Positions 1-44,753 of a stretch of 44,753 nucleotides of DNA are shown piece after piece (positions within the stretch are counted from its first letter, which is position 1; each line of letters opens with the position of its first letter). The notes beneath the pieces are model-generated. The model did no database searches and was not told where the DNA came from. It saw nothing but the letters and a program-made list of their open reading frames with translations. The DNA is from a virus. Its lineage: Duplodnaviria > Heunggongvirae > Uroviricota > Caudoviricetes. Both the position numbers and the translations under genes were made by a program. The stretch lies in the IMG/VR virus record IMGVR_UViG_2917860307_000001, positions 1 through 44,753 of that record, one strand, 5' to 3'.

Positions 1-474
1 ATGTACAGCCCGGTACAAATAGCCAATAAATTCATAACGTTGGGAAACCAACATCATAATCCTCTGACCCACATGCAACTGCAGAAGCTTACTTATATTG
101 CCCATGGTTACTATTTAGCATTAACAGGTAAGCCTTTGCTCAACGAATGTGTCTCTGCGTGGAAGTACGGTCCGGTTATTCCCGGAATGTACGATGCTTT
201 CAAAGATTATGGGAATAAGCCTGTTACGAATGTAGCAGTAGCTCCTTTTGGTGGCATTGTTACTATGGATCCGCAAGCAGAGAGCATTATAGGGGCTGTT
301 TATAAATTTTACGGCTCGAAAAATGGAATTGAGTTATCAACTCTAACTCATATGCCAGGTACGCCTTGGTCACAAACTTATAATGGTATTGGCTCGTCAA
401 TCATCCCAGATGATGCGATCAAGACTTATTATCATGATTTATTGAATAACCGACAGCAATGTCAGGGCCTCTGA
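1..474 (+). CDS. Panacea/DUF4065-like protein (SocA/GepA-like), putative antitoxin
   Basis: ORF beginning at window position 1 (ATG); N-terminal pattern YSPVQIANKFITLG...LTHMQLQKLTYIAHGYYLA resembles DUF4065/Panacea proteins; low-GC region; could extend upstream of the window. Confidence 0.5.
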   Translation: MYSPVQIANKFITLGNQHHNPLTHMQLQKLTYIAHGYYLALTGKPLLNECVSAWKYGPVIPGMYDAFKDYGNKPVTNVAVAPFGGIVTMDPQAESIIGAVYKFYGSKNGIELSTLTHMPGTPWSQTYNGIGSSIIPDDAIKTYYHDLLNNRQQCQGL

Positions 475-496
475 AAAAGTAATATTCAGGGATGAC

Positions 497-1045
497 ATGT
501 CTCGCAATTCAGATATCTATAAACTTATCGGAGCGGCTGCAGGTGTTGAAAATGGTCGCTCTGAAGCATCCTTAAACTATACTGACAGTCAAGAACAGGT
601 TTTTAAATCTGCATTTGAGCCGTCTAATCATGAGAGCGATGATGATTCTTCTTCAGAAAATAAAGCTATTCTGGAGGAAGAAGAGTTTGGTTCTAATACA
701 GGTGCATTGCATGAGTTTATGCAGCAGCACAGAATGGACAGTCTTCAAGCTCAGCTTGATATGCTCAAATCACAAGTACGCGATAAGATAGCTGACGCAA
801 CTGGTAAAGAAATAGACAATGAACTTCGGACAAAAATGGCATCATTCACGGTTTGGTTTATGTCGTGGTGGTGCTTATTTGTAGCCGTAATGTTTGTATC
901 GTTTCTTATTGCTCATGAAGGAAAGCCTCCAGTTGAAGCAATCGTTGCATTACTAGGTACAAGTACAATTAGCATTGTTGGTTTGGTTGGCTTCGTTGTT
1001 AGTGGATTGTTCAAATCAAGAAAAGATGGCGATAAAGAAAAATAA
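497..1045 (+). CDS. Hypothetical protein with acidic/coiled-coil N-terminus and two C-terminal transmembrane helices; putative toxin/effector partner
   Basis: 182-aa ORF 22 nt downstream of the Panacea-like gene; hydrophobic stretches FTVWFMSWWCLFVAVMFVSFLIA and AIVALLGTSTISIVGLVGFVVSGLF. Confidence 0.5.
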   Translation: MSRNSDIYKLIGAAAGVENGRSEASLNYTDSQEQVFKSAFEPSNHESDDDSSSENKAILEEEEFGSNTGALHEFMQQHRMDSLQAQLDMLKSQVRDKIADATGKEIDNELRTKMASFTVWFMSWWCLFVAVMFVSFLIAHEGKPPVEAIVALLGTSTISIVGLVGFVVSGLFKSRKDGDKEK

Positions 1046-1078
1046 CCCGTATATACACGGGTTATTCATGGTTTTAGT

Positions 1079-1351
1079 TTAGTTATATTTTTGTTTATCC
1101 GTTCTGACCTTTTCCCACTCAGCTCGTCCTTCTTCTCGTCTTTTGTCTATGTATTCCGCAAGATCCTGAATATTGATGCAACGTTTTGCTTTTTGTGATG
1201 TGCCGATGCGATATGTTGGAACAGGTAACTTACAAGCATTTGCTTTTGCTTCTGCTGTGGCTGGACTCATACCAAAGTACTTTTGGCTAACTGCTGAGAG
1301 TTCAATGTTTGGGGTATTGAATTCAGCCATCAGTAAAAACAAGGTGTTCAT
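1079..1351 (-). CDS. PrtN-family / excisionase-like DNA-binding protein
   Basis: Start chosen at MNTLFLLMAEF (ATG at 1351, GGAG RBS upstream); sequence pattern of PrtN/excisionase-like prophage proteins. Confidence 0.55.
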   Translation of the reverse strand: MNTLFLLMAEFNTPNIELSAVSQKYFGMSPATAEAKANACKLPVPTYRIGTSQKAKRCINIQDLAEYIDKRREEGRAEWEKVRTDKQKYN

Positions 1352-1387
1352 AATTTTCTCCATCAAAACCGGCTGCACCCGGGAAAA

Positions 1388-1960
1388 TCATAATTCTGTG
1401 CTGGTGGCAGGAATTAATTTCTGCCAGATAGCGGAAACATATTTTGCCTGATGACGGGCATCAGCCAGGGCGTTGTGCCGTTCGCCATCGAAAGGCATGT
1501 CCATTTTTGGGTCGAATCCGATGGAACGCCCAAGCGTAACGATCGTGCGTACATCGTGATCATTCCAGTACGCCCATGGGCAGATTTGTCCAGCTCGCTC
1601 ATAAGCTCCGCGTAAAATTACGTTGTCGAAGTTGGCTCCGTTACCCCAGACTTTTAAATATTTCGTATTGTCTGCGTGCCGATTAATGAAATGGCTCAGT
1701 TCAGAGAGTGCATCGCTGATCGACAAAGCATCATCAATACAGATTGCAGCTCGTGCTTCAGGGCTTTGTTTCAACCACCACAGGATGGTATCGCCGTCAG
1801 GTGTAGCCCCTTGCTCCATAGCACTGTCCAGGCTGACAACCGTATAGAATTCTTGTCCGATGTCTCCGGTTTCTGGGGTGAAGAACACCGCGCCAACGGA
1901 AACGATCGGTGCATCTTTATTTTTCCCCATCGTCTCAAGGTCGATCATTAAGTTGTTCAT
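1388..1960 (-). CDS. 3'-5' exonuclease (DnaQ-like fold)
   Basis: Start at MNNLMIDLETMG (ATG 1960, AGGAGGTGG RBS); DxE motif at N-terminus, H-x4-D near C-terminus; start overlaps upstream stop as ATGA. Confidence 0.6.
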   Translation of the reverse strand: MNNLMIDLETMGKNKDAPIVSVGAVFFTPETGDIGQEFYTVVSLDSAMEQGATPDGDTILWWLKQSPEARAAICIDDALSISDALSELSHFINRHADNTKYLKVWGNGANFDNVILRGAYERAGQICPWAYWNDHDVRTIVTLGRSIGFDPKMDMPFDGERHNALADARHQAKYVSAIWQKLIPATSTEL

Positions 1961-2328
1961 CACTCCACCTCCTGCTTCGGTTCTTGTATCGGCATCCATC
2001 TGATTACATCGCAATTACTTAGGTTGATGTCATCTCCAAGCCATCCTTGACCTTCAGACCAGCATTGCACGTAATACCCGCCTTCTGTGTCCACTACGCA
2101 CCACTGCGCGTCGTTCGGCATTCGCTCACTACAGCTTATCCAACCAGCCGGAGTTACCGGAGAGTTGCCAGATAGCTCGTTCAACTTGTAAGTCTGGCTT
2201 ACAGGTTCGGCTTCCAGCGAAGCTAACGCTATTTCATAAGCACGGCGCTCAATATTGTCTCGAACGTCCAGGCTCCCAATTCGCTCTTTGATTTCTTTAA
2301 TCAGTTCTTTGTCGGTAAACGTGATCAT
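1960..2328 (-). CDS. Phage hypothetical protein (DUF551-like C-terminus)
   Basis: 122-aa ORF translationally coupled to its neighbours in the leftward early operon. Confidence 0.45.
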   Translation of the reverse strand: MITFTDKELIKEIKERIGSLDVRDNIERRAYEIALASLEAEPVSQTYKLNELSGNSPVTPAGWISCSERMPNDAQWCVVDTEGGYYVQCWSEGQGWLGDDINLSNCDVIRWMPIQEPKQEVE

Positions 2329-2690
2329 TATGCTCCAGCCTCCGGTGCTTTCGGCATTACTGCCCAGTGAGTGATATTGACGTTTTCAAGGTCCCCGACC
2401 TGAAATGTCCACTGCCATTCTCCGGTTTCTTTTTGCCCCCAGGTGTACCAGAGAGAACGCCAGCCAATTAGCCAGCCTTCTCCGTTAGCATCGAATAACA
2501 AAACACTTTCATTTGCTGGTGGCAGTGCAGTTGACACTGGTATTACTTTGTTTTCCAGTGCCGCACATTTAGCTTCAAGCGCATCGAATTTACGCACCAG
2601 GTATTCAGCATCTGTTTCATTCACTTTCAGGTCTCGCGGTACACATCTCCCACGAAGAAACCCTTCCATTTCGAAAACATTCATGCGCAT
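2328..2690 (-). CDS. Phage hypothetical protein (YfdS-like, 120 aa)
   Basis: 120-aa ORF in same operon; position and size match yfdS of CPS-53-type prophages (from memory). Confidence 0.45.
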   Translation of the reverse strand: MRMNVFEMEGFLRGRCVPRDLKVNETDAEYLVRKFDALEAKCAALENKVIPVSTALPPANESVLLFDANGEGWLIGWRSLWYTWGQKETGEWQWTFQVGDLENVNITHWAVMPKAPEAGA

Positions 2691-3217
2691 TTGCGTAACT
2701 CCGATAACTCGTTAAAACGTTCCATAAACATCCCGTAGGCATGGCCCGGTGCCAGTGGAATCACTTTGAACATATCTGTTGCCGGGATACCTTCCAGTAC
2801 AGGCCAGAAAGAGCCATCATCAAGCCCGAGATCGCGGCGTTCGGTTGCCAGCATAATGAGATCGGCATATTTCACTGGCGTGCTCATAACCGGAGGTAAC
2901 CCGTATTTCTCACGGATTACGGCGTCTATTTTTTCTTCCATCCGTTTATAGTCAGGAAGAAGGCGTTTCAGTGGTGCGGGGATGTCCTGGCAATACGCTT
3001 CTGTTGCATCATGCATTAACGCTTCAAAAGCAAATTCCTGCGGCACCAGCTGGCTGCAAAGCACCGCATGTTGGGCGACGCTGTAGAAGTGAGAAAGATG
3101 ACCGGCAAAGCGGCAGATATTTGAAAGGGAAACCGCGATATCGTTAATAACGATGTCGTCTTTATTTATCTTGTCATAATAAAAATGCTTCCCGGAAAAA
3201 GTTTTAATAAATGACAT
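2681..3217 (-). CDS. yfdR: HD-domain 5'-deoxynucleotidase (YfdR-like)
   Basis: Start at MSFIKTF (ATG 3217, GGAG RBS) gives 178 aa; HD motif (LSHFYSVAQHAVL...MHDATEAY); matches K-12 YfdR size and family from memory. Confidence 0.65.
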   Translation of the reverse strand: MSFIKTFSGKHFYYDKINKDDIVINDIAVSLSNICRFAGHLSHFYSVAQHAVLCSQLVPQEFAFEALMHDATEAYCQDIPAPLKRLLPDYKRMEEKIDAVIREKYGLPPVMSTPVKYADLIMLATERRDLGLDDGSFWPVLEGIPATDMFKVIPLAPGHAYGMFMERFNELSELRKCA

Positions 3218-3345
3218 TTCGTTCTCCACTTTATATGCGCTGCACCGCGCTGAATTTTGGTAAAAGGAAGCCCTCACCATCCGGCGATTATTGAGTAAAT
3301 TATGTTTCCATAAATGCCCCCGCAGGGGCATTTGCAGTAATGAAA

Positions 3346-4170
3346 TCAGGCGGTGAAAGTACCAATAAAGGTTTCTACTTTGCTGTCTTTGAATTTCTCA
3401 ACAAGCAGATCACGAAATTCGTTAGCCATTTCTTCCTGCACCGCTTCCAGCTGAATAATGCGCAGAACCAGTACAGGACGATCGCCAGTGATAATGCTGA
3501 GGCGTAATTTAAACGGACGTTCTTTCAGGCCTTCAAACGGAACGCATTTAAATTCAAATGCCACTGGCATAATGTCTTTGGTTTTCGCTTCGACAGACTC
3601 CATCAGGGAGCGTTTGCCGCTGAAGTCATTATCTTCAAAATCAGCGGTCTGGTTTGCTTCAATCGTGATTTTACGGACCGCCGCAGCCGCTTTTGTTGCC
3701 TGAATAGCGTCACCATTAGCATCAAAGCCCACAAGATAGTCGGCCCAGTCTTCAATCCATTCTGCCAGTGACTTCTGGGAGTTACGCTCGCCGTTAACAG
3801 ACAACAGAGCAGAGAACGGTGCTGTCTTTTTCAGTTTGAGAGTGGCGGTGTTATCTGCGTGACCTGGTTCATCAATAGTACCCAGGTTAAGCACACTGAC
3901 GGCTCGCATATTATCGGCATCGATAAAGCAGCGGGTGCCTTCATCTGCAAGATCTTTAGAATAACGGGTAAAGTCATCGATGCTGGCAGTGGAAAGCGCA
4001 CCACGGAAACGGAAGCGATTTAAATTAAATTTTTCCAGATCATGAATGCGGAAATTCTCAGGCAATGCCACAGCATCGGCACCAATCTTACTGATAATTT
4101 CATTAACACCCTGAGCAGAAATAAGGGCATGGATTTGATTAATTGCGGTTGCGTCTAAGTTCTGAGACAT
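3346..4170 (-). CDS. yfdQ: YfdQ-like protein (DUF2303)
   Basis: 274-aa ORF; size and sequence character match the prophage YfdQ family (from memory). Confidence 0.55.
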
Positions 4171-4235
4171 AATAAGTCCTCACTATATAAAGATATTCAG
4201 TGATGAGATAAATAATCAGTTTATTAAGAACGATA

Positions 4236-4598
4236 TTAACGACCTGCTGCGCGGAGTTTTCCGTCAGGCTCACCGGCAAGAGTCAGTAATTGTCCTTGGT
4301 CTTCCTGCAGAATAGTCAGGCGACCACCGCGATTGACATACATCGGCGTTTCGGTGGTGTCTTCTTCGGAAATTTTCCCGCGGTTAGTCGGGCGAACATA
4401 TGAGAGTTTGTGTTTGATTTTCACACGGTTCTCATCAAACGGTTCGATTTCCAGGTTGAGTGAGACCTTACCTTTGGTTTTCGTGTTCATCACACCGGAA
4501 GCGACTTCACTGAGAACTGCGCCGATTTTGGTTTCAAATACGCCGCCGTCCAGCTCCCCGATAAATGCCTGCACATCAGTACTGCGTTCGCTAGCCAT
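4236..4598 (-). CDS. YfdP-like hypothetical protein
   Basis: Start at MASERSTDVQ (ATG 4598, GAGGAG RBS) gives 120 aa; first gene of the leftward early operon. Confidence 0.5.
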   Translation of the reverse strand: MASERSTDVQAFIGELDGGVFETKIGAVLSEVASGVMNTKTKGKVSLNLEIEPFDENRVKIKHKLSYVRPTNRGKISEEDTTETPMYVNRGGRLTILQEDQGQLLTLAGEPDGKLRAAGR

Positions 4599-4646
4599 TT
4601 TGCTGCTCCTCATCATATCGACCCTGCAAGGTCGGTTAGTTTCTCC

Positions 4647-4746
4647 ACAAAACAGAGAAGAACACCTGCGGTGACAGCCGCCCGGATGGATTGGGTTATG
4701 AGCCCGTCGTCCGGTGATGCTCTTCTCTGTTTTGTAAAAAGAGCGG
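4647..4746 (-). promoter_or_regulatory. Early-left leader element: boxA-like CGCTCTTTTTA followed by an 18-bp-stem hairpin (arms 4647-4664 and 4718-4735)
   Basis: Read on the minus strand: GGTACCGCTCTTTTTAC then a 17/18 complementary inverted repeat enclosing about 53 nt, ending about 50 nt upstream of the first early-left gene. Confidence 0.3.
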
Positions 4747-5230
4747 TACCAGCCGGAAGCAAGTGTACAAACTGGTACCGCCAAAGCAGTGGCTGTTGTG
4801 GCGGGATTGTCACTCAGGCGTATGGTCAGCCTGACAATCCGGTGTCCTCAACGGGGAAAGAGTAACCCCGCCATACTTACCGCCGCGCCATTTCGCGGAT
4901 TACCACAACGCTGAGAGCACTTAGCCAGTTACGGCACCACACTTTGTCGCGGCTCCATAAATGCTCTTATCGTTGCACCCTGGTCTCTTCCCAGGCGTCA
5001 AACCGAATCGCCACGCTGGTTAGGCGTCTTATCAGCATCATCATTGACTTGCACATTCCGGCTACCTGGTTTGTTTGCCCGAGCAAGGAGTGGATTGTCC
5101 CCTTTAACGTCCCCAGACCGCTAACGACGCATGTGCCATACGCCGTGTTACAACCAAATTTTGTTTGAATCTTGCCTGTTGCATGTTTCTTTTGGATACA
5201 TTATGTATCTCAAAGGTACATTGTCAAGTA

Positions 5231-5254
5231 TAAAAAAACCTGCCGAAGCAGGTT
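5231..5254 (-). terminator. Rho-independent terminator downstream of cI
   Basis: Hairpin AACCTGC-CGAA-GCAGGTT followed by a T-run on the minus strand, 13 nt past the cI stop. Confidence 0.55.
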
Positions 5255-5266
5255 CATAAATATTGA

Positions 5267-5941
5267 TTAGGCCTTTATTTTGTATCTTCTTGGTTTTCCC
5301 GAGAAAATCACTGTACCAATTATAGAGCAATTACCGTTGATCTTAATGTAAGGTTCAGGCCAGTTTGGGTTTAATGCTTTGAGGTAACGCTGTGTTCCAT
5401 CTTCTATCAACCGCTTGAAGGTGGTTTCGCCTGTATCGTGCATCAATGCAATAACGTCGTCACCGTGGCAGGCAGGGACTTCAGGATCAACAAAAATCAT
5501 GTCTCCCGGGCGGTACTCATCAATCATTGAATCACCAATCACCCGCAAGATATAAGTCATTTCGCCACAGGGTACAGGGCAGGGATAAGTTTCTGCTGTG
5601 CTCAAATCAACCTCAGAATAGCCAACTTCTTTCCATGCTCCGGCCTGTACCCATGATATGACAGGGACTAACGTTATTTGTTTGTTAGTGATTGAAACAT
5701 CAGGTTTTTTTGTGATGTTCGTTGTCTGGTGTTCTTGATCAAGCCATCCGACAGGCAGGTCGAAACATTTTTCGATGTGCCGTGCCATGCTGTCACCGAT
5801 ATTTTTAGTTGCACCATCTCCCATAAACCTGCTGGTCTGGGTTGGCTCGCGATCAATCATGGTGGCAAAGGAAGAATTCCCGCCAACACCATCTCTCAGT
5901 TTTCTGGCGTTAGACCGCCGGATGTCATGGACTGTTTTCAT
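5267..5941 (-). CDS. cI: CI-like repressor (HTH plus S24 LexA-like peptidase domain)
   Basis: 224 aa; N-terminal HTH region, C-terminal GDSM...catalytic-type motif; divergent from cro-like gene. Confidence 0.8.
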   Translation of the reverse strand: MKTVHDIRRSNARKLRDGVGGNSSFATMIDREPTQTSRFMGDGATKNIGDSMARHIEKCFDLPVGWLDQEHQTTNITKKPDVSITNKQITLVPVISWVQAGAWKEVGYSEVDLSTAETYPCPVPCGEMTYILRVIGDSMIDEYRPGDMIFVDPEVPACHGDDVIALMHDTGETTFKRLIEDGTQRYLKALNPNWPEPYIKINGNCSIIGTVIFSGKPRRYKIKA

Positions 5942-5956
5942 AATGAAATTAAAACC

Positions 5957-6026
5957 CTTGTACCGTTAAGGTACAAGTATCTTGAAGGTTCATTTTAATC
6001 ATGTAATATGTACATCGGAGGTACAT
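5957..6026. promoter_or_regulatory. Immunity operator/promoter region (OR-like) between cI and cro
   Basis: Inverted repeats CTTGTACC-N5-GGTACAAG (5957-5977) and ATGTAC-N7-GTACAT (6008-6026); candidate -35 TTGAAG and -10 TAATAT for rightward transcription. Confidence 0.45.
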
Positions 6027-6031
6027 ATTGT

Positions 6032-6232
6032 ATGAAAGCGTATTGGGACTCTTTAACCAAAGAACAGCAGGGCGAGTTGGCCGGAAAAGTTGGCTCAACA
6101 CCAGGCTACTTACGGCTGGTTTTCAATGGTTATAAAAAAGCCAGTTTTGTGCTGGCTAAAAAACTTGAGCAATGCACGTCAGGTGCAATTACGAAATCTG
6201 ACTTAAGACCGGATATCTATCCGAAAGATTAA
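6032..6232 (+). CDS. cro: Cro-like transcriptional regulator (YdaS-like)
   Basis: Start at MKAYWDSL (ATG 6032, GGAGGT RBS); 66 aa; divergent to cI. Confidence 0.6.
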   Translation: MKAYWDSLTKEQQGELAGKVGSTPGYLRLVFNGYKKASFVLAKKLEQCTSGAITKSDLRPDIYPKD

Positions 6233-6263
6233 CAGAACACCTTCAATTTTTAACCACAGAACG

Positions 6264-6827
6264 ATGAGGCTAACCGTGGGTAAGCATCACTGGAAAGTAG
6301 AAAAACAGCCTGAGTGGTACGTGAAAGCTGTCAGAAAAACTATCGCGGCGTTGCCGGGGGGGTACGCTGAAGCTGCTGAGTGGCTGGATGTAACAGAGAA
6401 CGCTTTATTCAACCGCCTTCGTGCAGATGGCGATCAGATTTTCCCGCTGGGATGGGCAATGATTTTACAGCGCGCGGCTGGCACTCACTACATTGCGGAT
6501 GCTGTCGCACAGTCTGCTGGTGGGGTGTTTGTATCGCTTCCTGAAATTGAGGAAGTGGAGAACGCCGATATAAACCAGCGCCTGCTGGAAGTCATCGAAC
6601 AGATCGGGAGTTACTCAAAGCAGATTCGTTCGGCAATCGAAGATGGGGTAGTGGAGCCACACGAGCAGACAGCAATTAATGATGAGTTGTATCTGTCAAT
6701 TTCGAAGCTCCAGGAGCATGCAGCACTGGTCTACAAAATCTTTTGCGCTCCAGAAAAGAGTGACGCCCGCGAGTGTGCAGCTCCGGGCGTCGTGGCGTTT
6801 TGTGTCTGTGGAGAAACTAACGCATGA
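6264..6827 (+). CDS. CII-like / YdaT-family regulatory protein
   Basis: 187-aa ORF immediately after cro; family call tentative. Confidence 0.45.
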   Translation: MRLTVGKHHWKVEKQPEWYVKAVRKTIAALPGGYAEAAEWLDVTENALFNRLRADGDQIFPLGWAMILQRAAGTHYIADAVAQSAGGVFVSLPEIEEVENADINQRLLEVIEQIGSYSKQIRSAIEDGVVEPHEQTAINDELYLSISKLQEHAALVYKIFCAPEKSDARECAAPGVVAFCVCGETNA

Positions 6828-7660
6828 ACAGTTTAACGGCAAATAACCGTTTGTCGCAACAGCAGGTGGTCAGCGTCGCTGAACACCTGTTGTTACGGCA
6901 TGAATGCAGATTACCAAATCACCTGGCTGTAAGTAACCACAGAGAACTTTACCTGACTGTGGGGGGCGAGTTGTGCAGGAACTTAACCGCTGGTTTCGTG
7001 ACGGAAGAGGGCTTTATGTCCATGTTATTCGTTGGGAGCCAGAAACACAGCGCGTTATCTATCTTCGCAAAGACTACCCGCATGAGTGTTTTAGTCCTTT
7101 GTGGAAATTCAGGCGTGATTTTGTTGAGTGTGAAGGACCACCAGCACATTGATTCTGCCATTCCGGGACGTTACACTGTTCAGGCACCTTATAAAGCGGG
7201 TGCCGGGATTGGCGTCCTGGAAATGTTATCGGCGATATATGACGCGCCAGCGTCTTTTTTATCGTCTGCGTCTGCGCACACCCAAATTATGGTGGGCTGG
7301 ACGGGGGCACCGAAAGGTGCGCCGGTTTCCGATAACGCCGGTTACGCCAACCCCGTTCAGTTCACCACCAGCGAAATTGGCGTTTCCGGTGGTGAAGGTA
7401 ATTCACTGTTATCGGAGGCTGCCATCATGGCTACTGTCCCAGCCCTCTCTCGTCTGAATGATGAAGACTTACATAAACTCAGTTATGTAACAACTGCACT
7501 ACGTGCTCTGCGCAAGGTAACTCTTTCGGATCCGCAGGCGCATCAGGTTCTGGTAGAAACCCTTCTTAACTTGCAGGCTGAACGTATTCGTCTGGCGGAT
7601 AAGGCTAATTTTCATATTCACCGTCTCCTGAATATCAGCGGAGGGCATCGTCATGCTTAA
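6824..7660 (+). CDS. Hypothetical protein (possibly YdaU-like); frame integrity uncertain
   Basis: 278-aa ORF; a protein-like 59-codon alternative-frame ORF (6973-7152) begins at a G6 run at 6961-6966. Confidence 0.35.
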   Translation: MNSLTANNRLSQQQVVSVAEHLLLRHECRLPNHLAVSNHRELYLTVGGELCRNLTAGFVTEEGFMSMLFVGSQKHSALSIFAKTTRMSVLVLCGNSGVILLSVKDHQHIDSAIPGRYTVQAPYKAGAGIGVLEMLSAIYDAPASFLSSASAHTQIMVGWTGAPKGAPVSDNAGYANPVQFTTSEIGVSGGEGNSLLSEAAIMATVPALSRLNDEDLHKLSYVTTALRALRKVTLSDPQAHQVLVETLLNLQAERIRLADKANFHIHRLLNISGGHRHA

Positions 7661-7889
7661 TCCGTTGATCCTCAATATTTGCCGTTTGCTTCAGCGTAAA
7701 AAAACATCAATTCCTACAGTTGGGCAGTGGTACACCACGCCTGCAGGGCATGTTCTACGTGTTAGCCTGGTTGACCGTGAATGTCAGAAGGTGATTTGTG
7801 AACCGCTGGGCCGTAATTACCGAGTCAGTATGCCGCTTATAGCCTTTTGCTCCGGAAAAAACATGAAGCATCTCGGAGGTGCAGCATGA
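7653..7889 (+). CDS. Hypothetical protein
   Basis: 78-aa ORF in the rightward early operon. Confidence 0.3.
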   Translation: MLNPLILNICRLLQRKKTSIPTVGQWYTTPAGHVLRVSLVDRECQKVICEPLGRNYRVSMPLIAFCSGKNMKHLGGAA

Positions 7890-8704
7890 GTATGGAGCTG
7901 ATGGTTAAAGCGATGAAAATTCGAGTGGGTAATCCATTGCGAAAACTGGTTCTGATCAAGCTGGCTGATAATGCCAGCGATCAGGGTGAGTGCTGGCCCA
8001 GCTACCAGCATATTGCTGACCAGTGCGAGATTAGCAAACGTTCTGTGATGAATCATATTGCGGCCCTTTGTGAGTCCGGGCTGGTAAAAAAAGTCACCCG
8101 GAAAGGTGAAAAAGGTAACTCAAGTAATATCTATCTCCTTCATCTGGATGGTGCAGGAGATTCACTAGGGGGTAGTGCAAATAATTCACTATCTGGTGCA
8201 GCAAATTCACCAGGTAGTGCAGGAGTTGCACCAGGGGGTAGTGCAGGAGATTCACCCAGAACCAGTCACTCTTTTGAACCAGTCAAAGAACCAGTCAATG
8301 AACCAATAGCTGTTGGTGAATCTGCTGATGAGTCTGTGCGGGTTCGTTCAAACCGACCGGAATACTCTCCGGAGTTTGAACAGGCATGGCTGGCATATCC
8401 CAAACGTGCTGGTGGCAATTCAAAATCTGCAGCCTTCAAAGCCTGGAAAGCCCGTTTGAATGAGGGGGTAAACCCCGAAACCATGCTGGAAGGTGTGAAA
8501 CGCTACGCGGGCTGGATATCTGCGATGGGTAACAGCGGCACACAATTTGTTAAACAGGCTGTCACGTTCTTTGGTCCGGATCGTCATTTCGAAGAATCCT
8601 GGGAAGTTCCTGCGGTATCGGCAGCCAGATGCGAAGACCCGTACTTCAAAGCCAGTTACAACAATGTGGACTACAGCCAGATCCCGGCAGGATTCAGGGG
8701 GTGA
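7886..8704 (+). CDS. Phage replication initiation protein (N-terminal HTH, Gly/Ser-rich linker)
   Basis: Start at MSMELMVKAMK (ATG 7886, GGAGGTG RBS); N-terminal helix-turn-helix resembling phage replication proteins; imperfect DNA repeats encode the GS linker. Confidence 0.6.
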   Translation: MSMELMVKAMKIRVGNPLRKLVLIKLADNASDQGECWPSYQHIADQCEISKRSVMNHIAALCESGLVKKVTRKGEKGNSSNIYLLHLDGAGDSLGGSANNSLSGAANSPGSAGVAPGGSAGDSPRTSHSFEPVKEPVNEPIAVGESADESVRVRSNRPEYSPEFEQAWLAYPKRAGGNSKSAAFKAWKARLNEGVNPETMLEGVKRYAGWISAMGNSGTQFVKQAVTFFGPDRHFEESWEVPAVSAARCEDPYFKASYNNVDYSQIPAGFRG

Positions 8705-8706
8705 GC

Positions 8707-9192
8707 ATGAGCCTGATGAGTGAGATTCAAAAATTCATTGAAAGCAATCCTGGATGTACGACCGGTGATATTGCGAATGCGTTTGCATACTTTCCACGTC
8801 CCCGTGTACTGAATACGACCCGTAAGTTACGCCAGTGCAGACGTGTCGCTTATCGCAGTGAAGGCAAAACACACAGGCATTTTTCTCGCAAGGCTGTGTT
8901 GCCACCTGAGCCGGTGCTGAAGCATATGAGTGTGGCCAGTAAAAGCTACGTCGGCACTAATGATCAGCGGGTGATTTTGCGCCTGATTCAGCAGGCAGAA
9001 GATCTGGAGTCCAGAGGTTTATTCCGTCGTGCTGCAACGGTGTGGATGGAGGCATTCCGTGAAAGCCACTCCCAGTCAGAACGAAACAATTTTCTGGCGC
9101 GCGTGAGCGGTGCTTACGGAAAAGCAGCAAGCGCGCTGTATCGGGTGATGAGTGGTATCTGTCAGGGAATTACGTGGGGGCTTAATGAGTAA
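8707..9192 (+). CDS. PerC-family-like regulator / hypothetical protein
   Basis: Start ATG 8707; C-terminal motif LESRGLFRRAATVWMEAFRESHSQSERNNF resembles PerC-like activators. Confidence 0.4.
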   Translation: MSLMSEIQKFIESNPGCTTGDIANAFAYFPRPRVLNTTRKLRQCRRVAYRSEGKTHRHFSRKAVLPPEPVLKHMSVASKSYVGTNDQRVILRLIQQAEDLESRGLFRRAATVWMEAFRESHSQSERNNFLARVSGAYGKAASALYRVMSGICQGITWGLNE

Positions 9193-9838
9193 TAAATATT
9201 GCCAGGCGCTGGTGGAGCTGCGAAACAAACCAGCCCATGAACTGAAGGAAGTGGGCGATCAGTGGCGCACGCCGGACAACATTTTCTGGGGAATTAACAC
9301 CCTGTTTGGCCCGTTTGTTCTGGATCTGTTCACTGACGGTGATAACGCCAAATGTGCCGCGTATTACACGGCGGAAGACAACGCGCTGGCGCATGACTGG
9401 TCAGAACGTCTTGCGGAGCTTAAAGGTGCTGCCTTTGGTAATCCCCCATACAGCCGCGCCAGTCAGCATGAGGGGCAATACATCACCGGCATGCGTTACA
9501 TCATGAAACATGCCAGTGCCATGCGTGATAAGGGCGGGCGCTATGTTTTCCTGATCAAAGCTGCCACCAGCGAAGTGTGGTGGCCGGAAGACGCAGACCA
9601 TATTGCTTTTATTCGCGGGCGTATTGGTTTTGAACTGCCTGCCTGGTTTATCCCGAAGGATGAGAAGCAGGTGCCGACAGGCGCTTTCTTCGCTGGTGCT
9701 ATTGCTGTTTTCGACAAGACCTGGAAGGGAGCGGCAATCAGCTACATCGGGCGCGATGAACTTGAGGCATGTGGTGAGGCCTTTCTGGCGCAGGTTCGCC
9801 AGCAGGCTGAAAAACTGGTCAGGGAGATGGCGGCATGA
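9185..9838 (+). CDS. Phage Dam-like DNA N6-adenine methyltransferase
   Basis: Start MSNKYCQ (ATG 9185); NPPY catalytic motif (AAFGNPPYSR). Confidence 0.7.
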   Translation: MSNKYCQALVELRNKPAHELKEVGDQWRTPDNIFWGINTLFGPFVLDLFTDGDNAKCAAYYTAEDNALAHDWSERLAELKGAAFGNPPYSRASQHEGQYITGMRYIMKHASAMRDKGGRYVFLIKAATSEVWWPEDADHIAFIRGRIGFELPAWFIPKDEKQVPTGAFFAGAIAVFDKTWKGAAISYIGRDELEACGEAFLAQVRQQAEKLVREMAA

Positions 9839-10161
9839 CGACGTTAACTCAATGCCAGCAGCAGGTGCTGGATATGCTGATTTCTTACCAGAAAGAGCGT
9901 GGCTTTCCGCCAACCAATCAGGAGGTGGCAACCATGCTGGGATACCGTTCAGTGAATGCAGCGGTAGAGCATCTTCGCGCACTGGAGAAAAAAGGCGTCA
10001 TCACGATAAAGCGTGGCGTGGCCCGGGGGATAACGCTTCATACCGCGGTGAAGGACGACGACAGCGAGGCGGTCGGGATTATCCGCGCACTGCTTGCCGG
10101 TGAGGAAAACGCAAGGCTGCGTGCAACCCACTGGTTACATGAGAGGGGCCTGAAAGTATGA
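9835..10161 (+). CDS. LexA N-terminal DNA-binding-domain protein (no peptidase domain)
   Basis: 108 aa; QQVLDMLISYQKERGFPPTNQEVATMLGYRSVNAAVEHLRALEKKGVITI closely parallels the LexA N-terminal domain (recalled from memory). Confidence 0.6.
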   Translation: MTTLTQCQQQVLDMLISYQKERGFPPTNQEVATMLGYRSVNAAVEHLRALEKKGVITIKRGVARGITLHTAVKDDDSEAVGIIRALLAGEENARLRATHWLHERGLKV

Positions 10162-10547
10162 AGCTGATCCTGCCTTTTCCGCCCAGCGTGAACACGTACT
10201 GGCGACACCCCAACAAAGGGGCGTTTGCTGGTAAGAGTCTGATAAGCGCAGCGGGGCGCAAATTCCAGAGCGCGGCGTGCGCAGCAATAGTTGAGCAGTT
10301 ACGTCGTCTGCCGAAACCAACGTCGGCACCTGCTTCAGTGGAGATCGTGTTGTTTCCTCCGGATAACCGGATCCGCGATCTGGACAACTATAACAAGGCG
10401 ATGTTTGACGCCCTGACCCACGCGGGTGTGTGGGAAGACGACAGTCAGGTGAAAAGAATGCTGGTTGAGTGGGGACCGGTTATCCCGGGAGGGAAGGTCG
10501 AGATCACTATCAGTAAGTACGAGAAAACGGCGGGTGCAGCCGCCTGA
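10158..10547 (+). CDS. rusA: Holliday junction resolvase RusA
   Basis: 129 aa; typical RusA sequence (LPFPPSVNTYW...D.DNY.KA..DAL). Confidence 0.8.
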   Translation: MKLILPFPPSVNTYWRHPNKGAFAGKSLISAAGRKFQSAACAAIVEQLRRLPKPTSAPASVEIVLFPPDNRIRDLDNYNKAMFDALTHAGVWEDDSQVKRMLVEWGPVIPGGKVEITISKYEKTAGAAA

Positions 10548-10566
10548 TTAAGAGGAGAAACGAAGT

Positions 10567-11376
10567 ATGAATAATCTGATGGTCATTGATGGTATTGAAG
10601 TTCGTCGTGATGCTTATGGGCGTTACAGCCTGAACGATCTGCACAGGGCAGCCGGGGGAGAACAAAAAAACCGCCCGAAATACTGGCTCTCCAATAAGCA
10701 AACCTGTGAATTGATTGAACAACTTTTCACCGAGGGTGGAATTCCGCCTCTGGAACAAAATCAACCAGTTAGCGTCATTAATGGCGGAAATAACCAGGGG
10801 ACGTATGTCTGCAAAGAACTGGTGTATGCCTATGCAATGTGGATCAGCCCGTCATTCCATCTGAAGGTGATCCGTACTTTCGATATGGTAACCAGCGCAC
10901 CGGAAAAATTATCCGGGCAGGCTGCTGACAAGATGCAGGCTGGAGTGATTCTGCTGGACTTTATGCGCCGGGAGTTAAACCTGTCTAACTCTTCAGTGCT
11001 TGGTGCCTGTCAGAAACTCCAGGAGGCTGTTGGCTTACCGAATCTGGCACCGCGCTATGCCATTGATGCTCCTGCTGATGCACACGATGGCTCAAGTCGC
11101 CCGACACTGTCACTGAGTGCACTGCTGAAACAGTATGGTATCCGCCTGACGGCTAATCAGGCATATCACCAGATGGTGAAGCTGGGGATCGTCGAGCAGC
11201 GCGAACGATACAGCCGTACCGCGATTAACAACATCAAAAAATTCTGGTTGCTGACAGCGAAAGGCTGCATGTTCGGCAAGAACATCACCAGTCCCGCCAA
11301 TCCGCGCGAGACGCAGCCGCATTTCTTCGAATCCCGATTCCCTGAGCTGTTAAAGCTGCTCGATACCGTTCATTGA
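10567..11376 (+). CDS. KilA-N domain protein
   Basis: N-terminal KilA-N pattern (VIDGIEVRRDAYGRYSLNDL...AMWISPSFHLKV). Confidence 0.6.
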   Translation: MNNLMVIDGIEVRRDAYGRYSLNDLHRAAGGEQKNRPKYWLSNKQTCELIEQLFTEGGIPPLEQNQPVSVINGGNNQGTYVCKELVYAYAMWISPSFHLKVIRTFDMVTSAPEKLSGQAADKMQAGVILLDFMRRELNLSNSSVLGACQKLQEAVGLPNLAPRYAIDAPADAHDGSSRPTLSLSALLKQYGIRLTANQAYHQMVKLGIVEQRERYSRTAINNIKKFWLLTAKGCMFGKNITSPANPRETQPHFFESRFPELLKLLDTVH

Positions 11377-11377
11377 G

Positions 11378-12373
11378 GTGACCGTGAGAGCACTACTGAC
11401 CCCTGAAATTGCCCCGCGTATGGGGATCGTATTGTTCAGGCCAGGTTCAGAGCTGATGCCCCTGTTTATGCAGGGGCGTGTCCTGCTGGAGCCTGAGCCG
11501 GAACGTTATTCATCTTTCGCCAGTGGTGCCGTTCCGGCGGCATCACAACCGCTGGCGGATGATCCTGCCGTTCGGGCCGTGTTCCGCAATGAGGCAGTGA
11601 TCCGTCGTGCTGGTGGCGTGGAATGTCTTGAAAGCTGGTTACTTCGTGAAAAAGGCTGCCAATGGCCTCATTCCGACTGGCACAGCGAGAACATGACCAC
11701 AATGCGACACGCTCCGGGCGCAATCCGTCTGTGCTGGCACTGCGATAACCAGCTGCGCGATCAGTTCACGGAACGGCTGGAATCAATGGCAACGGATAAC
11801 TGTGCCCGCTGGGTGTTGTCTGTAGTCCGTCGGGATCTCGGTTTTGATGATAACCATGCCGTGACAATGCCGGAACTGTGCTGGTGGCTGATTCGTAATG
11901 ACCTGGCGGATGCCTTACCTGAAAGCGCAGCCCGTAAGGCGCTGAGATTACCGAAACCTGCTGTGCCGTCTGTCACCCGGGAAAGTGACCTTGTGCCTTC
12001 GGTTCCTGCCACCAGCATCATCCAGGATAAAGCGAAAAATGTGCTGGCGCTGAAAGTGGATCCGGAGTCGCCGGAGTCTTTTATGTTACGCCCAAAACGC
12101 CGCCGCTGGGTTAATGAAAAGTACACGCGCTGGGTTAAGACACAGCCGTGTGCATGTTGTGGAAAGCCTGCTGATGATCCCCACCACCTGATAGGCCACG
12201 GTCAGGGTGGAATGGGTACAAAAGCGCATGACCTCTTTGTGTTGCCTTTGTGCAGAAAGCATCACGACGAGCTGCATGCGGATACCGTGGCATTTGAAGA
12301 GAAGTATGGCTCTCAGCTGGAGCTGATATTTCGTTTTATCGATCGTGCGCTGGCAATTGGCGTATTGGCGTAA
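11378..12373 (+). CDS. DUF968 domain protein
   Basis: GTG start; C-terminal Cys/His cluster PCACCGKPADDPHHLIGHG...LPLCRKHHDELH typical of DUF968 nin-region proteins. Confidence 0.6.
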   Translation: MTVRALLTPEIAPRMGIVLFRPGSELMPLFMQGRVLLEPEPERYSSFASGAVPAASQPLADDPAVRAVFRNEAVIRRAGGVECLESWLLREKGCQWPHSDWHSENMTTMRHAPGAIRLCWHCDNQLRDQFTERLESMATDNCARWVLSVVRRDLGFDDNHAVTMPELCWWLIRNDLADALPESAARKALRLPKPAVPSVTRESDLVPSVPATSIIQDKAKNVLALKVDPESPESFMLRPKRRRWVNEKYTRWVKTQPCACCGKPADDPHHLIGHGQGGMGTKAHDLFVLPLCRKHHDELHADTVAFEEKYGSQLELIFRFIDRALAIGVLA

Positions 12374-12386
12374 GTGGAGAACGAGC

Positions 12387-12941
12387 ATGAACCTTGAAGC
12401 CTTACCAAAATATTACTCCCCAAAATCTCCAAAATTGAGCGATGACGCACCGGCGACAGGCTCAGGTGGTTTAACGATTACGGATGTGATGGCTGCGCAG
12501 GGGATGGTGCAGTCGAAAGCACCGCTTGGGTTTGCCTTATTCCTGGCAAAAGTTGGTGTTCAGGATCCTCAATTTGCGATTGAAGGTCTGCTCAATTACG
12601 CGATGGCACTGGATAACCCGACATTGAACAAATTGAGTGAAGAAACCCGGTTACAGATCATCCCTTACCTTGTGAATTTTGCCTTTGCTGATTATTCCAG
12701 GTCTGCGGCAAGTAAGGCTCGCTGTGAGCATTGTGCTGGTACTGGATTTCATAATGTATTGCGCGAAGTGGTGAAACACTCCAGAAGCGGGGAATCTGTT
12801 ATCAAGGAAGAGTGGGTGAAGGAACTATGTCAGCATTGCCATGGTAAGGGAGAAGTCAGCACAGCGTGCAGAGGGTGTAAGGGTAAAGGTATTGTCCTGG
12901 ATGAAAAAAAGAACCCGGCTTCATGGTGTGCCTGTTTATAA
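12387..12941 (+). CDS. Antitermination protein Q (as read, terminates early; see downstream +1-frame fragment)
   Basis: Start MNLEALPKYY (ATG 12387); three CxxCxGxG zinc-finger repeats; position upstream of PR'-like promoter and lysis genes. Confidence 0.6.
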   Translation: MNLEALPKYYSPKSPKLSDDAPATGSGGLTITDVMAAQGMVQSKAPLGFALFLAKVGVQDPQFAIEGLLNYAMALDNPTLNKLSEETRLQIIPYLVNFAFADYSRSAASKARCEHCAGTGFHNVLREVVKHSRSGESVIKEEWVKELCQHCHGKGEVSTACRGCKGKGIVLDEKKNPASWCACL

Positions 12942-13140
12942 GATTTGTGGGCGTTGCAATGGCAACCGGTTTAGCCGTTTACCAACCACACTGGCGCGGC
13001 ATCATGTCCAGAAACTGGTACCGGACCTGACGGATTATCAGTGGTACAAAGGATATGCAGACGTTATTAATAAACTGGTTACAAAGTGCTGGCAGGAAGA
13101 AGCGTATGCTGAATCGCAATTGAGAAAAGTGACAAGATAG
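12901..13140 (+). CDS. Probable C-terminal fragment of antiterminator Q in the +1 frame
   Basis: Overlapping ORF in +1 frame beginning at the A7 run (12904-12910); carries a fourth CxxCxG repeat (CGRCNGNR). Confidence 0.35.
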   Translation: MKKRTRLHGVPVYKICGRCNGNRFSRLPTTLARHHVQKLVPDLTDYQWYKGYADVINKLVTKCWQEEAYAESQLRKVTR

Positions 13141-13171
13141 ATAATTTTCGCCGAAGATGTCGACGTGATGC

Positions 13172-13200
13172 TTGCATTTTTCAAAAAATATGGATAAGAT
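13172..13200 (+). promoter_or_regulatory. Late promoter PR'-like
   Basis: -35 TTGCAT, 17-nt spacer, -10 TAAGAT directly downstream of Q and about 45 nt upstream of a terminator. Confidence 0.45.
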
Positions 13201-13242
13201 TTTCTCAACGATGGGCCTTGTATGTCTACCGTTGGTAAATGT

Positions 13243-13268
13243 CAAAAACCCGCTGCTGAGCGGTTTTT
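13243..13268 (+). terminator. tR'-like rho-independent terminator
   Basis: AACCCGCT-GCTG-AGCGGTT hairpin (one-base bulge) followed by T7. Confidence 0.55.
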
Positions 13269-13428
13269 TTGTGCCTGATGTCTCATGAAACTATGAAATG
13301 GATTGGTGCGTTAAACATTTTTTCTTATTATCTTTTAGATTTTGGAGAGATGGTTAACGTCTGTATTCCAGAAACTCGATGGTTATTTAATAAATTAGTT
13401 TCAATGATGCTTCTAGGTTATGACTGTA

Positions 13429-13827
13429 ATGAAAAAGGTATTAATAGCAGCGATAGGTTTTTGTTTAGTTGGTTGTGCAGGTATGAAATTACCTGAGTAT
13501 TCGCAAGTTAAAGCAAGTCCGTATTATACAGATTGCCGTGCGTTTGCCATGGATGTTTATAAAAATGATGGATACAGCAAAATTGCGAAAACTACTATCC
13601 TTAGCATGGATGATGTGAAGGCTAGATATATTGTGACAGGGTGTGTAGTTGCTATGGGGAAAAACACTGTAGAGGAAATCAAAGCTGATCTCTCTGCTAA
13701 AGGGAGTTCTTTTGGGCTTATCAGTGGAGCTTGTTCTAGTGTGGCATGTCGGGTTGATGTAGAGCAGCAAATGAACGCTTATGTACTTGGTAGTTATTAT
13801 GCTGCAAATAAAAAAATTCCCGGATAA
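13429..13827 (+). CDS. Lipoprotein (moron)
   Basis: Signal peptide with lipobox MKKVLIAAIGFCLVGCAG; markedly low-GC gene flanked by terminators; alternative start at 13420. Confidence 0.6.
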   Translation: MKKVLIAAIGFCLVGCAGMKLPEYSQVKASPYYTDCRAFAMDVYKNDGYSKIAKTTILSMDDVKARYIVTGCVVAMGKNTVEEIKADLSAKGSSFGLISGACSSVACRVDVEQQMNAYVLGSYYAANKKIPG

Positions 13828-13922
13828 AATGAAAGCAGAGTTTTAAGCAAACCTTGTTTTCGATTATATGTCGAAGATAAATGTTAGTAACGGCATAATA
13901 AGTAAATATATAGCTGTGATAG

Positions 13923-13948
13923 CAACCCGCCACTGAGCGGGTTTTTTG
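13923..13948 (+). terminator. Rho-independent terminator
   Basis: AACCCGC-CACTGA-GCGGGTT hairpin followed by T6; near-copy of the terminator at 13243. Confidence 0.55.
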
Positions 13949-14069
13949 TACCCGTAAACTTGGTGCAGTACAGTAAACACGCTGGTGGTCGTGAATACTG
14001 ACTTTTTATCTTGCTGGCTTTTTAGACAAGAGTTATTGGTATGTCATGTTAACCAGAAGGGAAAAAGAC

Positions 14070-14273
14070 ATGCTAAAACAGCAAGATATGACAGAAACCG
14101 CCGCCGCAGTCCTTCATTTCTTACCTGCTGACAAGTGGGTAACGCCACGCATGATGACGAGAACTACCGGAGTAAGCGAAGCCCGGTGCCAGTTAATACT
14201 GACTCAGTTAGTTCTGGCGGGTCTGGCGAAGGATAACGGCGGGTACGGGAATAAATTCAGACGCTGCCAGTAA
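14070..14273 (+). CDS. Small putative DNA-binding protein (winged-helix-like)
   Basis: Start MLKQQDMTE (ATG 14070, AAGGGA RBS); 67 aa. Confidence 0.35.
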   Translation: MLKQQDMTETAAAVLHFLPADKWVTPRMMTRTTGVSEARCQLILTQLVLAGLAKDNGGYGNKFRRCQ

Positions 14274-14423
14274 TGGCGGTTTCCTGCTGTGAAAATGGGC
14301 GGCTGGTGGGTGTTGGTAGCACGTGCCAGCCATTCGCTCATGCTTACTGGTCACAAGCGAACCACGGCCCACTGCTTTAGCGCAAAAGCAGAGTGAGCCT
14401 ACCAGAGTTACGCTTACTGATCC

Positions 14424-15476
14424 ATGAAAAATACTGTAAAAATAAACAGTGTTGATTTAATCAACGCTGATTGCCTGCATTTTATTCAGTCCCTGCCTGA
14501 TGATTCCATTGACCTGATTGTTACCGATCCGCCGTACTTCAAGGTGAAACCCAACGGCTGGGACAATCAGTGGAAAGGGGACGAAGATTACCTTAAGTGG
14601 CTGGACCACTGTCTGGCCCAGTTCTGGCGGGTGTTAAAACCTGCCGGAAGCCTTTACCTGTTCTGTGGGCATCGCCTGGCATCTGATATTGAGATCATGA
14701 TGCGTGAACGTTTCAACGTGCTTAACCATATCATCTGGGCGAAGCCGTCCGGACGTTGGAATGGGTGTAATAAAGAAAGTCTGCGCGCATATTTTCCTGC
14801 CACAGAGCGCGTTCTGTTTGCTGAACATTACCAAGGGCCATATCGCGGCAAAAGTGACGGCTATGCGGCAAAAGAAAGGGAACTCAAACAGCACATAATG
14901 GCACCGCTGATATCGTATTTCAGGGATGCTCGTGCCGAACTGGGTATAACGGCAAAACAAATTGCCGAAGCCACAGGTAAGAAAAATATGGTTTCCCACT
15001 GGTTTGGTGCCAGTCAGTGGCAGTTGCCGAATGAGGCTGACTATCGGAAGTTACAGGCACTGTTTTCCCGTATAGCGGCAGAGAAGTTTCAGGAACAACA
15101 ACTGGAACAACCACACCACCAGCTGGTGGCATCTTATGATTCACTGAATCGCAAATATTCTGAATTGCTGGATGAGTTTAAATCTCTCCGGCGCTATTTC
15201 TCCGTATCAGTCTCCGTGCCTTATACCGATGTCTGGATGCATAAACCCGTTCAGTTCTACCCGGGTAAACATCCGTGTGAGAAACCGGCGGATATGCTCA
15301 GGCAAATAATCAATGCCAGTAGTCGACCTGGTGATCTGGTTGCTGATTTTTTTATGGGATCCGGTTCCACAATAAAAGCAGCAATGGCGCTGGGGCGTCG
15401 GGCCTTAGGTGTTGAGCTTGAGTCAGAGCGGTTTAACCAGACAGTGAAAGAGATAAACGAGCTGGTGGGGAAATAA
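14424..15476 (+). CDS. Orphan DNA methyltransferase (N6-adenine/N4-cytosine family, DPPY motif)
   Basis: 350 aa; motif IVTDPPYF near the N-terminus and a C-terminal AdoMet-binding-like region (DFFMGSGST). Confidence 0.8.
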
Positions 15477-15482
15477 TCTGGT

Positions 15483-15506
15483 GGCCACGTCAGGTGGCCT
15501 TTTTAT
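15483..15506 (+). terminator. Rho-independent terminator
   Basis: GGCCAC-GTCAG-GTGGCC hairpin followed by T5. Confidence 0.55.
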
Positions 15507-15543
15507 TTCCATTACACAGCACCCGCATCTGCGAGGTGGGGTT

Positions 15544-15758
15544 ATGAAATCCATGGATAAGTTAACAACGGGTGTCGCCTATGGCACCTCAGCAGGTAGT
15601 GCCGGGTACTGGTTTTACAGTTGCTCGATAAAGTCACGCCCTCACAGTGGGCGGCAATAGGTGTGCTGGGTAGTCTGGTGTTTGGCCTGCTGACGTATCT
15701 GACAAATCTTTATTTCAAGATTAAAGAAGACAAGCGTAAGGCTGCACGGGGAGAGTAA
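15544..15758 (+). pseudogene. Class II holin (S21-type pinholin), frame interrupted at a T4 run (15613-15616)
   Basis: ATG 15544 with GAGGTGG RBS gives [24 protein letters not shown] then a stop; a second frame continues [47 protein letters not shown]; together about 71 aa. Confidence 0.65.
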
Positions 15759-15762
15759 TTCA

Positions 15763-16077
15763 ATGACTCAAAACTATGAACTGATTGTGAAAGGGATCCG
15801 CAATTTTGATAATAAAGTTACGGTAACTTTAGCGTTACGGGACAAAAAACGCTTTGACGGTGAAATTTTTGACCTGGACATCTCGCTGGACCGTGTTGAA
15901 GGTGCCGCGCTGGAGTTTTATGAGGCAGCAGCCAGAAGGAGCATCAGACAGGTCTTCCTGGATGTTGCTGCTGGGTTATGTGAAGGGGACGAGCTGTTGC
16001 CAGAAACGCGCCCCTGTTCAGAGGCGCGGTATACCATAAAAATTAACAGTTCTGATAACTCGATTACGGGTTGTTAG
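15763..16077 (+). CDS. DUF1327 protein (YdfR-like)
   Basis: 104-aa ORF between holin and endolysin, as in Qin-type lysis cassettes (from memory). Confidence 0.55.
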   Translation: MTQNYELIVKGIRNFDNKVTVTLALRDKKRFDGEIFDLDISLDRVEGAALEFYEAAARRSIRQVFLDVAAGLCEGDELLPETRPCSEARYTIKINSSDNSITGC

Positions 16078-16132
16078 CTTTTTGCAGTTGGCTTTCCAGT
16101 ATCTTTCATTGGTAGCATCCTGATAAATATCC

Positions 16133-16666
16133 ATGAGCGCAAAAATCAAATACGGCCTGTCAGCTGCTGTTCTGGCGCTGATTGCTGCAGGCGCGTCTGC
16201 TCCTCAAATACTTGACCAGTTTCTGGATGAAAAAGAGGGTAACCACACTACGGCATACCGCGATGGTTCCGGTATATGGACCATCTGTCGTGGTGCCACA
16301 ATGGTGGATGGTAAGCCCGTCATACCGGGAATGAAGCTGTCGAAGGAAAAATGCGACCAGGTTAACGCTATTGAACGTGATAAGGCGCTGGCATGGGTGG
16401 AGCGCAATATTAAAGTACCACTGACCGAACCACAGAAAGCGGGTATAGCGTCATTTTGTCCCTATAACATTGGCCCCGGTAAGTGTTTCCCGTCGACGTT
16501 TTATAAGCGGCTGAATGCCGGTGATCGTAAGGGCGCATGCGAGGCGATTCGCTGGTGGATAAAAGATGGTGGGCGCGATTGCCGCATACGTTCAAATAAC
16601 TGCTATGGACAGGTTATTCGTCGTGACCAGGAAAGCGCATTAGCCTGTTGGGGGATAGATCAGTGA
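16133..16666 (+). CDS. SAR endolysin (phage lysozyme with N-terminal signal-anchor-release domain)
   Basis: 177 aa; N-terminal hydrophobic SAR segment [17 protein letters not shown] followed by a lysozyme-like domain with the EG-x-T-AYRD catalytic-region pattern. Confidence 0.8.
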
Positions 16667-17100
16667 GCAGAGTCGCCGCGATTATTTATGCTCTGGTTAT
16701 CTGCATCATCGTCTGCCTGTCATTGGCTGTTAATCATTACCGTGATAACGCCATCGCCTACAAAGAACAGCGCGATAAGGCCGCATCCATTATCGCTGAC
16801 ATGCAGAAACGTCAACGTAATGTAGCTGAACTCGATGCCAGATATACAAAGGAGCTTGCTGATGCTAACGCGACTATCGAAAGTCTCCGTGCTGATGTTT
16901 CTGCTGGGCGTAAGCGCCTGCAAGTCGCCGCCACCTGTGCAAAGTCAACGACCGGAGCCAGCGGCATGGGCGATGGAGAAAGCCCAAGACTTACAGCAGA
17001 TGCTGAACTCAATTATTACCGTCTCAGAAGTGGAATCGACAGGATAACCGCGCAGGTTAACTACCTGCAGGAGTACATCAGGACGCAATGCCTGAAATAA
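16663..17100 (+). CDS. i-spanin Rz
   Basis: Close similarity to lambda Rz N-terminus (recalled: [36 protein letters not shown]); GTG start at 16663 assumed. Confidence 0.75.
16862..17047 (+). CDS. o-spanin Rz1 (lipoprotein embedded in +1 frame of Rz)
   Basis: Embedded ORF with lipobox LLGVSAC and proline-rich mature region. Confidence 0.65.
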
Positions 17101-17131
17101 TTTTTTTGCAAATCACAAAGTCAATTTAATG

Positions 17132-17188
17132 AGCCTCGCGATGCGGGGCTTTTTGCAATAAATGCGTACCGCAACGCATGTTTTTTAC
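17132..17188 (+). terminator. Two tandem hairpin/T-run terminator candidates after the lysis cassette
   Basis: GCCTCGC-GAT-GCGGGGC + T5 and AATGCGT-ACCGCA-ACGCAT + T6. Confidence 0.4.
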
Positions 17189-17301
17189 ACCGAACCTGCC
17201 CCTTTGGAATGGGCCTTTGAGGATACCAGTTAGTGCTGGCGAGCCTCGGTGGGCTGGTTTCCTGTGCGGCAAAGGTTCATTTCAAAGAGTAGGTACACGC
17301 T

Positions 17302-17799
17302 ATGAAATCATTAACCCTCTTCAATCAACCAATTCGTATCGGTGAAGATGGCATGATCTGCCTCACTGATATGTGGAAAGCCAGTGGTAAAAGTGAATCT
17401 GAATCTCCGTACCACTACCTGCGAAACAAGCAGACCAAAGAGTTCTTAGCCGAGCTGGAGAAAAACCACGAATCTGTGGTTTTTACTGAGCGCGGTGTAC
17501 ACGGTGGAACATATGGCGGGAAGTTTGTTGCTTATGATTATGCAGCATGGCTAAACCCCGGATTTAAATATGCAGCCTATAAAGTCCTGGATGACTACTT
17601 CACCGGAGAACTTCAGCATCGCAACAGCTTAAGTGCGCAGCTCAATATGAAGTGTCATGAGTTTGATCAGAAAAAAGATATGGCGAGCTTCTGTGGACAA
17701 GGGCTGGCGGCATGGCGCTATACGAAGCCAGTGTTGGTCGCTGAGATTAACTCCCTGGCTAACCAGCTGCAGATAACGATCCCCGGGCTTCCGGGATGA
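17302..17799 (+). CDS. KilA-N domain protein (second copy)
   Basis: 165 aa; KilA-N-like pattern including WLNPGFKYAAYKVLDDY. Confidence 0.45.
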   Translation: MKSLTLFNQPIRIGEDGMICLTDMWKASGKSESESPYHYLRNKQTKEFLAELEKNHESVVFTERGVHGGTYGGKFVAYDYAAWLNPGFKYAAYKVLDDYFTGELQHRNSLSAQLNMKCHEFDQKKDMASFCGQGLAAWRYTKPVLVAEINSLANQLQITIPGLPG

Positions 17800-18053
17800 G
17801 TGATCGTGTCATTGAATGCGCCTCCAGAGCGGGGCGCGACTTCTCAGAGTTCATGAAAGGCGAGAAGGGCATGATGGAAGCATTGGCCTCGGTGGATGAG
17901 TTTGGCGAGCAGCTGCGCCTCAACGGCTGTGTCAATCATCACTTTGTTAGCTACATGATGCGGAACTCGATCATGCAGGCATTCATGGACATGGCAAAAG
18001 CCGAGAGGAAAGAAGAGCGCCGGCGTAAGCGAGCGGAAGCAAAAGCGAAGTAG
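17796..18053 (+). CDS. Hypothetical protein
   Basis: 85-aa ORF coupled to upstream gene; basic C-terminus. Confidence 0.35.
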   Translation: MSDRVIECASRAGRDFSEFMKGEKGMMEALASVDEFGEQLRLNGCVNHHFVSYMMRNSIMQAFMDMAKAERKEERRRKRAEAKAK

Positions 18054-18661
18054 CCATTACAAAGCCCATCTACTGGTGGGCTTGATAATGGCTTATACCC
18101 TACACGGGATAACTTAACTGATATCCCTTTTAACGGATAAAGGTATTCAAGCCTGACACATCATGCGCTGTATCGTCGCTGTATTCCTGCATTAACCATG
18201 ACCGTAGCCCGACGGGGAACTCCTTCTGCGCGAGTGTGCGGGAATAATCAAAAACGATGCACACCGGGTTTTTACCGCGCTAATGATTCGCGGGTTTGTC
18301 CCTCATGCTCGCCAGTCCTGTGCGGGGGTGGAAGAAACAGGACACTCACACAGATTCTTGTGGGTCGATGCTATTCCTTTCTGGATTATCCCGATGCCAT
18401 TCATGCAAGGGCTGTATCAGACGTTCGTCATGGCTGTCAGGCTGACGGGTCCTCCCGGTGGGGTGGCCTGCCACGGGGCGGGAGCGTCGCGGAAAAAGGC
18501 TAGTTTTTGAAATTTCATTCGTCATCACCACTACTGTAATGTATTGATATTACAGTGGTTTTATTTTTGTGGTGTCGATTTTGATTGTTTTTTGTTCATC
18601 GCTAACACCGTTTGCCTAAAGTTGTTCGCAAGATGCATGTTTAAAACATTCTGGAGCGGGT

Positions 18662-19156
18662 ATGGATCGAGAGTTAAAAAATCTGACGCTGAATATCAGT
18701 CAACTGGCGGCACTGTCAGGTGTACATCGCCAGACTGCTGCGGCAAGGCTGCAAAATCTACCCGTTGCAGGGGGGCATGAAAGCAACCTCAAGCTTTATC
18801 GGGTGGTTGATATTGTGTCGGCATTTCTGGCATTACCACCGCCGGTTGCAGAAGGCGAAATGGACGCGCATGAGCGCAAAGCCTGGTATCAGTCTGAACG
18901 TGAGCGTCTTAAGTTCGAACAGGAAACGGCACAACTCATTCCGGCCAGTGATGTCAGACGGGAGTTTGCCATCTGGGCAAAAGCGGTCGTGCAGGTGCTG
19001 GAGACATTACCGGATATTCTTGAACGTGACTGCGGTCTGCAGCCTGCCGCTGTGAGCCGTGTTCAGTCCATTATTGATGATCTGCGCGATCAGATAGCCC
19101 TGCGGGTGACTGAAGCAGGTGCGGATGATGAGGAGGAATTACAGCAGGAGGAGTAA
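18662..19156 (+). CDS. Terminase small subunit
   Basis: 164 aa, N-terminal HTH-like segment (LTLNISQLAALSGVHRQTAAARL), directly upstream of and overlapping terminase large subunit. Confidence 0.7.
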   Translation: MDRELKNLTLNISQLAALSGVHRQTAAARLQNLPVAGGHESNLKLYRVVDIVSAFLALPPPVAEGEMDAHERKAWYQSERERLKFEQETAQLIPASDVRREFAIWAKAVVQVLETLPDILERDCGLQPAAVSRVQSIIDDLRDQIALRVTEAGADDEEELQQEE

Positions 19157-21258
19157 TGCTGAATCAGGAAACCGCAAAGGCAGCACGAACCGATTCAGGT
19201 TATATCCTTCGCGCACCGAGACGAATGCGGGTTGCTGATGCCGTTGCTCAGTATATGCGGGTGCCCATGGGGGCAGGGAACTCAGTCCCGTGGGATCCGC
19301 TGGTGGCACCGTATGTTATTGAGCCGATGAACTGCCTGGCCTCGCGTGAATACGACGCAGTGATATTTGTTGGCCCGGCACGAACCGGCAAGACTATCGG
19401 CCTGATTGACGGCTGGGTGATTTACAACGTGATTTGCGATCCTGCTGATATGCTGATTATTCAGATGACGGAGGAAAAAGCCCGCGAACACTCCAAAAAA
19501 CGACTCGCCAGAACGTTTCGCGTCAGCCCGGAAGTGGTCAGTCGCCTGAGTCCGAACAAAAATGACAACAACGTTTATGACAGAACATTCCTTGCTGGTA
19601 ACTACCTGAAAATCGGCTGGCCGTCAGTCAATATCATGTCCTCATCAGATTATAAATGCGTCGCGCTGACGGATTATGACCGTTTTCCGGAAGATATTGA
19701 TGGCGAGGGGGATGCTTTCTCTCTTGCCTCAAAACGTACCACAACATTTATGTCCAGTGGTATGACGCTGGTGGAGAGTTCCCCCGGCAGGGATGTGAAG
19801 GATGTGAAATGGCGACGGACTTCACCGCATGAGGCTCCACCAACCACGGGGATACTATCGCTCTATAACCGTGGCGATCGCCGTCGCTGGTACTGGCCCT
19901 GTCCACACTGTGGTGAGTATTTTCAGCCCTGCGGCGATGTGGTTGCTGGTTTCCGTGATATTGCCGATCCCGTGCTGGCAAGTGAGGCGGCTTATATTCA
20001 GTGTCCTTCCTGTTCAGGACGGATTATGCCTGAACAAAAACGTGAGCTGAACGGACGTGGGGTCTGGTTGCGGGATGGTGAATCCATCAATGCGGATGGC
20101 AGTCGTTATGGTGATCCCCGACGCTCACGTATTGCGTCATTCTGGATGGAGGGTCCGGCAGCTGCTTACCAGACACTCTCGCAACTCGTTTACAAACTGC
20201 TTACTGCAGAACAGGAATACGAGACAACCGGAAGTGAAGAAACACTCAAGACGGTTATCAATACCGACTGGGGATTACCTTATCTTCCCCGCGCCAGCAT
20301 GGAGCAACGAAAAAGTGAACTGCTTGAGCAGCGGGCAGAGCCAGTTCCTTCCCGCAGTGTGCCGGATGGCGTTAATTTCCTTGTGGCGACAGTGGATGTG
20401 CAGGCGGGACGTCATCGCCGTTTTGTGGTTCAGGTAACGGGCTATGGCAGCCGTGGCGAACGCTGGATTATTGATCGTTACAACATCACGCAGTCATTGC
20501 GCGGTGACAGCGACGGGGAGAGCCAGCGAATTGATCCGGCCAGCTATCCGGAAGACTGGGATGTCCTGCTGACGGATGTTTTTCATAAAAGCTGGCCGCT
20601 GGCCTCCGATCCTTCTCAACAAATGCGACTGATGGCAATGGCGGTGGACTCCGGCGGTGAAGACGGGGTCACTGATAATGCCTATAAATTCTGGCGTCGT
20701 TGCCGTCGTGATGGCCTTGGTAAACGTATTTACCTGTTTAAGGGCGACAGCATCCGGCGCGCAAAACTGATCACCCGTACATTCCCTGATAACACCGGAC
20801 GAACGGGCCGACGGGCGCAGGCCGCAGGTGATGTGCCGCTCTGGCTTCTTCAGACGGATGCACTGAAAGACCGGGTGAATAACGCGTTATGGCGTGACTC
20901 GCCAGGTCCCGGCTATGTGCATTTCCCTGACTGGCTGGGGAGCTGGTTTTACGACGAACTGACGTATGAAGAGCGGAGCAGTGACGGGAAATGGAGTAAG
21001 CCGGGTCGCGGTGCCAACGAAGCTTTTGACCTGATGGTGTATGCCGAGGCTCTGGTCATTCTGCATGGATACGAAAAGATCCGCTGGCCGGATGCACCGG
21101 AGTGGGCGAGCCGGGAAACCTGGCTGGAGTGTGTCCCGGACAGTACCGAACCGTCACCCTCACCGGAACCGGTATCCACGCCTGTTAAAAAACAAAAACG
21201 GAAGAAAACAGTAACTGACGATGTTAACCCCTGGCTGACTTCCGGAGGATGGTTATGA
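19156..21258 (+). CDS. Terminase large subunit (GpA family)
   Basis: 700 aa; Walker A-like GPARTGKT; overall lambda gpA-like organisation. Confidence 0.9.
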   Translation: MLNQETAKAARTDSGYILRAPRRMRVADAVAQYMRVPMGAGNSVPWDPLVAPYVIEPMNCLASREYDAVIFVGPARTGKTIGLIDGWVIYNVICDPADMLIIQMTEEKAREHSKKRLARTFRVSPEVVSRLSPNKNDNNVYDRTFLAGNYLKIGWPSVNIMSSSDYKCVALTDYDRFPEDIDGEGDAFSLASKRTTTFMSSGMTLVESSPGRDVKDVKWRRTSPHEAPPTTGILSLYNRGDRRRWYWPCPHCGEYFQPCGDVVAGFRDIADPVLASEAAYIQCPSCSGRIMPEQKRELNGRGVWLRDGESINADGSRYGDPRRSRIASFWMEGPAAAYQTLSQLVYKLLTAEQEYETTGSEETLKTVINTDWGLPYLPRASMEQRKSELLEQRAEPVPSRSVPDGVNFLVATVDVQAGRHRRFVVQVTGYGSRGERWIIDRYNITQSLRGDSDGESQRIDPASYPEDWDVLLTDVFHKSWPLASDPSQQMRLMAMAVDSGGEDGVTDNAYKFWRRCRRDGLGKRIYLFKGDSIRRAKLITRTFPDNTGRTGRRAQAAGDVPLWLLQTDALKDRVNNALWRDSPGPGYVHFPDWLGSWFYDELTYEERSSDGKWSKPGRGANEAFDLMVYAEALVILHGYEKIRWPDAPEWASRETWLECVPDSTEPSPSPEPVSTPVKKQKRKKTVTDDVNPWLTSGGWL

Positions 21259-21467
21259 ACCAGAATGATATCGAAGCCATGATTCAGCGTTATACGGAAG
21301 CTGAAATGGCGGTGCTGGACGGAAAATCCGTCACCTTTAATGGTCAGCAGATGACCATGGAAAACTTATCTGAGATCCGGCAGGGACGGCAGGAGTGGGA
21401 GCGCCGCCTTGCGGCTCTGATTACACGACGACGGGGGCATCCCGGGTACCGGCTGGCGAGGTTCTGA
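21255..21467 (+). CDS. Head-tail joining protein (gpW-like)
   Basis: 70 aa; C-terminal RRRGHPGY resembles lambda W (recalled ...RRRGPAGFYV). Confidence 0.65.
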   Translation: MNQNDIEAMIQRYTEAEMAVLDGKSVTFNGQQMTMENLSEIRQGRQEWERRLAALITRRRGHPGYRLARF

Positions 21468-22975
21468 TGGCAATTCTTGATGATGTGATTGGCGTTTTTT
21501 CACCAGGATGGAAAGCGGCAAGGCTGCGTTCCCGGGCGGTGATCCAGGCTTATGAGGCCGTAAAAACTACGCGGACACACAAAGCCCGGCGGGAAAACCG
21601 AACTGCCGACCAGTTAAGCCAGTACGGGGCCGTGTCGTTACGTGAGCAGGCCCGTTACCTTGATAACAACCACGATCTGGTCATTGGTGTATTTGACAAG
21701 CTGGAAGAACGGGTGGTGGGGAAAAACGGGATTATTGTCGAGCCACATCCGGTATTACGCAATGGGGCCATTGCCCGTGATCTGGCAGCGGAGATACGCA
21801 CCCGATGGAGTGAATGGTCTGTCAGTCCGGAAGTTACCGGGCAGTTTACCCGTCCGATGCTGGAACGTCTGATGCTGCGTACCTGGCTGCGCGATGGTGA
21901 GGTGTTTGCCCAGATGGTTTCCGGGCGCATAAACAGCCTGACGCCTTCTGCCGGTGTTCATTTCTGGCTGGAGGCACTCGAGCCAGACTTTATTCCCATG
22001 ACCAGTGATGAGAGCAACAGGCTGAATCAGGGCGTGTTTGTTGATGACTGGGGGCGTCCCGAAAAATATCTGGTGTATAAAAGTCGTCCTGTATCCGGAC
22101 GGCAGATGGAAACCAAAGAAGTGGATGCAGAGCGAATGCTGCATCTTAAATTTGTTCGCCGTCTGCACCAGATGCGCGGGACGTCTTTATTGTCCGGTGT
22201 GCTGATCCGCCTCAGTGCCCTGAAAGAATATGAAGATTCTGAGCTGACTGCAGCAAGGATCGCTGCTGCTCTGGGGATGTACATCCGCAAAGGCGACGGA
22301 CAGAGCTATGAAACGGATGGTAATGACAGCAAGGAGAATGAACGCGAGCTTACCATTCAGCCAGGCATTATTTACGACGATCTGAAACCCGGCGAAGAAA
22401 TCGGAATGGTGAAGTCGGATCGCCCCAATCCTAACCTTGAAACTTTTCGTAATGGTCAGTTGCGTGCCGTGGCGGCGGGCAGTCGTCTGAGTTTTTCCAG
22501 TACAGCGCGCAACTATAACGGCACTTACAGCGCCCAGCGTCAGGAGCTGGTTGAATCCACTGATGGCTACCTGATCCTGCAGGACTGGTTTATTGGTGCC
22601 GTCACCCGCCCGATGTATCGTGCCTGGCTGAAACAGGCTGTGGCATCCGGTGTTATCAGGCTACCCCGCGATCTTGACCGTTCTTCACTGTATACCGCGG
22701 TGTATTCCGGACCGGTGATGCCGTGGATTGACCCTGTTAAGGAGGCTGAGGCCTGGAAAATTCAGATTCGTGGTGGAGCGGCGACAGAATCAGACTGGGT
22801 ACGTGCAGGTGGTCGTAATCCGGATGATGTCAAACGTCGGCGCAAGGCAGAAATTGATGAAAACCGCAAGCTGGATCTGGTATTTGATACCGATCCGGCC
22901 AGTGATAAAGGAGGCAGCAGTGCCGCAACGAAACGACAGGAGCCGCAGCACACCGACGACCAGTCCGAAGAATAA
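21467..22975 (+). CDS. Portal protein
   Basis: 502 aa starting MAILDDVIGVF; position after gpW and before prohead protease. Confidence 0.85.
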   Translation: MAILDDVIGVFSPGWKAARLRSRAVIQAYEAVKTTRTHKARRENRTADQLSQYGAVSLREQARYLDNNHDLVIGVFDKLEERVVGKNGIIVEPHPVLRNGAIARDLAAEIRTRWSEWSVSPEVTGQFTRPMLERLMLRTWLRDGEVFAQMVSGRINSLTPSAGVHFWLEALEPDFIPMTSDESNRLNQGVFVDDWGRPEKYLVYKSRPVSGRQMETKEVDAERMLHLKFVRRLHQMRGTSLLSGVLIRLSALKEYEDSELTAARIAAALGMYIRKGDGQSYETDGNDSKENERELTIQPGIIYDDLKPGEEIGMVKSDRPNPNLETFRNGQLRAVAAGSRLSFSSTARNYNGTYSAQRQELVESTDGYLILQDWFIGAVTRPMYRAWLKQAVASGVIRLPRDLDRSSLYTAVYSGPVMPWIDPVKEAEAWKIQIRGGAATESDWVRAGGRNPDDVKRRRKAEIDENRKLDLVFDTDPASDKGGSSAATKRQEPQHTDDQSEE

Positions 22976-22988
22976 TTCCTGGTTCAGG

Positions 22989-24947
22989 ATGCAGGCTGGT
23001 CACCAGAGTGACGCGGATATTTATATTTATGACGAGATTGGTTTCTGGGGTGTTACAGCGAAGCAGTTTATCAGTGATCTGAATGCACTGGGCGATATCA
23101 CCCACATTAATCTCCATATTAATTCACCGGGTGGCGATGTCTTTGAAGGCATCGCCATTTTTAATGCGCTGAAAACACATGGTGCGTCCATTACCGTTTA
23201 TGTCGACGGTGTGGCGGCGTCAATGGCGTCGGTCATTGCGATGGTGGGAAACCCGGTCATTATGCCGGAAAACACCTTCATGATGATTCATAAACCATTT
23301 GGCTTTACGGGCGGTGATGCGGAGGACATGCGCACCTATGCCGACCTGCTCGATAAGGTTGAGGCGGTTCTGTTACCCGCTTATGCACAGAAAACCGGGA
23401 AAACCACCGATGAAATTGCTGCCATGCTGGCGGATGAGACCTGGATGTCCGGTGCCGAATGTCTGGCACATGGATTTGCTGATCAGGTAACGCCAGCCGT
23501 TAAGGCAATGGCATGTATTCAGTCAAAACGTACAGAGGAATTTAAAAAGATGCCGGAATCCATTCGAAACATGATTACTCCGCCACGCAACAGTGCTCCA
23601 CGCGTACAGGATAATGAACCTGTAGCCTCCCGGACGCCAGTGCAGGCAGCAGCACCCGTGGTGGATGAAAACAGTATCCGTGCGCAGGTACTGGCAGAGC
23701 AAAAAGCGCGTGTAAACGGTATTAATGATTTGTTTGCCATGTTTGGCGGGCGTTATCAGACGCTGCAGGCTCAGTGTCTTGCCGATCCTGAATGTTCGCT
23801 GGAGCAGGCCCGCGAAAAGCTGTTGAACGAGATGGGGCGCGAGTCCACGCCATCCAATAAAAATACCCCGGCTCATATTTATGCCGGTAACGGTAATTTT
23901 GTGGGGGACGGGATCCGCCAGGCGCTGATGGCGCGTGCCGGATTTGAAAAAACCGAACGTGATAATGTCTACAACGGGATGACCCTGCGTGAATATGCTC
24001 GTATGTCACTGACTGAACGGGGGATTGGGGTTTCCAGTTATAACCCGATGCAGATGGTCGGTGCGGCGTTCACACACAGTACGTCTGACTTCGGTAATAT
24101 TCTGCTGGATGTTGCGAACAAAGCCATTCTGCAGGGCTGGGAAGATGCCCCTGAAACCTATGAACAGTGGACGCGGAAAGGTCAGTTGTCTGATTTTAAA
24201 ATTGCCCATCGTGTGGGTATGGGGGGCTTCAGTGCTCTGCGTCAGGTGCGTGAAGGGGCGGAATATAAATACGTCACCACCGGAGATAAACAGGCCACTA
24301 TTGCACTGGCGACCTATGGCGAGCTGTTCAGTATCACCCGTCAGGCCATTATCAATGATGATCTGAATATGCTGACCGATGTCCCGATGAAACTGGGCCG
24401 TGCGGCGAAATCCACTATTGCCGATCTGGTTTATGCCATTCTGACGTCTAACCCGAAAATCTCCACAGATAATGTAAGTCTGTTCGATAAAGCGAAACAT
24501 GCAAACGTACTGGAGAGCGCTGCAATGGACGTGGCATCGCTGGATAAAGCCCGCCAGTTGATGCGTGTTCAGAAAGAGGGGGAGCGTCATCTGAATATTC
24601 GTCCTGCGTTCGTACTGGTACCGACGGCGATGGAGTCTGTTGCTAACCAGGTCATTCGCTCCTCAAGTGTCAAGGGGGCTGACATTAACGCCGGTATTAT
24701 TAACCCGGTGAAAGATTTTGCGACCGTTATTGCAGAGCCTCGTCTTGATGATAACAGCCAGACCACTTTCTACCTGGCTGCGTCCAAAGGCTCCGATACG
24801 ATTGAAGTGGCTTATCTCAACGGTGTGGATACGCCATATATTGATCAGATGGAGGGCTTCAGTGTGGATGGCGTGACAACGAAAGTGCGTATTGACGCCG
24901 GTGTCGCGCCAGTTGATCACCGCGGTCTGGTGAAATGTACGGCGTAA
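22989..24947 (+). CDS. ClpP/S14-like prohead protease fused to major capsid protein
   Basis: N-terminal IYIYDEIG...INSPGGDV...MASVIAMVG protease pattern; C-terminal approx 350 aa capsid-like domain; start 22989 assumed. Confidence 0.7.
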   Translation: MQAGHQSDADIYIYDEIGFWGVTAKQFISDLNALGDITHINLHINSPGGDVFEGIAIFNALKTHGASITVYVDGVAASMASVIAMVGNPVIMPENTFMMIHKPFGFTGGDAEDMRTYADLLDKVEAVLLPAYAQKTGKTTDEIAAMLADETWMSGAECLAHGFADQVTPAVKAMACIQSKRTEEFKKMPESIRNMITPPRNSAPRVQDNEPVASRTPVQAAAPVVDENSIRAQVLAEQKARVNGINDLFAMFGGRYQTLQAQCLADPECSLEQAREKLLNEMGRESTPSNKNTPAHIYAGNGNFVGDGIRQALMARAGFEKTERDNVYNGMTLREYARMSLTERGIGVSSYNPMQMVGAAFTHSTSDFGNILLDVANKAILQGWEDAPETYEQWTRKGQLSDFKIAHRVGMGGFSALRQVREGAEYKYVTTGDKQATIALATYGELFSITRQAIINDDLNMLTDVPMKLGRAAKSTIADLVYAILTSNPKISTDNVSLFDKAKHANVLESAAMDVASLDKARQLMRVQKEGERHLNIRPAFVLVPTAMESVANQVIRSSSVKGADINAGIINPVKDFATVIAEPRLDDNSQTTFYLAASKGSDTIEVAYLNGVDTPYIDQMEGFSVDGVTTKVRIDAGVAPVDHRGLVKCTA

Positions 24948-24968
24948 ACGTCGCAGACAACAACTCTG

Positions 24969-24990
24969 ATGGCCCGTAAGGGCTTTTTTT
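24969..24990 (+). terminator. Rho-independent terminator after capsid gene
   Basis: GGCCC-GTAA-GGGC hairpin followed by T7. Confidence 0.5.
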
Positions 24991-25033
24991 GTACCTGAAA
25001 TCAGCCCCTGAACGGGGCTGTGCGGAGACAGTT

Positions 25034-25357
25034 ATGGCAAAGAATTTTGTAGAAGAAGGAAAAACGGTGGCGATTGTTGCCAGTGCAGCCATCAGCAGCG
25101 GAGATCTGGTGCAGGTGGGCGATGTTTTTGCGGTGGCGCTGACCGATATTCCACAGGGTGAAACAGGCGACGGCATGACCGAAGGTGTGTTTATGCTGCC
25201 TAAGCTGAAAACGGATGACATGAAAACGGGTAAGAAGGTTTATCTGAAGTCCGGAAAAGTTCAGCTGACTAACAGCGGCTCTGATCCGCTGGTCGGGGTT
25301 GTCTGGGCAGATGCTGGAACCAGTGCAGAAGAAGTGCCGGTAAAACTCAATGTCTGA
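25034..25357 (+). CDS. DUF2190-like head decoration/cement protein
   Basis: Start MAKNFVEEGK (ATG 25034); 107 aa immediately after the capsid gene. Confidence 0.45.
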   Translation: MAKNFVEEGKTVAIVASAAISSGDLVQVGDVFAVALTDIPQGETGDGMTEGVFMLPKLKTDDMKTGKKVYLKSGKVQLTNSGSDPLVGVVWADAGTSAEEVPVKLNV

Positions 25358-25625
25358 TCCCTTTTCCCGGTTGGCAGCGCGTATGGATGCTATCACGGTC
25401 AGAAAGATGGGAAAGACAGCCTCGATTAATGATGTCGATATGACTGTGATCCCTGGAGAAACACTGGCAGAGCTGAATGCTCTGTCCGGACCTGCGGTCT
25501 CTCTGGTGGTGTTTTCTTCGGGATACCGCCCACGGCGCGGGGATCGCGTTGTTTATGACGGACAACAATGGACGGTCACACGGCATGAACGCTTTAACGG
25601 TAAGCCAATGATTTTTATTGAGTAA
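25350..25625 (+). CDS. Head-tail connector / head completion protein
   Basis: 91-aa ORF between head and tail modules. Confidence 0.45.
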   Translation: MSDPFSRLAARMDAITVRKMGKTASINDVDMTVIPGETLAELNALSGPAVSLVVFSSGYRPRRGDRVVYDGQQWTVTRHERFNGKPMIFIE

Positions 25626-25636
25626 AGAGGTGTGGG

Positions 25637-26227
25637 ATGAAGGGGCTTGAGAATGCCATCCGCAATCTGAACAGCCTTGATACCCGTATGGTGCCACAGG
25701 CCAGCGCATGGGCGATAAACCGTGTGGCACAGAAAGCGGTCTCGGTTGCCACCCGGCAGGTTGCCGGGAATACCGTTGCGGGAGATAACCAGGTGAAAGG
25801 GATCCCCCTGAAACTGGTACGTCAGCGTGTCCGGGTGTTTAAAGCCAGTCCGTCAGGAAAAATGACGGCCAGGATCCGCGTTAACCGGGGCAATCTGCCC
25901 GCCATCAAACTGAACACAACACGGCGGCGTGCTGGTGAAGGACTGAGAGTGGGAAAATACTTTTTCCGGGGGGCATTTGTTCAGCAACTGGCGAATGGCC
26001 GCTGGCATGTTCTGAGGCGTCTTCCTGAAGCGCGTTTTGCAACAGGGCATGACCATCAGGGCAGGCCAAGAAAAAATCGTCTTCCTGTGGAGGTAGTGAA
26101 AATCCCGCTGTCCGGACCGCTGACACAGGCATTTGAAGATGCCCGCGACCGCATCATTGCTGCGGAAATGCCGAAACAGCTGGGGTATGCACTGAAACAA
26201 CAACTGAGGTTATGGCTGACCCGATGA
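25637..26227 (+). CDS. Minor tail protein Z
   Basis: 196 aa; clear similarity to lambda gpZ (shared segments such as NGRWHV and VVKIP...PLT.AF). Confidence 0.75.
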   Translation: MKGLENAIRNLNSLDTRMVPQASAWAINRVAQKAVSVATRQVAGNTVAGDNQVKGIPLKLVRQRVRVFKASPSGKMTARIRVNRGNLPAIKLNTTRRRAGEGLRVGKYFFRGAFVQQLANGRWHVLRRLPEARFATGHDHQGRPRKNRLPVEVVKIPLSGPLTQAFEDARDRIIAAEMPKQLGYALKQQLRLWLTR

Positions 26228-26625
26228 ACCGACATACACAAATCCGCCAGGCCGTACTGGCACGCCTTCGGGAACAGTGTGGAGACAGCGCCACGTTTTT
26301 TGACGGGCTTCCGGCATTTATTGATGCGCAGGAACTGCCTGCCGTGGCGGTGTGGCTGAGTGATGCTCAGTACACCGGAAAAATGACGGATGAAGATGAC
26401 TGGCAGGCTGTTCTGCATATTGCTGTCTTCATCCGGGCACAGGCACCGGATTCAGAGCTGGATATGTGGATGGAGAGCACCATTTTCCCGGCCCTGAATG
26501 ATGTACCGGCACTTTCCGGACTCATCGACACCCTGATCCCACTCGGTTTTAACTATCAACGTGATAATGAGATGGCCACCTGGGCGATGGCGGAAATCAC
26601 GTACCAGATCACGTACACGAATTAA
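26212..26625 (+). CDS. Minor tail protein U
   Basis: Similarity to lambda gpU (ATFFDG...PAVAV...EYTG...W..LHI.VF..AQ.PDSELD.WMES). Confidence 0.8.
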   Translation: MADPMNRHTQIRQAVLARLREQCGDSATFFDGLPAFIDAQELPAVAVWLSDAQYTGKMTDEDDWQAVLHIAVFIRAQAPDSELDMWMESTIFPALNDVPALSGLIDTLIPLGFNYQRDNEMATWAMAEITYQITYTN

Positions 26626-26635
26626 GGAGGTGGCA

Positions 26636-27379
26636 ATGACCACACCAAATCCACTGGCAAAGACGAAAGGTGCGGGGACGACGTTCTGGATGTATACCGG
26701 CAACGGCGACGCATTTGCGAACCCTTTGTCGGACACTGACTGGCTGCGTCTTGCGATGGTGAAGGATCTGCAACCTGGCGAAATGACCGCTGATGCAGAA
26801 GATGATACTTATCTCGATGATGAAGATGCAGACTGGAAAACGACAACCCAGGGGCAGAAATCAGTCGGTGATACTTCGGCGACGCTGGCCTGGCGTCCGG
26901 GTGACAGCGGGCAGAAAAAACTGGTTCAGTTGTTCGACTCCGGTGAAGTCTGCGCGTTTCGTATCAAATATCCCAACGGTACTGTTGATGTTTTCCGTGG
27001 CTGGCTGAGTTCACTGGGTAAAACCATTGCCTCAAAAGACGTGATGACCCGCACTGTGAAAATCAGCGGTGTGGGGCGTCCGTATCTGGCAGAGGAAGGC
27101 ACTGATACAGTGAGCGTTACCGGGCTGACGGTGGCACCGGCATCTGCCAGTGTAAAAGTGGGAGCAACCACCACGCTGACCTTTACAGTAAAACCTGACG
27201 GAGCCAGTGACAAAGCGATCAGTGTGCATTCGTCAGATCCACAGACTGCCACGGTGACCCTGAACGGGCTTGTAGCCACGGTGAAAGGCGTGAAGCAGGG
27301 CAGTGTCAGCATTGTGGGCATGACCGCTGACGGGAATTTTGTGGCTGTGGCTGCGGTGACTGTCAGCGCCGCAGGTTAA
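26636..27379 (+). CDS. Major tail protein V
   Basis: Start MTTPNPLAKTKGAGTT (AAGGAGGTGG RBS); strong similarity to lambda gpV. Confidence 0.9.
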   Translation: MTTPNPLAKTKGAGTTFWMYTGNGDAFANPLSDTDWLRLAMVKDLQPGEMTADAEDDTYLDDEDADWKTTTQGQKSVGDTSATLAWRPGDSGQKKLVQLFDSGEVCAFRIKYPNGTVDVFRGWLSSLGKTIASKDVMTRTVKISGVGRPYLAEEGTDTVSVTGLTVAPASASVKVGATTTLTFTVKPDGASDKAISVHSSDPQTATVTLNGLVATVKGVKQGSVSIVGMTADGNFVAVAAVTVSAAG

Positions 27380-27399
27380 CAGGACGATACTCATCATTT

Positions 27400-27425
27400 G
27401 CCCCGGTTATCCGGGGCTTTTTTTG
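27400..27425 (+). terminator. Hairpin/T-run after major tail gene
   Basis: GCCCCGG-TTAT-CCGGGGC followed by T7. Confidence 0.5.
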
Positions 27426-27440
27426 CAGGTGGAGAACATG

Positions 27441-27827
27441 ATGTTTCTGAAACAGGGCACGTTTAATTATGAAAAACAGTCCGTGGTGCTCAGTGAGCTG
27501 TCCGGGCTGCAGAGAATTGAATATCTGGCGTTTGTTCAGCAGCGAACGGCAAAGTTTGATGCCGGTGAGGGAGAACTGCCGGAGGCTGAACGACAGATTG
27601 CTTTTCTGCGGATGGGGATGGATATCAATGCCTGGCTGGTTTCCCGCTCACTGTGGAATGCGGATCAGTCTAAGGATGTAGAGACGCTTTGCGCATCCGT
27701 TATTACAACATGGTCGTATGATGCCCTGGGTGCGGGGGCGGAGATGGTTCTGTCGCTGAGCGGTATGGGGGCCATTGATAATGCCGGGGATGATGAGCAT
27801 GAGGCGCTGACGCCGGAAAAGTCCTGA
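27441..27827 (+). CDS. Tail assembly chaperone G
   Basis: Start MFLKQGTF; similarity to lambda gpG (TLSELS.LQRIE.L). Confidence 0.8.
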   Translation: MFLKQGTFNYEKQSVVLSELSGLQRIEYLAFVQQRTAKFDAGEGELPEAERQIAFLRMGMDINAWLVSRSLWNADQSKDVETLCASVITTWSYDALGAGAEMVLSLSGMGAIDNAGDDEHEALTPEKS

Positions 27828-28165
27828 CGCGGGAAATGCAGTTTGTCATGCGGCTTGCCCGGGAGTTCCGGCGGGCAGACTGGCGGCGGATGCTGTCGGA
27901 AATGTCGGCCACTGAGCTTGGTGAGTGGGGCGATTATTTCCGGATGCAGAGCTTCAGTGATGTGTGGATGGATGCGCAGTTTGCCTCGCTGAAGGCATTG
28001 ATCGTGAGAATGGTGTCCGGCAGCAGTGATGCTGCGGTGGCTGATTTCAGCCTTTTACCGGAAGAGAACGGGATACCGGAGCGAACGGACGAAGAACTGA
28101 TGCATCTTGGGGAAGGTATTTCCGGAGGTGTGCGTTATGGACCAGATAGCCAACCTGGTCATTGA
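27803..28165 (+). CDS. gpT-like extension expressed as G-T fusion by programmed -1 frameshift
   Basis: -1 frame open from 27803 with no start codon of its own until 27836; overlaps the 3' end of G; candidate slip site CCGGAAAAG at 27813-27821. Confidence 0.65.
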   Translation, partial: GADAGKVLTREMQFVMRLAREFRRADWRRMLSEMSATELGEWGDYFRMQSFSDVWMDAQFASLKALIVRMVSGSSDAAVADFSLLPEENGIPERTDEELMHLGEGISGGVRYGPDSQPGH

Positions 28166-29798
28166 TTTGGGGATTGATGCGGCAGAGTTTAAAAATGAAA
28201 TCCCCCGTATCAAAAACCTTCTGAATGGTGCAGCCAGCGATGCAGAACGGTCTTCTGCCCGTATGCAGCGTTTTATGGAGCGTCAGACTCAGGCCGCCCG
28301 GCAGACAACGCAGGCGGCGTCTTCGGCTGCAACAGCCGCATCCGTCCATGCGCAGACGGTGGAGAAGAACGCACAGGCTCATGAACGCATGGCCCGCGAG
28401 GTGGAGAAAACCCGCCAGCGCATGGAGGCGCTGAGCCAGAAAATGCGCGAGGAACAGGCGCAGGCCATGGCTCTGGCGGAGGCTCAGGATAAAGCGGCTG
28501 CTGCGTTTTATCGTCAGATTGACAGTGTGAAACAGGCCAGTGCGGGGCTGCAGGAATTACAGCGTATTCAGCAGCAGATCCGACAGGCCAGAAACAGTGG
28601 CGGGATTGGTCAGCAGGATTATCTGGCGCTGATTTCTGAGGTTACGGCGAAAACCCGTGTTCTTACACAGGCTGAGGAAGAGGCTACCCGACAGAAAGTG
28701 GCGTTTATCCGTCAGCTTAAAGAGCAGGCAACCCGCCAGAATCTTTCTTCTTCTGAGTTGCTTCGTGCTAAGGCTGCCCAGCTGGGGGTAAGCAGTGCTG
28801 CAGAAGTGTATATCCGCAAAATGGAGCAGGCAGGAAAAGCCACGCATTCGCTGGGGCTGAAAAGTGCAGCGGCCCGTCAGGAGATAGGCGTTCTGATAGG
28901 TGAACTGGCCCGCGGAAATTTAGGTGCGCTGAGGGGATCCGGAATAACGCTGGCTAACCGTGCCGGGTGGATAGACACATTGATGTCACCGAAAGGCATG
29001 ATGCTTGGCGGGGTTATTGGCGGTATTGCCGCGGCTGTCTATGGTCTGGGTAAAGCCTGGTATGACGGTCAGAAGGAGGGGGAAGAATTTAACCGCCAGC
29101 TGTCGCTGACGGGGCATTATGCCGGAGTCACTGCCGGGCAGCTGTGGACGCTCAGTCGTGCTATTTCCGGGAATGGTATCACGCAACATGCTGCAGCCGG
29201 TGCGCTGGCTCAGGTGGTGGGGAGTGGTGCATTTCGTGGAAACGATATCGGTATGGTGGCGAGAGCTGCCGCACAGATGGAGCGATCGGTTGGCCAGTCG
29301 GTCAGCGATACCATAAGTCAGTTTAAGCGGCTGAAGGATGATCCTGTAAATGCCGCGAAGGCTCTGGACAATGAGCTGCATTTTCTTACTGCCACTCAGC
29401 TTGAGCAGATACGCGTCCTTGGGGAACAGGGGCGGTCCAGTGATGCGGCACGGATAGCCATGTCTGCACTGGCAGAGGAAACCGGTCGGCGTACTGCGGA
29501 TATTGATAATAACCTCAATGCGCTGGGCAGTACGCTGAAGTATCTGTCTGATTTATGGAGTCGTTTCTGGGATGCGGCCATGAATATTGGTCGTGAAGAC
29601 TCGCTGGATGAACAGATTTCCGCTTTACAGGAGAAAGTGTCGCGGGCGAAAAGACTCCCCTGGACGGCATCATCTTCTCAGGTTGAGTACGATCAGCAGC
29701 GTCTTAACGAGCTTCAGGAGAAAAAAACGCCAGAAGGATTTGCAGGATGCAAAAGAGCAGGCAGAGCGGAATTATCAGGAGCAACAGAAACGCCGTAA
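28137..29798 (+). CDS. Tail tape measure protein gpH-like, N-terminal part (reading frame interrupted near 29721-29810)
   Basis: Start MDQIANLVIDLG (GGAGGTG RBS) parallels lambda gpH N-terminus; ORF ends 29798 in what should be mid-protein. Confidence 0.75.
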   Translation: MDQIANLVIDLGIDAAEFKNEIPRIKNLLNGAASDAERSSARMQRFMERQTQAARQTTQAASSAATAASVHAQTVEKNAQAHERMAREVEKTRQRMEALSQKMREEQAQAMALAEAQDKAAAAFYRQIDSVKQASAGLQELQRIQQQIRQARNSGGIGQQDYLALISEVTAKTRVLTQAEEEATRQKVAFIRQLKEQATRQNLSSSELLRAKAAQLGVSSAAEVYIRKMEQAGKATHSLGLKSAAARQEIGVLIGELARGNLGALRGSGITLANRAGWIDTLMSPKGMMLGGVIGGIAAAVYGLGKAWYDGQKEGEEFNRQLSLTGHYAGVTAGQLWTLSRAISGNGITQHAAAGALAQVVGSGAFRGNDIGMVARAAAQMERSVGQSVSDTISQFKRLKDDPVNAAKALDNELHFLTATQLEQIRVLGEQGRSSDAARIAMSALAEETGRRTADIDNNLNALGSTLKYLSDLWSRFWDAAMNIGREDSLDEQISALQEKVSRAKRLPWTASSSQVEYDQQRLNELQEKKTPEGFAGCKRAGRAELSGATETP

Positions 29799-31204
29799 TG
29801 CTGAAAATGCATGCACTGAACCGGATGAATGAAACGGAAGCAGCACGACATCAGCGTGAAATTGCGCGTATTAATGCCATGCAGTACGCCGATCAGGCTG
29901 TCAGGGATGCGGCGATACAACGTGAAAATGAACGTTACGAGAAAGCCCTGGCATCCGGTAAGAAAAAAACACGCGAAACCCGTAATGATGAGGCCACCCG
30001 GTTATTGCTGCAGTACAGTCAGCAACAGGCACAGGTGGAAGGACAGATTGCTGCTGCCAGACAGTCAGCAGGCATTGCCACGGAAAGGATGACAGAAGCG
30101 CATAAACAGCTTCTGGCTCTGCAGCAGCGCATCAGCGACCTGGACGGGAAAAAACTGACGGCAGATGAAAAGAGTGTGCTGGCCCGTAAAGATGAACTGA
30201 TTCAGGCACTGACGCTGCTGGATGTAAAACAGCAGGAGCTTCAGAAACAGACGGCACTCAACGAGCTGAAGAAAAAAACAATTCAGCTGACCAGTCAACT
30301 GACTGAAGAAGAGCGCGCTCAGCGTCAGCAACATGACCTGGATATCGCCACGGTGGGTATGGGTGATCAGCAGCGGCAGCGATATCAGGTACAACTGAGT
30401 CTTCGCCAGAAATACCAGCAACAGCTGGAGCAGTTGAGGCGGGATAGTGAGCAGAAAGGGACATATAACACGGATGACTACAGAAAGGCCGAGCAGGCGC
30501 TGACGGAGAGCCTGAACCGACAACTGAATGAGAATCGCCGTTACTGGCAACAGCTTGAAGTTGTGCAGGGTAACTGGAAAAACGGAGTCCTGCGTGCATT
30601 TCAGGATTTTACCGTGGATGCAGATAATACGGCAGGAACAGCAGAACAGGTGTTCTCGTCAGCCTTCAGCAACATGGGAAATGGCCTGGCAACTTTTGTC
30701 ACTACCGGCAAACTCAATTTCAAATCCTTCACCTCTTCTGTGCTGTCAGATATGGCGAAAATCCTGGCGCAGGCAACCATGATGAAATCGATAAAAGGGA
30801 TTGGCAGTGTACTGGGATTTGATCTCAGCAGCCTTTCCCTGAATGCCAATGGGGGGATTTATCAGTCTGCTGATTTGAGTCGCTACAGTGGCACGGTGGT
30901 TAACCGTCCGACGTTTTTTGCTTTTGCAAAAGGCGCGGGTGTGATGGGGGAAGCTGGACCTGAAGCCATTCTGCCACTGCGTCGTGGTGCTGACGGTAAG
31001 CTGGGGGTTGTGGCGGATATTGGTGGTTCAGGTATGGCGATGTTTGCCCCGCAGTACAACATCGAGATCAATAACGATGGCACGAACGGGCAGATAGGTC
31101 CGGCTGCCCTGAAGGTGGTTTATGACCTTGGGAAAAAAGCGGCAGCGGACTTTATGCAACAGCAGGCCCGTGATGGTGGTCGGTTAAGTGGAGCATATCG
31201 GTAA
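29747..31204 (+). CDS. Tail tape measure protein gpH-like, C-terminal part
   Basis: Coiled-coil-rich sequence ending ...EINNDGTNGQIGPAALKVVYDLGKKAAADFMQQQARDGGRLSGAYR, matching the lambda gpH C-terminus. Confidence 0.75.
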   Translation: MQKSRQSGIIRSNRNAVMLKMHALNRMNETEAARHQREIARINAMQYADQAVRDAAIQRENERYEKALASGKKKTRETRNDEATRLLLQYSQQQAQVEGQIAAARQSAGIATERMTEAHKQLLALQQRISDLDGKKLTADEKSVLARKDELIQALTLLDVKQQELQKQTALNELKKKTIQLTSQLTEEERAQRQQHDLDIATVGMGDQQRQRYQVQLSLRQKYQQQLEQLRRDSEQKGTYNTDDYRKAEQALTESLNRQLNENRRYWQQLEVVQGNWKNGVLRAFQDFTVDADNTAGTAEQVFSSAFSNMGNGLATFVTTGKLNFKSFTSSVLSDMAKILAQATMMKSIKGIGSVLGFDLSSLSLNANGGIYQSADLSRYSGTVVNRPTFFAFAKGAGVMGEAGPEAILPLRRGADGKLGVVADIGGSGMAMFAPQYNIEINNDGTNGQIGPAALKVVYDLGKKAAADFMQQQARDGGRLSGAYR

Positions 31205-31533
31205 TGGAGACGTTTCACTGGAAAGTGCGCCCGGATATGAATGTGGTATCAGAGCCGAAAGTGGTGACAGTGAAGCTGGGCGATGGTTATGAACAGCGTC
31301 GTGCGGCGGGACTGAATAACCAGTTGTCGACTTACAGCGTGACGATACGTGTTCGTAAATGTGAACACCCATCTTTAAAAGCCTTTCTGGAACGGCACGG
31401 TGGCGTCCGCGCATTTCAGTGGACGCCACCTTATGACTGGAAGCCGATCAGGGTGGTTTGTCGTAAATGGTCGGCAAGCGTGGGGGCGTTGTGGGTAACC
31501 ATAACGGCAGATTTTGAACAGGTCGTGGCATAG
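31204..31533 (+). CDS. Minor tail protein M
   Basis: 109 aa, strong similarity to lambda gpM. Confidence 0.9.
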   Translation: METFHWKVRPDMNVVSEPKVVTVKLGDGYEQRRAAGLNNQLSTYSVTIRVRKCEHPSLKAFLERHGGVRAFQWTPPYDWKPIRVVCRKWSASVGALWVTITADFEQVVA

Positions 31534-31542
31534 GAGGCTCTG

Positions 31543-32241
31543 ATGCAGGATATTCCACAGGAAACACATCATGAGACGACACGCCTCACTCAGTCAGCCC
31601 AGGTGGTGCTCTGGGAAATCGATCTGACAGAGGTCGGTGGTGAACGTTATTTTTTCTGTAATGAGCAGAACGAAAAAGGTGAGCCGGTTACCTGGCAGGG
31701 GCGGCAGTATCAGGCATACCCCATTCAGGGGACGGGATTTGAACTGAACGGCAAGGGCAGTGCTGCCCGTCCGACACTGACGGTTTCTAACCTGCACGGA
31801 ATGGTCACCGGGATGGCGGAAGACCTGCAGAGTCTGGTCGGCGGAACGGTGGTCAGGCGTAAGGTTTACGCCCGTTTTCTGGATGCGGTGAACTTCGTCA
31901 ACGGAAACAGTGACGCCGATCCGGAGCAGGAGGTGATCAGCCGCTGGCGCATCGAGCAGTGCAGCGAACTGAGCGCGGTCAGTGCCTCTTTTGTACTGTC
32001 CACGCCGACGGAAACGGACGGTGCTGTTTTTCCGGGGCGCATCATGCTGGCTAATACCTGCACCTGGACCTATCGCGGTGATGAGTGCGGTTATCACGGT
32101 CCGGCTGTCGCTGATGAATATGACCAGCCGACGTCCGATATCACGAAGGATAAATGCAGCAAATGCCTGAGTGGTTGTAAGTTTCGCAATAACGTCGGCA
32201 ACTTTGGCGGCTTCCTTTCCATTAACAAACTTTCGCAGTAA
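31543..32241 (+). CDS. Minor tail protein L
   Basis: 232 aa, near-identical to lambda gpL as recalled. Confidence 0.9.
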   Translation: MQDIPQETHHETTRLTQSAQVVLWEIDLTEVGGERYFFCNEQNEKGEPVTWQGRQYQAYPIQGTGFELNGKGSAARPTLTVSNLHGMVTGMAEDLQSLVGGTVVRRKVYARFLDAVNFVNGNSDADPEQEVISRWRIEQCSELSAVSASFVLSTPTETDGAVFPGRIMLANTCTWTYRGDECGYHGPAVADEYDQPTSDITKDKCSKCLSGCKFRNNVGNFGGFLSINKLSQ

Positions 32242-32245
32242 TCCC

Positions 32246-32989
32246 ATGACACAGACAGAATCAGCGATTCTGGCGCACGCCCGGCGATGTGCGCCAGCGG
32301 AGTCGTGCGGCTTCGTGGTGAGAACGCCGGAGGGGGAAAGATATTTTCCCTGCGTGAATATCTCCGGTGAGCCGGAGGCGTATTTCCGGATGTCGCCGGA
32401 GGACTGGCTGCGGGCAGAGATGCAGGGTGAGATTGTGGCGCTGGTCCACAGCCACCCCGGTGGTCTGCCCTGGCTGAGTGAGGCTGACAGGCGGCTGCAG
32501 GTGCAGAGCGATTTGCCTTGGTGGCTGGTCTGCCGGGGTGAGATTCATAAATTCCGCTGTGTGCCGCATCTGACCGGGCGGCGCTTTGAGCACGGGGTGA
32601 CGGACTGTTACACGCTGTTCCGGGATGCTTATCATCTGGCGGGGATTGAGATGCCGGATTTTCATCGCGGGGATGACTGGTGGCGTCACGGTCAGAATCT
32701 CTATCTGGATAATCTGGAGGCCACAGGGCTGTATCAGGTGCCGTTGTCAGCGGCGCAGCCGGGCGATGTGCTGCTGTGCTGTTTTGGTTCATCGGTGCCG
32801 AATCATGCCGCCATTTACTGTGGTGACGGCGAGCTGCTGCACCATATTCCTGAACAACTGAGCAAACGAGAGAGGTATACCGACAAATGGCAGCGACGCA
32901 CACACTCCCTCTGGCGTCACCGGGCATGGCACGCATCTGCCTTTACGGGGATTTGCAACGATTTGGCCGCCGCATCGACCTTCGTGTGA
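32246..32989 (+). CDS. Tail assembly protein K (NlpC/P60 and MPN-like)
   Basis: Start MTQTESAILAHARRCAP; lambda gpK-like. Confidence 0.85.
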   Translation: MTQTESAILAHARRCAPAESCGFVVRTPEGERYFPCVNISGEPEAYFRMSPEDWLRAEMQGEIVALVHSHPGGLPWLSEADRRLQVQSDLPWWLVCRGEIHKFRCVPHLTGRRFEHGVTDCYTLFRDAYHLAGIEMPDFHRGDDWWRHGQNLYLDNLEATGLYQVPLSAAQPGDVLLCCFGSSVPNHAAIYCGDGELLHHIPEQLSKRERYTDKWQRRTHSLWRHRAWHASAFTGICNDLAAASTFV

Positions 32990-33534
32990 AAACGGGGGCC
33001 GAAGCCATCCGGGCGCTGGCCACACAGCTCCCGGCGTTTCGTCAGAAACTGAATGACGGCTGGTATCAGGTGCGCATTGCCGGGCGTGATGCAGGTGAAA
33101 CCGAATTATCTGCCCGTCTTAATGAGCCGCTGGCAAATGGTGCCGTGATCCATATCGTGCCGCGTCTGGCGGGAGCTAAAAGTGGCGGTGTATTTCAGGT
33201 GGTGCTGGGGGCGGCGTTGATTGCGGTGGCATGGTGGAACCCTGTGGGCTGGCTGGGTGCCGCGGCTGTATCGGGCATGTATGCGGCAGGGGCCAGTATG
33301 ATCCTGGGCGGTGTGGCGCAGATGCTGGCACCGAAAGCCAGGACGTCCACGGCAGCCAGTACAGATAACGGCAAACAGAACACCTATTTCTCCTCACTGG
33401 ATAACATGGTTGCTCAGGGCAATGTTTTGCCTGTTCTGTACGGTGAAATGCGTGTGGGGTCGCGGGTGGTTTCTCAGGAGATCAGCACGGCAGACGAAGG
33501 GGACGGTGGTCAGGTTGTGGTGATTGGTCGCTGA
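32887..33534 (+). CDS. Tail assembly protein I
   Basis: 215 aa; N- and C-termini match lambda gpI as recalled; overlaps K as in lambda. Confidence 0.85.
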   Translation: MAATHTLPLASPGMARICLYGDLQRFGRRIDLRVKTGAEAIRALATQLPAFRQKLNDGWYQVRIAGRDAGETELSARLNEPLANGAVIHIVPRLAGAKSGGVFQVVLGAALIAVAWWNPVGWLGAAAVSGMYAAGASMILGGVAQMLAPKARTSTAASTDNGKQNTYFSSLDNMVAQGNVLPVLYGEMRVGSRVVSQEISTADEGDGGQVVVIGR

Positions 33535-33594
33535 TGCAAAATGTTTTATGTGAAACCGCCTCCGGGCGGTTTTGTCGTTTATGGAGCATGACGA

Positions 33595-36500
33595 ATGGGT
33601 AAAGGCAGCAGTAAGGGGCATACCCCGCGAGAAGCGAAGGACAACCTGAAATCCACGCAGTTGCTGAGTGTGATTGATGCCATCAGTGAAGGGCCGATTG
33701 AAGGTCCGGTGGATGGATTAAAAAGCGTGCTGCTGAACAGTACGCCGGTGCTGGACACTGAGGGGAATACCAACATCTCCGGTGTCACAGTGGTGTTCCG
33801 GGCAGGTGAGCAGGAGCAGACTCCGCCGGAGGGATTTGAATCCTCCGGCTCCGAGACGGTGCTGGGTACGGAAGTGAAATATGACACGCCGATCACCCGG
33901 ACCATCACGTCTGCAAATATCGACCGTCTGCGCTTTACCTTCGGTGTGCAGGCACTGGTGGAAACCACCTCAAAGGGGGACAGGAATCCGTCGGAAGTCC
34001 GCCTGCTGGTTCAGATACAACGTAACGGTGGCTGGGTGACGGAAAAAGACATCACCATTAAGGGCAAAACCACCTCGCAGTATCTGGCCTCGGTGGTGGT
34101 GGATAACCTGCCGCCGCGACCGTTCAATATCCGGATGCGCAGGATGACACCGGACAGCACAACAGACCAGCTGCAGAACAAAACGCTCTGGTCGTCATAC
34201 ACCGAAATCATCGATGTGAAACAGTGCTACCCGAACACGGCACTGGTCGGCGTGCAGGTGGATTCGGAGCAGTTCGGCAGCCAGCAGGTGAGCCGTAATT
34301 ATCATCTTCGCGGGCGCATTCTGCAGGTGCCGTCGAACTATAACCCGCAGACGCGGCAATACAGCGGTATCTGGGACGGGACGTTTAAACCGGCATACAG
34401 CAACAACATGGCCTGGTGTCTGTGGGATATGCTGACCCATCCGCGCTACGGCATGGGGAAGCGTCTCGGTGCGGCGGATGTGGACAAATGGGCGCTGTAT
34501 GTCATCGGCCAGAATTGCGACCAGTCGGTGCCGGATGGCTTTGGTGGCACGGAGCCGCGCATCACCTGTAATGCCTACCTGACCACACAGCGTAAGGCGT
34601 GGGATGTTCTCAGTGATTTCTGCTCGGCGATGCGCTGTATGCCGGTATGGAACGGGCAGACGCTGACGTTCGTGCAGGACCGACCGTCGGATAAGGTGTG
34701 GACCTATAACCGCAGTAATGTGGTGATGCCGGATGATGGCGCGCCGTTCCGCTACAGCTTCAGCGCCCTGAAGGACCGCCATAATGCCGTTGAGGTGAAC
34801 TGGATTGACCCGAATAACGGCTGGGAGACGGCGACAGAGCTTGTTGAAGATACGCAGGCCATTCTCCGTTACGGTCGTAACGTCACGAAGATGGATGCCT
34901 TTGGCTGTACCAGCCGGGGGCAGGCACACCGCGCCGGGCTGTGGCTGATTAAAACGGAGCTGCTGGAAACGCAGACCGTGGACTTCAGCGTGGGTGCAGA
35001 AGGGCTTCGCCATGTACCGGGCGATGTCATTGAAATCTGTGATGATGACTATGCGGGTATCAGCATCGGCGGGCGCGTGCTGGCGGTGAACAGCCAGACG
35101 CGGACACTGACGCTCGACCGTGAAATCACGCTGCCATCCTCCGGCACCACGCTGATAAGCCTGGTTGACGGACAGGGGAATCCGGTCAGCGTGGAGGTCC
35201 AGTCCGTCACCGACGGCGTGAAGGTGAAAGTGAGACGGGTTCCTGACGGCGTTGCAGAATACAGCGTGTGGGGGCTGAAGCTGCCGACGCTGCGCCAGCG
35301 CCTGTTCCGCTGCGTGAGTATCCGTGAGAACGATGACGGTACGTATGCCATCACCGCCGTGCAGCATGTGCCGGAGAAAGAAGCCATCGTGGATAACGGG
35401 GCGCACTTTGACGGCGACCAGAGCGGCACGGTGAATGGTGTCACTCCGCCAGCAGTGCAACACCTGACCGCAGAAGTCACCGCAGACAGCGGGGAATACC
35501 AGGTGCTGGCGCGCTGGGATACGCCGAAGGTGGTGAAGGGCGTGAGCTTTATGCTTCGCCTGACCGTGGCAGCGGATGACGGCAGTGAGCGGCTGGTCAG
35601 CACGGCCCGGACGACGGAAACCACATACCGCTTCAGGCAGCTGGCTCTGGGAAATTACAGTCTGACAGTCCGGGCGGTAAATGCGTGGGGGCAGCAGGGC
35701 GATCCGGCGTCGGTATCGTTCCGGATTGCCGCACCGGCAGCGCCATCGCGGATTGAGCTGACGCCGGGTTATTTTCAGATAACCGCCACGCCGCATCTTG
35801 CGGTTTATGATCCGACTGTACAGTTTGAGTTCTGGTTCTCGGAAAAGCGGATTGCGGATATCAGGCAGGTTGAAACCACAGCCCGCTATCTTGGCACGGC
35901 GCTGTACTGGATAGCCGCCAGTATCAATATCAAACCGGGCCATGATTATTATTTTTACGTTCGCAGTGTGAACACCGTCGGCAAATCGACATTCGTGGAG
36001 GCTGTCGGTCGGGCGAGCGATGATGCGGAAGGTTACCTGGATTTTTTCAAAGGCCAGATAACCGAATCCCATCTCGGCAAGGAGCTGCTGGAAAAAGTCG
36101 AGCTGACGGAGGATAACGCCAGCAAACTGGAGGAGTTTTCGAAAGAGTGGAAGGACGCCAACGATAAATGGAATGCCATGTGGGGCGTCAAAATTGAGCA
36201 GACCGAAGACGGCAGGCATTATGTCGCGGGGCTTGGCCTTAGTATGGAGGATACGGAGGAAGGCAAACTGAGCCAGTTCCTGGTTGCCGCTAACCGTATC
36301 GCGTTTATTGACCCGGCAAACGGGAATGAAACGCCGATGTTTGTGGCGCAGGGCAACCAGATATTCATGAACGAAGTGTTCCTGAAGTATCTGACGGCTC
36401 CCACCATTACCAGTGGCGGCAATCCGCCGGTATTTTCCCTGACACCGGACGGGCGGCTGACGGCGAAAAATGCCGATATCAGCGGTAACGTGAATGCGAA

Positions 36501-36993
36501 CTCCGGGACGCTCAATAATGTCACGATTAACCAGAACTGTCGGATTCTGGGAAAACTGTCTGCCAACCAGATTGAAGGTGATATTGTCAAAACGGTGGGA
36601 AAAGCCTTTCCGAGAAATGGCAGTTATGCCAGCGGTACAATAACGGTCACTGTGTACGATGACCAGGCTTTTGACCGTCAGATAGTAATCCCACCCGTTC
36701 TGTTTCGCGGTGGTAAGCATGAAAACTTCAACAGCAACAACCAACAGTCATACTGGTATTCAACCTGTAAGCTGCAGGTGCTGAAGAACGGACAGGAAAT
36801 CTTTCAGCAACCCGCGACGGATGTCAGCAGGGTATTTTCATCCGTCATTGATATGCCTGCCGGACACGGTCATGTCACCCTGACTTTCAATGTTTCTTCA
36901 TATGGTGCTAATAACTGGACGCCAACGACCAGTATCAGCGACCTTCTTGTTGTCGTGATGAAGAAATCAACAGCCGGTATCAGTATCAGTTGA
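33595..36993 (+). CDS. Tail tip / host specificity protein J
   Basis: 1132 aa, same length as lambda gpJ with strong similarity over the N-terminal and central regions. Confidence 0.9.
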
Positions 36994-37011
36994 ATTTTAT
37001 AACCCCAATAC

Positions 37012-37037
37012 GGGCGCCAGAAATGGCGCCTTTTTTA
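37012..37037 (+). terminator. Rho-independent terminator after J
   Basis: GGCGCC-AGAAAT-GGCGCC followed by T6. Confidence 0.55.
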
Positions 37038-37060
37038 TTGCAGAAAAGCGAGAGGTAATT

Positions 37061-37660
37061 ATGCGTAAATTATGTGCTGTTATTCTGTCTGCAGTAGTCT
37101 GGCTGGTCGCCGCTGGTACGCCAGCGAGTGCAGCAGAGCATCAGTCCACACTAAGCGGCGGGTATCTTCAGTCCCATACTGATATGCCCGGCAACGATGA
37201 CCTGAAGGGCATTAACGTGAAATACCGTTATGAATTTACGGACACGCTGGGGCTGGTGACGTCATTCAGCTATGCAGGAGACAAGAATCGCCAGCTTACC
37301 CGTTACAGCGATACCCACTGGCATGAAGATTCCATTCGTAACCGCTGGTTCAGCGTGATGGCGGGGCCGTCTGTGCGCGTGAATGAATGGTTCAGCGCGT
37401 ATGCGATCGCGGGTGTGGCTTACAGCCGTGTGTCGACTTTTTCCGGGGATTATCTTCAGGTGACCGACAACAAGGGGGATACGCACGATGTGCTGACCGG
37501 AAGTGATGACGGTCGCCACAGCAACACGTCTCTGGCGTGGGGGGCTGGCGTGCAGTTTAACCCGACCGAATTCGTGGCCATTGATATTGCTTATGAAGGT
37601 TCCGGCAGTGGCGACTGGCGCACTGACGGTTTCATCGTGGGTGTCGGTTATAAATTCTGA
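37061..37660 (+). CDS. lom: Outer membrane protein Lom (Ail/Lom family)
   Basis: 199 aa with signal peptide; beta-barrel OMP pattern ending GVGYKF; position after J as in lambda. Confidence 0.8.
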
Positions 37661-37685
37661 TTAGCCAGGTAACACAGTGTTATGA

Positions 37686-37713
37686 CAGCCCGCCGGTTCA
37701 GGCGGGCTTTTTT
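37686..37713 (+). terminator. Rho-independent terminator after lom
   Basis: AGCCCGCC-GGTTCA-GGCGGGCT followed by T6. Confidence 0.55.
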
Positions 37714-37724
37714 GTGGAGTGGAT

Positions 37725-40082
37725 ATGGCAGCAGTAAAAATCTCAGGTGTGCTGAAAGATGGTGCGGGTAAACCAATACAGAACTGCACTATTCAACTGA
37801 AGGCAAAGCGTAACAGCACCACGGTACTGGTGAACACGGTGGCCTCTGAAAATCCGGATGAAGCCGGGCGTTACAGCATGGATGTTGAGTATGGCCAGTA
37901 CAGCGTCATCCTGCTGGTTGAAGGTTTTCCGCCTTCACATGCCGGGACCATTACCGTCTATGAAGGCTCCAGACCAGGTACGCTGAATGATTTTCTCGGT
38001 GCCATGACGGAAGATGATGTCATGCCGGAGGCATTGCGTCGTTTTGAGGCAATGGTGGAAGAAGCGGCACGCAACGCCGAAGCCGCCTCTCAGAGCGCAG
38101 CGGCGGCAAAGAAATCCGAAACTGCAGCGGCATCATCGAAGAACGCGGCGAAAACCTCAGAAACGAATGCAGCTAACAGCGCACAGGCGGCAGCGTCCTC
38201 GCAGACTGCATCGGCAAACTCCGCGACAGCAGCCAAAAAATCAGAAACCAACGCGAAAAACAGTGAGACAGCCGCAAAGACGAGCGAAACCAACGCAAAG
38301 TCCAGCCAGACGGCAGCGAAAACAAGCGAAACGAATGCCAAAGCCAGTGAAACTGCGGCGAAAAGCAGTCAGGATGCAGCAGCCGAAAGCGAGAGTGCTG
38401 CAGCTGGTTCTGCGACTTCAGCAGCTGGATCAGCAACTGCTGCGGCTAACAGCCAGAAAGCCGCGAAGACGAGCGAAACTAACGCAAAGTCCAGCCAGAC
38501 GGCAGCGAAGACCAGCGAAACGAATGCCAAAGCCAGCGAAACTGCGGCGAAAAACAGTCAGGATGCAGCAGCCCAAAGCGAGAGTGCCGCAGCTGGTTCT
38601 GCAACAGCGGCAGCTAATAGCCAAAAAGCTGCAAAAACCAGTGAAACTAACGCAAAGACGAGTGAAACAAAAGCAGCAGCCAGCGAGACAGAAGCAACGT
38701 CAGCCGCAACAAGAGCAGAGAATGCAGCCCGGATTGCAGAAGATGCCGCTGATCCTGCTTCTGTCCCTCCGCTTCCTGATATCTGGCTACCCTTGAATGA
38801 TTCTCTGGAAGCGATAACAGGGTATGCCCCGGGCTATAAAACAATAACCATCGGCAGTGATGAAATAACAATGCCTGTTAATGGCATATGCCAATTTAGC
38901 CGGGCTTCATCTGCAACGTATATTGATAAGTCCGGGCATATTACCGTGGCAGGGAATAACGTTCCTCGTTTTGAAAAATATGGTTTGCTGATAGAGAATC
39001 AGCGAACAAACATGTTCGTAAATAGTTTTAATCCTGATGCCTGGAATAAAAGCGGTGGTATATCTGTAACATCATCAACAGATGAATTTGAGTTTAAATA
39101 TGGACGTTTCACGGTAGGAAGCGATATAGCAGGAACGACAACAGGGAGAAATATATGCACAGTTGCTGGTAACAAAGGCATAGATGTGACTGGCGATGAT
39201 CAGTACAGTAAAGGTCCGTATGTTACCGCGTCGTTCAGGGTAAGAAGTGATCTCAATGTTCGCGCACGTATCCGTTTTGAACGGTATAACTCGGAAGGAT
39301 ACACCTTCCTTTGCGACGCCTATTTGTCATTACAGACCCATGAACTACAAATTACTGGTGGCAATGCCCAGCTATTAACAGCAAACTTTGAAATCGATCC
39401 AGGTAGTGGATGGATATACTTTCAGGCAACACTGAAATGTCTGCCAGAATGGGGAATGGTTGGTACGCAGCTGCAAATTGCAGCCGACAGAGCTGTGGGG
39501 TCTTTTGCAACAGGTGACTGGATAGAAGTAACCACCCCGCAATTCGAGTATGGTGCTTGTGCAACTTCCTTCATCATAACGACAACTGAGCCAGCGACTC
39601 GTGCATCAGATTTATGTAAATTTCCGCTGATGAAAAATATGTATACCATGCCTTTTACGTTCATGGTGGAAGTCCATAAAAACTGGTTTATTTCTCATAA
39701 TGCGGCACCGCGTGTCATTGATTCAGAAAATCACCAGTCCGGAGGCCCATTTATTATGGGGTTTGGTTCTTCTGGAACTATTAGTCAGGACGGTTATTCG
39801 TATTGCGATATAGGCGGGGCTAACCGACGTGTATATGAGTCATGCGGAGTAAGAGATCTTGTTATGGGATTCAGGGTTAAGGCTGACGGCATGACATGCT
39901 CATTTGCAAATAAGCATATAAGCACAGAAACAAAAACAGTATGGAAATATATTCGTGAAGCTGCTGTGATTCGTATCGGGGGACAAACGACGACAGGATT
40001 ACGACACCTTAATGGTCATATAAAAAACCTCCGTTTCTGGAACAGAGCATTGTCAGATACGCAGCTTAAGGAATACGTATAA
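37725..40082 (+). CDS. Side tail fibre protein (lambda Stf-like N-terminus, repetitive shaft, LamG-like C-terminal domain)
   Basis: N-terminus AVKISGVLKDGAGKPIQNCTIQLKAKRNSTTVLVNTV parallels lambda Stf; Ala/Ser/Thr/Lys-rich repeats; C-terminal motif GHIKNLRFWNRALSDTQLKEY typical of LamG-type jelly-roll domains. Confidence 0.75.
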   Translation: MAAVKISGVLKDGAGKPIQNCTIQLKAKRNSTTVLVNTVASENPDEAGRYSMDVEYGQYSVILLVEGFPPSHAGTITVYEGSRPGTLNDFLGAMTEDDVMPEALRRFEAMVEEAARNAEAASQSAAAAKKSETAAASSKNAAKTSETNAANSAQAAASSQTASANSATAAKKSETNAKNSETAAKTSETNAKSSQTAAKTSETNAKASETAAKSSQDAAAESESAAAGSATSAAGSATAAANSQKAAKTSETNAKSSQTAAKTSETNAKASETAAKNSQDAAAQSESAAAGSATAAANSQKAAKTSETNAKTSETKAAASETEATSAATRAENAARIAEDAADPASVPPLPDIWLPLNDSLEAITGYAPGYKTITIGSDEITMPVNGICQFSRASSATYIDKSGHITVAGNNVPRFEKYGLLIENQRTNMFVNSFNPDAWNKSGGISVTSSTDEFEFKYGRFTVGSDIAGTTTGRNICTVAGNKGIDVTGDDQYSKGPYVTASFRVRSDLNVRARIRFERYNSEGYTFLCDAYLSLQTHELQITGGNAQLLTANFEIDPGSGWIYFQATLKCLPEWGMVGTQLQIAADRAVGSFATGDWIEVTTPQFEYGACATSFIITTTEPATRASDLCKFPLMKNMYTMPFTFMVEVHKNWFISHNAAPRVIDSENHQSGGPFIMGFGSSGTISQDGYSYCDIGGANRRVYESCGVRDLVMGFRVKADGMTCSFANKHISTETKTVWKYIREAAVIRIGGQTTTGLRHLNGHIKNLRFWNRALSDTQLKEYV
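38275..38640 (+). repeat. Two tandem imperfect copies of an approx 170-190 bp unit within the tail fibre gene
   Basis: Repeated DNA encoding KTSETNAKSSQTAAKTSETNAKASETAAK(S/N)SQDAAA(E/Q)SESAAAGSAT...; one copy carries an extra 21-nt insert. Confidence 0.6.
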
Positions 40083-40351
40083 TGCGGGATATAACATTAC
40101 GATTCGATAACAGAGAACAGTTTAACGCAATTGTATATGACAGTGGCCTGTTCAGTCTTGAAGAAGAAAACGGGGTTCTTGTTGATGTTATTGGCTGCGT
40201 TATCGATTACGAGGAGCCAGAAAACGAAAGATGTACAGGCATTGATCGCGGTGGTTTTTTCGTAAACATGAGGATCGTTGATAGCAGTAAAAACATATCT
40301 TCTTTAATGCCTTTCATTACGACAGATCAGCATGTAAGGACATGGGCTTAA
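40082..40351 (+). CDS. Hypothetical protein (possible fibre accessory/assembly factor)
   Basis: 89-aa ORF overlapping the tail fibre stop. Confidence 0.35.
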   Translation: MRDITLRFDNREQFNAIVYDSGLFSLEEENGVLVDVIGCVIDYEEPENERCTGIDRGGFFVNMRIVDSSKNISSLMPFITTDQHVRTWA

Positions 40352-40363
40352 TGGAGTAAGACA

Positions 40364-41404
40364 ATGGTTACAAAAACAGTAATTCCTGATGACATCAAAA
40401 CGCTAAAATCCGATGTTAGTAAACTAAAAGCTGATCAAGGAAGCTATGCAACAAAATCTTATGTAGACAATAAAACAACATGGAATGGTTATTGCAATGT
40501 AATCTATGATCAAAAAACATTGCCAACAACTGGAACTATATTCAGCGGTAAGCTGCATTTGTCAAATAAGACTGGTGAAACGGAAAACGCTTATAGTGAC
40601 ATATATACCAGAAAAAATATTGATGGTACTAAAGATACAATGACGAGGATCGTCACACATAACGGGACAAAAGGTATCTTTTGGGACTTTAGTGATCTTT
40701 ACGGAGGAACTTTAATTTTCCCTGGCACTGCTGGTTATTTGAAAATGGGTAAGTGCCTCATGTCCTATGGGGATCGTGTAGATAATGCCCTGATTAAATT
40801 TGATTATACAGACACATTACAGATCAAATATGCCAATCATGGTTCGACCATGACACTAAACACACAGGGAACCGCTCACGCTGGCGTTACTGCTAAATTG
40901 TGGGGCAATTCTAGCCGTCCGGTTGTTTATGAAGTTGGTGTAGATGGTGGGGCTTTTATATTCTTTGGTCAAAAACAAACAGATGACACATATGCATTTG
41001 CTGTTAATGGTGCATGTCAAGCGACCGCATTTAACCAGACCTCTGACCGAGACCTGAAAGATAATATTCAGGTGATTGATAATGCAACCGATCGCATCCG
41101 TAAGATGAATGGTTATACATACACGCTTAAAGAAAACGGGATGCCTTACGCTGGTGTTATCGCACAGGAAGCCTTAGAAGCAATTCCAGAGTCCGTAGGC
41201 TCTACGATAAAATATAGGGACGGTGGTAGCGGATCTGAAGGCGAAGAAGGTGAACGGTATTACACTGTAGATTATTCTGGTGTTACTGGCTTGCTTGTTC
41301 AGGTAGCCAGAGAGTCAGACGACAGAATAACAGCACTGGAAGAAGAAAACGCAGAATTAAGACAAATGTTATCTGCAATTGAGGCGGCGCTTGCGTCTAA
41401 ATAA
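40364..41404 (+). CDS. Tail fibre/receptor-binding protein with C-terminal intramolecular chaperone (peptidase S74-like) domain
   Basis: C-terminal SDRDLKDNIQVIDNATDRIRKMNGYTYTLKENGMPYAGVIAQEALEAIPESV followed by a coiled coil, typical of autoproteolytic fibre chaperone domains. Confidence 0.6.
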   Translation: MVTKTVIPDDIKTLKSDVSKLKADQGSYATKSYVDNKTTWNGYCNVIYDQKTLPTTGTIFSGKLHLSNKTGETENAYSDIYTRKNIDGTKDTMTRIVTHNGTKGIFWDFSDLYGGTLIFPGTAGYLKMGKCLMSYGDRVDNALIKFDYTDTLQIKYANHGSTMTLNTQGTAHAGVTAKLWGNSSRPVVYEVGVDGGAFIFFGQKQTDDTYAFAVNGACQATAFNQTSDRDLKDNIQVIDNATDRIRKMNGYTYTLKENGMPYAGVIAQEALEAIPESVGSTIKYRDGGSGSEGEEGERYYTVDYSGVTGLLVQVARESDDRITALEEENAELRQMLSAIEAALASK

Positions 41405-41409
41405 TATTA

Positions 41410-41433
41410 AGGGGCCGAGCGCCCCGTTTTATT
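41410..41433 (+). terminator. Hairpin/T-run after fibre gene
   Basis: GGGGC-CGAGC-GCCCC followed by GTTTTATT. Confidence 0.4.
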
Positions 41434-41733
41434 GGGTAGGATGAAAATGGATATAACACCCTTACTTCATGCACTTTGTGCTGTGGCTGCGCAGCTACTG
41501 ATTGGTCTTTTTACCGGGAACTGGGCTTACGGAGCGATAGCCGGTTGTACGTTCTTCATTGCGCGTGAACACACCCAGGCAGAATATCGCTGGATTGAAA
41601 TGTTCGGACATGGCAAGCGTATGAATATGCGTGGTGGGGCGGTTTTGATCCGCGCGTGTGGGATGTAGCAAGCCTGATGGATTTTGCTGTGCCGGTGATG
41701 GCGTGTCTGCTGGTCTGGCTGTTTATCCGTTAA
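41432..41733 (+). pseudogene. Small membrane protein, frame interrupted near a G4 run (41636-41639)
   Basis: 78-aa ORF ends at 41668, while a protein-like hydrophobic C-terminus (FDPRVWDVASLMDFAVPVMACLLVWLFIR) continues in the adjacent frame to 41733. Confidence 0.4.
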
Positions 41734-41843
41734 ACATAAAAAGCCGCAGCAACTTGTCATGGCAGAATACTGCGGCTGGCTGGTGAACTTCCGATAGTGC
41801 GAGTATTGAATGATTTCCAGCCGTTATCGATTTTACGTATTAA

Positions 41844-42092
41844 TTAATGAACAAACCACTCGTCAGCAGACTCCCAGGTATCTTTCAGAGTTTCCTGAAC
41901 AAAAGTTTTAGCTGAATCTTTATCGGCGGTGCGCGTAACAGAAAGGCCATCGTTGCTGGTGGCTTTTACGATCACCTCTACATCGTCATAACGCTTACTG
42001 ATGCGTCGAGTTAATTCTTCCTTCAACGCATCCACAGCACCGTTTGGCATTTTAGTCATTTTCTCTTTGGCTATGCAGATCTCAATACGCAT
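41844..42092 (-). CDS. dinI: DinI-like DNA damage-inducible protein
   Basis: 82 aa; MRIE..IAK...P.GA.DAL..EL.RRI......V....A..N.LSV......D......ETWESAD.WFV pattern matching DinI. Confidence 0.75.
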
Positions 42093-42105
42093 AAAAATCC
42101 CTCTA

Positions 42106-42125
42106 TACTGTGTTTGTATACAGTA
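42106..42125. promoter_or_regulatory. LexA (SOS) box upstream of the dinI-like gene
   Basis: TACTGT-GTTTGTAT-ACAGTA, a CTGT-N8-ACAG palindrome 14 nt upstream of the dinI-like start. Confidence 0.6.
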
Positions 42126-42153
42126 TTATTTTTAACTGTATGAATAAACAGTG

Positions 42154-43251
42154 TCAAGAGGTCTTATTTCTGCTCCTTTGGAGTTCTTCAAAACGATTAT
42201 GTAAAGATTTTGGATACAGTTCGGTATATACCTGCCATAGCACGTTTAATGAACGATGCCCTGTAACCTGGGCGACTTCCTCAATACTAAAACCAGCCTC
42301 AAATAAGCGACTTGCCCCTTCTCTACGCAAATCATGGTATCGCAGATCTTTAATACCTAATTTGCTTCTTACCCTCTGAAATCCTGCGGTAACAGAAGTG
42401 CTGTTGTATGGAAAAATGAATTCAGATTTTTTGGGTTGTCGTTGGACGATATCCCAGGCTTCCCCAAGCAAGGCCACTTTCATATGGTTACCTTCCTTTT
42501 TACGTGGATCTTTCCTGTCTCTTACTAGTATAGATTTTTGTTCCTGGTCGAGATCTTCCCATCGTAACCGGCATACTTCTCCGATTCGCATACAGGACCA
42601 CACAGAAAATTTGAGGATATCAACGAACGGAATTTTTGAGCATTTATGAGTAGATCGTTGTTGAAGGCCTTCAATGAGCATGTCTAGTTCATCAGATGCT
42701 GGTCTACGATTACGACGATTTGATTTACCAATTAAACCAAGTTTAAGTAGATATGGACGAGCGGCTTTTGCTGGGTTTGATGTGTAATTAATTCCGTATA
42801 CAGGTTTGGCTGCATCCAGAACACTGCCAAGATAACTAACATCGTGGCTAACAGTAGCTGGACCTGCACCGGCGTTGTTTCTCAACCTGCAATGTTCTAT
42901 TACGTCATTTTCTGTTAATTCAGATAGTCTGATCGCAGAAATGTCACTATCCATAAGTAGTTCCAGCACATATCTTTTAGTGCGGCCTGCTTTACCTCCT
43001 GCATTTGGATCATTTAAATATTTGTGTAGCAAATCACGGACAGTAAGGCCGTCAATCTCGCTTGATGATGGGATTCCATACAAATCTAGTTCCATCACTT
43101 TCTGTGTACCCCATGTTTTGGCATGAGCATGTTTGGGAAAGGTTTTACTTTCCCTGTAAGTGATGACACCTTTTTCTTTAATAATCACGGTGCAACGATA
43201 GCGTGGTGTGCCATCGGATTTTAGCCGTTTCTCTATGTTATAGTACGCCAT
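42154..43251 (-). CDS. int: Tyrosine integrase (dusA-associated type)
   Basis: 365 aa; C-terminal catalytic-region pattern (R...HDLRR...VTGHRSL...Y); adjacent to and divergent from dusA. Confidence 0.85.
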   Translation of the reverse strand: MAYYNIEKRLKSDGTPRYRCTVIIKEKGVITYRESKTFPKHAHAKTWGTQKVMELDLYGIPSSSEIDGLTVRDLLHKYLNDPNAGGKAGRTKRYVLELLMDSDISAIRLSELTENDVIEHCRLRNNAGAGPATVSHDVSYLGSVLDAAKPVYGINYTSNPAKAARPYLLKLGLIGKSNRRNRRPASDELDMLIEGLQQRSTHKCSKIPFVDILKFSVWSCMRIGEVCRLRWEDLDQEQKSILVRDRKDPRKKEGNHMKVALLGEAWDIVQRQPKKSEFIFPYNSTSVTAGFQRVRSKLGIKDLRYHDLRREGASRLFEAGFSIEEVAQVTGHRSLNVLWQVYTELYPKSLHNRFEELQRSRNKTS

Positions 43252-43339
43252 TACTCAATCTCGTCATTTCAGGTTCCCATGCGTTGTGGGAACCTGTGCG
43301 GGAACCTAACGCGAGAAAAATAGCCTGAAATGTTCAAAA

Positions 43340-44377
43340 ATGCACGATAATCATGAAACACAAAAAATTAATCAAACCAGCGTGATGCCTGAAAAAACTG
43401 GTGTTTACTGGAATTCTCGGTTTAGCATTGCTCCTATGCTCGACTGGACGGACAGACACTGCCGTTATTTCCTGCGTCTGCTCTCCCGTAATACGCTGCT
43501 CTATACCGAAATGGTGACCACAGGGGCGATTATTCACGGTAAAGGTGATTACCTGGCATACAGTGAAGAAGAGCATCCGGTGGCGTTGCAGTTGGGCGGT
43601 AGCGATCCGGCGGCGCTGGCGCAGTGTGCGAAGCTGGCAGAAGCGCGCGGATATGATGAGATCAACCTGAATGTTGGCTGCCCGTCAGACCGGGTACAGA
43701 ACGGCATGTTTGGCGCGTGCCTGATGGGGAATGCGCAACTGGTGGCTGACTGCGTAAAAGCGATGCGCGACGTAGTGTCGATTCCAGTGACGGTGAAAAC
43801 GCGTATTGGCATTGACGACCAGGACAGCTATGAATTTCTCTGTGATTTTATCGACACTGTTTCCGGCAAAGGCGAATGCGAGATGTTTATTATCCATGCG
43901 CGCAAAGCCTGGCTTTCTGGTTTAAGTCCGAAAGAAAACCGTGAGATCCCGCCGCTCGATTACCCGCGTGTCTATCAACTGAAGCGTGATTTCCCGCATC
44001 TGACTATGTCGATTAACGGCGGCATCAAGTCACTGGAAGAGGCTAAAGCACACCTGCAACATATGGATGGCGTGATGGTCGGGCGTGAAGCGTATCAAAA
44101 CCCAGGCATTCTGGCGGCGGTGGATCGAGAGATATTTGGTTCCTCGGATACCGATGCCGATCCGGTGGCGGTGGTACGAGCTATGTATCCGTACATTGAG
44201 CGTGAACTCAGCCAGGGGACGTATCTCGGTCATATCACCCGGCATATGCTGGGGCTGTTCCAGGGGATTCCTGGTGCGCGGCAGTGGCGGCGGTATTTAA
44301 GTGAAAATGCCCATAAAGCGGGCGCTGACATTAACGTGCTGGAACATGCGCTCAAACTGGTAGCGGATAAGCGTTAA
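43340..44377 (+). CDS. dusA: tRNA-dihydrouridine synthase A
   Basis: 345 aa; conserved [17 protein letters not shown]... DusA sequence; first approx 30 residues look prophage-derived. Confidence 0.9.
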
Positions 44378-44459
44378 TTTTTCACCACAAAGTAGTCAAA
44401 TTCACCACGCCCTGCGCTTCGACGCGGGGCGTTTTGTTGATAAATCAATATGTTATTTC

Positions 44460-44476
44460 TGGCATGATTCTTGTAA
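44460..44476 (+). promoter_or_regulatory. Sigma-54 promoter of pspG
   Basis: TGGCAT-N5-TTGT matching the -24/-12 consensus TGGCAC-N5-TTGC, about 35 nt upstream of the pspG start. Confidence 0.55.
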
Positions 44477-44510
44477 AGCCAGCAAGAGATTTCATTTTTG
44501 GGAGAACATC

Positions 44511-44753
44511 ATGCTGGAACTACTTTTTGTGATTGGCTTTTTTGTCATGTTGATGGTCACCGGCGTTTCATTGCTGGGCATTATCGCTGCGCTGGTTGTG
44601 GCGACGGCCATTATGTTCCTCGGTGGGATGCTGGCATTGATGATTAAGTTGCTGCCGTGGCTGCTGTTGGCGATTGCGGTAGTGTGGGTGATCAAGGCGA
44701 TTAAAGCGCCAAAAGTGCCTAAATATCAGCGTTATGACCGCTGGCGTTACTAA
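44511..44753 (+). CDS. pspG: Phage shock protein G
   Basis: 80-aa small hydrophobic protein ending KAPKVPKYQRYDRWRY; located downstream of dusA as in E. coli. Confidence 0.85.
   Translation: MLELLFVIGFFVMLMVTGVSLLGIIAALVVATAIMFLGGMLALMIKLLPWLLLAIAVVWVIKAIKAPKVPKYQRYDRWRY

Follow-up and report, generated by a model that had tools for sequence, protein, structure and literature searches.

The apparent disruption of the pinholin gene in the prophage analysed here is most likely not a real biological feature. In the window, by which we mean the whole 44,753-nt stretch of DNA that was analysed, an S21/EssD-type pinholin gene is split by one missing T in a T-run, and this run of four T residues (T4) is very probably an Ion Torrent homopolymer under-call of five (T5) that survived into a draft consensus, not a biological mutation. 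We base this reading on the Ion Torrent source of the sequence together with the known error mode of that platform, the presence of T5 in sister assemblies, the dominance of indels among the differences between assemblies, and the finding of T4 nowhere else. The locus is an ordinary essD/S21-type pinholin gene that heads a standard lambdoid lysis cassette (pinholin, YdfR, SAR endolysin, Rz/Rz1), and the real gene in the source strain, E2748, is probably intact and encodes an EssD-identical protein.

Results

One missing T splits the pinholin gene in the deposited sequence

The deposited sequence does contain a break in the holin gene (window 15544-15758). As described in an earlier reading made from the DNA letters alone (the sequence-only reading), an ATG at 15544-15546 opens a frame on the plus strand that ends after 38 codons at a TAG (15658-15660), and it is preceded by a strong ribosome-binding site, which we read as the Shine-Dalgarno-like GAGGTG at 15533-15538 (plus strand), 5 nt upstream of the ATG. 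This N-terminal holin fragment (15544-15660, plus strand) is composed of 24 native codons (15544-15615), which span the M1/M4 dual start and the predicted TMD1, followed by 14 out-of-frame codons and the TAG; the dual-start motif M-K-S-M is encoded by ATG AAA TCC ATG at 15544-15555. The frameshift site is the T4 homopolymer run at 15613-15616 (plus strand), which is T5 in every relative examined. In the shifted frame (15615-15758, plus strand), the C-terminal holin part begins with L25-Q-L-L-D-K-V, ends with ARGE and is closed by a TAA at 15756-15758; it comprises the predicted TMD2 and charged tail and matches EssD residues 25-71 at 100% identity (tblastn). The deviation of the window holin from its relatives is hence one missing T, and in place of an uninterrupted ORF of about 71 codons the window has T4 and a stop after 38 codons.

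Addition of one T restores a full pinholin, as had been proposed. The resulting 71-aa product is identical to E. coli K-12 EssD and scores 121 bits against PF04971 ('Bacteriophage P21 holin S', the class II holin family; curated cut-off 26 bits), covering profile positions 1-63. Taken separately, the N-terminal fragment reaches 31.3 bits (profile positions 1-22) and the C-terminal fragment 76.1 bits (positions 23-63), and the holin resemblance of the split frames is not due to chance. An exact protein look-up placed the repaired 71-aa protein on more than 1000 contigs, and the best E. coli matches at the DNA level bear the annotation 'essD: phage lysis protein EssD'. Judged by this identity, the gene is already known and, after repair, the same as EssD. 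The repaired protein is predicted to have a weakly hydrophobic TMD1, a hole-forming TMD2 and a charged C-terminus, based on its identity to EssD and its 86% identity to S21.

The sequence-only reading had also noted that the holin locus has no ORF of 60 aa or more, and indeed the longest ORFs there are of 59 aa (from a GTG at 15481) and 45 aa (from a TTG at 15621). The shorter one covers PF04971 positions 23-63, and the C-terminal fragment could in principle be translated alone as an unregulated, TMD1-less pinholin consisting of TMD2 only, and Park and colleagues reportedly found in 2006 that S21 without TMD1 is still lethal or functional. However, no Shine-Dalgarno sequence precedes the TTG, which sits inside the upstream frame, and the premise requires a real T4; we consider translation of such a product extremely improbable.

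Relatives of the pinholin gene carry T5

To the extent that relatives were compared, they carry the fifth T. Among E. coli complete genomes (n=5,426), all 40 of the matches listed span 302 nt against the 301-nt query, with a best identity of 99.7%, and the extra base in the aligned relatives is the fifth T. A span of 302 nt was likewise found in phages mEp460, PhiR40_1 and others, with mEp460 being aligned with T5. The run is T5 in 119/119 IMG/VR contigs that contain a downstream 36-mer of the window, and in 123/123 loci compared. A search of GTDB representative genomes, IMG/VR and JGI metagenomes with a T4 26-mer gave no match. Fragments of the broken holin, Q, 141-aa ORF and tape-measure genes were not on record among 15 billion proteins, in a look-up for which the Q and tape-measure queries took the start codons of the ORF list and not the likely annotated starts.

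The same data bear on the idea that the T-run is used for recoding, either through a -1 ribosomal or transcriptional slip at UUUU that would supply full pinholin at a low level, or as a reversible T4/T5 lysis switch. If tRNA-Phe in the P site slipped by -1 from UUU to GUU and UUA were decoded next, the exact wild-type peptide would result. Against this, the codons at the site are UGG UUU UAC and form no in-frame X XXY YYZ heptamer, and a run of four T residues is too short for transcriptional slippage to an appreciable degree. In all relatives the gene is one uninterrupted T5 ORF, where for a programmed -1 site a conserved split-gene arrangement would be expected, there is no polymorphism among the contigs and loci compared, with T4 unmatched in three public collections, and the other indels of the window (see below) are alike in character and lie in unrelated genes. 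Recoding or a switch is therefore very improbable; more generally, with no slippery heptamer, polymorphism or ribosome-binding site, we judge it very unlikely that programmed frameshifting, phase variation or a TMD2-only product is at work.

The window stems from an Ion Torrent draft of a non-coli Escherichia

Over positions 7384-22100 and 23595-44753, the window is 100% identical, without gaps, to GenBank PDIF01000060.1 (GCA_004745355.1), to which exact matches of the DusA, J, Rz, YdfR and DUF968 proteins of the window pointed. Window position p corresponds to position p + 48840 of that contig, which places the T-run at 64453-64456, and the contig annotation has no protein at the holin, Q, PerC and tape-measure regions. 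PDIF00000000 is the draft genome of strain E2748 of Escherichia cryptic clade II, assembled with MIRA and SPAdes from single-end Ion Torrent reads of 35-400 bp at 45x (PMC6639607). Homopolymer indels that result in frameshifts are a known weakness of Ion Torrent assemblies; these indels occur in tracts with a mean length of 5.5, affect adenine worst and are irreproducible between runs (PMC12046094).

The platform thus speaks against a genuine and recent T4, that is, against the view that the pinholin gene of the E2748 prophage lost one T by replication slippage. On the other side, the frameshift stands in the deposited 45x consensus, and homopolymers are natural slippage sites and mutational hot spots. 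Weighing these points with the assembly comparisons below, we regard a genuine loss as unlikely, and the under-call remains our preferred reading.

The prophage lies at dusA (43340-44377), with its integrase gene at 42154-43251 (minus strand). Over the dusA-pspG flank, the host DNA reaches only 92-93% identity to E. coli (5,426 genomes), indicating that the host is a non-coli Escherichia. For the representative genome of E. whittamii the flank identity is 93.4%, and for Escherichia sp. E1V33 it is 95.2%; published work places the strain in cryptic clade II, and for such a strain these identities are low. A search of GTDB genomes with dusA gave no match above about 95% nucleotide identity. The initial ~90 nt of the gene (43340 to about 43427) do not align with the dusA genes of other species of Escherichia.

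Sister and same-clone assemblies carry T5 and differ almost only by indels

The holin ORF is intact (T5) in three sister assemblies, VATP01000019.1, Logan SRR8835203 and Logan SRR12517566. Compared with window 14303-22100, VATP01000019.1 (GCA_005781125.1) showed no substitution and a single indel, T5 versus T4, over 7,799 bp, and Logan SRR8835203 gave the same result, no substitution and one indel (T5 versus T4), over window 15374-16866 (1.5 kb). Between VATP01000034.1 and window 10218-13973 (3.76 kb), we found one substitution and three indels (A6, G3, A6), with which Q (intact, 250 aa) and the 141-aa ORF are restored. Logan SRR6148327 differs from window 29722-41553 (11.8 kb) by no substitution and three indels, one of which removes the tape-measure frameshift at 29811; the remaining two disrupt genes of the Logan contig instead. 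This contig begins exactly at the A-run at 29721; SRR6148327 is the sole other record with this J protein and matches window 41534-44753 at 100% identity. Three pairwise comparisons of the host DNA beside dusA (10-13 kb each) revealed no substitutions and 2-3 indel events each.

Taken together, ~48 kb of pairwise comparison between same-clone assemblies contained ~13 single-base indel events and one substitution, a ratio that is the signature of platform noise and not of divergence. If T4 were genuine, the isolates behind VATP01 and SRR8835203 could represent a clonal sister in which T5 persisted, with the mutation arising in E2748. Nevertheless, an excess of indels that includes host genes is the reverse of the natural divergence ratio, the 29811 frameshift is contradicted by the SRR6148327 assembly, which has the same rare J gene, and the T4 allele was absent from the public collections searched, where all 119 IMG/VR contigs read T5. 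Whereas a genuine frameshift pseudogene would be reproduced in independent accurate data, otherwise identical assemblies here carry T5. The biological break implied by the sequence-only reading is consequently not upheld, as the draft is an Ion Torrent one and its sister and same-clone assemblies have T5 and differ almost only by homopolymer indels. That reading had named reads with T5 at this site as an observation that would speak against it, and the T5 of the sister and same-clone assemblies supplies this indirectly.

Outside the window, in the host aphA region, the GenBank and Logan assemblies, apparently of the same strain, differ by A7 versus A9 and T7 versus T6 (host-flank numbering 17229 and 17996, respectively), and aphA is split in the Logan contig and intact in GenBank. 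A mismatch-repair mutator lineage was also considered and was rejected because apparent same-clone assemblies, one of them assumed to derive from the same read set, disagree at homopolymers.

Further one-base indels are private to the window

The sequence-only reading had concluded that only the lysis timer appears broken. For the deposited text this is wrong, as it carries further private frameshifts in Q, in the tape-measure gene (twice), in a PerC-like gene and in the 141-aa ORF. By alignment to E. coli SC516, A1 and PEC41 and to phage mEp460, we called at least nine private single-base indels in the window, mostly A6 to A7, T6 to T7 and T5 to T4, each of them unique among the loci compared, and the genes flanking them show 98-100% protein identity to relatives.

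At 9102, a T is deleted from the PerC/yfdN-like gene (plus strand; GCG-CGTG versus GCGTCGTG in relatives); the T is present in 14 loci. The gene for antiterminator Q (ydfT-type; 12387-13140, plus strand) is split by A7 at 12904-12910 where relatives (19 loci) have A6. At 13261, G3 is reduced to G2 in an intergenic terminator-like hairpin, as seen against PEC41 and VATP01000034.1, and at 13804-13816 (plus strand), near the 3' end of the 141-aa hypothetical gene, A7 (first A at 13810) replaces the A6 found elsewhere. An intergenic T6 is extended to T7 at 27418. The tape-measure gene (28137-31204, plus strand) is split by a change from A6 to A7 at 29721 and by an extra A at 29811, and A3 is shortened to A2 at 32240, just past a stop codon. 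Between 18.6 and 31.3 kb of the window, comparison with PEC41 gave three indels and ~7 substitutions, of which at most two are private to the window. Together with a private indel at 41629 (see below), these make nine further indels, which are probably the same Ion Torrent noise as in the holin T-run.

A genuine T4 would stand beside other inactivating hits (in Q, the tape-measure gene and the PerC-like gene), and the prophage would be in decay or undergoing domestication. Multi-hit defective lambdoid prophages with several frameshifts are common and well documented, which is in favour of such a history. So is the observation that all ten A7/T7 runs shared by the window and its relatives are unchanged in the window, showing that the noise is not uniform, as is the indel at 41629, which was reproduced in two assemblies. 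This one-base deletion of a C (ATATG-CGTGG) is common to the GenBank and Logan SRR6148327 assemblies, and neither Logan SRR8835203 nor E. coli PEC41 has it. It reflects a systematic flow-space error or else a true difference, and its recurrence implies that some indels may be real or systematic.

With a real T4, the truncated product would keep TMD1 without the hole-forming TMD2 and would thus be null, and late expression would cause only slow, asynchronous lysis via spontaneous release of the SAR endolysin. This fits the behaviour of SAR endolysins, which without a holin lyse late and broadly (PMC9239132), and such a prophage would offer a natural example of a SAR lysis cassette without a holin, with decay or domestication only just beginning. 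Were Q also truly broken, the question of holin-less lysis would be moot. In sum, it is improbable that an environmental cryptic clade II Escherichia carries a prophage that has very recently lost its pinholin, Q and tape measure through homopolymer slippage, with SAR endolysin and spanins intact.

The pinholin gene heads a standard lysis cassette

In line with the sequence-only reading, the SAR endolysin and the spanins Rz and Rz1 are intact downstream of the holin. The gene order, with YdfR, a PF00959 lysozyme and a PF03245 Rz with embedded PF06085 Rz1 following the holin, is that of a lysis cassette. The intact ydfR gene (DUF1327; 15763-16077, plus strand) matches PF07041 with 132 bits, and its product is 98% identical to relatives. 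It is followed by the intact SAR-type endolysin gene (177 aa; 16133-16666, plus strand; PF00959, 87.5 bits), whose product matches the E. coli SC516 lysozyme at 100% identity. SAR endolysins are defined by an E-X8-D-X5-T triad and a weakly hydrophobic, Gly/Ala-rich N-terminal domain (PMC9239132), and we read both in the window protein, with Ala/Gly-rich residues 7-24 and the triad E35-X8-D44-X5-T50.

The Rz i-spanin gene (16663-17100, plus strand; PF03245) starts with a GTG that overlaps the endolysin stop. Inside it lies the Rz1 o-spanin ORF (16835-17047, plus strand; PF06085, 72.5 bits), with a likely start at the Met at 16862 and the lipobox LGVSAC. Rz is a mosaic: the 5' part is of the 155-aa Rz type found in SC516 and mEp460, the alignment with these two ends at a breakpoint near 16778, and over the full protein the identity to SC516 Rz is only 55%. 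The exact 145-aa Rz product was found in only two public assemblies.

Upstream, a pattern scan detected a terminator-like hairpin (GGCCACGTCAGGTGGCC then TTTTTATTT) at 15483-15508 (plus strand), which separates a DNA methyltransferase gene from the holin, lies 45 nt ahead of the ATG and may act as a terminator. The hairpin is strong and is accompanied by a T-run; late transcription would have to pass it, presumably by means of Q-modified RNA polymerase.

By analogy to phage 21, from which the pinholin/SAR lysis mechanism is known (PMC9239132), an intact gene would give S71/S68-type products (antiholin/holin) that accumulate in the inner membrane. TMD1 would then leave the membrane and TMD2 would oligomerise into small pinholes, which would depolarise the membrane; for a holin of this class the holes would be of nanometre size, and a drop in membrane potential would trigger it. 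Depolarisation would release and activate the membrane-tethered SAR endolysin, after which the spanins would disrupt the outer membrane.

Some further features of the prophage were noted. A two-gene module (window 17302-18053; a 165-aa KilA-N/ORF11CD3 protein and an 85-aa ORF) lies between the spanins and the terminase region, and in exactly this form the 165-aa protein has an extremely wide distribution (16,610 index blocks), occurring behind many different lysis cassettes. The tail-fibre gene (37719-40082) contains a direct repeat of 168 nt (38259-38426 and 38448-38615; 91% identity). The head/tail morphogenesis block (18557-31356) is ~99.9% identical to a prophage of the pig E. coli isolate PEC41 from Korea, which indicates very recent module sharing between E. 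coli and the cryptic clade II Escherichia from Hong Kong sediment.

Discussion

Our analysis cautions that single-base frameshifts at short homopolymers in drafts from indel-prone data (Ion Torrent, 454, unpolished long reads) do not equal pseudogenisation. Read without such a guard, the 44.7-kb window would suggest a prophage with five broken genes, and comparison of sister assemblies or of reads guards against false pseudogenes of this kind. Delta-bitscore or gene-degradation analyses that use these clade II genomes (PMC7716201) could carry the same noise. Even a real lesion would amount to no more than a routine null mutation, and the gene it hits is well understood.

The indels fit the known pattern of Ion Torrent artefacts, as the window and its sister assemblies show the same irreproducible one-base errors in A/T runs of 5-7; the indels at 9102 and 29811 differ from this pattern in that they lie outside runs of at least three identical bases.

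Alignment with the two closest known relatives, which the sequence-only reading had suggested as a check, agrees with its assignment of the gene. S21 of phage 21 (S71 antiholin/S68 holin) has 86% identity and 96% similarity to the repaired product over 71 residues, with ten substitutions. Both have the M-K-S-M dual start, and the window product is predicted to share the Gly/Ala/Ser-rich TMD1, TMD2 and the basic C-terminus, and both genes lie upstream of a SAR endolysin and Rz/Rz1. EssD, the holin of the DLP12 prophage in E. coli K-12, is the same as the repaired product at every residue, and the presence of ydfR 3' of the window holin is the arrangement of the Qin-type loci compared. What distinguishes the window from EssD is that its frame is instead split at codon 24/25, with T4 where the others have T5.

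Follow-up and report, generated by a model that had tools for sequence, protein, structure and literature searches.

Two extra bases that interrupt the lambda-type tape measure gene of an Escherichia cryptic clade II prophage are probably sequencing errors

The tail tape measure gene of a lambdoid prophage in Escherichia cryptic clade II strain E2748 is deposited as two open reading frames (ORFs) in different frames, and we conclude, with a probability of about 0.9, that both extra A's responsible arose as errors of Ion Torrent base calling and consensus building in the E2748 draft and that the gene is really intact. Most probably, A6 at 29721-29727 would have been read as A7, and a spurious A would have been added at 29811; the real DNA would then most likely encode a ruler protein of 1021 aa, the same as in phage PhiR47_1, with nothing special at the site. 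The window, that is, the whole stretch of 44,753 nucleotides that was analysed, matches contig PDIF01000060.1 of the E2748 assembly (NCBI GCA_004745355.1) at 100% identity over 21,159 nt with no gaps, and the annotation of this contig has no protein called between T and M. The features are the following.

28137 to 31204, plus strand: tail tape measure gene, lambda-type (gpH homologue); 3068 nt as deposited, 3066 nt and 1021 aa without the two extra A's
28137 to 29798, plus strand: N-terminal ORF as deposited; 553 aa from the ATG at 28137, based on the ORF list and translation
29721 to 29727, plus strand: A7 run with the first extra base; A6 in every relative examined
29728 to 29810, plus strand: segment between the insertions; the true protein sequence RQKDLQDAKEQAERNYQEQQKRRNAEN sits in the third frame (ORF 29587-29832)
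29747 to 31204, plus strand: C-terminal ORF as deposited; 485 aa, in another frame than the N-terminal ORF, based on the ORF list
29811, plus strand: second extra base, the bracketed A in GC[A]TGC; outside any homopolymer and outside the A4 run at 29804-29807

The two ORFs, one ending at 29798 and the other beginning at 29747, were found in the ORF list and its translations as an earlier, sequence-only reading of this DNA had described them. The N-terminal ORF, which has an alternative upstream start (TTG at 28107) and stops at 29796-29798, is out of frame for its last 25 codons, downstream of the A7 run; the C-terminal ORF is out of frame for its first 21 codons and is in the true frame again from 29812. 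A tblastn search also put the segment between the insertions in the third frame, and matched residues 559-1021 at 100% identity from 29813 in the C-terminal ORF. The third-frame peptide that had been taken for tape measure sequence is indeed such, being residues 531-557 of the intact protein, and the repaired protein around this segment reads ...LQEKKRQKDLQDAKEQAERNYQEQQKRRNAENAALNRM..., the same as in PhiR47_1. Removal of both A's yields 1021 aa, in agreement with the roughly 1020 aa that had been proposed for the intact product.

Alignment to intact homologues, which the sequence-only reading had suggested for locating the indels, places them in the A run at 29721-29727 (A7 vs. A6) and at 29811 (GCATGC vs. 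GCTGC). That reading had suspected one or two single-base indels, of which one gene with two 1-nt insertions, the first in the A7 run, stands, whereas the second was misplaced: it had been assigned to the A4 run, and the true site is the A at 29811, one base beyond the interval then given. Separately, a second indel within the A4 run (29804-29807) was ruled out, AAAA being the same in the window and all relatives. Across 28107-31204 (3098 nt), the two extra A's in the window are the only indels relative to PhiR47_1, mEp460 and the E. coli PEC41 prophage, and this alignment contains no substitution in the window that is missing from both PhiR47_1 and PEC41. The DNA of the window gene is 99.9% identical to that of Escherichia phage PhiR47_1, from which it differs by the two extra A's and one synonymous G/A difference at 29778, and 99.0% identical to that of mEp460. 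Without the two A's, the encoded 1021 aa agree at every residue with the tape measure protein of PhiR47_1 (XSB42847.1; 100% identity).

The lambda-like N and C termini that had been read from the sequence are confirmed by BLASTP against lambda gpH and by Pfam. Comparison with lambda gpH (AAA96548.1, 853 aa) shows homology over 778 aa (E = 4e-49, 25% identity), with 33% identity in the N-terminal 55 aa and a nearly identical C-terminal ...INNDGTNGQIGPAALK...RDGG... motif. All Pfam matches exceed the gathering thresholds: the N-terminal ORF has TMP_2 (169 bits, residues 228-426), the C-terminal ORF has TMP_4 (62.6 bits) and Tape_meas_lam_C (80.2 bits), and the intact sister copy of 1021 aa has all three domains. 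The Tape_meas_lam_C domain is shared with gpH, as is the gene order. In the window as in the annotated relatives, the genes run V, G, T, H, M, L, K, I, J, with the tape measure gene lying between the chaperone genes G/T and the tail-tip genes M, L, K, I, J, and in lambdoid phages of the PhiR47_1, mEp460 and phage cdtI type the tape measure gene occupies the same place in this tail module. Unlike gpH, however, the window protein is 168 aa longer and has a divergent coiled-coil middle; under the ruler mechanism, a tape measure protein longer than gpH would imply a proportionally longer tail.

We found neither insertion in any of the other sequence collections searched. At the 29721 site, 77 of 77 aligned relatives have A6, although 72 of these are IMG/VR loci that were fetched by the A6 pattern itself and are not independent at the A run. 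The unbiased panel for the A run is a search of E. coli with a 161-nt query across both sites, which matched 1,828 records, none with either insertion and none at 99% identity or more; among the matches listed, the best is 98.8% identical and spans 159 nt in the record. The A at 29811 is missing from 75 of 75 aligned relatives. Exact pattern searches of viral, genome and metagenome contigs gave 0 matches to the A7 form and 0 to the GCATGC form at 29811, whereas the A6 form occurs in 72 viral contigs. Six proteins that the two broken ORFs could encode were looked up by exact sequence among ~15 billion proteins, and none was present, so the broken form has been independently called nowhere.

Independent assemblies of the same prophage gave a direct comparison. 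The Logan assembly of SRR8835203 contains it with 0 substitutions over 9,691 nt relative to the window, shares the two otherwise private substitutions of the window (27106 and 32572), and differs only in three single bases that it does not have, the T at 27418 and the A's at 29721 and 29811. The single continuous frame that is missing in the deposited sequence is present in this clonal read set, where the gene is intact (3066 nt, 1021 aa) and matches the window gene at every base once the two A's are taken out of the latter. SRR8835203 may represent a separate clonal isolate, in which case a very recent mutation in E2748 would be compatible with its intact gene. The Logan contigs of SRR6148327, which have 0 mismatches to the window over ~32 kb, are without the A at 29811 and read T6 at 27418; both contigs break off within the A run at 29721-29727, one ending in ...GGAGAAAAAA and the other starting with AAAAAACGCC. 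These would be E2748's own reads, judging from the lack of mismatches over ~32 kb together with a shared deletion at 41630. An uninterrupted frame on resequencing, which the sequence-only reading had named as speaking against a broken gene, is largely what these data give, with SRR8835203 intact and SRR6148327 lacking the 29811 A, its A run falling at contig ends.

Ion Torrent sequencing is known to miscall homopolymer length. For the E2748 draft (PDIF00000000), single-end Ion Torrent reads (35-400 nt, 45x coverage) were put together with MIRA and SPAdes (PMC6639607); a follow-up paper of 2020 (PMC7716201) mentions neither sequencing platforms nor strain E2748. Further indels occur in the same assembly. 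Private to it are A6 read as A7 at 12904 in the Q antiterminator gene, A6 to A7 at 13810, T6 to T7 at 27418 in an intergenic terminator, T5 to T4 at 15613 in the holin gene, and single-base losses of a T at 9102 and a C at 41630. Outside the window, the host gene yjbQ has T7 in the deposited assembly vs. T6, and aphA in the host flank has A9 in the SRR6148327 Logan contig vs. A7; the host flank shows 0 substitutions across 10-12.8 kb and three further indel sites. Altogether, ~9 distinct indel sites and one substitution separate the window from clonal sister sequences, and private substitutions number 0 in the tape measure gene and 2 in 7 kb. In a side search, a look-up of the N6/N4 methyltransferase protein (14424-15473) gave no sister-strain contigs over holin/Q and only unrelated E. 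coli prophages, because this protein is very common.

This pattern resembles that of Ion Torrent or 454 drafts with homopolymer errors (the 'frameshifted' pseudogenes of PGAP), in which private +1/-1 changes, mostly in runs of 5-7, are likewise spread across prophage and housekeeping genes, come without substitutions and are irreproducible between assemblers or read sets. It differs from them in that the lesions at 29811, 9102 and 41630 lie outside long homopolymers. We infer that A7, like the other 6-to-7 overcalls, was called in error. The A at 29811, which is not in a homopolymer, is less typical as an Ion Torrent error.

The best surviving alternative, which we nevertheless consider improbable, is a real and very recent slippage in the A run of E2748, with or without the second insertion, such that no tails would be made and decay of the prophage would be starting. 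Slippage is naturally frequent in runs like A6, the SRR6148327 contigs, breaking at the run, do not directly speak against the A7, and Q, holin and a PerC-like gene are also frameshifted in the record, as expected of a decaying prophage. The 41630 deletion, moreover, is present in both the deposited assembly and the SRR6148327 Logan contig, so not every indel in the two E2748-linked assemblies is merely assembler-specific. However, ~9 indel sites against one substitution, with none private in the gene, are the reverse of what natural mutation produces; 6-to-7 overcalls of the same kind affect the terminator at 27418 and host yjbQ, and both are contradicted by independent assemblies, as is the companion insertion at 29811 by SRR6148327. 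We found no IS elements or deletions in the prophage as signs of decay, its other proteins match those of an isolated phage at 99-100% identity, and the platform was Ion Torrent only. There is accordingly only a slim chance that E2748 really carries the A7 insertion, alone or with the second one, as a recent slippage that inactivated the ruler or in a culture mixed for A6 and A7. If it did, the insertion would mark a first step of domestication in an otherwise intact, dusA-integrated lambdoid prophage of a non-coli Escherichia. The earlier statement that a broken tape measure gene prevents tail assembly is unsupported, given the intact 3066-nt gene in SRR8835203, the missing 29811 A in SRR6148327 and the indel-prone, Ion Torrent-only draft.

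Programmed recoding, in which ribosomal +1 or transcriptional slippage on the A7 would produce a full-length and a truncated tape measure protein, is highly improbable. Shifting by +1 on AAA AAA A, tRNA-Lys would find perfect pairing again and bring translation into the correct frame, and the neighbouring tail genes G/GT use programmed frameshifting; the end of G here lacks GGGAAAG, the canonical slippery heptamer of lambda G/GT, and the slippery site appears to be G GAA AAG. Recoding sites are normally conserved, however, whereas the A7 is private (seen in 0 of 1,828 records of E. coli, with exact matches numbering 0 vs. 72 for A6), and we reject an A7 recoding site because no relative carries the A7 or the GCATGC form. 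Translation that had changed frame at the A run would, moreover, meet a TGA (29830-29832) unless it shifted a second time at 29811, and GCATGC is not slippery. In the clonal read set SRR8835203, the ORF is simply uninterrupted.

A natural division of the tape measure protein between two separate genes in related phages, for which nothing speaks other than the two ORFs in the window record, can be practically discounted, since each annotated relative inspected (phage H9 not being among them) has a single 3066-nt CDS at corresponding coordinates, the best phage and E. coli matches listed are annotated as one tape measure gene, the matches spanning 3096 nt in the record vs. 3098 nt of query, and a single gene of 1021 aa is present in SRR8835203, the read set of the clonal sister. 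In the record of phage H9, the tape measure annotation is listed twice.

With both extra A's read as errors of the E2748 draft, the prophage, once corrected, looks complete. Its structural proteins are all full length and 99-100% identical to those of PhiR47_1, an isolated phage, so it may be inducible; from these protein identities, the corrected prophage may well be so. Single-base frameshifts in this record should not be taken as pseudogenes, defective prophages or recoding sites unless the reads have been checked, and the same caution probably extends to Ion Torrent-only drafts of cryptic clade II generally.

The interrupted gene (H) encodes a lambda-type tail tape measure protein of the mEp460/cdtI/PhiR47_1 subtype. 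A BLASTP comparison with its lambda counterpart, gpH, gave E = 4e-49 over 778 aa, with the N-terminal 55 aa and the C-terminal motif conserved, which bears out the sequence-only reading of a gpH-like gene with lambda-like termini. The Pfam domain TMP_2 lies on the N-terminal ORF, and TMP_4 and Tape_meas_lam_C on the C-terminal ORF. In megablast, 17 phage records and upward of 1,800 genomes of E. coli matched 28107-31204 over its full length, with the top matches at 99.9% identity, and in all top matches listed 3096 record bases aligned to 3098 query bases. A single tape measure CDS of 3066 nt (1021 aa) is annotated in each of the isolated Escherichia phage PhiR47_1, the lambdoid phage mEp460 and the E. 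coli PEC41 prophage, with the tail gene order V, G, T, H, M, L, K. Upstream, G ends (27813-27836) in CCG GAA AAG TCC TGA; the lambda heptamer GGGAAAG is not present at this end, and a -1 slip on A-AAG would enter the T frame (GTC CTG ACG CGG GAA ATG...) and is predicted from sequence to yield the expected G-T fusion chaperone.

Both the raw sequence and its list of ORFs show again the two ORFs in different frames and the third-frame stretch previously noted. The frames follow one another as 0, +1 and +2, so that two net +1 shifts lie between the start and the end of the gene. The ORFs, and the insertions located by global alignment, are:

28137 (ATG; or upstream TTG 28107) to stop 29796-29798, N-terminal ORF
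29587-29832, third-frame ORF, which holds RQKDLQDAKEQAERNYQEQQKRRNAEN
29747-31204, C-terminal ORF, in a frame other than that of the N-terminal ORF
29721-29727, first insertion, an extra A (A7 in the window vs A6)
29811, second insertion, an extra A (GCATGC in the window vs GCTGC)

Exactly two indels separate the window from PhiR47_1, mEp460 and the PEC41 prophage alike, and no window substitution in the stretch compared was absent from both PhiR47_1 and PEC41. The proposal of one gene with one or two single-base indels, the first in the A7 run, thus stands, with two found, whereas the second lies at 29811 and not in the A4 run (29804-29807), which is the same in the window and the aligned relatives. 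Deletion of both A's restores a protein of 1021 aa (about 1020 aa had been expected) that is identical to the PhiR47_1 tape measure protein, and in this translation the stretch between the insertions reads as the third-frame peptide, which is the true sequence there.

A 161-nt query spanning both sites matched 1,828 E. coli records, none of which reached 99% identity over both sites; the top matches listed were 98.8% identical and 159 nt long in the record. Exact patterns of the A7 and GCATGC forms each had 0 matches in viral, genome and metagenome contig collections, and the A6 form is present in 72 viral contigs. About 75 relatives were aligned as a panel, and every one has A6 and GCTGC, although the 72 viral loci of this panel were fetched with the A6 pattern itself, so that the E. 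coli search is the unbiased check at the first site. Relative to the panel, the tape measure gene has no private substitutions, and the 7 kb around it have two (27106 and 32572) plus a private insertion (T7 vs T6 at 27418).

We consider a sequencing or consensus artefact the best explanation of the lesion, with a probability of about 0.9. Exact look-up of the window J, DusA and V proteins led to the draft GCA_004745355.1 of Escherichia strain E2748 and to independent (Logan) assemblies of two sequencing runs. Contig L089 (SRR8835203) has 0 substitutions against window 25646-35339, and shares both private substitutions; the only differences are three 1-nt gaps, which fall at 27418, 29721 and 29811. 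Its tape measure gene is intact (1021 aa), its DNA being the window gene minus the two A's. The SRR6148327 contigs have 0 mismatches over about 32 kb and share a deletion at 41630 with the window, from which we infer that this is E2748's own run. Here L090 has T6 at 27418 and L081 is without the A at 29811; L081 also carries indel errors of its own (T5 vs T6 at 30914, GTAC vs GTTAC at 37871), with the window matching the relatives at both. The deposited and SRR6148327 Logan assemblies, apparently of one read set, differ only at single-base indels.

That slippage truly mutated the A run of E2748 very recently is improbable; this reading keeps a small share because the A run falls at contig breaks of SRR6148327. 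The assembly graph breaks exactly there: L090 ends in ...GGAGAAAAAA at window 29726 and L081 begins with AAAAAACGCC at 29722. Programmed recoding is rejected, the variant being private and the second site without a slippery sequence, as is a natural split gene, since all relatives inspected carry one ORF.

Contig PDIF01000060.1 of the deposited draft is identical to the window (100% over 21,159 nt) and has no called protein between T and M. Ion Torrent sequencing is prone to errors in homopolymer length. The draft was built with MIRA and SPAdes from Ion Torrent single-end reads only (35-400 nt, 45x coverage; PMC6639607).

The right end of the window (43340-44753, dusA-pspG) reaches an identity of only about 92.7% with all 5,426 genomes of E. 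coli, which indicates a non-coli Escherichia host and fits Escherichia cryptic clade II. The prophage is inserted at the 5' end of dusA (43340-44377; intact, 345 aa). Its integrase gene lies at 42154-43251, and its left end (1-1042) bears a toxin-antitoxin pair of PanA/PanT-like type (Panacea domain). In the side tail fibre gene stf, two 168-nt segments (38259-38426 and 38448-38615), about 91% identical to each other's PhiR47_1 counterparts, indicate an internal tandem duplication. Where PhiR47_1 has four tRNA genes, this prophage has in 13988-15527 a 350-aa N6/N4 DNA methyltransferase, extremely common among prophages of E. coli (exact protein indexed in 22,622 collection blocks).

Further indels follow. 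Those in the window are private and one base long, and the ones at 9102, 12904, 13810, about 15613 and 41630 were called against PhiR47_1 and three prophages of E. coli:

9102, PerC-like gene, one T missing, private
12904-12910, Q antiterminator gene (about 12387-13137), A7 vs A6 in 10/10 relatives
13262, GG vs GGG, private
13810-13816, close to the end of an ORF of 141 aa, A7 vs A6
about 15613, holin S/EssD (15544-15755), T4 vs T5 in 5/5 aligned relatives
27418-27424, terminator-like stretch after V, T7 vs T6, private
41630, small ORF, one C missing, private
L082 17996 and L087 9036, homopolymer differences (yjbQ, aphA) in host DNA to the right of the window

With the A7 run at 12904-12910, the 250-aa antitermination protein Q reads in two frames, probably by the same Ion Torrent artefact as in the tape measure gene; in the sister assembly GCA_005781125.1, with 1 substitution and 3 indels against the window over 3,755 nt, the Q and 141-aa genes are intact. 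The T4 run frameshifts the 71-aa holin, and the NCBI record calls no protein there. The 41630 deletion is present in the SRR6148327 contig and absent from SRR8835203. The window has 60 runs of at least 6 identical bases, among them four 7-mers that are one base shorter in every relative. Past the right end, three sequences compared showed 0 substitutions in 10-12.8 kb, with T7 vs T6 in yjbQ in the deposited assembly, just beyond the window, and A9 vs A7 in aphA in the SRR6148327 contig, which shows indel noise to be genome-wide. Indels outnumber substitutions about nine to one and are spread across prophage, intergenic and housekeeping DNA, a pattern that argues for platform error rather than mutation.

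Follow-up and report, generated by a model that had tools for sequence, protein, structure and literature searches.

A complete lambdoid prophage of ~43.75 kb, resembling mEp460 and phi1720a-02, very probably occupies the 5' end of dusA in Escherichia cryptic clade II strain E2748. The DNA analyzed, hereafter the window, is a stretch of 44,753 nucleotides that corresponds to GCA_004745355.1 contig PDIF01000060.1:48841-93593. The prophage body fills positions 1-43443; the window opens ~310 bp inside its left end, and the ~43.75 kb are counted from the attL core to the attR core. An earlier note on this DNA had proposed that the integrase at its right end targets dusA and regenerates the 5' end of the gene upon integration, and the junctions, the attL site and the family of the integrase all agree with that proposal.

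E. coli was considered as the host and ruled out, since none of 5426 complete genomes of that species exceeds 92.5% identity to the host-derived part of the window (43441-44753). Identity is higher to Escherichia sp. E1V33 (95.2%, over dusA-pspG) and to E. whittamii (93.4%), and stands at 90.6% to E. albertii. The mEp460/phi1720a-02 module, a carrier of Stx phages in E. coli, thereby has its host range extended to an environmental strain of Escherichia cryptic clade II.

Prophage genes were identified with PHROGs and Pfam. The first ORF of the window, at the attL end, is a SocA/Panacea gene. Also close to attL lies a gene for a PrtN-like DNA-binding protein (1079-1351, minus strand; PF11112, E = 2.9e-23), likely the RDF and a homologue of RdfN. 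These are followed by a CI-type repressor (5267-5941), a Q antiterminator (12345-12941), the large terminase (19156-21258), tail protein J (33595-36993) and a DinI-like gene (41844-42092); an endolysin, a portal protein and side tail fibres are encoded as well. Unlike in lambda, int sits beside the tail-fibre end, with attP upstream of it. A small gene near the right end (41432-41733; ORF 41432-41668) appears frameshifted relative to sister prophages, and a gene for 95 aa that the sister prophages carry was not called in this one.

These last two features, together with the decayed elements that occupy many dusA loci, could be taken to mean that the element is what remains of a prophage, defective and no longer mobile, and its arrangement a frozen relic. 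We consider this quite improbable, given that int, rdfN and Q are intact, and likewise the genes for the CI-type repressor, lysis, the terminase, the portal and the tail, as well as both attL and attR. The Int protein is moreover identical in 52 index blocks, which indicates recent spread. We infer that the complete prophage is inducible.

The phage-host junction and the att sites

The dusA gene (43340-44377, plus strand; followed by pspG at 44511-44753) encodes 345 aa and is recognized by the Pfam Dus model (E = 8e-105) and by NCBIfam as DusA. As had been described, int (42154-43251, minus strand) is divergent from dusA and directly adjacent to it across an 88-bp spacer (43252-43339), and the gene is full length, with a divergent N-terminus and a conserved remainder: 9 of the first 30 residues differ from K-12 DusA, and 1 of the 315 that follow (Fisher p = 8e-10). 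Mismatches to K-12 in DNA number 16/90 over the first 90 nt and 82/948 over the remainder; as the background divergence is ~8% throughout the gene, the signal is carried by the contrast at the protein level. DusA family models begin to align only at residues 19-30, and M1 and M16 are both candidate translation starts.

The sequence changes its affinity abruptly at 43443|43444, a junction that lies within 4 bp of the right-hand coordinate given in the earlier note (43440). To its left, the 105 nt from 43339 to 43443 match SKA5 attP at every position and mEp460 at 98 of 105, and agree with the native short allele of E1V33 at 46 of 105. This last figure is the random level, so that the 5' end is not that of an unoccupied allele, and the surmise that phage DNA supplies the DusA N-terminus is borne out. 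To its right, 119 of 120 nt match the host sequence of E1V33 and 32 of 120 the phage. The gene is thus a composite of a phage-supplied 5' end, dusA' (43340-43443, plus strand; codons 1-34 and 2 nt), and a host-derived remainder (43444-44377, plus strand; codons 35-345), with GC contents of 39% and 54%, respectively.

Free phages tell of the same boundary. Int, the spacer and the 105-nt dusA-like segment occur together in mEp460, SKA5, Lys8385Vzw, 1720a-02, phiSTEC1575-Stx2k and the PhiR phages; in the SKA5 genome, the same 40-codon ORF is annotated 'tRNA-dihydrouridine'. Free-phage genomes match the window at 93-94% DNA identity, with homology ending at ~43443, and E. coli genomes with a dusA 5' end of neither the phage nor the K-12 type match it only from 43427 on. 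The overlap, a 17-bp block ATTGCTCCTATGCTCGA at 43427-43443, is the attR core, an identity common to attP, attB, attL and attR. It encodes DusA residues I30-D35, and the alignments and junction statistics place strand exchange inside it. A segment that overlaps the core, GCTCCTATGCTCGACTGGA (43430-43448), matches 18 of the 19 positions of the published C. rodentium attB of phi1720a-02, GCTCCCATGCTCGACTGGA.

When the k-mers of 43200-43560 were compared with the entire window, only chance 11-mers came up, and thus no second copy of the core inside the window. The earlier note had predicted that attL would lie upstream, and the contig does carry it, 309-325 bp ahead of window position 1. An exact-protein look-up with the window's first ORF, the SocA/Panacea protein, led to the upstream DNA of the contig (L090), 100% identical to the window over positions 1-1400. 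There the order is zur, a native dusA start (ATG TCA GCA GAA ...), the 17-bp core (L090 5676-5692) and phage DNA. The phage part, TAGGATGTATCG, is the same as the P' arm in the attP of mEp460 and SKA5. The att direct repeats read ATTGCTCCTATGCTCGAtaGGAtG at attL (L090 5676-5699) and ATTGCTCCTATGCTCGActGGAcG at attR (window 43427-43450). With these two sites the prophage boundaries are fixed, attL ~310 bp to the left of the window and attR at 43427-43443.

One might still ascribe the N-terminal differences to the variation that dusA ordinarily shows between alleles or species, and the neighboring integrase to coincidence, and a host that is not E. coli, with a DNA difference from K-12 of ~8% all along the gene, would lend itself to this. 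The junction analysis refutes this explanation, to which we assign next to no probability: the change at 43443|43444 separates DNA that is 100% free phage from DNA that is 99% host, the left side is at random level to the native allele of a related species, and the native 5' end survives intact at attL, 43.75 kb away.

Under the integration that we propose, Int would have recombined phage attP with host attB inside ATTGCTCCTATGCTCGA, whose codons specify the beta-1 strand of the TIM barrel. With attP directly upstream of int, and a dusA start mimic of phage origin ahead of it, the native start would be displaced and the phage start fused in frame. The native dusA promoter and first ~20 codons would thereby have moved to attL, 43.75 kb away, while at attR the phage promoter region and 34 phage codons would have been joined in frame to dusA, such that full-length DusA is still encoded. 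By analogy with IMEVchUSA3 (Durand 2021), we infer that this hybrid gene would be expressed from the phage promoter. Excision would need Int and the PrtN-like factor encoded at 1079-1351, at the opposite end of the prophage; the excised form would carry the attP junction ...ATTGCTCCTATGCTCGATAGGATG... / ...GGTTTAGCATTGCTCCTATGCTCGATAGGATGTATCG..., and the zur-dusA attB would be restored. The odd DusA N-terminus thus finds its explanation, and int and rdfN can be named as the mobility module.

The integrase and its putative arm-type sites

Int is a tyrosine integrase of 365 aa. Residues 189-346 match PF00589 (E = 9e-21), and the catalytic residues R222, H306-x-x-R309, H332 and Y342 (RHRH-Y) are invariant or nearly so in an alignment of 40 homologues. 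Judged by its sequence, the protein is a member of the dusA-associated integrase (DAI) family, a kinship measured via mEp460 Int. It shares 97% identity over 365 aa with mEp460 Int, and the DNA of the int region is 94% identical to phi1720a-02; mEp460 has been listed among the homologues of dusA-associated integrases (Farrugia 2015, NAR 43:4547). The earlier note had named a tRNA-targeting integrase as the alternative, which so close a likeness to a dusA-associated integrase speaks against, and the window holds no tRNA or tmRNA gene. NCBIfam yields sub-threshold Xer/integron matches only, and hence no specific family model for this integrase.

Genomic context points to the same target gene. 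The identical Int protein adjoins dusA in 8 of 8 contigs listed, and relatives at 64-97% identity adjoin it in five species representatives. Among homologues at 63-71% identity, from Salmonella, Gilliamella, Aeromonas and Photorhabdus, 4 of 4 adjoin a Dus gene.

An AlphaFold model of Int (mean pLDDT 85.6) predicts an N-terminal domain at residues 2-58 with a beta-beta-beta-alpha fold (strands 2-10, 16-26 and 29-38, helix 41-58; pLDDT ~90), followed by a core-binding domain and then a catalytic domain. In Foldseek comparisons, the full-length model aligns with lambda Int 1z1g over 364 columns (E = 3e-9) and also over its full length with 1z1b; integrases truncated at the N-terminus align over ~330 columns.

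The spacer between int and dusA (43252-43339) is phage-derived, the P arm of the former attP, and presumably holds the divergent int and dusA promoters. It matches the attP of mEp460, SKA5 and Lys8385Vzw at 76-78 of 88 positions, and K-12 or the native allele at 21-26 of 88. Three times it contains GGGAACC or its complement, at 43272-43278 (minus strand), 43288-43294 and 43300-43306. The whole 44.7-kb window has four copies where ~5 are expected, yet three of the four lie within 35 bp, a clustering far beyond chance. The P' arm, in attP and at attL, adds two more direct copies at +56 and +67, 3 nt apart, with the GCN codon (Ala31) of the core as the origin of numbering.

All five GGGAACC copies of the two arms are probably arm-type Int sites, which the N-terminal domain of Int would bind as in lambda. 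We designate the putative sites of the P arm P1 (GGTTCCCA, inverted, 43272-43279, minus strand, at -158 from the core GCN codon), P2 (TGGGAACC, 43287-43294, plus strand, -142) and P3 (GGGAACC, 43300-43306, plus strand, -130). That the GTTCCC/GGGAACC motifs might be integrase sites had been suggested in the earlier note, and evidence of a comparative kind supports it. In at least 11 elements the copies are laid out alike, the inverted one at -158 and the direct ones at -142, -130, +56 and +67, while the motif itself is GGGAACC, GGGGTGC, GGTGTCC or GGTGTAC; P2 in particular keeps its place as its motif varies with the integrase lineage. An inverted copy at the P1 position is found in mEp460, SKA5, two further sequences (L005 and L018), YeP1, IME1369_02, EKP1 and the Salmonella and Photorhabdus elements.

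Several motif classes share this layout. Yersinia phage YeP1 carries GGGGTGCT, of the GGGGTGC class, and Morganella phage IME1369_02 carries TGGTGTCC. GGTGTAC(T/C) is the motif of EKP1, a Pluralibacter prophage and the Salmonella and Photorhabdus elements, and GGGA(A/G)CC that of Phytobacter and Kosakonia prophages. In an Aeromonas element the set is displaced by ~12 bp, and a Vibrio tectivirus-like prophage has two direct motif copies only. Between motif classes, the N-terminal part of Int differs mainly at residues 22-35. If the conserved, co-varying layout is confirmed, these elements would amount to a natural panel of orthogonal Int/attP pairs with one shared target gene. A limited literature search found no description of arm-type sites in dusA elements, which is not proof of absence.

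The GGTTCCC/GGGAACC repeats could instead be the operator of another regulator, or form a hairpin in the RNA of the int leader and so control the expression of int and dusA. In favor of this, the region is one of divergent promoters, the inverted pair GGTTCCCA/TGGGAACC folds into an 11-bp stem in the int leader (z = -2.1 to -2.7), and the complementarity of the pair is kept when the motif changes between elements. A hairpin, however, needs neither the third, direct copy in the P arm nor the two copies in the P' arm, and its stem lacks a U-tract behind it whichever strand is read. Spacing to the core is fixed, as expected of recombination sites, and the predicted model gives Int an arm-binding fold of the lambda type. 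We therefore regard the operator or hairpin role as unlikely to be the explanation of the repeats, though the two roles are not mutually exclusive and both together are possible. As an intrinsic terminator the inverted repeat was rejected: its stem is stable, but a U-tract is absent on both strands.

For the arm-site reading that we prefer, the overlap of the putative sites with the region of the divergent int/dusA promoters makes autoregulation by Int plausible. A scan of both strands of the 88-bp spacer found neither a consensus sigma-70 promoter nor a terminator, and the sole strong match of the promoter scan was the dinI promoter (42157-42128). An A-rich element, GAAAAATA (43315-43322), ~18-25 nt before the ATG, is kept in all related attP regions and may be a -10 box.

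The start of dusA in K-12

In the earlier note, K-12 had served as the comparison for the DusA N-terminus. The difference from it stands, but K-12 does not qualify as an unoccupied reference, its own N-terminus being of the element-supplied type. We surveyed the starts of dusA in 80 Enterobacteriaceae species representatives. In about 70 of the 80 the native start is short, of the form M[LSP][SP]E....[FY][PA]AHRFSIAPM, and in none of these ~70 is a DAI int the neighbor. The short-start group includes E. albertii, E. whittamii and two other Escherichia representatives free of a prophage, and zur lies directly upstream in these; the presumably ancestral enterobacterial start M.PES.TAFPAHRFSI, with zur nearby, is found in all Escherichia species sampled other than E. 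coli. A long start, 'MH.N...', occurs at ~10 loci, at five of which a DAI int lies 177-296 bp from the core.

K-12 dusA begins with the long type (MHGNSEMQKINQTSAMPEKTDVHWSGRFSV). Over the 93 nt before the core it matches element-borne surrogates at 77-80 positions and native short alleles at 27, and its 5' end aligns with mEp460 attP for 107 nt at 84% identity (E = 1e-28). K-12 and the short allele begin to diverge at ATTGC, which is precisely where the core has its left edge. Between zur and dusA, K-12 has a gap of 1.66 kb at 34.5% GC that holds yjbL and yjbM (DUF2713), flanked by DNA of 52-54% GC. Among the 5426 complete E. coli genomes, the K-12-type region is present in 4297 (~79%), an intact short zur-dusA allele in 1043 (~19%), and an mEp460-type int adjoins dusA in 742; phages of the mEp460 kind integrate into both long and short allele types.

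We think it likely that the K-12 dusA start is the fossil attR of a dusA element. This reading draws on the position of the boundary, the 84% match to attP, the phylogenetic distribution and the existence of decay intermediates. The last of these can be arranged as a series that leads from Intestinirhabdus, where int is a pseudogene, through Silvania, where int is cut to ~25 codons and the arm sites are kept, and Kosakonia pseudosacchari, with a relic of the int start, to K-12. A BLAST search for an int relic upstream of K-12 dusA gave one colinear match of 16 nt (E = 8.5), insignificant alone. The converse, that phages copied a long-type host allele, would also account for the shared sequence, but we consider it the less likely course, as the long type is patchily distributed within genera and associated with int. 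No account of yjbM as an island remnant linked to dusA was found in a limited literature search, which does not prove that there is none.

Should yjbLM and the K-12 start prove to be fossil phage DNA, the start codon, the promoter and the N-terminus annotated for the reference dusA would describe element-derived sequence, and 'unoccupied' alleles of the K-12 type would make poor controls in studies of dusA integration. Putting both lines together, we lean towards the view that the DAI integrases of Enterobacterales phages may be lambda-like heterobivalent enzymes, with a fixed set of 3+2 arm sites that co-evolved with the N-domain, and that the K-12 dusA start together with yjbL-yjbM would be a fossil attR.

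Comparison with known systems

The phenomenon and the integration module are already known, as both a described family and a near-identical, experimentally studied relative exist; only the arm-site architecture and the K-12 fossil may be new. The relative is phi1720a-02, whose insertion point in C. rodentium lies 100 bp inside dusA and which brings along a phage dusA' in frame; it forms detectable attP circles and has the same non-canonical orientation of int and attP (Balasubramanian 2019). Both phi1720a-02 (KF030445) and mEp460 (JQ182728) share with the E2748 prophage the same int, the order dinI-int-attP-dusA', the core and the in-frame phage dusA'. The E2748 prophage differs from them in that it is without stx and resides in a host other than E. 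coli or C. rodentium, and also in its SocA/Panacea pair at the attL end and another loop between the inverted arm sites.

Islands in dusA have been described with int at the dusA 5' end, semi-conserved att repeats of 21 bp and a 5' end from the element that replaces the beta-1 strand, and 64% of them carry a PrtN homologue (Farrugia 2015). The E2748 prophage differs from this family in nothing essential, and its RdfN-type gene is a feature typical of DAI elements, not a strictly defining one; arm-type sites and an arm-binding domain are absent from that description. Rci shufflon recombinases are reported to be the nearest characterized relatives of the DAIs (Farrugia 2015). [quoted passage not shown]

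RdfN is the RDF of dusA-specific elements and is required for excision, and in IMEVchUSA3 a promoter supplied by the element drives dusA (Durand 2021, PLoS Genet 17:e1009669). IMEVchUSA3 and the E2748 prophage are alike in having int and a PrtN-like RDF on opposite sides of attP. The former is an IncC-mobilizable island under AcaCD, whereas the latter is a lambdoid phage with rdfN at the end of the leftward early operon, presumably under repressor/SOS control.

With lambda, the E2748 prophage shares a predicted three-domain Int and repeats on both arms, ~130-160 bp and 55-70 bp from the core. The two integrases have 17-18% sequence identity, and attP lies downstream of int in lambda and upstream of it here. 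Unlike in lambda, the target is inside a protein-coding gene for which the phage brings a coding surrogate, and the RDF is PrtN-like, not Xis. The ICE SXT also uses the 5' end of a protein-coding gene, prfC, with an integrase specificity and a target gene that are unrelated to those of this prophage.

The K-12 dusA start and the attachment core

The 5' end of dusA in Escherichia coli K-12, together with the adjoining yjbL-yjbM segment (L001, 885-2607; compare locus L007, 2880-3075), looks like the fossil attR of a dusA-specific element. The yjbL-yjbM segment spans 1.66 kb at 34.5% GC, and the edge of the putative fossil coincides exactly with the att core, the block common to attP, attB, attL and attR. 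In K-12, the 93 nt lying 5' of the core match phage-borne dusA' (the dusA 5' end supplied by an element) at 83-86% identity, but the native short alleles at 29%. Among 5426 E. coli genomes, 4297 carry the dusA region of K-12 type and 1043 the ancestral zur-dusA arrangement.

The 'circular' record of phage Lys8385Vzw (L004, ~3830-3851) has an attP in which the 8 bp ATGCTCGA stands as a tandem duplicate (CCCATGCTCGAATGCTCGATAGG). This duplication is probably an artefact of closing the prophage sequence with both att copies kept; if so, the 8 bp marks the overlap that the depositors regarded as the repeat.

dusA-associated integrases in other hosts

Elizabethkingia phage EKP1 (L102, 1456-2840), whose recorded host belongs to the Bacteroidota, carries an enterobacterial-type dusA-associated integrase (DAI), dinI and prtN. 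Its dusA' encodes a start of the form MHQN..., and the phage is most similar to a Pluralibacter prophage. Elizabethkingia looks doubtful as its host. A Photorhabdus dusA-specific element (L108/L109, 2794-4095) encodes the integrase followed by genes for an AcrIF11-like ADP-ribosyltransferase and the Cas protein Csy1, which suggests an island combining an anti-CRISPR with type I-F CRISPR-Cas components. A DAI with a dusA' surrogate is also used by a tectivirus-like Vibrio prophage, Vibrio phage 10N.286.55.E6_PE001 (L101). Between its int and dusA' lies a LexA-box-like sequence, CTGTATGTTTGTACAG (2630-2650), a hint that one or other of these genes may be under SOS control in this lineage.

Genes at the two ends of the prophage

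Beside int, a near-consensus minus-strand promoter points into a DinI-like gene (41844-42092). It consists of TTGACA at 42157-42152, a -35 box overlapping the stop codon of int, then an 18-nt spacer and AAAAAT at 42133-42128. Within this promoter and just past it are two palindromes that resemble LexA boxes, TACTGTGTTTGTATACAGTA and AACTGTATGAATAAACAGTG (42106-42125 and 42134-42153). The DinI-like gene is probably a phage dinI under SOS control. At 41432-41733, an ORF extends for 78 aa to a stop at 41668, beyond which the sequence continues in a different frame as far as 41733. In sister prophages a gene of 95 aa is called here, but none is called on contig PDIF01000060.1. The stretch is probably a frameshifted gene for a small membrane protein.

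The attL end of the prophage encodes a SocA/Panacea-domain protein (1-474) and then, at 497-1045, a protein of 182 aa whose C-terminal region is hydrophobic. Both genes lie downstream of the displaced native dusA promoter and in its direction. A perfect TTGACA-N16-TATAAT promoter with a LexA-like box, CTGTGTATATGTACAG, sits 5' of the pair, 126-187 bp before window position 1 (5814-5875 of L090, same-contig DNA containing attL). The two genes resemble an antitoxin-toxin or defence pair of the PanA-PanT type.
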